From Ranitomeya imitator (taxonomy: Eukaryota), in the NCBI RefSeq assembly GCF_032444005.1, contig NC_091285.1, positions 646,350,001-646,414,000 on the forward strand: DNA of 64,000 bases, written 5' to 3'. The translations under genes and the position numbers were made by a program. Shown piece after piece: positions 1 to 64,000 of the stretch. Each line of letters begins with the position of its first letter. Position 1 is the first letter of the stretch. The notes below the pieces were generated by a model that ran no database searches, had not been told where the DNA came from, and worked only from the letters and a program-made list of their open reading frames with translations.

Positions 1-479
1 AAAAGGACACCCAATCATCCTGGTCTGCAGAAACAAAACATCTCAGATATGTTTCCAAGGTCTGATTGGTTCGTTCGGTCTGGCCATTAGTCTGAGGATG
101 GAAAGCCGAGGAAAAGGATAGGTCAATGCCCATCCTACCACAAAAGGCTCGCCAAAACCTTGAAACAAACTGGGAACCTCTGTCAGAAACAATATTCTCA
201 GGAATGCCATGCAACCGAACCACATGCTGAAAGAACAAAGGTACCAAATCAGAGGAGGAAGGCAATTTAGCCAAGGGCACCAGATGGACCATTTTAGAAA
301 AGCGATCACAGACCACGCAAATGGCTGACATCTTTTGAGAAACGGGAAGGTCAGAAATGAAATCCATCGAAATATGTGTCCAAGGCCTCTTTGGGACCGG
401 CAAGGGCAAAAGCAACCCACTGGCACGAGAACAGCAGGGCTTAGCCCTAGCACAAATCCCACAGGACTGCACAAAAGTA
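1..479 (-). mobile_element. Ty3/Gypsy copy A, integrase-coding segment left of the L2 insertion (continues beyond window start)
   Basis: 1-479 matches 8329-8807 of copy B (offset 8328) and encodes integrase core (WTHISMDF...VSDRGSQF) on the minus strand. Confidence 0.95.
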
Positions 480-3400
480 GTCTCCTAGTCGCTGGAGACA
501 TATCTCCAAACCCCGGCCCCCCATGTTATAGCCAGTCAAACCTCCCAATTGCTACACCCAGAAACCCCTCTAACCTTATTAATATTCCCTGCATGCCTGC
601 TGTCTCTTTCAATTGTGCCCTTTGGAATTCTCGCTCTGTGTGTAATAAACTCTCCTTCATTCATGACTTCTTCCTTTCTAATTCTCTTAATCTCCTGGCT
701 CTTACTGAAACCTGGATCCAGCAGTCAGACACCACCGCTGCTGCTGCTCTTTCATATGGTGGACTACACTTTTCTCATACCCCAAGATCAGACAACAGAG
801 CAGGTGGAGGCGTTGGTCTGCTCCTTTCACCCAAATGTACTTTCCAAGTTATCCCCCAAGTACCCTCACTTGTCTTCCCTTCCTTTGAGGTCCATGTGGT
901 CAGACTCTACGTCCCCTTCTCCATGCGAGTGGCGGTGGTGTATCGTCCTCCCGGCCCCTCTCATCAGTTCCTGGATCACTTTGCCACCTGGCTTCCACAC
1001 TTTCTCTCCTGTGACACCCCCACCCTTATCATGGGTGATTTCAACATCCCCATTGCCTCTCCCCTCTCCCCATCTGCTTCTCACCTTTTATCTCTATCCT
1101 CCTCTTTTGGCCTCTCGCAGCATACTAACTCTCCAACACATGAAGATGGAAACTCCCTTGACTTGGTCTTCTCCCGACTTTGCTCAGTGGATGACTTCAC
1201 AAACTCCCCTCTCCCGCTCTCTGACCACAACCTTCTTTCATTCTCTATCAAGAACTGCCATCCCGCTCAGGTCACCCCCACTTTCCACACCTATAGAAAC
1301 ATACAGGCCATTAACACCCAGAAACTTATGATGAACTTGCAGTCCTCATTGGCCCCTATTTCCTCCATCTCATGTCCTGATTCTGCATTGAAGCATTACA
1401 ATGAAACCCTGCAAAGTGCTCTGGATGAAGCTGCTCCTCCTATACATAAAACAACTCGGCACAGACGGCAACAACCGTGGCACACGCTGCAAACACGTTT
1501 CCTGCAGCGGTGCTCCAGGTGCGCAGAACGTCTGTGGAGAAAATCTAATCTACCCGAAGATTTCATCCATTATAAGTTCATGCTAAAGACATACAATTCT
1601 GCCCTTCACCTCTCCAAACAAACCTACTTCAACACCCTCATCACCTCCCTGTCCAATAACCCTAAACGTCTCTTTGACACGTTCCAGTCCCTACTCAACC
1701 CAAGAGAGCAGGCCCCAACCACGGATCTCCGTGCTGACGATCTGGCCAATTACTTCAAAGAAAAAATTGACCACATTCGACAGGAAATCATCTCCCAATC
1801 TCTTCATACCATGCACTGTCCTCCCTCCCCCACTGCATCTAGTTCACTCTCTGACTTTGAAGCAGTTACAGAAGAAGAAGTAAGCAGGCTCCTTGCATCT
1901 TCGCGCCCGACCACTTGCACCAGTGACCCCATTCCGTCACATCTCCTCCAGTCCCTTTCCCCGGCTATCACCTCTCACCTAACAAAAATATTCAACCTTT
2001 CCCTCACTTCCGGTATTTTTCCCTCCTCATTTAAGCATGCCATCATACATCCATTACTTAAAAAACCATCCCTCGATCAAAACTGTGCCGCTAATTATAG
2101 ACCTGTCTCTAATCTTCCCTTCATCTCTAAACTCCTCGAACGCCTGGTCCACTCCCGTCTTACCCGCTATCTCTCAGATAACTCTCTTCTCGACCCTCTT
2201 CAATCTGGCTTCCGCTCTTTACACTCTACTGAAACTGCCCTCATTAAAGTCTCTAATGACCTACTAACAGCTAAATCTAATGGTCACTACTCCATGCTAA
2301 TTCTCTTGGATCTCTCTGCAGCATTTGACACTGTGGATCATCAGCTCCTCCTCACTATGCTCCGCTCCATCGGCCTCAAGGACACCGTTCTCTCCTGGTT
2401 CTCCTCCTATCTCTCTGACCGATCCTTCACTGTATGTTTTGCTGGTTCCTCCTCCTCTCACCTTCCCCTTACTGTTGGGGTTCCTCAAGGATCAGTCCTA
2501 GGCCCCCTACTCTTCTCGTTGTATACTGCCCCTATTGGACAAACAATCAGTAGATTTGGTTTCCAGTACCATCTCTATGCTGACGACACCCAATTATACA
2601 CTTCTGCTCCCGATATCACACCGACCTTTTTAGAAAACACCAGTGATTGTCTTACCGCTGTCTCTAACATCATGTCCTCCCTCTATCTGAAACTAAACCT
2701 GTCAAAAACTGAACTCCTCGTGTTCTCTCCCTCTACTAACCTACCTTTGCCTGACATTGCCATCTCCGTGTGCGGTTCCACCATTACTCCAAAGCAACAT
2801 GCCCGCTGCCTTGGGGTCATCCTTGATTCTGACCTTTCATTCACCCCCTACATCCGATCACTGGCTCGCTCTTCTTACCTGCATCTCAAAAACATTTCTA
2901 GAATTCGCCCTTTTCTTAATTTCGACTCTGCAAAAACTCTGACTGTTTCACTTATTCATTCTCGTCTGGACTATTGTAACTCTCTACTAATCGGTCTCCC
3001 TCTTGCAAAACTCTCCCCGCTCCAATCTGTCCTGAATGCTGCAGCCAGGATCATATTCCTCACCAACCGTTACACCAATGCCTCTACCCTGTGCCAGTCA
3101 TTACACTGGCTACCCATCCACTCCAGAATCCAGTACAAAACTACTACCCTCATCCACAAAGCACTCCATGGCTCAGCACCACCCTACATCTCCTCCCTGG
3201 TATCAGTCTACCACCCTACCCGTGCCCTCCGCTCCGCTAATGACCTCAGGTTAGCATCCTCAATAATCAGAACCTCCCACTCCCGTCTCCAAGACTTTAC
3301 ACGTGCTGCGCCGATTCTTTGGAATGCACTACCTAGGTTAATACGATTAATCCCCAATCCCCACAGTTTTAAGCGTGCCCTAAAAACTCATTTGTTCAGA

Positions 3401-3819
3401 CTGGCCTACCGCCTCAATGCATTAACCTAACGATCCCTGTGTGGCCTATTTATAATAAAAAAAAAAAAAAAAGGTTCCTCGCATCATGTTCTCATACACT
3501 TTATGCAGTATTAGCCCTCTGTGTCTGTACTGCTACATACTTAGGCAGGTAACTGGTTCATGCAGCTTTACATGAACACCTGAGCCTTACACTATAGCTG
3601 GTCCGAATAACTAAAGCAATTGTTACCATCCACCTCTCGTGTCTCCCCTTTTCCCCATAGTTTGTAAGCTTGCGAGCAGGGCCCTCACTCCTCCTGGTAT
3701 CTGTTTTGAACTGTATTTCTGTTATGCTGTAATGTTTATTGTCTGTACAAGTCCCCTCTATAATTTGTAAAGCGCTGCGGAATATGTTGGCGCTATATAA
3801 ATAAAATTATTATTATTAT
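480..3819 (+). mobile_element. L2-clade LINE, 5'-truncated, inserted in the Gypsy copy A integrase
   Basis: EN-RT ORF, 3' UTR with terminal stem-loop AGCGCTGCGGAATATGTTGGCGCT (3771-3794), AATAAA and (ATT)n tail. Flanked by AAAGTA at 474-479 and 3820-3825; the uninterrupted site is at 8802-8807. Confidence 0.9.
593..3430 (+). CDS. L2 ORF2: APE endonuclease + reverse transcriptase, uninterrupted (945 aa from the first internal Met; frame is open back to the 5' junction)
   Basis: APE motifs ALWNSRS, LALTETW, GGGVG, MGDFN, LDLVF, SDH; RT motifs [32 protein letters not shown]. No stops. Confidence 0.9.
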
Positions 3820-6800
3820 AAAGTACGTACATCCCGTGACAGAGATGGCCACCAGAAGGATCTAGCCACTAACTCTCTGGTACCAAAGATTCCAGGATGA
3901 CCAGCCAACACCGAACAATGAAGTTCAGAGATAAGTTTATTAGTCCACCTATCAGGGACGAACAGTTTCTCTGCTGGACAACGATGAGGTTTATTCGCCT
4001 GAAATTTTTGCAGCACCCGCCGCAAATCAGGGGAGATGGCAGACACAATGACTCCTTCCTTGAGGATACCCGCTGGCTCAGATAAACCCGGAGAGTCGGG
4101 CACAAAACTCCTAGACAGAGCATCCGCCTTCACATTTTTAGAGCCCGGAAGGTACGAAATCACAAAGTCGAAGCGGGCAAAAAATAACGACCAACGGGCC
4201 TGTCTAGGATTCAAGCGCTTGGCAGACTCGAGATAAGTCAAGTTCTTATGATCAGTCAATACCACCACGCGATGCTTAGCTCCTTCAAGCCAATGACGCC
4301 ACTCCTCGAATGCCCACTTCATGGCCAGCAACTCTCGATTGCCCACATCATAATTACGCTCAGCGGGCGAAAACTTCCTGGAAAAGAAAGCACATGGTTT
4401 CATCACTGAGCAATCAGAACCTCTCTGTGACAAAACCGCCCCTGCTCCAATCTCAGAAGCATCAACCTCGACCTGGAACGGAAGAGAAACATCTGGCTGA
4501 CACAACACAGGGGCAGAACAAAAACGACGCTTCAACTCCTGAAAAGCTTCCACAGCAGCAGAAGACCAATTAACCAAATCAGCACCCTTCTTGGTCAAAT
4601 CGGTCAATGGTTTGGCAATGCTAGAAAAATTACAGATGAAGCGACGATAAAAATTAGCAAAGCCCAGGAACTTTTGCAGACTTTTCAGAGATGTCGGCTG
4701 AATCCAATCCTGGATGGCTTGGACCTTAACTGGATCCATCTCGATAGTAGAAGGGGTAAAGATGAACCCCAAAAATGAAACTTTCTGCACACCGAAGAGA
4801 CACTTTGATCCCTTCACAAACAAAGAGTTAGCACGCAGGACCTGAAAAACCATTCTGACCTGCTTCACATGAGACTCCCAATCATCTGAGAAGATCAAAA
4901 TGTCATCCAAGTAAACAATCAGGAATTTATCCAGATACTCACGGAAGATGTCATGCATAAAAGACTGAAACACAGATGGAGCATTGGCAAGTCCGAACGG
5001 CATCACAAGATACTCAAAATGACCCTCGGGCGTATTGAATGCAGTTTTCCATTCATCTCCTTGCCTGATTCTCACCAGATTATACGCACCACGAAGATCT
5101 ATCTTAGTGAACCAACTAGCCCCCTTAATCCGAGCAAACAAGTCAGATAACAATGGCAAGGGATACTGAAATTTAACAGTGATCTTATTAAGAAGGCGGT
5201 AATCAATACACGGTCTCAGCGAACCATCCTTCTTGGCTACAAAGAAGAACCCTGCTCCCAGTGGTGATGACGATGGGCGAATATGTCCCTTCTCCAGGGA
5301 TTCCTTCACATAACTGCGCATAGCGGCGTGTTCGGGCACGGATAAATTAAATAATCGACCTTTAGGGAATTTACTACCAGGAATCAAATTGATAGCACAA
5401 TCACAATCCCTATGCGGAGGTAGAGCATCGGACTTGGGCTCTTCAAATACATCCTGATAATCAGACAAGAACTCTGGGACCTCAGAAGGGGTGGATGACG
5501 AAATCGACAAAAATGGAACATCACCATGTACCCCCTGACAACCCCAGCTGGATACCGACATGGAATTCCAATCCAATACTGGATTATGGATTTGTAGCCA
5601 TGGCAACCCCAACACAACCACATCATGCAGATTATGCAACACCAGAAAGCGAATAACTTCCTGATGTGCAGGAGCCATGCACATGGTCAGCTGGGCCCAG
5701 TATTGAGGTTTATTCTTGGCCAAAGGTGTAGCATCAATTCCTCTCAATGGAATAGGACACCGCAAAGGCTCCAAGAAAAACCCACAACGTTTAGCATAAT
5801 CCAAATCCATCAGATTCAGGGCAGCGCCCGAATCCACAAACGCCATGACAGAAAACGACGACAAAGAGCATATCAAGGTAATGGACAGAAGGAATTTGGA
5901 CTGTACAGTACCAATGACGGCAGACCTAGCGGACCGCCTAGTGCGCTTAGGACAATCAGAAATAGCATGAGTGGAATCACCACAGTAGAAACACAGACCA
6001 TTCAGAAGTCTGTATTCCTGCCGTTCAACTCTAGTCATAGTCCTATCGCACTGCATAGGCTCAGGTTTAACCTCAGGCAGTACCGCCAAATGGTGCACAG
6101 ATTTACGCTCGCGCAAGCGTCGACCGATCTGAATGGCCAAAGACAAAGACTCATTCAAACCAACAGGCATAGGAAATCCCACCATGACATCCTTAAGAGC
6201 CTCAGAGAGACCCTTTCTGAACAAAGCTGCCAGCGCAGATTCATTCCACTGAGTGAGTACTGACCATTTCCTAAATTTCTGACAATATACTTCTATATCA
6301 TCCTGACCCTGGCACAAAGCCAGCAAATTTTTCTCAGCCTGATCCACTGAATTAGGCTCATCGTACAGCAATCCGAGCGCCAGGAAAAACGCATCGACAC
6401 TACTCAATGCAGGGTCTCCTGGCGCAAGAGAAAATGCCCAGTCTTGAGGGTCGCCGCGCAAAAAAGAAATAATAATCAAAACCTGTTGAATAGGATTACC
6501 AGAAGAATGAGGTTTCAAGGCCAGAAATAGCTTACAATTATTTTTGAAACTTAGAAACTTAGTTCTATCTCCAAAAAACAAATCAGGAATAGGAATTCTT
6601 GGTTCTAACATAGATTTCTGATCAATAGTATCTTGAATTTTTTGTACATTTATAACGAGATTATCCATTGAAGAGCACAGACCCTGAATATCCATGTCCA
6701 CACCTGTGTCCAGAATCACCCAAATGTCTAGGGGAAAAAAAAAAAAAGTGAACACAGAGCAGAAAAAAAAAAAAAAAATGATGTCAGAACTTTTTCTTTC

Positions 6801-6834
6801 CCTCTATTGAGAATCATTAGTTGGCTCCTTGTAC
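3820..6834 (-). mobile_element. Ty3/Gypsy copy A internal region (gag, PR, RT, RNase H, start of IN), truncated by L2
   Basis: Near-identical to 8802-11816 (offset 4982). ORF 3816-6755 ends RDVRTL* in the L2 tail. Confidence 0.95.
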
Positions 6835-7616
6835 TGTTATGTTTGCTAATGACAGGTGTTATGAAGGCAATCCAGAAACACAGTGTGCTTAGCGATCAGA
6901 GCGTACACAGTGATCTGACAAATACCCAAAAATACAAGAACGAGCTCTGAGACGTGGAAACTCTGTAGACTGCACACCTGATCCTATCCTAAACACAACT
7001 AAAAGCGGCTGTGGATTGCGCCTAACAACTACCTAGGCAACTCGGCACAGCCTAAGAAACTAGCTAGCCTGAAGATAGAAAAATAGGCCTGACTTGCCCC
7101 AGAGAAATTCCCCAAAGGAAAAGGCAGCCCCCCACATATAATGACTGTGAGTAAGATGAAAAGACAAAACGTAGGGATGAAATAGATTCAGCAAAGTGGG
7201 GCCCGATATTCTAGGACAGAGCGAGGACAGTAAAGCGAACTTTGCAGTCTACAAAAAACCCTAAAGCAAAACCACGCAAAGGGGGCAAAAAAAACCCACC
7301 GTGCCGAACTAACGGCACGGCGGTACACCCTTTGCGTCTCAGAGCTTCCAGCAAAACAAAACCCAAGCTGGACAGAAAAAAAGCAACAAAAAAAAGCAAA
7401 AAGCACTTAGCTATACAGAGCAGCAGGTCACAGGAACAATCAGGAGAAGCTCAGATCCAACACTGAAACATTGACAAGGAGCAAGGATAGCAGCATCAGG
7501 CGGAGTTAAGTAATGAAGCAGTTAACGAGCTCACCAGAACACCTGAGGGAGGAAGCTCAGAAGCTGCAGTACCACTTGTGACCACAGGAGTGAATTCAGC
7601 CACAGAATTCACAACA
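6835..7616 (-). repeat. Gypsy LTR (782 bp), shared as 3' LTR of copy B and 5' LTR of copy A
   Basis: TGTT...AACA termini; PPT (GGGGGGGTAC on minus strand) at 7617 onward; PBS-position segment at 6824-6834; three substitutions seen versus 11817-12598. Confidence 0.95.
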
Positions 7617-10600
7617 GTACCCCCCCCTTGAGGAGGGGTCACCGAACCCTCACCAGAGCCCCCAGGCCGACCAGGATGAGCCGCATGAAAGGCACGAACA
7701 AGATCGGAAGCATGAACATCAGAGGCAAAAACCCAGGAATTATCTTCCTGAGCATAACCCTTCCATTTAACCAGATACTGGAGTTTCCGTCTAGAAACAC
7801 GAGAATCCAAAATCTTCTCCACAATATACTCCAATTCCCCCTCCACCAAAACCGGGGCAGGAGGCTCAACAGATGGAACCATAGGTGCCACGTATCTCCG
7901 CAACAACGACCTATGGAATACATTATGTATGGAAAAGGAGTCTGGGAGGGTCAAACGAAAAGACACAGGATTGAGAACCTCAGAAATCCTATACGGACCA
8001 ATAAAACGAGGTTTAAATTTAGGAGAGGAAACCTTCATAGGAATATGACGAGAAGATAACCAAACCAGATCCCCAACACGAAGTCGGGGACCCACACGGC
8101 GTCTGCGATTAGCGAAAAGTTGAGCTTTCTCCTGGGACAAGATCAAATTGTCCACTACCCGAGTCCAGATCTGCTGCAACCTATCCACCACAGAATCCAC
8201 ACCAGGACAGTCCGAAGACTCAACCTGTCCTGAAGAGAAACGAGGATGGAACCCAGAATTGCAAAAAAATGGAGAAACCAAGGTAGCCGAGCTGGCCCGA
8301 TTATTAAGGGCGAACTCAGCCAACGGCAAAAAGGACACCCAATCATCCTGGTCTGCAGAAACAAAACATCTCAGATATGTTTCCAAGGTCTGATTGGTTC
8401 GTTCGGTCTGGCCATTAGTCTGAGGATGGAAAGCCGAGGAAAAGGATAGGTCAATGCCCATCCTACCACAAAAGGCTCGCCAAAACCTTGAAACAAACTG
8501 GGAACCTCTGTCAGAAACAATATTCTCAGGAATGCCATGCAACCGAACCACATGCTGAAAGAACAAAGGTACCAAATCAGAGGAGGAAGGCAATTTAGCC
8601 AAGGGCACCAGATGGACCATTTTAGAAAAGCGATCACAGACCACGCAAATGGCTGACATCTTTTGAGAAACGGGAAGGTCAGAAATGAAATCCATCGAAA
8701 TATGTGTCCAAGGCCTCTTTGGGACCGGCAAGGGCAAAAGCAACCCACTGGCACGAGAACAGCAGGGCTTAGCCCTAGCACAAATCCCACAGGACTGCAC
8801 AAAAGTACGTACATCCCGTGACAGAGATGGCCACCAGAAGGATCTAGCCACTAACTCTCTGGTACCAAAGATTCCAGGATGACCAGCCAACACCGAACAA
8901 TGAAGTTCAGAGATAAGTTTATTAGTCCACCTATCAGGGACGAACAGTTTCTCTGCTGGACAACGATGAGGTTTATTCGCCTGAAATTTTTGCAGCACCC
9001 GCCGCAAATCAGGGGAGATGGCAGACACAATGACTCCTTCCTTGAGGATACCCGCTGGCTCAGATAAACCCGGAGAGTCGGGCACAAAACTCCTAGACAG
9101 AGCATCCGCCTTCACATTTTTAGAGCCCGGAAGGTACGAAATCACAAAGTCGAAGCGGGCAAAAAATAACGACCAACGGGCCTGTCTAGGATTCAAGCGC
9201 TTGGCAGACTCGAGATAAGTCAAGTTCTTATGATCAGTCAATACCACCACGCGATGCTTAGCTCCTTCAAGCCAATGACGCCACTCCTCGAATGCCCACT
9301 TCATGGCCAGCAACTCTCGATTGCCCACATCATAATTACGCTCAGCGGGCGAAAACTTCCTGGAAAAGAAAGCACATGGTTTCATCACTGAGCAATCAGA
9401 ACCTCTCTGTGACAAAACCGCCCCTGCTCCAATCTCAGAGGCATCAACCTCGACCTGGAACGGAAGAGAAACATCTGGCTGACACAACACAGGGGCAGAA
9501 CAAAAACGACGCTTCAACTCCTGAAAAGCTTCCACAGCAGCAGAAGACCAATTAACCAAATCAGCACCCTTCTTGGTCAAATCGGTCAATGGTTTGGCAA
9601 TGCTAGAAAAATTACAGATGAAGCGACGATAAAAATTAGCAAAGCCCAGGAACTTTTGCAGACTTTTCAGAGATGTCGGCTGAATCCAATCCTGGATGGC
9701 TTGGACCTTAACTGGATCCATCTCGATAGTAGAAGGGGTAAAGATGAACCCCAAAAATGAAACTTTCTGCACACCGAAGAGACACTTTGATCCCTTCACA
9801 AACAAAGAGTTAGCACGCAGGACCTGAAAAACCATTCTGACCTGCTTCACATGAGACTCCCAATCATCTGAGAAGATCAAAATGTCATCCAAGTAAACAA
9901 TCAGGAATTTATCCAGATACTCACGGAAGATGTCATGCATAAAAGACTGAAACACAGATGGAGCATTGGCAAGTCCGAACGGCATCACAAGATACTCAAA
10001 ATGACCCTCGGGCGTATTGAATGCAGTTTTCCATTCATCTCCTTGCCTGATTCTCACCAGATTATACGCACCACGAAGATCTATCTTAGTGAACCAACTA
10101 GCCCCCTTAATCCGAGCAAACAAGTCAGATAACAATGGCAAGGGATACTGAAATTTAACAGTGATCTTATTAAGAAGGCGGTAATCAATACACGGTCTCA
10201 GCGAACCATCCTTCTTGGCTACAAAGAAGAACCCTGCTCCCAGTGGTGATGACGATGGGCGAATATGTCCCTTCTCCAGGGATTCCTTCACATAACTGCG
10301 CATAGCGGCGTGTTCGGGCACGGATAAATTAAATAATCGACCTTTAGGGAATTTACTACCAGGAATCAAATTGATAGCACAATCACAATCCCTATGCGGA
10401 GGTAGAGCATCGGACTTGGGCTCTTCAAATACATCCTGATAATCAGACAAGAACTCTGGGACCTCAGAAGGGGTGGATGACGAAATCGACAAAAATGGAA
10501 CATCACCATGTACCCCCTGACAACCCCAGCTGGATACCGACATGGAATTCCAATCCAATACTGGATTATGGATTTGTAGCCATGGCGACCCCAACACGAC

Positions 10601-11677
10601 CACATCATGCAGATTATGCAACACCAGAAAGCGAATAACTTCCTGATGTGCAGGAGCCATGCACATGGTCAGCTGGGCCCAGTATTGAGGTTTATTCTTG
10701 GCCAAAGGTGTAGCATCAATTCCTCTCAATGGAATAGGACACCGCAAAGGCTCCAAGAAAAACCCACAACGTTTAGCATAATCCAAATCCATCAGATTCA
10801 GGGCAGCGCCCGAATCCACAAACGCCATGACAGAAAACGACGACAAAGAGCATATCAAGGTAATGGACAGAAGGAATTTGGACTGTACAGTACCAATGAC
10901 GGCAGACCTAGCGGACCGCCTAGTGCGCTTAGGACAATCAGAAATAGCATGAGTGGAATCACCACAGTAGAAACACAGACCATTCAGACGTCTGTATTCC
11001 TGCCGTTCAACTCTAGTCATAGTCCTATCGCACTGCATAGGCTCAGGTTTAACCTCAGGCAGTACCGCCAAATGGTGCACAGATTTACGCTCGCGCAAGC
11101 GTCGACCGATCTGAATGGCCAAAGACAAAGACTCATTCAAACCAACAGGCATAGGAAATCCCACCATGACATCCTTAAGAGCCTCAGAGAGACCCTTTCT
11201 GAACAAAGCTGCCAGCGCAGATTCATTCCACTGAGTGAGTACTGACCATTTCCTAAATTTCTGACAATATACTTCTATATCATCCTGACCCTGGCACAAA
11301 GCCAGCAAATTTTTCTCAGCCTGATCCACTGAATTAGGCTCATCGTACAGCAATCCGAGCGCCAGGAAAAACGCATCGACACTACTCAATGCAGGGTCTC
11401 CTGGCGCAAGAGAAAATGCCCAGTCTTGAGGGTCGCCGCGCAAAAAAGAAATAATAATCAAAACCTGTTGAATAGGATTACCAGAAGAATGAGGTTTCAA
11501 GGCCAGAAATAGCTTACAATTATTTTTGAAACTTAGAAACTTAGTTCTATCTCCAAAAAACAAATCAGGAATAGGAATTCTTGGTTCTAACATAGATTTC
11601 TGATCAATAGTATCTTGAATTTTTTGTACATTTATAACGAGATTATCCATTGAAGAGCACAGACCCTGAATATCCAT
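7496..11677 (-). CDS. Gag-Pol polyprotein (1393 aa from MDIQGL): Gag with CCHC knuckle, protease, RT, RNase H, integrase, chromodomain
   Basis: CFYCGDSTHAISDC; FVDSGA; YLDD; VDAS; HHCC zinc finger; SDRG; PRFIGPY; C-terminal EYIVEKILDSRVSRRKLQYLVKWKGY...NSW chromodomain. Confidence 0.92.
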   Translation of the reverse strand: MDIQGLCSSMDNLVINVQKIQDTIDQKSMLEPRIPIPDLFFGDRTKFLSFKNNCKLFLALKPHSSGNPIQQVLIIISFLRGDPQDWAFSLAPGDPALSSVDAFFLALGLLYDEPNSVDQAEKNLLALCQGQDDIEVYCQKFRKWSVLTQWNESALAALFRKGLSEALKDVMVGFPMPVGLNESLSLAIQIGRRLRERKSVHHLAVLPEVKPEPMQCDRTMTRVERQEYRRLNGLCFYCGDSTHAISDCPKRTRRSARSAVIGTVQSKFLLSITLICSLSSFSVMAFVDSGAALNLMDLDYAKRCGFFLEPLRCPIPLRGIDATPLAKNKPQYWAQLTMCMAPAHQEVIRFLVLHNLHDVVVLGSPWLQIHNPVLDWNSMSVSSWGCQGVHGDVPFLSISSSTPSEVPEFLSDYQDVFEEPKSDALPPHRDCDCAINLIPGSKFPKGRLFNLSVPEHAAMRSYVKESLEKGHIRPSSSPLGAGFFFVAKKDGSLRPCIDYRLLNKITVKFQYPLPLLSDLFARIKGASWFTKIDLRGAYNLVRIRQGDEWKTAFNTPEGHFEYLVMPFGLANAPSVFQSFMHDIFREYLDKFLIVYLDDILIFSDDWESHVKQVRMVFQVLRANSLFVKGSKCLFGVQKVSFLGFIFTPSTIEMDPVKVQAIQDWIQPTSLKSLQKFLGFANFYRRFICNFSSIAKPLTDLTKKGADLVNWSSAAVEAFQELKRRFCSAPVLCQPDVSLPFQVEVDASEIGAGAVLSQRGSDCSVMKPCAFFSRKFSPAERNYDVGNRELLAMKWAFEEWRHWLEGAKHRVVVLTDHKNLTYLESAKRLNPRQARWSLFFARFDFVISYLPGSKNVKADALSRSFVPDSPGLSEPAGILKEGVIVSAISPDLRRVLQKFQANKPHRCPAEKLFVPDRWTNKLISELHCSVLAGHPGIFGTRELVARSFWWPSLSRDVRTFVQSCGICARAKPCCSRASGLLLPLPVPKRPWTHISMDFISDLPVSQKMSAICVVCDRFSKMVHLVPLAKLPSSSDLVPLFFQHVVRLHGIPENIVSDRGSQFVSRFWRAFCGRMGIDLSFSSAFHPQTNGQTERTNQTLETYLRCFVSADQDDWVSFLPLAEFALNNRASSATLVSPFFCNSGFHPRFSSGQVESSDCPGVDSVVDRLQQIWTRVVDNLILSQEKAQLFANRRRRVGPRLRVGDLVWLSSRHIPMKVSSPKFKPRFIGPYRISEVLNPVSFRLTLPDSFSIHNVFHRSLLRRYVAPMVPSVEPPAPVLVEGELEYIVEKILDSRVSRRKLQYLVKWKGYAQEDNSWVFASDVHASDLVRAFHAAHPGRPGGSGEGSVTPPQGGGTVVNSVAEFTPVVTSGTAASELPPSGVLVSSLTASLLNSA

Positions 11678-11816
11678 GTCCACACCTGTGTCCAGAATCA
11701 CCCAAATGTCTAGGGGAAAAAAAAAAAAAGTGAACACAGAGCAGAAAAAAAAAAAAAAAATGATGTCAGAACTTTTTCTTTCCCTCTATTGAGAATCATT
11801 AGTTGGCTCCTTGTAC

Positions 11817-12598
11817 TGTTATGTTTGCTAATGACAGGTGTTATGAAGGCAATCCAGAAACACAGTGTGCTTAGCGATCAGAGCGCACACAGTGATCTGA
11901 CAAATACCCAAAAATACAAGAACGAGCTCTGAGACGTGGAAACTCTGTAGACTGCACACCTGATCCTATCCTAAACACAACTAAAAGCGGCTGTGGATTG
12001 CGCCTAACAACTACCTAGGCAACTCGGCACAGCCTAAGAAACTAGCTAGCCTGAAGATAGAAAAATAGGCCTGACTTGCCCCAGAGAAATTCCCCAAAGG
12101 AAAAGGCAGCCCCCCACATATAATGACTGTGAGTAAGATGAAAAGACAAAACGTAGGGATGAAATAGATTCAGCAAAGTGGGGCCCGATATTCTAGGACA
12201 GAGCGAGGACAGTAAAGCGAACTTTGCAGTCTACAAAAAACCCTAAAGCAAAACCACGCAAAGGGGGCAAAAAAAACCCACCGTGCCGAACTAACGGCAC
12301 GGCGGTACACCCTTTGCGTCTCAGAGCTTCCAGCAAAACAAAAGACAAGCTGGACAGAAAAAAAGCAACAAAAAAAAGCAAAAAGCACTTAGCTATACAG
12401 AGCAGCAGGTCACAGGAACAATCAGGAGAAGCTCAGATCCAACACTGAAACATTGACAAGGAGCAAGGATAGCAGCATCAGGCGGAGTTAAGTAATGAAG
12501 CAGTTAACGAGCTCACCAGAACACCTGAGGGAGGAAGCTCAGAAGCTGCAGTACCACTTGTGACCACAGGAGTGAATTCAGCCACAGAATTCACAACA
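11817..12598 (-). repeat. Gypsy 5' LTR of copy B (782 bp)
   Basis: Copy of 6835-7616; flanked on the right by Tc1 sequence starting GATGA. Confidence 0.95.
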
Positions 12599-13485
12599 GA
12601 TGAGCAGTGCCTGGTTTTCTCCACACATACCGCTTAGAATTATCACCAACAAGGTCTATCTTCATCTCATCAGACCAGAGAATCTTATTTCTCATAGTCT
12701 GGGAGACCTTCATGTGTTTTTTTTACTAAAGCTCTATGTGGGCTTTCATATGTCTTGCACTGAGGAGAGGCTTCTGTGAGGCCACTCTGCCATAAAGGCC
12801 TGACTTGTGGAGGGCTGCAGTGATAGATGACTTTGTGGGACTTTCTCCCATCTCCCTACTGCATCTCTGGAGCTCAGCCACAGTGATCTTGGGGTTCTTC
12901 TTCACCTCTCACCAAGGCTCTTCTCCCACGATTGCTCAGTTTGGCTGGACGGTCAGGTCTAGGAAGACTTCACGTGGTCCCAAACTTCTTCCATTTAAGG
13001 ATTATGGAGGCCACTGTGCTCATAGGAACCTTGAGTACCGCAAAAATTTTGTTGTAACCATGGCCAGATCTGTGCCTTGCCACAATTCTGTCTCCGAGCT
13101 CCTTGGCCAGTTCCTTTGACCTCATGATTCTCATTTGGTCTGACATGCACTGTAAGCTGTGAGGTCTTATATAGACAGGTGTGCGCCTTTCCAAATCAAG
13201 TCCTATCAGTTTAATTAAACACAGCTGGACTCCAATGAAGGAGTAGAACCATCTCAAGGAGGATCACAAGGAAATGGACGGCATGTGCCTTAAATATGAG
13301 TGTCTGAGCAAAGGATCTGAATACTTATGACCATGCGATATTTCAGTTTTTCTTTTTTATTAAATTTGCAAAAATTTCTACATTTCTGTTTTTTTCTCCA
13401 GTCAAGATGAGGTGCAGAATGTACATTAATGTGAAAAAAATAAACTTTTTTTTTTAATTTACCAAATGGTTGCAATGAAACACTG
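12599..13485 (-). mobile_element. Tc1-family DNA transposon, 5' part, interrupted by the Gypsy array
   Basis: Degenerate transposase N-terminus MRSKELAKELGDRIVARHRSGHGY...IILKWKKFGTT (ORF 12970-13257); ends CACTG|TA at 13481-13487. Confidence 0.8.
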
Positions 13486-13564
13486 TATATTATATAGAGT
13501 CTTTACACACAGAGTGATCTACTTCAAATATTTATTTCTGTTAATGTTGATGATTATGGCTTAC

Positions 13565-13698
13565 AGTTTTCAATGTCTTTTCTAAAATGTGGTTCCCAGA
13601 ACTGGACACAGTATTCCAGATGAAGCCTGACCAGGGAGGAGTAGAGGGAGATAATTACTTCACGTGATCTAGACTCTATGCTTCTCTTAATACATCCT
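13565..13698 (-). mobile_element. Short CR1 LINE fragment
   Basis: CCAGAACTGGACACAGTATTCCAG resembles the reverse complement of the CR1 ORF2 segment at about 24960-24990. Confidence 0.5.
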
Positions 13699-13699
13699 A

Positions 13700-16215
13700 G
13701 GTATAGGGGGCATCAGAGCGCTGCATGTCAGGGACAGGGGGCATCAGAGCGCTGCATGTCAGGGACAGGGGGCATCAGAGCGCTGCATGTCGGACAGGGG
13801 GCATCAGAGCGCTGCATGTCAGGGACAGGGGGCATCAGAGCGCAGCATGTCAGGGACAGGGGGCATCGGAGCGCAGCATGTCAGGGACAGGGGGCATCAG
13901 AGCGCTGCATGTCAGGGACAGAGGGCATCAGAGCGCTGCATGTCAGGGACAGAGGGCATCAGAGCGCAGCATATCAGGGACAGGGAGCATCAGAGCGCTG
14001 CATGTCAGGGACAGGGGGCATCAGAGCGCAGCATGTCAGGGACAGGGAGCATCAGAGCGCTGCATGTCAGAGACAGGGGGCATCGGAGCGCAGCATGTCA
14101 AGGACAGGGGGCATCAGAGCGCTGCATGTCAGGGACAGGGGGCATCAGAGTGCTGCAGGTCAGGGACAGGGGGCATCAGAGCGCTGCATGTCAGGGACAG
14201 AGGGCATCAGAGCGCTGCAGGTCAGGGACAGGGGGCATCAGAGCGCTGCATGTCAGGGACAGAGGGCATCAGAGCGCTGCATGTCAAGGACAGGGGGCAT
14301 CAGAGCGCTGCAGGTCAGGGACGGGGCATCAGAGCGCTGCATGTCAGGGACAGGGGGCATCAGGGCGCTGCATGTCAGGTACAGGGGGCATCAGAGCGCT
14401 GCATGTCAAGGACAGGGGGCATCAGAGCGCTGCAGGTCAGGGACGGGGCATCAGAGCGCTGCATGTCAGGGACAGGGGGCATCAGGGCGCTGCATGTCAG
14501 GTACAGGGGGCATCAGAGCGCTGCATGTCAAGGACAGGGGGCATCAGAGCGCTGCATGTCAGGGACAGGGGGCATCAGAGCGCTGCATGTCAGGGACAGG
14601 GGGCATCAGAGCGCTGCATGTCAGGGACAGGGAGCATCAGAGCGCTGCATGTCAAGGACAGGGGGCATCAGAGCGCTGCAGGTCAGGGACGGGGCATCAG
14701 AGCGCTGTATGTCAGGGACAGGGGGCATCAGAGCGCAGCATGTCAGGGACAGGGAGCATCAGAGCGCTGCATGTCAGGGACAGGGGGCATCAGAGCGCTG
14801 TATGTCAGGGACAGGGGGCATCAGAGCGCTGCATGTCAGGGACAGGGGGCATCAGAGCGCTGCATGTCAGGTACAGGGGGCATCAGAGCGCTGCATGTCA
14901 AGGACAGGGGGCATCAGAGCGCTGCAGGTCAGGGACGGGGCATCAGAGCGCTGTATGTCAGGGACAGGGGGCATCAGAGCGCAGCATGTCAGGGACAGGG
15001 AGCATCAGAGCGCTGCATGTCAGGGACAGGGGGCATCAGAGCGCTGTATGTCAGGGACAGGGGGCATCAGAGCGCTGCATGTCAGGGACAGGGGGCATCA
15101 GAGCGCTGCATGTCAGGTACAGGGGGCATCAGAGCGCTGCATGTCAAGGACAGGGGGCATCAGAGCGCTGCAGGTCAGGGACGGGGCATCAGAGCGCTGT
15201 ATGTCAGGGACAGGGGGCATCAGAGCGCAGCATGTCAGGGACAGGGGGCATCAGAGCGCAGCATGTCAGGGACAGGGGGCATCAGAGCGCTGCATGTCAG
15301 GGACAGGGGGCATCGGAGCGCAGCATGTCAGGGACAGGGGGCATCAGAGTGCAGCATGTCAGGGACAGGGGGCATCAGAGTGCAGCATGTCAGGGACAGG
15401 GGGCATCAGAGCGCTGCATGTCAGGGACAGGGGGCATCAGAGCGCTGCATGTCAGGGACAGGGGGCATCAGAGTGCAGCATGTCAGGGACAGGGGGCATC
15501 AGAGCGCAGCATGTCAGGGACAGGGGGCATCAGAGCGCTGCATGTCAGGGACAGGGGGCATCGGAGCGCAGCATGTCAGGGACAGGGGGCATCAGAGTGC
15601 AGCATGTCAGGGACAGGGAGCATCAGAGCGCTGCATGTCAGGGACAGGGGGCATCAGAGCGCTGTATGTCAGGGACAGGGGGCATCAGAGCGCTGTATGT
15701 CAGGGACAGGGGGCATCAGAGCGCTGCATGTCAGGGACAGGGAGCATCAGAGCGCTGCATGTCAGGGACAGGGGGCATCAGAGTGCAGCATGTCAGGGAC
15801 AGGGGGCATCAGAGCGCTGCATGTCAGGGACAGGGGGCATCAGAGCGCTGCAGGTCAGGGACAGGGAGCATCAGAGCGCTGCATGTCAGGGACAGGGGGC
15901 ATCAGAGCGCTGCAGGTCAGGGACAGGGGGCATCAGAGCGCTGCATGTCAGGGACAGGGGGCATCAGAGTGCAGCATGTCAGGGACAGGGGGCATCAGAG
16001 CGCTGCATGTCAGGGACAGGGGGCATCAGAGCGCTGCATGTCAGGGACAGGGGGCATCAGAGCGCTGCATGTCAGGGACAGGGGGCATCAGAGCGCTGCA
16101 TGTCAGGGACAGGGGGCATCAGAGCGCAGCATGTCAGGGACAGGGGGCATCAGAGCGCTGCATGTCAGGGACAGGGGGCATCAGAGCGCTGCAGGTCAGG
16201 GACAGGGGGCATCAG
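13700..16215. repeat. 31-bp minisatellite, about 81 copies (GGGGGCATCAGAGCGCTGCATGTCAGGGACA)
   Basis: Period 31 read directly (13741, 13772); explains three 800+ aa repetitive ORFs. Confidence 0.97.
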
Positions 16216-16424
16216 ATCAGAGGACCAGGGATTTGTTATTACTTGATTCCAGGATTTAGAGGACGAAACCAATAAACCTCGGACATGATGCGGGTCATTA
16301 CCCCCCAGCAGACACTATCTAATCTATGTCCCAGAACGTCCCCTGTGCAGTGGTACAGTCCGAGCTGCCACTGATCGATCTGCCAGCGCCAACCGACAGT
16401 CTATCAATCAGTAACCCACGATGC

Positions 16425-16673
16425 GTCTCCATGGCGACTCTGCAGTAGGCGTTAACAGACACGCCCACTACTCCTCCTGATTGGCTAAACTTTGTTTTCT
16501 TCCAAGTTTTGAGTCGCTTCTGCCACACAGACCGGAAGCGGAAGTGCAGAGAGTCCCGGAGCGGCTGACGGCGAGGAGGATGGTGTCCTGGATTATCTCC
16601 CGGACGGTGGTGTGAGTATCCCCCGCTCTCATCAGTATACACCTAGACAGGCTTTGGAACTACAAGTCCCAGC
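16425..16673 (+). promoter_or_regulatory. REEP4 promoter / first-exon CpG region
   Basis: RFX X-box-like GTCTCCATGGCGAC 16425-16438, reverse CCAAT 16480-16484, tandem ETS ACCGGAAGCGGAAGTG 16531-16546, ZNF143-type ACTACAAGTCCCAGC 16659-16673. Motif matches only. Confidence 0.65.
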
Positions 16674-17800
16674 GCTCTTTGACCTGTAAGGCCTCTTTCA
16701 CACTTCAGTCTTTTGGCGTCAGTCACTACCGACATAGTGACGGATTGACGGATCCGTCACAATTGTTGCGAAAACGGTTCTAACGGATCCGTTTTTTTGA
16801 CGGATCCGTTACTTGGGGGTTGTCTGGGAGAAGTATCTACTTTTTGGAGCATGCGCAATTGAAAAAACGGATTGGGGCGACGGATCCGCCGAAAAAACGG
16901 TTGCGGCGGATCCGTCACCCATAGGCGCCCATTCTATGGAATGGCGGACGCGACGGATCCGTCGCGATCCGCCATTTCGGCGTTGACAAAAAACGTTCCA
17001 ATGTCCGTCTATTTTCAGAAAACGTCCGCCAAATGTCGACGGATCCGTCGCATGGCGGATGGAACGGACGACCATCCGTCACAATCCGTCACTAATGCAA
17101 GTCTATGGGAAAATAACGGATCCGTCAAAAAAAATGACGGATCCGTTATTTGAGGAAAATGGCGGTTTTAGACTGACGCCAAATAACTGAAGTGTGAAAG
17201 AGGCCTAAGCCTGTCACAGGGGCTGGCACCCAGCTTTCCTGCTCTCCTGAATGGCAGTTGTGCCTGTTATGTGGGCAGATACAGTATTCTGGGAGCTGTG
17301 GAAGCTGAGTCTCCCCCCTCCTCATACAGGGAGATGGTACCTAAGGGTTAATCCCCCCCCCTCTTGTCTGTTTAATGCTGGGACCCCCATCTATGGGGCA
17401 TTGTAGGGTCTGGACCCCTTCCCATGTGTCCTGTCAGTGGTCACTGAGGCCGCAGTACCTGACTTGGACACTATAAAGGTATGGCGCTGTGCCTTGTAAA
17501 TAGTGATGGGGCACAGACCCCCCTAGGCAGCTCCAGCCGGCGGATCGGTGGCATTGTCACCTTAGTTATGTAGGGGGCTGGGTTTTCTTACACCGTCGTG
17601 TCACATGATGCTTCTCGGCCAATCAGTAGAGATGCTGCCGGATCATGTGATACCTGTTGTGGCGGGACAGGGCGATGCTTAGTAGAGGGGGCCGCCATCA
17701 TTACCCTATAAAGGCGTCACACATATCGCTATGGCAGACTATTAGGGTAAGTTCACACAGGACTTTTTTGCTGCGTTTTTTTAATGCTAATTTATGTGCG

Positions 17801-17831
<31 letters not shown>

Positions 17832-20800
17832 CTAATGTCCTTGGATTTTCAGCAGCAAAAAACGCATCCAATAATGATACCTGCGTTTTTGCTGCGTTTT
17901 TCTTTTTCAACAACCATTCAAGTCAATGGGTGAAACAAATGCAGCAAAAACGCTGAAAGAAGTGACAAGCTCTATGTCAAAAAAACGCAACAAAATACTG
18001 ATCAAACAAAAAACCAATGTGTGTGCATGAGATTTCTGAAATCTCATAGGCTTTGCTGGTGCTGTAAAAAGCAGCTGAAAAGTAGCATAAAAAAAGCAGC
18101 AAAAAGTCCTGTGTGAACATAGCCTTACAGTGAGGACGGTTATTGTTACATTATTTTCCACCTTTGTTAGAGAAGGAGCTATAATGTATCGGGGTCTGGG
18201 GAAGATGCATTGAGGGTCTTTCTTGCCCCCTGACAATGAGCGCCGTGCCGGGTGCTGCCGCTCATCCTCCTCTGCAATCCCCGGCACCTAAATATAGGTT
18301 TTCCCTGAAAATCCCTTTAACTAAAAGGCTGAGGACGGCAGCGGCTTATATAAAGCACCATAAGTGCTCCTAATGGGCGAGGGTCCGCAGGCTGCTCACA
18401 CTGGGGTCATACACGTGGGACCCGATCACTCGGCAGGTGACATGCCAGGGATCCATGGTGATGAGCAGGGCTGCGTGTCTTTGGGTGTGCCCGTAACGTG
18501 CCGCTGCCTGTCAGCCGGTCACATGGCAGCTGCCACATTACCCAGAAGGCGTCACTTTTACTCCTTTAGTGTTATTAGCCTTCGCTTTACTTGTATAATT
18601 ACTCTTTATTTGCTCCTTAAAGGGGAAGTCCGGCTCACATTGTTGATTTCTTGCGCCCCTTCTAGTTAGTGATGCAGCGATGTTTGCCATTTTGGATGGC
18701 TGAGGTTAGAACTAGAAATCCCCGATCCCCCTTTTCTGCGGTGTGACTTGCGCCCCCAATGGTGGGGTGCAGATGTGTCACCTGGCACTTTTCTACAGAG
18801 ACCTGCCTTTGGGTTAACATCTGTTATTTTTTGTCCATCCAGATTATCTAGTCCACGGCCAGTTTAAAGGCCTATTCACACTACCACATAGGGGCTGTAT
18901 TTTACTGCCTGTGTTACGGCCACAAGTGGTGTTGACCTTAAAGGGTTTTCCCAGGACTTTAACAGTGAGGACATATATTCAGAAGCATGGGGGTCTGAGC
19001 AGACCCCGCTACCGATCAGCTGATTGAGGCGGCATAGTGCCAGACAAGGTGTAGTGGCTATGAGTGGTACTGCAGCCTTGTGTGGGCTCACTATTCCAAT
19101 TTTCTGAAAACACAGTGATTTCTACCCCCTCCCCACCATGGACACAGCCTTAGCCTTTTCTATGTAACTTTCCGTCTTTCCCATCATACATGCATGTAAA
19201 TGAGGGTCCGGGGGTGCAGACTGCAGGGGGCACTGGTCTCCGGGCCGTGTAGGCAGCTGCCAGGCTGGTACAGTATGACTAATGTTGGCACGGGATTAGC
19301 CTCTGTTGTGTAGCGTTGTCCCGGGCGTGTGCGGCAGCTTGTAAATTCTCCCTGTGTCCTCTGTATACAGGACGGGGGCTGTGTCGGCCCCTCCTCGGGG
19401 CGATGCTTGGCGTTGTGGGTGGCACATGTAAGACGTCTTTTTACTTCTCCCCTTAGGCTTGTCTTTGGGCTGCTGTATCCCGCCTACTCATCATACAAAG
19501 CTGTGAAAACCAAGAATGTCCGAGAATACGTGAGTATCCGTAAAACAAAAGGCTGAGACATGGAGCCGTGCAATTTTTTTTTTTTTTCCAAAGCCAATAA
19601 CTTTTTTTTTTTTTAATTATTTATTTTTTTCCGTCGACAGCCATATGAGGGCTTGTTTTATGTTAAATTTTGAATTACACCTTTATAGTTGTCCACTACT
19701 TGCACATCTTCTCACACCCCTCGCTTGGCCTTGATGAAATAATAAAGCTTTTACTCCCTCCCATGTTGGGCTGTTCCCACAATGTTGTCACCTGCTCTCC
19801 CATTCCGTATTGTGATGCCGGAGCCCAATCAGCACTGGCGTCACTGTCTCCATCTTCGTACATATTGAACATGAAGAGAGTCTGGAATCAGCTGCATTGT
19901 GGACTTCCTCTTCATTCCGCATACTTCCATAACTGCACCGCACTGCCCAGCACATTGCAAATGGCCGACATTCACCTTCTTGTCTTCTCAGGTGCGATGG
20001 ATGATGTACTGGATCGTCTTCGCCCTCTTCATGACAGTGGAAACCTTCACAGACATTTTCCTCTCCTGGTAAGGGCTCTAAACTTTTATAGAGACTCTCC
20101 ATCTTGGAGACATATTACTGAATTCCATGACTTTAGTCTGGAACCTATGAGGAGTCCTCCGTACATCCAAAATTATTTATTAGGTCCCTGCTAATTTGGT
20201 GGTCCAAGAGGGTCTGCATACTAATGGGGCTTGAGCTACAGCTGCCTGTTCAGGTCCCAAACAGCGATTGTCAAGATTTGGTAGGGAACCTGTAACTATG
20301 CAGAGCGGCCAAAAGACACGCCCCCAGAGGATCCTGTGAGCCACGCCCCCAGAGGATCCTGTGAGCCACGCCCCCAGAGGATCCTGTGAGCCACGCCCCC
20401 AGAGGATCCTGTGAGCCACGCCCCCAGAGGATCCTGTGAGCCACGCCCCCAGAGGATCCTGTGAGCCACGCCCCCAGAGGATCCTGTGAGCCACGCCCCC
20501 AGAGGATCCTGTGAGCCACGCCCCCAGAGGATCCTGTGAGCCACGCCCCCAGAGGATCCTGTGAGCCACGCCCCCAGAGGATCCTGTGAGCCACGCCCCC
20601 AGAGGATCCTGTGAGCCACGCCCCCAGAGGATCCTGTGAGCCACGCCCCCAGAGGATCCTGTGAGCCACGCCCCCAGAGGATCCTGTGAGCCACGCCCCC
20701 AGAGGATCCTGTGAGCCACGCCCCCAGAGGATCCTGTGAGCCACGCCCCCAGAGGATCCTGTGAGCCACGCCCCCAGAGGATCCTGTGAGCCACGCCCCC

Positions 20801-23800
20801 AGAGGATCCTGTGAGCCACGCCCCCAGAGGATCCTGTGAGCCACGCCCCCAGAGGATCCTGTGAGCCACGCCCCCAGAGGATCCTGTGAGCCACGCCCCC
20901 AGAGGATCCTGTGAGCCACGCCCCCAGAGGATCCTGTGAGCCACGCCCCCAGAGGATCCTGTGAGCCACGCCCCCAGAGGATCCTGTGAGCCACGCCCCC
21001 AGAGGATCCTGTGAGCCACGCCCCCTTGTAAAGACAAAAATTAGCACTTAATAAAAAGGCCCATATCTCTGCCACATATTGTGGGTTTAAGAACAAACAA
21101 ACTGATTACTTGGAGAAGCATTGAGATTAGAAGTGTAAAAACCTGATCACTTTTGACTTGGTGACAACCGCTCTGTAAAGGGATTGTTGTGTGTTTTTTG
21201 TTTTTTTTTTTTTACAAAATATTGGCGTATGACCAGTTGATGATGACCTTGTCATACGTTATCTGCTGGTCTTCATTTTTAAATAAAGCATAGGAAATAC
21301 TGTGATTAAAGGGGTTGTATCGCTTATCCACTGGGTTGGTGAGAGTTGTATGATTGCCCCATTGACCACTGGGAGCCCCTCTGATTATGAGACTTATAGT
21401 CCCATGTGTGAGCAGTAGCGAGGATGTGCAACCACTGCTCCAGTCATACCCTATAGGAATGGTGGTCAGACATTGCCCCCAGCTGTGCTCTGCATCAGTG
21501 TGGGTCCCAGCAGGGGGCAACATCAGCGATTTACACTTTTTAACAGGGTTCTCCATTCTCGGAAGAAGAGTGACTGCAGACTGCTAAATTGTGAGAGTGC
21601 AATGTGCAGACTGTCATGATCCTGAGTGCAGGAGGCTGGGTGGTCATGTGCCAACTAGTCTCCTGCACTCAAGACTAGTCGGCACGTGACCGGACACGAT
21701 TACACCGTCTGCGGTCACACTGTGCCTGCAGGCTCTTCTGCTGAGACCAGATAATCCCTATAACTGAACATCCCCCGCTGTTCTTGTTTTGCTCTTTTCA
21801 CTCATTCTTGCTTTTTTTTTTTTCCTGGACAGGTTTCCATTTTACTATGAGATTAAGATGGCCTTTGTGGTGTGGCTGCTGTCCCCGTACACACGAGGCG
21901 CCAGCCTACTGTACAGGAAGTGTGTGCATCCTGTGCTGTCCCTGCGGGAAAAGGTACCGATTACTGTATGTGTGTCTCCATTCCTGTGTGTGCTGCGTAC
22001 AGAGATAAGGAGCAGTCGTCCTATGCAGGATCCATACAGGACGGGGGTCTTGTCTCTGATAATCCCTGATGTATAGAGGGGCTGGGATAGCAGTGAGGAG
22101 CAAGCATCGCTCCGCCGTCACTGCTCATTACTGCTCCGCCATCACTGCTCCCACACGGTGGAGGGGGGAGCGCTGGTTACACGGTGGAGGGGGGAGCGCT
22201 GGTTACACGGTGGAGGGGGGAGCGCTGGTTACACGGTGGAGGGGGGAGCGCTGGTTACACGGTGGAGGGGGGAGCGCTGGTTACACGGTGGAGGGGGGAG
22301 CGCTGGTTACACGGTGGAGGGGGGAGCGCTGGTTACACGGTGGAGGGGGGAGCGCTGGTTACACGGTGGAGGGGGGAGCGCTGGTTACACGGTGGAGGGG
22401 GGAGCGCTGGTTACACGGTGGAGGGGGGAGCGCTGGTTACACGGTGGAGGGGGGAGCGCTGGTTACACGGTGGAGGGGGGAGCGCTGGTTACACGGTGGA
22501 GGGGGGAGCCCTGGTTACACGGTGGAGGGGGGAGCCCTGGTTACACGGTGGAGGGGGGAGCGCTGGTTACACGGTGGAGGGGGGAGCGCTGGTTACACGG
22601 TGGAGGGGGGAGCGCTGGTTACACGGTGGAGGGGGGAGCGCTGGTTACACGGTGGAGGGGGGAGCGCTGGTTACACGGTGGAGGGGGGAGCGCTGGTTAC
22701 ACGGTGGAGGGGGAGCGCTGGTTACACGGTGGAGGGGGGAGCGCTGGTTACACGGTGGAGGGGGGAGCGCTGGTTACACGGTGGAGGGGGGAGCCCTGGT
22801 TACACGGTGGAGGGGGGAGCCCTGGTTACACGGTGGAGGGGGGAGCGCTGGTTACACGGTGGAGGGGGGAGCGCTGGTTACACGGTGGAGGGGGGAGCGC
22901 TGGTTACACGGTGGAGGGGGGAGCGCTGGTTACACGGTGGAGGGGGGAGCCCTGGTTACACGGTGGAGGGGGGAGCCCTGGTTACACGGTGGAGGGGGGA
23001 GCCCTGGTTACACGGTGGAGGGGGGAGCGCTGGTTACACGGTGGAGGGGGGAGCGCTGGTTACACGGTGGAGGGGGGAGCGCTGGTTACACGGTGGAGGG
23101 GGGAGCGCTGGTTACACGGTGGAGGGGGGAGCGCTGGTTACACGGTGGAGGGGGGAGCGCTGGTTACACGGTGGAGGGGGAGCGCTGGTTACACGGTGGA
23201 GGGGGAGCGCTGGTTACACGGTGGAGGGGGGAGCGCTGGTTACACGGTGGAGGGGGGAGCGCTGGTTACACGGTGGAGGGGGGAGCGCTGGTTACACGGT
23301 GGAGGGGGGAGCGCTGGTTACACGGTGGAGGGGGAGCGCTGGTTACACGGTGGAGGGGGGAGCGCTGGTTACACGGTGGAGGGGGGAGCGCTGGTTACAC
23401 GGTGGAGGGGGAGCGCTGGTTACACGGTGGAGGGGGAGCGCTGGTTACACGGTGGAGGGGGAGCGCTGGTTACACGGTGGAGGGGGGAGCGCTGGTTACA
23501 CGGTGGAGGGGGGAGCCCTGGTTACACGGTGGAGGGGGGAGCCCTGGTTACACGGTGGAGGGGGGAGCCCTGGTTACACGGTGGAGGGGGGAGCCCTGGT
23601 TACACGGTGGAGGGGGGAGCCCTGGTTACACGGTGGAGGGGGGAGCCCTGGTTACACGGTGGAGGGGGGAGCCCTGGTTACACGGTGGAGGGGGGAGCGC
23701 TGGTTACACGGTGGAGGGGGGAGCGCTGGTTACACGGTGGAGGGGGGAGCGCTGGTTACACGGTGGAGGGGGGAGCGCTGGTTACACGGTGGAGGGGGGA

Positions 23801-26800
23801 GCGCTGGTTACACGGTGGAGGGGGGAGCGCTGGTTACTTGGGGGTTACTGGTTTCATGGGGGAGGGGCTCTGTTTGCATGAGTGAGGTAGTAACGCGGTG
23901 AAGGTGAGATAATTACTTTTATTTTTCTTTCCCATTGATTTTTCCTACTATTCCCAGCGTAGCGAGTGTTGGTTGTCTGGGCATGTTGGTACTTGTGGTT
24001 CCTATGATGTGTTCATCTGCTCTGCCCCGAGGCGGCCGTTGGATTCCACAAGCTGCATCTGTCCTGACCGGTTTCTTACCTCACAGAGCAGCTGCCGGCA
24101 GAGTCTGTGCGGTGAATCCCTCGCGGTGAATCCCTCGGTATCTCCTCCTGGCGCCTCCTCGCTGCTCCTCTGACCTACATCTTATTTCTTCCACCAGGAA
24201 ATAGACTCCTACATTGTGCAGGCCAAGGAGCGGAGCTACGAGTCGGTGGTCACGCTCGGGCGGAAAGGTCTGAACATAGCGGCTACCGCGGCCGTACAAG
24301 CCGCCACCAAGGTACCGACACTGGTGGGAAATGTGTTCTATGGCGGTGCCATAAGTGTGTACAGTGCAGGAAGAGGTTGGTACACAAAATGAGAATGCTT
24401 GGTCTGGGGGAAAATGTGTGTAAATGGGTTAGTAACTGGCTTAGTGATAGAAAGCAGAGGGTGGTTATAAATGGTATAGTCTCTAACTGGGTCGCTGTGA
24501 CCAGTGGGGTACCGCAGGGGTCAGTATTGGGACCTGTTCTCTTCAACATATTCATTAATGGTAGAAGGTTTACACAGTAAAATATCGATATTTGCAGATG
24601 ATACAAAACTATGTAAAGCAGTTAATACAAGAGAAGATAGTATTCTGCTACAGATGGATCTGGATAAGTTGGAAACTTGGGCTGAAAGGTGGCAGATGAG
24701 GTTTAACAATGATAAATGTAAGGTTATACACATGGGAAGAAGGAATCAATGTCACCATTACACACTGAATGGGAAACCACTGGGTAAATCTGACAGGGAG
24801 AAGGACTTGGGGATCCTAGTTAATGATAAACTTACCTGGAGCAGCCAGTGCCAGGCAGCAGCTGCCAAGGCAAACAGGATCATGGGGTGCATTAAAAGAG
24901 GTCTGGATACACATGATGAGAGCATTATACTGCCTCTGTACAAATCCCTAGTTAGACCGCACATGGAGTACTGTGTCCAGTTTTGGGCACCGGTGCTCAG
25001 GAAGGATATAATGGAACTAGAGAGAGTACAAAGGAGGGCAACAAAATTAATAAAGGGGATGGGAGAACTACAATACCCAGATAGATTAGCGAAATTAGGA
25101 TTATTTAGTCTAGAAAAAAGACGACTGAGGGGCGATCTAATAACCATGTATAAGTATATAAGGGACAATACAAATATCTCGCTGAGGATCTGTTTATACC
25201 AAGGAAGGTGACGGGCACAAGGGGGCATTCTTTGCGTCTGGAGGAAAGAAGGTTTTTCCACCAACATAGAAGAGGATTCTTTACTGTTAGGGCAGTGAGA
25301 ATCTGGAATTGCTTGCCTGAGGAGGTGGTGATGGCGAACTCAGTCGAGGGGTTCAAGAGAGGCCTGGATGTCTTCCTGGAGCAGAACAATATTGTATCAT
25401 ACAATTAGGTTCTGTAGAAGGACGTAGATCTGGGGATTTATTATGATGGAATATAGGCTGAACTGGATGGGCAAATGTCTTTTTTCGGCCTTACTAACTA
25501 TGTTACTATGTTACTATTACACGGAGCTGGAAATGTCTCTTCACCCCCCGCACCTGTGCAGGGAATTCGGGACCGATGGTTCCATCTATGAGAGCACTGC
25601 GGGGTATTAGGCGATGTCCCTGGCACTACAGAGGGGCACGTGACAGGAACACGGAATGAATAATGTCTGTATAATATATATGGGTTGATCTCTGTAGGGA
25701 CAAGGCGCGCTGGTCGGACGACTCCGCAGCTTCAGCATGCAGGATCTGAGGGATCTCCCAGATGACGCCCCCATACACTACAGAGATCCCCTGTACCCTG
25801 ATGCTGAGCTTCAACGCCGCCCTATTGGTGAGTTGTTGTATTTTTTTTTTGTAATCTATAAATGTTTGGGGGTTTTATTCTACCTAAAGGGGACAATTTA
25901 TTTTGGGGCTAAAAAAATCATTTTTGCTGGTTCGTTTAATTAATCTTTTTGCACCGCTTGCCTTCTACATCCTCCATGTTACTGTTTCTTGCCGGCTGCG
26001 GAATGAGCTAACTGAGACTCCATCAGTCAACTCGCTATGACCGTCTGACAGGGAGTTTGTGTTGTATCTGCCTGTTTCTGAGCTCCTCTCAGCTGATGCT
26101 AATGTGACGGGAAACAAATCTGCTGTAAAAGCTAAATTGTGCAAGATGTTTCATTAAACCCAGTTCCTAAATTATGGCTTGTTTGTTTTTTAGCCCCAAA
26201 TACATGGATTTAAGGAAAAACATTATTGTCCCCAAAGGTGGACAACCCGTGTAATGTCTGCAAACCCTTCTCCCCCAGGTTACACAACTCAGTCCCAAGT
26301 CGACAGTGACTCCATGGATGAAAGATGGTCCGACAATGAAAGCCGGACGTCGGCAAGAACCAGAGGGGGTCTACCACCCAAACCAATGCAGAGGAGCCAG
26401 AGTCTGAGGGTGTCTAAGAAGAAGACGCTAAGCAGAGAGGTGAGGGTTAATCCCGACCTGGCGGCGTAGGGAAATTATCACATGTATGAGGGCGGGATTT
26501 TTTCAGAACGAGTTGTACTTTTCAAATGGCACCATTCATTTTATCATGTGATGCACTGAAAAGCGGGGAAAAAATTCCAATTTTGGTGAAATTACAAAGA
26601 AAAAGTCCAGTTCCACAATTGTTTTTCGTTTGTGCAATACCACCTCAAAATCAGGGGGCCGGCATATGTCGGTAAAGGGGGGTGGGTGATTCCGCAGCAC
26701 CCATGGCGTCTGCATCAGTGGGTGATTCCGCAGCACCCATGGCGTCTGCATCAGTGGGTGATTCCGCAGCACCCATGGCGTCTGCATCGGTGGGTGATTC

Positions 26801-27567
26801 CGCAGCACCCATGGCGTCCGCATCGGTGGGTGATTCCGCAGCACCCATGGCGTCCGCATCGGTGGGTGATTCCGCAGCACCCGTGGCGTCTGCATCGGTG
26901 GGTGATTCCGCAGCACCCATGGCGTCCGCATCGGTGGGTGATTCCGCAGCACCCATGGCGTCTGCATCAGTGGGTGATTCCGCAGCACCCATGGCGTCTG
27001 CATCAGTGGGTGATTCCGCAGCACCCATGGCGTCTGCATCAGTGGGTGATTCCGCAGCACCCATGGCGTCTGCATCGGTGGGTGATTCCGCAGCACCCAT
27101 GGCGTCCGCATCGGTGGGTGATTCCGCAGCACCCATGGCGTCCGCATCGGTGGGTGATTCCGCAGCACCCATGGCGTCTGCATCGGTGGGTGATTCCGCA
27201 GCACCCATGGCGTCCGCATCGGTGGGTGATTCCGCAGCACCCATGGCGTCCGCATCGGTGGGTGATTCCGCAGCACCCATGGCGTCCGCATCGGTGGGTG
27301 ATTCCGCAGCACCCATGGCGTCCGCATCGGTGGGTGATTCCGCGGCACTGACATGGCGTCCGCATCTGTGCGTGATTCCGCGGCACTGACATGGCGTTCG
27401 CATCTGTGGGTGATTCAGTAGCACCTATGGCGTCCGCATCTGTGGGTGATTCTGCAGCACTGACATGGCGTCCGTCCTCACCACCTCTCCTCTCCTTACA
27501 GGCCTCTGTCCGGAGCAGCAAATCCCGAGCAAAGAAGAAGGTGGTGCAGTCTGAATCAGAAATGTGA
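16580..27567 (+). CDS. REEP4: Receptor expression-enhancing protein 4, 257 aa, 8 coding exons
   Basis: Exons 16580-16611, 19457-19529, 19992-20068, 21833-21953, 24198-24311, 25698-25827, 26279-26439, 27502-27567; all GT-AG with consistent phases, 774 nt. [45 protein letters not shown]..., [17 protein letters not shown]. Paralog assignment supported by the NUDT18/FHIP2B neighbours. Confidence 0.95.
16690..17205. mobile_element. PIF/Harbinger-type MITE in REEP4 intron 1
   Basis: TIR GGCCTCTTTCACACTTCAGT at both ends, TAA target duplication (16687-16689, 17206-17208), nine internal CGGATCCG palindromes. Confidence 0.85.
17745..18124. mobile_element. PIF/Harbinger-type MITE in REEP4 intron 1
   Basis: TIR GG(G/C)TA(A/T)GTTCACACAGGACTTTT, TTA duplication (17742-17744, 18125-18127). 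Confidence 0.8.
20317..21025. repeat. 25-bp minisatellite, about 28 identical copies (CACGCCCCCAGAGGATCCTGTGAGC), REEP4 intron 3
   Basis: Period 25 read directly; no variant units seen. Confidence 0.97.
22153..23837. repeat. 26-bp G-rich minisatellite, about 65 copies (ACACGGTGGAGGGGGGAGCGCTGGTT), REEP4 intron 4
   Basis: Period 26, with 25-bp (G5) and GCCC variants. Confidence 0.97.
24376..25516 (+). mobile_element. CR1 LINE 3' fragment in REEP4 intron 5
   Basis: [10 protein letters not shown] and FADDTKL, frameshifted RT C-terminus, 3' tail of repeated CTATGTTA. Confidence 0.9.
26682..27475. repeat. 36-bp minisatellite, about 22 copies (GTGGGTGATTCCGCAGCACCCATGGCGTCYGCATCR), REEP4 intron 7
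   Basis: Period 36 (26682, 26718); degenerates toward the exon 8 acceptor. Confidence 0.95.
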
Positions 27568-28558
27568 AGCCGGGTGGCCGCGATGGCCGACACGTCCTGG
27601 CGCCTACAAAGCTGAATACACTGAATTTTAGACCTCATTATATGTTCACGCTGGCTGTGCCTTATGGATTGTGGCTTCACAGCTCGTGTCTGATTGTGTA
27701 AATACCATGTGTCTGTAAGTATATGTGTCAGGGGGCTGCAGTCTGCACTACTCTCTCCTGTGGTCACCACGAGACCCCCATCATGTCTGGGCCGGACGCT
27801 CGGTATGTCCACAGGTTGGTTAGACAATCCTGGCTGCCTACTTCTATTAATCCAGGCGTCTGTATTGGCCACAAACTCTTGAGGGTCCGGAGTGTCGTCC
27901 TCTGGACTCAGGACTTTAATCCTTTTCTTACCCATGTGTCTTTTTTTTTTTTTTTGTTCTGGTTGTAGCCATGGTTCCTGCACAGGTACCTGCCTGATCT
28001 TTGGGCACAGGCGTACCCCCGGGGGATGGGGCGGCGTCTGTGTCTCCTGTCTGTATGTATGTGACCACATATAGTATATATGTGTACAGCCCCTAGGTAG
28101 GTATGTCCGGTGTATGTCACTGTTACACATCACCGCTGCGGTATAGTGCAATCTCGCGATCATATGCCTAATTCAGATCCTGCCTTAAAGGGTCGGTCTG
28201 GCGCCGTTCACGACTGGTCATTTCATGCCTGACGGCGATGCACGCGTCCCGGTGGGTATGGGCAGATGCAGCGTCTTCATCATCTGTTGCAGAAGTGAGC
28301 GGCGCCGGAGAAACCCCCTTTAAAGGTGTTTTCTCTTTATGGCACAGACCAGATCGTAGGTTACTGACCAGTGCCCACCATTTTGCCCGCTGGGTGATGG
28401 CCTGGCATTCACATTATCAGACTTTGCACACACGATGCACTAATTTATTTTAGCTTATAAAGTCTGTTCTTTTTACTTCTTCTATTCATTAAGATTATTG
28501 AGATTAAAAGATAATGTGTTTTTATCGATGATGAGGAAATAATCAATAGGGTCAGGAG

Positions 28559-28816
28559 TAGTGATGAGCGAGCATGCTCTAAGGTGTTATCTGAGCATGC
28601 TCTGGTGCTAACCGAGTGAGTTCGGCATGCTGGAGTAATATATGTTCGAGTCCCTGCGGCTCCGCAACAGCAGCAGCACATGCAGGGATTGTGTAGCAGC
28701 CATGAGACATGCAGCCGCAGGGACTCAAACATATTATTGGAGCACGCCGAAGACACTCTGATAGCACCCGAGCATGCTCAGATAACACCTTATCCCAGCA
28801 CGTTTGCTCTTCGCTT
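28559..28816. mobile_element. Degenerate hAT-like MITE
   Basis: Starts TAGTGATGAGCGAGCA; internal inverted GGTGTTATCTGAGCATGCTC / GAGCATGCTCAGATAACACC; right TIR decayed. Confidence 0.45.
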
Positions 28817-31152
28817 GTTAGGAACGACGCATAAAATCTGTTTTTACCTCTTGTAAAATGTTTTTTTGCTAAACCAAAACTTTTTTAACGGCTGTATGGA
28901 TTGAAAAAAACAAACAAACTAAGCTGCAATAACCAAAGCGGCCACTAGGGGGAAAAAGAAAAAAAAAACAATACAGGCAGCGGGGGAGTTTTTAATGCCA
29001 GAAGTGGATTAGAATCCATGCTTTATATTTCACAGATCCACTTGTTGCTTCAGAATCTTTATAAAACAAAAAAACGCAAAAGTGTTTCTGGAAACAAAAA
29101 AAAAAAAGCGTTGCCCCTCCTAGGCAAGAGAGGTGCAATTTATTTAAGAAAGCAGCCATGTTTTTTTTTTTGTTTTGTTTTTTTTTCCCTTTAAGTGTAT
29201 CTCTGATTTAGAGAAATACAGGGTAAATATTAAGGCGTCGTATTATATGATGTCTAATTATATAGGTCTGTCACAGTCTACAGGGCGGGTGCGAGGACCC
29301 CCATGTCCAGATGTTGCATTTGTAGCCCCCTCCGCATACTGATAGCTTTTGCAAAGATCGGATGTGCCAGTCATGAGATATTTGGCATAGAAGCAATATG
29401 CAAATCAGGCTGGCTGTGCACTGGGGGCGGGGCAATGCACATAAGCAGCATCTTCCAAGTGCGTTGACATGCCCCCTTGCACCTCATTGCTTATTTGCAT
29501 ACAGCTTCTACACTGAGATCCTGGTGTGGGGTCTGTAATGCGCCCCCATTAATATGGGTGAAGGCGCCCCATTGTGGTAGATGGCTGATAACTGTGCCCA
29601 CCATCCTCTATAATGGAGAGTGACCACCCAGAGCCTCTGGAACAATGGGGGTCCGCACAGTCCTGCCCTCCTTAGTCACCCATACAGAAATCTTGTCCCC
29701 TTATGCAGCTTTTACCCCCCCAAAATTAGAAGTGGGGAACAAGGGAAACCGCCTTAAGTATTTTGTGCCTTGATGTCTTGAACTAATGCGTTGTCGTCTT
29801 GGAGAAATCCTCCGAGCCATCGTCTTACACTGAAGACCAAAAACTAGCAGGATCTCCAGCAAATGCGTCCTCGGGGCGTCCACGTCATAAAGTGATGGCG
29901 TGCGGAGGCGGAGCGAGGTACAAGGACTAAGACATTACCAAAGAGCCTCCATGCAGCGGCCTCTCGGGATTTGCCTGGAGCGCCCCTTTAATTTCTTACG
30001 TTGGCGGAGGCCATATTGGTGATCATTCGGCTGTCGTAGCCATGTAGGACCTATAGCCGATGCCATCCTCGCTGGCGGGGGGCTCGGGATGGCGCTCGTG
30101 GGTAGATATGTCTGCACTTGTTCTTTGTCCGGCTGACTTCTCATCCCCCCCGCGATGCCGGAGACGACACAACGCGGCTTTGTCTCTGTCACATGTCCGC
30201 TCTGTAACAGGAATCGTTATGGGGCCACTTACACATTCCCCAAAGAGCAACTCCACTGCTGGGGAACGGAGGATTTTTATTTTATCTATTTTTTTTTTTT
30301 TTTAACAAGTGCCAATGTCCTCCACCGAACAAAGTGTCCTTATGTCGCGTGCCTGCCCTCCGATCTCCGGGGACCTCGCCTCAGTGCCTTACCTCCTTTT
30401 ATATGTATTTGCTAGTCTGTCCTGTTTGGTTTTTTGTTGTTTTTTTTTTTTTTTATATATCTCAGAAAATTAAACTTTTGTTTTTGCCTATATTGTGGTC
30501 CGTGTGTCTTTTTTGGTGGGATAGGAGCCTTTTGTTAAACGTCACCCTGAATGGGGCTTTAAATATTAGTAGCCCTTAGGATTGGCCAGCAAAGTGTTAT
30601 GAGTGGGGTCCGACCCATTAATTTAATTTTTTTTTTTTTTTTTTAATTTAATTCTGAGGGGGGAAAAAATACTTTAGCAGCAAAATGCTCTCTTGCTTCT
30701 CCGTCTTTCTGGGGGGAGGTTTTTTCCCAGTGATTGACTGTTCGGGCCAGCGGCAGGGCTGAGCATCTGTCCCAAAATGTGTGATGTCGCATGTGTAAGA
30801 CGAGGAGCACAAGGGCAGTGAGGAGGGTGAGATCCAGTGATCCGGAGCACGCTCTCATCCCTACTAAACGCTCTGCCCCTTTTTTCTGCCACCACTGATA
30901 AATGTGGCTGGTAACCTTGACAGTGAACAGCATTCTATAGAACAATAGAATTATTTATTTTTTTAAATTACTTTTTTTTTTTAGGATTTTTTGTTTTATT
31001 TGCTTCAAATTCTTTGAAATAACACACGGCGGGTGATGAATTTGGTGTTTGCCCATCAGGTTAAATTAATTCTATATACAGGGTGGTCCAAAAGTAGATG
31101 GACAGAAAATAATAACATTTATTTTGATTTATCTATAAAATTATATGTACTA

Positions 31153-32854
31153 TAATCGGGCACGTATTTTATATACAACATTAAGTAGATCTAAACTGAC
31201 AGGTGGATTGGGTCTCCCGGATCTCGCGATTTATAGTTATGCATCAATGGGAACTTGTATCCTAGACCTTTATCACAGTAAAAATAGCAAAAAGTGGGTA
31301 AACCTAGAAAACGATCTTAACGGATGCGACTCCCAAGTTGTTCTTTGGACAGGAGGCAAGGGGCTAGGACCAGGCATCTACATACCTTTCCTCACGCGAA
31401 ACATATTGCAGCTTATTAAAAACCGAAACAAGGACCTTCAGATCACAACTCTCCCGGGCCCCTTAATTCCAATCTATGACAATTCTGCTTTTCCGGCGGG
31501 GCTGAATAGAGAGACATATCTAAATAAGAGAAAAGATTCAAAACCCATCATCCACGACTACTTAAAAGAAACTGGGATGAAGTCCCTTCGGGAACTATTC
31601 CCAGAAGAGGAATCATACTCTGTTGATTGGTTCTTCTATGAACAACTAAGAAGTTATATCCACTCAATCTCTAAACAAACCAATATCAGCAGGCCGCTAA
31701 CTCCCTTTGAGATGCTTTGCATGTCAGCAAGCCCCCCCGGATCATACTGTCTCGCTGCTATATAAAATCTTCCAAGAGGGGAGGGCTCCGCTGCAGGGTT
31801 GGCCAATGTTTTTCTCGAAATGGGAGGGTGATCTGGGAAGACCCTTGTCATCTGAAGATAGGGGAAAATTCTTCTCTTCTCGTCCAGATCGTCATTATGC
31901 GCGGTATCACAGGAGAGGAGCTATAAGATTCTAGCAAGATGGTATAGATGCCCCTCCATGGTGCATGCGGTATTCCCCACGACTCCTGACACCTGCTGGA
32001 GATGTCTAAAGGAGATAGGCTCTTACATGCATATCTGGTGGGACTGCCCCCCCATAAAGGATTTGTGGTTGGCCGTCTTTGAACTTCATAATAGGATCTC
32101 TATCACACAGATCCAACCCTCAGCAAGTCTAGCATTGTTGTCTTTGTGTAACCTGTCGATATCTAGGTTCAAGAGGGGCATCCTCAGACACTTTCTTACT
32201 GCAGTCAGGAATCTAATCCCACATTTTTGGAAACAAGAAAAATTCCCTTCCCGTGCGGAATTTGTGGCAGAACTTAATGACATTTATAGAATGGAGCAGC
32301 TGATAAATCAGTCTACAGGTAATGCGGAAAAAACCTACAACACATGGGCTCCCTGGATTGCTTTTAGGGAAACCTCTGAATTAGATCGCTGGATTTCCAG
32401 AACTTGACGCATTATGTAACACATTCGCGTGCACTCTCGAGCCGTTTCTCGACCTGCGCTCTGGCCGCTGGAGCGGGTTGGCAGCCACACTTTTTTCCCA
32501 CATTCCCTACTCCCCCATCCACTCCTCTCCTTCTTTCTACCCCTCTTTCTTTCCCTTATCTTACTTTGTGTGTCTTCCTCTTACCCAGTTTGAACATATA
32601 TTATACTGTCAAATGATTACAAAGAAATGTAATAATGGCTATCTACTATCCCAGCTGTTTTTTATTATTAACTACTCATAATTTTGGGATAACCAACAAC
32701 ATTATTTACCAGAAAGTTGAATTACAAGACCTAAACGTTGTCACAATGCCTTACTTGACTTACTTGTAACCATTGTTTATCATTGCACTGATTTACTAGT
32801 TTGTATTGTTTACCTTTACTCTTTATTGCAATGACCAATAAAAATGATTTATAC
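31153..32854 (+). mobile_element. L1-clade LINE, 5'-truncated 3' fragment
   Basis: GGLGLPDL and CWRC...HIWWDC motifs, AATAAA near the end, 16-bp target duplication AAAATTATATGTACTA (31137-31152) / AAAATTGTATGTACTA (32855-32870). Confidence 0.85.
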
Positions 32855-33463
32855 AAAATTGTATGTACTAACACAAGTATAACATTGACAATTCAATTTT
32901 ATTCCGAACAATAATACAAAAGCTGTTGAATTTTATCAAACTGTTTTCCATCACAATTTGCACAGCTTTGAAGTCTGCCTCTTACGCTTCGACAAACCTA
33001 TTTGCACAAGTCTCTTTGGGTATTAATTTCTTGAAATGCATCTCTTATGTAATTTTTCAAATCACTGACACTTTTTGGTTTTCGACTATAAACTTTGTCC
33101 TTGAGTACTCCCCAAAAGAAAAAATCCATTGGGGTCAAGTCTGGTGAATGTGGCGGCCAATCCATTTATTAGGAAATGTTTCATCAAGATACTCGCGGAC
33201 GACTCTTGAATAATGTGGAGGGTCCCATCTTGGTGGAAATAAAGGATATTTGAATTAGGCTGTTGCTGTAACTGGGGAACAACTTGATTCATTAGAATTT
33301 CGAGATACTTATCTCCTGTGACTGTTCCATAAATGAAAAATGGTCCAAAAACACCAAAACTTGTAATACCACCCCAAACATTGACACCAGGCTCATTTAG
33401 TTGTTGCTCTAATGTTAAATACATGTTCTCATTATACCAGTAAATAACAATTCTGTCTGTTAA

Positions 33464-34331
33464 AGGGAACCTGTCACCCCGTTTTTTCAGATTGAGATAA
33501 AAATACTGTTAAATAGGGCCTGCGCTGTGCGTTACAATAGTGTATGTAGTGTACCCTGATTCCCCACCTATGCTGCGAAATACATTACCAAAGTCGCCGT
33601 TTTCGCCTGTCAATCAGACTGGTCGGGTGGGCGTGGGCACAGCGCTGTTTCTTCCTCAGCTTTACGTTGGTGGCGTAGTGGTGTGCGCATGTCGCAGTGA
33701 CGATTCCACTGCGCGCACGTGAAGAAGCAGCGCGCGATCTGCGCTATTACCCCCTGTCATCGGTGGGGGTGGCCATCTTCCTGGGGCCGCGCGTGCGCAG
33801 ATGGAGTGCTCTGCTGCACGGGGCTTCAGGAAAATGGCCGCGGGATGCCGCGCATGCGCAGAAGAGATCGCTGCGGCCATTTTCCCAAAGCCGAGATGCA
33901 AACTCGGCTTTGGGAAAATGGCTGCCGCGATATCTTCTGCGCACGCGCGGCATCCCGCGGCCATTTTCCTGAAGCCCCGTGCAGCAGAGCACTCTATCTG
34001 CGCACACGCGGCCCCAGGAAGATGGCCGCCCCCACCTATGACGGGGTAATAGCGCAGATCGCGCGCTGCTTCTTCACGTGCGCGCAGTGGAATCGTCACT
34101 TCGACATGCGCACACCACTACGCCACCAACGTAAAGCTGAGGAAGAAACAGCGCTATGCCCACCCGACCTGACCAGCCTGATTGACAGGCGAAAACGGTG
34201 ACTTTGGTAATGTATTTCGCAGCATAGGTGGGGAATCAGGGTACACTACATACACTATTGTAACGCACAGCGCAGGCCCTATTTAACAGTATTTTTATCT
34301 CAATCTGAAAAAGCGGGGTGACAGGTTCCCT
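33464..34331. mobile_element. T2/Kolobok-type MITE, 868-bp near-perfect palindrome
   Basis: TIR AGGGAACCTGTCACCCC, TTAA duplication (33460-33463, 34332-34335), arms symmetric about 33897. Confidence 0.88.
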
Positions 34332-34680
34332 TTAATATGGCCAGATAATCACTCCACACAATGTTCTCTAAAATTACTGGATTTTCTTCCATTTCGTGAA
34401 GCATAATCTCAGTAAATTGCAGCCGCCTGTCTGGATCCAATAACCCATGAAATAGACGTGGACGATAAGCTTCCACTCAATAGATTTCGGGATTCGCATG
34501 ATGGAAGCTCGTGGAATTCCCAATTCTTTGGGGCTCGAGGACCAAATGTTTCAACCCAATTTGCTCTAACTGTTTCAGCATTTTGAGTTTTCCAATACTC
34601 GTTTAAAATCCATTTTCTTTGATCTGTATTTAAATTATTTGCCGTTATGGGTTATCTGAATGATCTGAAAACAGATTTTG

Positions 34681-34856
34681 GGGGGAGATTTATCTGTGAC
34701 AACTGGATCTATGAAACTGACTCGGTTGCCCTTAGCAACCAGTCAGATTCCACCTTTCATTTTTCAAAGAGCCTGTGAAGAATGAAAAGTGGAATCTGAT
34801 TGGTTGCTAAGGGCAACTGAGTCACTTTCACTTTACCTCATGTTTGATAAATCTCT
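34681..34856. mobile_element. Short MITE
   Basis: Ends GGAGATTTATC / GATAAATCTC; internal inverted TTGCCCTTAGCAACC / GGTTGCTAAGGGCAA. Confidence 0.55.
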
Positions 34857-35990
34857 TCATAACCCTATTACACATACTGTCCACATACTTTTGGACCAGT
34901 GTGTGTGTATAAAAAAAAAAAAAATTATTATTCTTAACCGGGGAAAAGGAGGTGATTTTTATTTATTTTTTTTTGTAGATTTTAAAAACTGATAACCACT
35001 TGATTATGTCTGATATTCCCGGCTACCAATCTGTGTTTTTTTGTATGGAACTTTTACAAATGGTAAATGTTAGTGTTTACTGCCGAGGAGCTAAACCTGC
35101 TGAGCCGGTAATGATTGCCGTACCGAGGCCGCCTGCAATATGGCAGCTGCAGGTGACTGGCATCAGCCGCCCAGGGGGAAAGTGCATGAGATGTTAATAT
35201 GTTACTTTTAGGTGACCGATGTGAACTTCTTTTGACTTTTGTAAAAAAAAAAAAAAAAAAAAAGAGGTTCTGCAGCAGATGAGGTCTGCACATGATTCCA
35301 CACTGTGGCCTGTGTTACTACTGCGCCATTCGTTTCCATGAGGCCGCAGTCTCCATTGTAGCGTAACTTATATTTGCCTCCTGTGCACTTTCGTCTCTGT
35401 TGTTCTCCCCCTGCGGATACCTGTGAGTCACCGGTCTAAGAACGGTAATATTACAGGGGTTTTCTGGTTTAAAGTTGCAGTTGTTTAAAAGAAAACATAT
35501 TTCTTTCTCACCCTCCCCGGGTCCAACACTGAGTTCCTGCTGCTACTCCCGGTCCTGCTGACAGCACTGCAGCCAATCGGTGATCGCAGCAGCTCGTTCC
35601 CATCCCACCGCGTTCAGCGCTGAGACATTACACACCAGCAGTAGTGGAGATTCAGTGCTGGACCTGGTGACGGTGAGTAGAGCACAGTGGTTTTTTTTTT
35701 TTTTAACTGCAGCCGGTGTGCAGGCCTTTCTCTAAAACCAGAAAGCCTTTTAAGGCTGCTGCACCCTTGGTGATTTTTTCCGACACCCCATGTACAGTCC
35801 GTTCAGCCCAGCACGCACGACTTCTCATTGTGGACTGAGCACTGACACCACTGCGGCCGCGGCTCATTTATAGAAGAAATAATCCGGTGTGTTTACATAC
35901 AATGTTCTGATCCTTCTTTCCTCGACATTTGCCGTCTGGTGAGATGCGGGTACCTCCATAAACACTGAATAGGTGACGGGTTCTGAGTAA

Positions 35991-36311
35991 GGGTATGTGC
36001 ACACGTTGTGGATTTCCTGCGGATCCGCAGCGGTTTTTACCGTGCAGAAAAGCAGATCCGCAAGGGATTTACAGTACAATGTAAATCAATAGGAAAAAAA
36101 ACCCGCTGTGCTAATGGTGCGGAAACGCTGCGGATTAAAAGTAGCATGTCACTACTTTTTTGCGGATCTGCAGCGCTTTTGTACCCATTCCATTATAGAA
36201 ATCCGCACAGAATGCTGTAAATCCGCACAAAAACGCATCAAATCCACACCTGCGTTTTCTGCCAAGAGATGCAGAATCTGCACAAAAAATTCCAGAGGCA
36301 AATCCGCAACG
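35991..36311. mobile_element. Truncated Harbinger-type MITE
   Basis: TAA|GGGTATGTGCACACG start resembling the TIR family at 17745; right TIR missing. Confidence 0.5.
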
Positions 36312-36409
36312 TCAGCGGGTGCAGCCGGCATCTATCCGCACCCAGGCTTGGTAAGCCGAGCTGGGAGGTCGGTGGGATGTCCTAGTCTCAACTGTATCTG
36401 TGTCCTTGG

Positions 36410-37415
36410 GACTTGTCTGGGTGGCCACCAGGGGGCAGCAGTGTGTGTGTACACAGACTAGGGGCAGTAAGATGTGTCTGGGTGGCCACCAGGGGGCAGC
36501 TGTGTGTGTGTACGCAGACTAGGAGCAGTAAGATGCGTCTGGGTGGCCACCAGGGGGCAGCTGTGTGTGTGTACGCAGACTAGGAGCAGTAAGATGCGTC
36601 TGGGTGGTCACCAGGGGGCAGCAGTGTGTGTGTACACAGACTAGGGGCAGTAAGATGCGTCTGGGTGGCCACCAGGGGGCAGCTGTGTGTGTGTACGCAG
36701 ACTAGGAGCAGTAAGATGCGTCTGGGTGGCCACCAGGGGGCAGCAGTGTGTGTGTACGCAGACTAGGGGCAGTAAGATGCGTCTGGGTGGTCACCAGGGG
36801 GCAGCAGTGTGTGTGTACGCAGACTAGGAGCAGTAAGATGCGTCTGGGTGGTCACCAGGGGGCAGCAGTGTGTGTGTACGCAGACTAGGAGCAGTAAGAT
36901 GCGTCTGGGTGGTCACCAGGGGGCAGCTGTGTGTGTGTACGCAGACTAGGAGCAGTAAGATGCGTCTGGGTGGCCACCAGGGGGCAGCAGTGTGTGTGTA
37001 CGCAGACTAGGGGCAGTAAGATGCGTCTGGGTGGTCACCAGGGGGCAGCAGTGTGTGTGTACGCAGACTAGGAGCAGTAAGATGCGTCTGGGTGGTCACC
37101 AGGGGGCAGCAGTGTGTGTGTACGCAGACTAGGAGCAGTAAGATGCGTCTGGGTGGTCACCAGGGGGCAGCAGTGTGTGTGTACGCAGACTAGGGGCAGT
37201 AAGATGCGTCTGGGTGGTCACCAGGGGGCAGCAGTGTGTGTGTACGCAGACTAGGAGCAGTAAGATGCGTCTGGGTGGTCACCAGGGGGCAGCAGTGTGT
37301 GTGTACGCAGACTAGGGGCAGTAAGATGCGTCTGGGTGGTCACCAGGGGGCAGCTGTGTGTGTGTACGCAGACTAGGGGCAGTAAGATGCGTCTGGGTGG
37401 CCACCAGGAGGCAGG
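36410..37415 (+). repeat. 61-bp tandem array, 17 units, each with a CTCF-consensus-like motif
   Basis: GTGG(C/T)CACCAGGGGGCAGC every 61 bp from 36421 to 37397. Confidence 0.95.
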
Positions 37416-37574
37416 AGTGTGTGTGGCTTGCCATTAGGGGGCACTACGATGTGTGGGGTCTGTGGAGGCAGTATAGTGTGTGGGTGATACACGGTATGGG
37501 GCTGTGGGGGCATTATGTGAGGCATAAGTGGCATCTCGCTGTGGGGGGAGCACTAGGCGCCATTTCTGTGTGGG

Positions 37575-37577
<3 letters not shown>

Positions 37578-37607
<30 letters not shown>
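37578..37607. repeat. (TA)n microsatellite
   Basis: About 15 TA units. Confidence 0.95.
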
Positions 37608-37608
<1 letters not shown>

Positions 37609-37859
37609 TGGCTGTGGTTGGGCTCATGCAGAGCACGATTGTGTCCTGTCTTTTGTAGCTGGGAGATATAACCAGATAGAAATTTTCACAATCTTCATAT
37701 TTCCCGGTAATATATTTTTTTTCTTCTAATAAGAATGAATTGTACAAGAAAAATCTATTTAAAGAGAAACCCGCAGCCACCTCCCTCTTCTGTAAGCCTC
37801 TGCACAGGGTCCTGTCTCTTTAAATAAAGTGACCCCCTATTTGTGTAGGAGATCCCATC

Positions 37860-38040
37860 CGCCAATCAGCACTTGAGGCCGGATGAGCAGCGACCAATGG
37901 GAGCCGGGAGCAGCCTGCCCAGTACTTCCTGCTTTGGAGAGAGACATGAGGAGGTATTAGGATAGGATGAGACAGCTGAGACTGCAGCGCTGCCACCTGT
38001 CACTCCCCGGCTCCTGTGGGACTACAACTCCCAGCATTGA
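37860..38040 (+). promoter_or_regulatory. Likely NUDT18 promoter / non-coding first exon region
   Basis: CCAAT at 37862 and 37894, ETS ACTTCCTG at about 37924, ZNF143-type ACTACAACTCCCAGCA 38021-38036. The ATG exon is preceded by an acceptor (TTTCAG 38324-38329), implying an upstream exon. Confidence 0.55.
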
Positions 38041-38331
38041 GCACTCTGAGCTGTATACCATACAGTGTGGCCAGGGTTGTCACCCAGCTTTCCCCTGATT
38101 GTGGATGTATTACAGCACAGATTGCCAATCAGGGGTCTGGGAAAGCTGAGTGACAAGTCATCGTGGGCGCAGGAGACGACTCCAGAGGCCTATGGGCGAC
38201 AGGTGATCCGGGGATCTTTCCCGCGGAGTCTCTTTCTGTCCTGAGGACAAGCAGCGCCGCAGCAGCTGCAGTCGCTTTTCTATAAACTAGTGAATGTTTC
38301 CTAATTCTCGTGTTCTCCTTGTGTTTCAGAC

Positions 38332-40659
38332 ATGTCTCGTCGTCTGGAGGAGGAGCTGACGATTCTCTTAGACGGAGGCGCCGTCCCGCTCCCGGACAAG
38401 TGTGATGTGGCCCCCGAGAGCCCGCGGCCCCTGAGACTAAAGCACAATGTGTGCTACATCGTCGTGGGCATCCTACTGAACGACCAGGTGAGGGCGCCAC
38501 ATACACCGCGCCCACGCCTCACTCACTGCCAGATTTCACTTTTCTGCTATAAATTATTTATTTTTATTTTTTTTAGTTTATTAAAGTTTTTTTTGGGCAT
38601 ATAATTCTCTATTGAACTGGTAAGGATTGCTAGAGAGCGCTGTTACCTCCTAATCCCGGTCACCTTCACAGCAGTGCTTACGAGCTACGCTGCAGAGGTG
38701 GTCGGTCTCCTAGGCAACCAGCTATAAGCAAAGGAAAAATGGTAATCTCTCCAGAACGGCTGCAAATTTTAACAAGCAGTAAATTGCAAAAGTGTTTGTC
38801 TTTACAAGCGCTATCCGAAAATATCCATATATATGAACTTTGGAATAACCCTTTAATTTTCTTACTAAATAGCACGTGCCTTTTGAGCAAAATCAGACAT
38901 CCACCAAGTGGTGGTCTGGTTACAAGTCATTATCCGGAGGATCTGACCGCAGGGACCCCCAACAATTGGAAGAATGAATAATTTATATCCCCGATGTGAC
39001 ACTTCTCCCCGTTACACGGCAGCGTGGTGGGACGGATCGGTGATCGAGGAAGTTGCCCGTTCTGCCGATCACTGCAGGTCCCAGCGGTCGGACCCCCCCT
39101 CGATCGTAGACTGTTATGTTGTCAGTTCTTCAGATGAACAGCCCACCTTATAAACCTGTGACCTTCCCTGCAGGATGAGGTGCTGATGATGCAGGAGGCC
39201 AAGGCGGAGTGCCGCGGGAGATGGTACCTTCCGGCTGGGCGGCTGGAGAGGGGGGAAAGTCTGGTGGACGGTCTGTGCAGGGAGGTGGCGGAGGAGACCG
39301 GACTTCTGTGCCAACCCCTGACCCTGCTGCTGGTAGAAGAGCGAGGCGCCTCCTGGGTTCGCTTTGTCTTCCTCGCTCAGGAGACAGGTCGGTGTCCGGT
39401 TCTTGTCTTTAATTCACAGACCGTATGGTGTATTTAAAGGGGCACCATGACGGCAACGACGAGACGCCTTTAATGGATGCTTGTGCCATTATATGTCCTG
39501 TACAGATGTACCCCTGCTAAAATCCACAAATTATCCTACACATTTTCTACTTATCTACAGGACCAGTGTTAATTGTATAAACCCTGAGGGTATTGGACCC
39601 CCATAATTATCCAAGGACAGGGGTCCCGAGCCTCCATGCTGCACTAACAGTGATGTGAGGTCCCGCTCCATGCAATGTTCGAGGGGCTGATGGACACAGC
39701 AGAGCACTGGACTCGGCCATCTCCTTCAGTCCTAGTCATGTGCATGCGCGATCTCCGCTCCTAGTTACTGATTGGCTGCAGTACCTGAGAACGGCCACTA
39801 CACCGCGTATGGCGCTGTGCTGATCCCGCCATAAGCGCTGCGTATGTCCATCTGCCGCGGATCAGCGAGTGCCGGATTCCCGCCGATCTGCCATGATGAA
39901 GCATCCAGAGGGTCGTATTAATGACTTTACTGAGGAATATACAAGTCCTGGACAACCCCTTTAATTTAAAAAAATGCCCCTATGGGCAGTCCTCAGTAAG
40001 GTCATTAATATACAAGTCCTGGAAAACCCGTTTAAATACTGAGGACTGCCCATAAGGGCATTTTTTTTTTATTTTATTTTTTAACACTGATCACTCTTTT
40101 TTTTTCTGCAGGTGGAGTTCTGAAATCGTCTGCCTCAGCCGACAAAGAATCTCTGCAGGCGTCATGGTGGGACAGAGTGTCTCAGCTGCCCCTGCGCTGC
40201 AGAGACATCCTTCCTCTCATCCAGCGTGCCTTGGACTACCGCCGCCTGCCCTCACATCCATCTATCCTGCCCCAGTTGTGCCCATCTCCCTTCCTAGTCC
40301 TGCGACTGCTCCTGGTGTGCATCGTTTCCGGAGAGATCCAGATCCTACAAAGCTCCGCTGATTCGGCACGTCTTCCCACCATTGTCTGCGACGCGCGTCG
40401 TGGCGGTGGTAGCATCCTCAATCCATTGTTTTATCTGTTGCACGATGCGTACATGTCATGCGGTATCTTAGGAGTTCAGCATCAAGGTGGGGATGACGCG
40501 GACGGAGTGTGTTTCAATATAATGGGGGTCTTGCATGATTGTGAACTGCCTGTGGTCCGAACAGGGGGTCTCAGCTGGGTAGCGGTTGAGGATGAAGCTC
40601 TGAAGAACAGACTGGAGCAAGTGATGAAGAACAACACAATGCTGCCCTTATGTAGCTGA
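38332..40659 (+). CDS. NUDT18: Nudix hydrolase 18 (8-oxo-dGDP phosphatase, MTH3), 305 aa, 3 coding exons
   Basis: Exons 38332-38487, 39174-39387, 40112-40659 (918 nt). Intact Nudix box [23 protein letters not shown]; [34 protein letters not shown]. Confidence 0.93.
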
Positions 40660-41987
40660 GTCTCCGAGCCAAGAACTATGAATAGATGGATGCAGGCAAA
40701 CCTCATCACCTGTCTGCCATAACATTAAAACTCTCATATCGCCAACTCTGGTCTGACCCATCAAGGCACGGACGGAGCACCCCAAGATATTAGCGGCAGA
40801 TCCTAGAAGTCCTGTACGTTGCTCGGTTTGGCCACCATAGACAGGACTTGTTTTCCAGCAGATCCCACAGATAGGACTGAGATCTGGGGGATTTGGAAAC
40901 CAGTCATAACCTTGCTCTCTCTGGACAAGGTAAATGGTCACACCCAGTTGCCAATTTATTCATTTTCTGCCTGATAGAAGTGGGTTAAAGGACACCTGAG
41001 CTTGAGATAGGTGCACTTCCTAATGATAAGAACCACATTTATGGCAAGTCCTGTAATATATTCCATAAATGACTAAGGAATATCCCTTTAAGAAGGACCT
41101 GTCACTTGCCCTGAATCCGGCACTATTTTTCTTTTGTTCCTGCGCCTCTCCGTTCCTGAGATATGGCCTCCTCTTCCCTGTATATAAATCTAGTCTTTTT
41201 ATCCAAGTGGGTGTGGTCCTCTACTCTATGGGCGTTGTCTTCTTGAAGATCACACCCACATGGCTAGCAAGTTTAGATTTTTATACAGGTAAAAAGAGGC
41301 CATATCTCAGGAACGGAGAGGCGCAGAAACGAAAGAAAAACAGCGCCGCGTTCAGGAGAACAGCGGGCATTAAACCAGGTGGAAAAAAAACATTGCTGTC
41401 TAGTGACAGATACTCATCACTGTGGCTCCCATCCTGCAATATGGCCATATTCACGAGCTGTGCACGCACACAGGACTTAGTATTTGCCTAAATCCTGCCA
41501 CCGTGGCATGTGAATAGGAAGATTTGTGCCGTATGGACGCGTTTGGAAATCCACAATCCCTTGTAGGAAAGCCACCGATTAGCTCCACGAAATTACGACG
41601 GAGCAGATTATCCGCAAAACTGCCGCAGGATTTGGCCATTGTAAATCCTCATCGGGAGGACACGGCCTACGTGTGGCCGATGTTACAGCCCGGCTTTCCG
41701 GTGAGCTGCTGTAAATCACAATGTGCCATATATCGGAAGATGTATGCCGTACTGGTGTACTGGCGATGGTCAGTCCTGGCAGCACTATATGGACTGGTGC
41801 GTGCAAGAAACCATCGCCAGTCTGTGCACGTCCTCGTGTCGTGCCTCGTTCTGCAATATCTCCCCACCGCTTTGTTGCACTTTCATGTATAAATGTGCCA
41901 TTCATGTATGCGGGAACGCCCCCCGAAAATTGCACAAGATTGTGTTATGTCTCCCATCATCTGCCTTGTCACAAATAAAGATCATTA

Positions 41988-43567
41988 CAGGTCCTTCTCA
42001 AAAAATTAGCATATAGTGTTAAATTTCATTATTTACCATAATGTAATGATTACAATTAAACTTTCATATATTATAGATTCATTATCCACCAACTGAAATT
42101 TGTCAGGTCCTTTATTGTTTTAATACTGATGATTTTGGCATACAACTCCTGATAACCCAAAAAACCTGTCTCAATAAATTAGCATATTTCACCCATCCAA
42201 TCAAATAAAAGTGTTTTTTAATAACAAACAAAAAAACCATCAAATAATAATGTTCAGTTATGCACTCAATACTTGGTCGGGAATCCTTTGGCAGAAATGA
42301 CTGCTTCAATGCGGCGTGGCATGGAGGCAATCAGCCTGTGACACTGCTGAGATGTTATGGAGGCCCAGGATGCTTCAATAGCGGCCTTAAGCTCATCCAG
42401 AGTGTTGGGTCTTGCGTCTCTCAACTTTCTCTTCACAATATCCCACAGATTCTCTATGGGGTTCAGGTCAGGAGAGTTGGCAGGCCAATTGAGCACAGTA
42501 ATACCATGGTCAGTAAACCATTTACCAGTGGTTTTGGCACTGTGAGCAGGTGCCAGGTCGTGCTGAAAAATGAAATCTTCATCTCCATAAAGCATTTCAG
42601 CCGATGGAAGCATGAAGTGCTCCAAAATCTCCTGATAGCTAGCTGCATTGACCCTGCCCTTGATGAAACACAGTGGACCAACACCAGCAGCTGACATGGC
42701 ACCCCACACCATCACTGACTGTGGGTACTTGACACTGGACTTCAGGCATTTTGGCATTTCCTTCTCCCCAGTCTTCCTCCAGACTCTGGCACCTTGATTT
42801 CCGAATGACATGCAAAATTTGCTTTCATCAGAAAAAAGTACTTGGGACCACTTAGCAACAGTCCAGTGCTGCTTCTCTGTAGCTCAAAAGTGGCTTTACC
42901 TGGGGAATGCGGCACCTGTAGCCCATTTCCTGCACACGCCTGTGCACGGTGGCTCTGGATGTTTCCACACCAGACTCAGTCCACTGCTTCCTCAGGTTCC
43001 CCAAGGTCTGGAATCGGTCCTTCTCCACAATCTTCCTCAGGGTCCGGTCTCCTCTTCTCGTTGTACAGCGTTTTCTGCCACATTGTTTCCTTCCAACAGA
43101 CTTACCATTGAGGTGCCTTGATACAGCACTCTGGGAACAGCCTATTTGTTGAGAAATTTCTTTCTGGGTCTTACCCTCTTGCTTGAGGGTGTCAATGATG
43201 GCCTTCTTGACATCTGTCAGGTCGCTAGTCTTACCCATGATGGGGGTTTTGAGTAATGAACCAGGCAGGGAGTTTATAAAAGCCTCAGGTATCTTTTGCA
43301 TGTGTTTAGAGTTAATTAGTTGATTCAGAAGATTAGGGTAATAGGTCGTTTAGAGAACCTTTTCTTGATATGCTAATTTATTGAGACAGGTTTTTTGGGT
43401 TATCAGGAGTTGTATGCCAAAATCATCAGTATTAAAACAATAAAAGACCTGACAAATTTCAGTTGGTGGATAATGAATCTATAATATATGAAAGTTTAAT
43501 TGTAATCATTACATTATGGTAAATAATGAAATTTAACACTATATGCTAATTTTTTGAGAAGGACCTG
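41988..43567 (-). mobile_element. Full-length Tc1 (DD34E) transposon, 1580 bp, with 200-bp IR/DR-type TIRs
   Basis: TA flanks (41986-41987, 43568-43569); TIRs 41988-42187 and 43368-43567 differ at one position seen; AAATTAGCATAT repeated at both ends of each TIR. Confidence 0.95.
42266..43238 (-). pseudogene. Tc1 transposase broken by one frameshifting deletion at 42883/42884
   Basis: MGKTSDL...KPLL then, in another frame, ATEKQHWTVAKWSQVLFSDES...QHDLAPAH...SPDLNPIENLW; 34 residues between the second D and E. Confidence 0.88.
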
Positions 43568-45049
43568 TATGTCTCGTCAAAAGTGACCAGCGAGTAATGC
43601 TTCACTATGCCGCCCCCATTACAGTGGGATCCCCCTATTATTAGTATTAGGGCCCCATCCACATTAGGCTGACGTTGGCCTACCCGCTGATATCCGGGGA
43701 TTCGGCTGCCAGTCCTACCTCCGCGCCCCCCCAACAGCCATCTCTCCCGGCTCCCCCATCAGACAAGCGTTCCCCAGACTCCTGTGATGGCGGCTTATCA
43801 CAGAGGATCGGCAGTCCGAAGTCAGAGACCCGGGATCCTTCTCTTCCCGGACAGTCGAGGCGGGAGCCGCACCGTACACATTAGACCGTCCGCCGAACCC
43901 GCTGATAGTCAGCCTAAAGTGTATGGGGGTCTCCCGGCTCTCACAGATAATGTCAAAGGAACTAAGTATGGGGGAGTTAGGATTTTAACATCCAACCTTT
44001 TTATTATATATAATCCGCTGCCCTATGGAAACACAAGAACGGTCGACAACGCGGGAGAAATGGCCGCCGGCCGAATGTGTAGGCAGCCCCCTGCAGTAAG
44101 GGCTGGTTGTTGGGGGGTCCTACGCAATAATCCGATCCGACAAACTTTCCACCTGATTTTTCGTACTCGGCAAACCCTTTAATTGACTAGGTCCAGGTAT
44201 CGGGACCCCCAATAATCGAGCAACAGGCCCACGAGAAGAGCGACAGGAACAGATCCGGCCTGAATAGAAAGCGTGGTCTCCGTAGTTTCCCATCTGCTAA
44301 GCTGCGATCATTGGGGGTCTTTAAACCCAGCCTCCCCCCCTGAACTGTGGGAAATACATTTTGTTACCAACCAGGAGCCATACTGGAAACACGACAGGAA
44401 GCAGAGCCTAATAGTGGTCACTAGGGGGCGACACGGGACAGTATTTTTCTTTATAGCCCCCCATTATCCAGCGTGGGGCCTATTTTCCGGCTCTCATAGA
44501 TTTCAGATGTTTTCTGGCTCCACCAATTCTACTCACTTGCCCCATAAATAACAAATAGAAGCCGCCGATAATAATTGATAATTAGGAATCTTTTTTTATT
44601 TCCGTGTCAGACGACGGCTGGAGAAACAAAATCCTCATAAACACATTTAATGTACATGGAGCAAAGAGGGGCTCGAAGGAAGGACGGAAGGGGTTAAAAG
44701 AGCGCGGTACCTCCGAAAGCAAAAATGTCCAAACTGATGGTTGGCGATTGATAAGCGGCCCACCCAAAAAACACTGCAAGACACAACACCGGGGGATGAT
44801 CCTGAGAACCAAAGACTCCGCAGCACCTACCGGAGCAGCCACCAGGGGGCAGAAGAGACGTGGACCCGATTATTAGGAAAAGGCCATAAAGTGATCAGAC
44901 TGCTGCAAACAAACTAGAAGAGGCGCTGCTCCTCCGAGCTCCAGAAATAAGGCACGGATGGGTTAAAAAAAAAAAAGACGAGCCCCCCACAAAGGAGGCG
45001 TTCGCGCTATTGCACTTGGATTCATGGCTTTTTCCATGTGTCCTTAGGG

Positions 45050-60539
<15,490 letters not shown>

Positions 60540-60788
60540 CGTCCTGCGGCCTCACTTATCTCCCGGGCGCCATCACCCCCAGCTGGGCCCCAGTGCTCCC
60601 AGTACGGCGGCCATTGCTACCGGTCAGGCCCAGTCCGGTCACCGGGATTTCCTGGATAGTTCCCCGTCCCTCCCTCTCCTATCTCCGCCCTCAGTCCCGC
60701 CCGGTACAGATGATAATGGCCGCCTGTTGGTAGACAGCTTGTTACCATTTTTACAGGGTATTTTCTTCTGCATCGGGGAAAGTAGGGA

Positions 60789-61797
60789 AACTGGGTGCCC
60801 CCCGGTGTGTGGTGTGAGAAAGCTGGGTGCCCCCCGGTGTGTGGTGTGTGAAAGCTGGGTGCCCCCCGGTGTGTGGTGTGAGAAAGCTGGGTGCCCACCG
60901 CGTGCGGTCTGAGAAAGCTGGGTGCCCACCCGGTGTGTGGTGTGAGAAAGCTGGGTGCCCCCCGGTGTGTGGTGTGAGAAAGCTGGGTGCCCCCCGGTGT
61001 GTGGTGTGTGAGAGCTGGGTGCCCCCCGGTGTGTGGTGTGAGAAAGCTGGGTGCCCCCCGGTGTGTGGTGTGAGAAAGCTGGGTGCCCCCCGGTGTGTGG
61101 TGTGAGAAAGCTGGGTGCCCACCGCGTGCGGTCTGAGAAAGCTGGGTGCCCACCCGGTGTGTGGTGTGAGAAAGCTGGGTGCCCCCCGGTGTGTGGTGTG
61201 AGAAAGCTGGGTGCCCACCGGCATGAGGTCTGAGAAAGCTGGGTGCCCCCCCGGTGTGTGGTGTGAGAAAGCTGGGTGCCCCCCCGGTGTGCGGTGTGAG
61301 AAAGCTGGGTGCCCCCCCGGTGTGCGGTGTGAGAAAGCTGGGTGCCCCCCGGCGTGCGGTGTGAGAAAGCTGGGTGCCCCCCGGCGTGCGGTGTGAGAAA
61401 GCTGGGTGCCCCCCGGCGTGCGGTGTGAGAAAGCTGGGTGCCCCCCGGCGTGCGGTGTGAGAAAGCTGGGTGCCCCCCGGCGTGCGGTGTGAGAAAGCTG
61501 GGTGCCCCCCGGCGTGCGGTGTGAGAAAGCTGGGTGCCCCCCGGCGTGCGGTGTGAGAAAGCTGGGTGCCCCCCGGCGTGCGGTGTGAGAAAGCTGGGTG
61601 CCCCCCGGCGTGCGGTGTGAGAAAGCTGGGTGCCCCCCGGCGTGCGGTGTGAGAAAGCTGGGTGCCCCCCGGCGTGCGGTCTGAGAAAGCTGGGTGCCCA
61701 CCGGCATGAGGTCTGAGAAAGCTGGGTGCCCCCCGGTGTGTTGTGTGAGAAAGCTGGGTGCCCACCGGCGTGCGGTCTGAGAAAGCTGGGTGCCCAC
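60789..61797. repeat. 32-bp minisatellite, about 31 copies (GAGAAAGCTGGGTGCCCCCCGGYGTGYGGTGT), upstream of FHIP2B
   Basis: Period 32 (61331, 61363). Confidence 0.95.
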
Positions 61798-62848
61798 TAC
61801 TGCGCATTCTGTGCGTCTTATTTATGGCACAATATGGGTGTGGGAAAGTTGGGTGACAGCAGCAATGGAGGAAAATCACAGTGAAATGGCCTTTTTTTTT
61901 GTGCCCAGTTGCAGATTGTGGCGTCACATTGCAGCATGGCGGATATCATCGGTGCAGGTGATGCCGGCCTGGGAGAAGCTCTCATTTTATGCTGCACTTT
62001 TCCCAAACTTCTGTGAACACCTAAATATCCACCTTCTGTTCCATTTTTTTTTTTTTTACTGCGATTTTGTTATTTACACTTGGAGAAAAGGAAGTTGTTT
62101 GTTATTTATTTATTAACCCACTAGCGCCCTCCACCATAAAGTAGATGAAATCCAGAACATGTTGGATGTTTTATTTTGCACACAGCGCCTGTGTATCAGT
62201 TACTTTATACCACTTTCGTCAGGATTAGCGCCACAGACATTTGTTATATTTTATTTTTCATAGTCCGTTCAGGGGACTTGACCCTGCAGTCACCTGGATC
62301 CTCGTATAATCTTTCAACTGTTTTTTAAGAGCAAACCAGCTAAAAAAAGCCTGAAAAAGAACGTCCCTAAGGATATGTTCATGCAATATTTTACTTTTTT
62401 TTTCATGGATTCTGCACCAAAGTTCCAAATCAACATAATGCTACAAATCTTGCAAGGAGCTTCCCATTCATTTCAGTATAACGCCTGCAGGGCATCATGT
62501 CATTTCTTTAGTTTGTTTTCTGACTATGAATGTCGTTCTTTGCAGTAGAAAACAAAACCATTGCTCCAATGTTCACACCCAAAAACAATCGCTAAAAGAC
62601 TTGCTTTATGGCGCACTATTGTACCTTACCTCCCAACTTTTGACGATCAGAAAGCGAGACAGATCATATGATGCGCGTAGCAAATTTTAGTTATTCCCCC
62701 AATCCTCACCCATTTACCATTTCTTTCTCGCCTGGCAGGAGGAGATGTCAGAGGGTCGGTGTCATTGAGGGACATTCAGCAGACGCCTGAAACTGCATGG
62801 CGTGGACCCAAATCTGGGACTGTCCGCTGTATCTGGGATGGTTGGGAC

Positions 62849-63000
62849 TAGAGATGAGCGGATGGATTCCCGGGACTGCAGGTCAGTGATATCTGGTGGC
62901 TGGACGGGCGGCCACGGATCTCTAACCTTCTGGCATCCCCGGTGCGGCTTTTGGTCACCCAGGGCTGGTGAGACGTCATCTGTGCGTCTTTCTCATCTCT
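62849..63000. mobile_element. Small hAT-like MITE
   Basis: TIR TAGAGATGAG / CTCATCTCTA; imperfect 8-bp flanks GTTGGGAC / GTTGGATT. Confidence 0.5.
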
Positions 63001-64000
63001 AGTTGGATTATTTTTTGTTCCTTCATTCACAGTCAGAGCCGCCATAAGTCTCCTCTTTATGTAACGTCACTATGCGACATCCGGCTTTTTTGTGTCTGTG
63101 AGGTCGTCTTCACACCTAGCAGAAATAATCTTTTTTGTTTTCTGCAGGATCCGCACCAAGCTGCACAATAACAATCTTCTCCCCCTTATTTGATGCGCTT
63201 TTAGAGCAGATGTGAAGCTGCGTTTTTACTTTGTTTTTATAGTACAGAAAAGCTTTCATCCTGCAATTAATAAAGTATCTGCAGCTTTTTATTTTTACAT
63301 GTTCTTTTTTAGGCTCCACATAGAAGACGAGAGGAAAAAAAGCACCAAAACTGCACAGATTAGCAGCGTCTTAAGACCACGGGAGGCGCAGTTCTCACGA
63401 AATCACATCTAGGGGTACTCGCACACAGGAGACTTGCTGCAGTTAGGTTGTTTCTGCAGCAGGTGCCTGGAATGGCTCCAGCTATCTTTTGATTCAAGAC
63501 TTGTGTATGAATAGGTCGGACGTTGAAGGAAATATTTCAGCAGGTTTTTGCTATTTAATCTAAGAGTAGAATAATGTAGTAGTTAGAGACCCTGATTGCA
63601 GCGATGTGTCACTTGCTTAGCTGCTTGTTCTAGTTTCAGTACAATCAGTGTTTTATGAGCACGAGATTATCAGTGCAGGACTAGGTGGCATGTGCCAGGC
63701 AGTGTAGCTAATCCATTGCCCCCACTAGTGATTGGCAGCTTGCTGACAGTGAACACAGGAATCTGCCAATCAGTGATGTGGGCGGGGTTATACAGAGCTC
63801 AGCATTCAGAGCTCTGCTAGATCTGCAGCAGCGAAAACGAGGATTGTATCAAAACTGCACCAATTAGCCCAGTAAAAATCGCTGGAATCGGGGTCTTTGC
63901 CCCTACAGCTGTGACACAAGCCGCTGATTATCGGGAGCGCTCCAGGTATCCGGGTTCCCGATGCAGCTATTCGCTTATCCCTAACTTCATGTCACATACC

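What the first reader, a model, noticed from the sequence alone, without database searches (positions are those of the whole stretch)
36410..37415. Tandem array of 17 co-oriented CTCF motifs directly upstream of NUDT18: a candidate repeat-built super-insulator
Seen: every 61-bp unit contains TGG(C/T)CACCAGGGGGCAGC; 7 units have GGCC (the last is degenerate) and 10 have GGTC, all pointing toward NUDT18/FHIP2B; the core has no CpG. The second half-unit (CAGACTAGGRGCAGTA) looks like a decayed copy of the same motif. Known: the CTCF consensus is TGGCCACCAGGGGGCGCTA, so GGCC units match its first 15 positions; clustered directional sites make strong cohesin barriers. Inference: minisatellite expansion amplified one CTCF site into a copy-number-variable, methylation-insensitive boundary between a transposon-rich interval and a housekeeping promoter, at the position HR occupies in mammals.
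Basis: partly seen in the sequence, partly recalled or inferred. Interest (0 to 1): 0.8.

Follow-up and report, generated by a model that had tools for sequence, protein, structure and literature searches.

The report
Minisatellite of CTCF-type motifs upstream of NUDT18
A frog gene (NUDT18) has, about 0.5 kb upstream of its transcript start, a real 1-kb tandem repeat whose 17 units each carry a strong match to the binding motif of the genome-folding protein CTCF. It looks like an ordinary repeat expansion in repeat-dense DNA, and its proposed role as a "super-insulator" is plausible but untested.

Summary
A 61-bp unit repeats 16.6 times at 36415-37425. All 17 units carry a forward CTCF-type motif: 6 exact GGCC, 1 degenerate and 10 GGTC. 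The motif core has no CpG. The array ends 531 bp before the 5'-most NUDT18 RNA evidence.

A composition- and oligomer-aware null gives about 1e-4 or less per array. The 14-mer core of the GGCC units is identical to a DNA that recombinant CTCF ZF3-7 binds at about 98 nM (PMC11880201).

What I add:
- An 18th site lies in a diverged edge unit.
- The array is one of 11 minisatellites that cover 21% of the window, the frog "extended subtelomere" type of landscape.
- Unit variants show exchange between units and no sign of constraint on the motif.
- The majority C>T variant weakens the CTCF match and creates a perfect GLI consensus.

The scan's earlier notes (unchecked here) list many other CTCF-motif arrays with unrelated units in this genome, so this one is not a locus-specific invention.

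Verdict: a real array that is competent for CTCF binding and arose by ordinary minisatellite dynamics. Occupancy, insulation, copy-number variation and selection remain untested.

The parts
36415..37425 (+). 61-bp x 16.6 minisatellite. The + strand is G-rich (consensus unit G25 C11 A13 T12). Each unit holds a forward CTCF-type 19-mer, a 14-bp alternating purine-pyrimidine tract ((GT)5 then ACGC) and a second half of the form CAGACTAGGRGCAGTAAGATG.
   Evidence: TRF; units in register and their variable columns; half-unit patterns found only here in the window.
36422..36440 (+). First of 6 GGCC units (motif starts 36422, 36483, 36544, 36666, 36727, 36971). They score 22.0-24.8 bits and contain the exact 14-mer CCACCAGGGGGCAG.
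   Evidence: The same 14-mer is bound by CTCF ZF3-7 in EMSA, KD 98 nM, in PMC11880201.
36605..36623 (+). First of 10 GGTC units (motif starts 36605, 36788, 36849, 36910, 37032, 37093, 37154, 37215, 37276, 37337). They score 17.6-20.3 bits.
36601..36609 (-). First of 10 exact GLI consensus 9-mers (GACCACCCA). The GGTC variant creates them, and each overlaps positions 1-5 of the CTCF 19-mer.
   Evidence: 13 in the window against 0.92 expected; 10 in the array. Consensus taken from the PMC2830928 abstract.
37398..37416 (+). 17th, degenerate motif (GGCC form with GGAGG), 19.4 bits.
37426..37577 (+). Diverged 3' tail of older, roughly 30-bp G-rich units. Its first segment carries an 18th CTCF-type motif at 37428-37446 (18.5 bits) and resembles both halves of the 61-mer.
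   Evidence: TRF finds no array here.
37578..37607 (.). (TA)15 microsatellite between the array and the promoter.
37956..38199 (+). 5'-most NUDT18 exon seen in RNA contigs, 531 bp downstream of the array end.
   Evidence: records 18 and 23. The 38200-38326 stretch is absent from X3 record 18 (no joint row is listed for it) and present in X6 record 24.
38327..38487 (+). NUDT18 exon with the start codon at 38332.
   Evidence: joint 38484>39171, GT..AG.
39171..39384 (+). NUDT18 NUDIX exon.
   Evidence: Pfam NUDIX 7e-12; human NUDT18 3GG6 at E=2.7e-28; joints.
40109..40800 (+). NUDT18 last exon. It continues beyond the stretch that was laid.
   Evidence: records 21 and 29.
35990..36320 (.). Very high-copy MITE-like repeat about 100 bp upstream of the array. 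The 5' edge of the array is sharp, with no unit-like flank.
   Evidence: Word depth about 2e5 against about 9 for single-copy DNA; flank alignment no better than shuffles.
44415..44433 (+). Lone forward CTCF-type motif, 18.4 bits, between or inside the 3' ends of NUDT18 and FHIP2B.
44836..44854 (+). Lone forward CTCF-type motif, 21.4 bits. It shares the 15-mer GCCACCAGGGGGCAG with the array but nothing else.

Best explanation
This is a minisatellite made by unequal exchange and slippage in minisatellite-dense frog DNA. It amplified a sequence that already was a genuine CTCF-type site.

Shown:
- The tandem structure.
- The strength and single orientation of the motifs.
- Mosaic unit variants, which indicate exchange between units.
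- A sharp 5' edge and a decayed 3' edge.
- The position 0.5 kb upstream of the NUDT18 transcript start.

Inferred:
- The array can bind CTCF, because the same core binds in vitro in the literature.
- In cells it is probably occupied at only some units at a time. Seventeen sites at 61-bp spacing leave no room for nucleosomes.
- As a redundant forward-oriented site, it would stall cohesin arriving from the NUDT18 side. It would act as a promoter-proximal anchor or a left-hand domain border.
- I see no evidence that copy number or motif quality is under selection. 'Super-insulator' is therefore a possibility, not a finding.
For: - Structure.
- Motif strength: 6 strict-consensus hits against 0.01 expected; all units score 17.6-24.8 of 26.2 bits.
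- Chance: unit shuffles reach 17.6 bits or more at about 1e-4 and 20.3 bits or more at about 2e-5. Markov nulls trained on the window's other arrays give 3-6e-4, 7.5e-5 or less, and 0 of 120000 at 24.8 bits or more.
- Binding competence: the canonical motif is printed in PMC10589630. The identical 14-mer core is bound by CTCF ZF3-7 at 98 nM (PMC11880201). The mammalian motif is convergent at Xenopus TAD borders, and CTCF and Rad21 are needed for those TADs (PMC8270788).
- Ordinary-minisatellite context: 11 arrays cover 13.3 kb of the 64 kb. This matches the frog extended-subtelomere landscape, which has recombination-linked minisatellites rich in TGGG and AGGG and arises in animals without PRDM9 (PMC10794172). 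The array holds TGGG 17 times and AGGG 23 times.
- Exchange between units: all four combinations occur for each pair of columns 11, 26 and 49.
- No constraint: 2 of 5 variable columns lie in the motif, and the majority allele weakens it.
- Promoter distance.
Against: - There are no occupancy, accessibility, methylation or contact data for this species, so binding in vivo is unproven.
- Exact 31-mers of the array occur in runs of five other organism labels. That could mean conservation, which would favour function, or a multi-copy family, which would favour ordinary repeat DNA. I could not tell which.
Its consensus agrees with the printed one.
- Many other arrays in this genome are noted as CTCF-like. 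If that is verified, the recurrence itself needs an explanation that pure neutrality does not give.
Confidence: 0.55

Rival explanations
1. The array is a selected, copy-number-variable, methylation-insensitive multi-site CTCF/cohesin barrier that shields the NUDT18/FHIP2B housekeeping domain from the transposon-rich interval on its left.
For: - All 18 motifs face the genes.
- The core is CpG-free.
- The left interval holds an L2-type LINE, two Ty3 copies and many arrays.
- Three further strong lone motifs in the window are also forward (28939, 44415, 44836).
- Array words are shared with other species labels.
- Arrays of CTCF-binding sites do insulate in the literature (STITCH, PMC7200164), and synthetic tandem arrays show robust CTCF occupancy at every position (PMC13701538).
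Against: - The majority variant degrades the motif, and variation is not depleted inside it.
- The array sits among 10 other minisatellites with no CTCF likeness.
- No reverse-oriented strong partner lies within the 27 kb to the right.
- Copy-number variation and insulation were not tested.
Confidence: 0.15
2. Silent repeat. The CTCF likeness is a by-product of the G-rich cores (AGGGGGCA, TGGG) that frog minisatellites favour. In vivo the array is nucleosomal, methylated or heterochromatic, and CTCF does not bind it.
For: - The heptamer GGGGGCA occurs 98 times on the + strand, mostly in this array and the 31-bp array at 13705-16216.
- The region is a minisatellite field.
- CpG observed/expected in the array is only 0.40-0.44, as expected for methylated DNA.
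- The same units also match another zinc-finger consensus, GLI, perfectly. This shows how easily G-rich repeats mimic such motifs.
Against: - Even oligomer-aware nulls give 0 of 120000 units at 24.8 bits or more.
- The exact core binds CTCF in vitro.
- The core lacks the CpGs through which methylation blocks CTCF (established knowledge).
- The array lies beside an active promoter.
Confidence: 0.2
3. Promoter-proximal VNTR acting through other factors. The 10 GGTC units form a cluster of perfect GLI/ZIC sites that overlap and compete with the CTCF sites, or the Z-DNA-prone (GT)5ACGC tracts modulate NUDT18 transcription. The human INS VNTR is a comparable case (from my own knowledge).
For: - Ten exact GACCACCCA sites (consensus).
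- The array is 531 bp from the transcript start.
- Some RNA-like runs hold array words.
Against: - An 18-bit hit to one of hundreds of known factor motifs in a 61-bp unit is about what chance gives (roughly 0.4 expected, my estimate).
- NUDT18 is not a known Hedgehog target.
- No RNA contigs lay on the array in the two RNA runs that were laid.
Confidence: 0.05

Closest known systems
Frog extended-subtelomere minisatellites (Bredeson et al. 2024, PMC10794172)
   Same: - Tandem arrays of tens of base pairs.
- G-rich and rich in TGGG and AGGG.
- Densely packed in GC-richer, recombination-prone DNA.
- Thought to expand by unequal crossing over in animals that lack PRDM9.
- Different arrays arise in different frogs.
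   Different: That paper does not describe arrays whose unit is a CTCF motif. I also could not establish that this window lies within the terminal ~30 Mb of its chromosome.
CTCF-bound macrosatellites DXZ4, ICCE and FIRRE, and the 1q23.3 tRNA VNTR (PMC3218863, PMC6125249, PMC5899087, PMC4041453)
   Same: - Tandem repeats in which every unit carries a CTCF site in one orientation.
- The orientation of the array controls long-range contacts (Dxz4).
- Copy number varies.
   Different: - Those units are 3-7 kb with room for nucleosomes, and binding is epigenetically controlled.
- Here the unit is 61 bp, so the sites nearly abut.
- Occupancy here is unknown.
- There is no sequence relationship.
Clustered or synthetic tandem CTCF sites as insulators (STITCH, PMC7200164; synthetic arrays, PMC13701538; clustered CTCF at TAD borders, PMC6945661)
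   Same: Several same-orientation, high-affinity, CpG-free sites in a row. Engineered arrays of CTCF sites block enhancer contact (STITCH), and synthetic tandem arrays show robust occupancy at each position (PMC13701538).
   Different: Engineered and natural clusters have a handful of sites spaced by hundreds of base pairs. This array has 17-18 sites in 1 kb produced by repeat expansion.
Human HRNR VNTR with predicted CTCF sites (PMC10234305)
   Same: A repeat expansion multiplies predicted CTCF sites, and site number scales with repeat length. The effect on folding is conjectural.
   Different: The HRNR repeat is coding and its matches are weaker (P<1e-4 to the two-core motif). Here the array is non-coding, promoter-proximal and near-consensus.
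Other CTCF-motif arrays noted by this scan in the same genome (for example s1-288135, followed up by another agent)
   Same: The same genome, the same pattern of co-oriented strong CTCF-type motifs in a minisatellite near a promoter or in an intron. The follow-up verdict was the same: ordinary expansion, insulator role untested.
   Different: The units and periods are unrelated (26, 32, 57 bp and others). That array was traced to a dispersed hairpin repeat. For this one I found no dispersed source inside the window.

Membership tests
Vertebrate CTCF binding site | Match to the 15-19-bp core motif (CCASYAGRKGGCRSY / TGGCCACCAGGGGGCGCTA) | tested here: met
   Six strict-consensus hits against 0.01 expected. 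All 17 units score 17.6-24.8 of 26.2 bits (matrix from memory, consensus confirmed in print).
Vertebrate CTCF binding site | Binding by CTCF zinc fingers in vitro | not testable with these tools
   Literature only. A 17-mer holding the identical 14-mer CCACCAGGGGGCAG is bound by recombinant CTCF ZF3-7, KD 98.4 nM (PMC11880201). The GGTC form has not been tested anywhere that I found.
Vertebrate CTCF binding site | Occupancy in vivo (ChIP, CUT&RUN or footprint) | not testable with these tools
   I could not tell whether any listed run is a ChIP-type library: library fields are blank and names coded. Short reads would also be ambiguous inside the array.
CTCF/cohesin insulator or TAD border | Local minimum of contact insulation, or a loop anchor | not testable with these tools
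   No Hi-C or Micro-C access.
CTCF/cohesin insulator or TAD border | Convergent partner motif downstream | tested here: inconclusive
   No minus-strand motif of 16.3 bits or more lies in the 27 kb to the right. The strong lone sites are all forward. A partner could lie beyond the window.
CTCF/cohesin insulator or TAD border | Retention of the sites in related species | tested here: inconclusive
   Organism B has both flanks, in the pieces listed roughly 90-97% alike, and contigs only on units 2-3. Five other labels hold 6-12% of the array words. No contig bridges the array.
Frog recombination-associated minisatellite | Head-to-tail units longer than 10 bp, 5 or more copies, high identity | tested here: met
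   61 bp x 16.6, 96% matches.
Frog recombination-associated minisatellite | G-rich, with the TGGG, AGGG and ACAG tetramers reported for frog subtelomeric arrays | tested here: met
   TGGG 17 times and AGGG 23 times on the + strand, none on the minus strand. ACAG only 2 times on the + strand and 5 on the minus strand. Consensus unit composition G25 C11.
Frog recombination-associated minisatellite | Lies in DNA dense with other, unrelated arrays | tested here: met
   Eleven arrays, 13,290 bp, 20.8% of the window.
Frog recombination-associated minisatellite | Signs of exchange between units (mosaic variants) | tested here: met
   All four allele combinations occur for each pair of variable columns 11, 26 and 49.
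Frog recombination-associated minisatellite | Copy-number polymorphism; position in the terminal ~30 Mb | not testable with these tools
   Contigs collapse the array. The chromosome length is unknown. The window starts at or beyond 633.7 Mb.
CTCF macrosatellite (DXZ4 type) | Kilobase-sized unit with one CTCF site per unit | tested here: not met
   The unit is 61 bp. This is an analogue, not a member.
GLI/ZIC site cluster | Exact GACCACCCA consensus | tested here: met
   Ten exact sites in the GGTC units. Their significance is doubtful once one allows for the number of known motifs.

The most novel reading that the evidence does not exclude
In this frog genome, minisatellites whose unit is a strong CTCF motif form a recurrent class that has arisen many times from unrelated units of 26, 32, 57 and 61 bp and others.

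One possible cause is that CTCF-bound, nucleosome-free sites are preferred places of breakage and unequal exchange in PRDM9-less amphibians, so CTCF sites seed minisatellites. Another is that arrays of CpG-free CTCF sites are selected as robust borders in a giant, transposon-laden genome.

The NUDT18 array would be one instance. Its shared words in five other species labels would then reflect an old, maintained element.
Probability: 0.2. Interest if true: 0.75.

Novelty: new member of a known kind. Interest (0 to 1): 0.38.

Why it matters
On its own, this is a clean natural example of repeat expansion multiplying one high-affinity, CpG-free CTCF site 17-fold next to a housekeeping promoter. 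That makes it a ready-made test of how many closely packed sites CTCF and cohesin can use. It also allows a test of whether the C>T change at motif position 4 matters for binding.

The larger point is the recurrence. If a census confirms that CTCF-motif arrays are over-represented among frog minisatellites, it would link genome folding, PRDM9-independent recombination and satellite birth. I found no paper on this in the searched library.

Tried and rejected
- Direct comparison of the two half-units. Global and local alignments are no better than shuffles. Only the diverged edge unit links them.
- A source for the unit. The 5' flank has no unit likeness. There are no other copies of either half in the window at up to 3 mismatches. 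The metagenome scan for a 26-mer found 0 hits. The scan's sequence look-up was blank.
- TRF at low threshold on the 3' tail found no periodic array.
- Rfam found no RNA family anywhere in the window.
- The bacterial promoter and terminator scan is irrelevant for a vertebrate and I ignored it.
- CTCF likeness of the window's other 10 arrays. There is none: the best is 8.5 bits for the consensus unit at 60787 (up to 10.6 bits in individual copies) and the rest are 2.6 bits or below. CTCF likeness is therefore not a general property of this window's arrays.
- Copy number from contig depth. Array bins show a depth of 6-31 against about 9 for single-copy DNA. Every 31-mer spans a variable column, so unitigs are very short and probably dropped. 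I draw no conclusion from this.
- Canonical G-quadruplex. The G-runs in a unit are separated by a 25-nt loop, so I rejected this as a main feature (by inspection).

Full report
**1. The observation**

The sequence at 36415-37425 is a head-to-tail array of a 61-bp unit: 16.6 copies, 96% matches and no indels. Six are exact GGCC forms, one is degenerate (37398) and ten are GGTC. The 19-mer contains no CpG in any unit. Each unit has two CpGs outside it.

**2. Is the motif match more than chance?**

- The strict degenerate CTCF consensus hits six times in 64 kb, all in the array, against 0.01 expected.
Its consensus equals the canonical motif printed in PMC10589630.
- With that matrix the units score 24.8 bits (three units), 22.0 (three), 20.3 (eight), 17.6 (two) and 19.4 (the degenerate one). 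The maximum is 26.2, and 16.3 bits corresponds to p<1e-6 per position.
- The copies are not independent, so the real question is how often a minisatellite unit looks like this.
- Shuffling the eleven array units of the window gives 17.6 bits or more at about 1e-4 and 20.3 bits or more at about 2e-5.
- Markov models of order 1-3 trained on the other ten arrays keep their G-rich oligomers. They give 3-6e-4, at most 7.5e-5, and 0 of 120000 at 24.8 bits or more.
- One amplified unit is therefore a real, strong CTCF-type site. In a multi-gigabase genome with very many arrays, a few such cases could still arise by chance.

**3. Binding competence**

This part comes from the literature and was not tested here.

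- The 14-mer CCACCAGGGGGCAG of the GGCC units is identical to the core of a 17-mer that recombinant CTCF ZF3-7 binds with KD 98.4 nM (PMC11880201).
- In Xenopus tropicalis the mammalian motif is convergent at TAD borders, and CTCF and Rad21 are required for TADs (PMC8270788).
- From established knowledge, a forward motif stalls cohesin that arrives from its 3' side.
- Also from knowledge, a CTCF footprint of roughly 40-50 bp would allow neighbouring 61-bp sites to be filled, but only on nucleosome-free DNA. Simultaneous full occupancy is unlikely.

**4. Surroundings**

- NUDT18 is confirmed by a Pfam NUDIX hit and human NUDT18 3GG6 at E=2.7e-28.
- Spliced RNA contigs define exons at 37956-38199, 38327-~38487 (start codon at 38332), 39171-39384 and 40109 onward.
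- The array ends 531 bp upstream of the 5'-most RNA evidence and 907 bp upstream of the start codon.
- FHIP2B exons (RAI16-like) lie on the minus strand, tail-to-tail with NUDT18.
- The left 36 kb holds an L2-type LINE, two Ty3 copies and a very high-copy MITE that ends about 100 bp from the array.
- The window also holds ten other minisatellites with periods of 21-103 bp. Together with this one they cover 13.3 kb, or 20.8% of the window.
- This is the landscape described for frog extended subtelomeres: recombination-linked arrays rich in TGGG and AGGG, in animals without PRDM9 (PMC10794172). The array has TGGG 17 times and AGGG 23 times on its G-rich strand.
- None of the other ten arrays resembles CTCF.

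**5. Anatomy and history of the array**

- Only five columns vary (11, 26, 39, 49, 61). Columns 11, 26 and 49 show all four pairwise combinations, which is the signature of exchange or conversion between units.
- Two of the five variable columns lie inside the 19-mer, against 1.6 expected. The majority allele at column 11 (T in 10 of 16 units) lowers the CTCF score by about 4.5 bits. I see no purifying selection on the motif.
- The 5' edge is sharp. The 3' edge decays into about 150 bp of diverged G-rich units.
- The first of those diverged units carries an 18th CTCF-type motif (18.5 bits).
- That same unit resembles the first half-unit at 16 of 20 positions (8 of 2000 shuffles as good). It resembles the second half-unit at 12 of 14 positions (14 of 2000).
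- The two halves compared directly share only GGGGCAG, which is not significant.
The support is indirect.

**6. A caution and a rival**

The C>T change that makes GGTC units also creates TGGGTGGTC, the exact reverse complement of the GLI consensus GACCACCCA (PMC2830928). Ten such sites lie in the array. The whole window has 13 against 0.92 expected. Given the hundreds of known motifs, one 18-bit hit in a 61-bp unit is about what chance gives. It still shows how readily G-rich repeats mimic zinc-finger sites, and GLI and CTCF sites here would overlap.

**7. Other individuals and species**

- In the DNA run of a related organism (B), the pieces listed on both flanks are roughly 90-97% alike. Only the bin holding units 2-3 (the GGCC type) is covered, and no contig bridges the array.
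- Searching with the array alone, runs of five other organism labels hold 6-12% of its sampled 31-mers. Three of those runs are tiny, at 8-15 million letters. Several RNA-like runs of the same species hold 15-48%.
- The two RNA runs I laid had no contig on the array.
- This leaves three open possibilities: the unit is multi-copy in relatives, it is conserved, or it is transcribed somewhere.

**8. Recurrence in this genome**

These are the scan's own notes, unchecked here. They are leads, not support.

- Fifty notes in 754 windows mention CTCF. Many describe co-oriented arrays of CTCF-type motifs with unrelated periods, often next to promoters.
- One array (s1-288135) was followed up by another agent. 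Its verdict was the same as mine: a real array, an ordinary expansion, and an untested insulator role.
- By my per-array chance estimates, that many strong arrays in about 48 Mb would be an excess. I could not verify their strength.
- I found no paper describing such arrays in amphibians.

**9. Verdict**

- The motif reading, the orientation and the CpG-free core are right, and binding competence is plausible.
- Insulation, copy-number variability, methylation insensitivity in vivo and selection are untested.
- The internal evidence points to neutral minisatellite dynamics.
- The closest functional analogues are the CTCF-bound macrosatellites and engineered tandem CTCF arrays. By membership it is a frog-type minisatellite that happens to carry, and multiply, a CTCF site.

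Noticed in passing
window 36601-37341, minus strand, 10 sites: The GGTC units contain the exact GLI consensus GACCACCCA, overlapping the 5' end of the CTCF motif. The window has 13 exact sites against 0.92 expected.
   Followed up: partly
window 36415-37425 against public runs: RNA-like runs of the same species hold 15-48% of the array's sampled 31-mers. Very small DNA runs (8-15 M letters) of other species labels hold 6-12%. This suggests transcription of the array, or a multi-copy family in relatives.
   Followed up: no
window 28939, 44415, 44836 (+ strand): Three lone strong CTCF-type motifs (17.5, 18.4 and 21.4 bits), all in the same orientation as the array. No minus-strand motif in the window reaches 16.3 bits; about 0.13 motifs of that strength are expected by chance over both strands.
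   Followed up: partly
window 13705-16216, 20317-21025, 22153-23837, 26681-27474, 48650-48966, 51229-52048, 54012-54423, 55341-57399, 58355-60316, 60787-61795: Ten further minisatellites with periods of 21-103 bp and up to 81 copies. With the array they make up 20.8% of the window. The 31-bp array at 13705 shares the AGGGGGCA core with the NUDT18 array but has no CTCF match.
   Followed up: partly
window 35990-36320: MITE-like repeat with a contig word depth of about 200,000 against about 9 for unique DNA. That implies tens of thousands of copies, and the depth is equally high in the related organism B.
   Followed up: no
window 36417-36431 and the other GGCC units: The GGCC units contain the near-palindrome CTGGgTGGCCACCAG, with one bulged G. 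The GGTC variant breaks it.
   Followed up: no
window 38200-38326: A stretch in the NUDT18 5' UTR that is absent from one RNA contig (X3 record 18) and present in another (X6 record 24), as an optional intron would be. No joint row is listed for it.
   Followed up: no
window 3816-6755 and 7496-11737 (minus strand): Two Ty3-type retroelement copies with long open gag-pol frames. Each carries the same 14.4-bit CTCF-like 19-mer (3846 and 8828).
   Followed up: no
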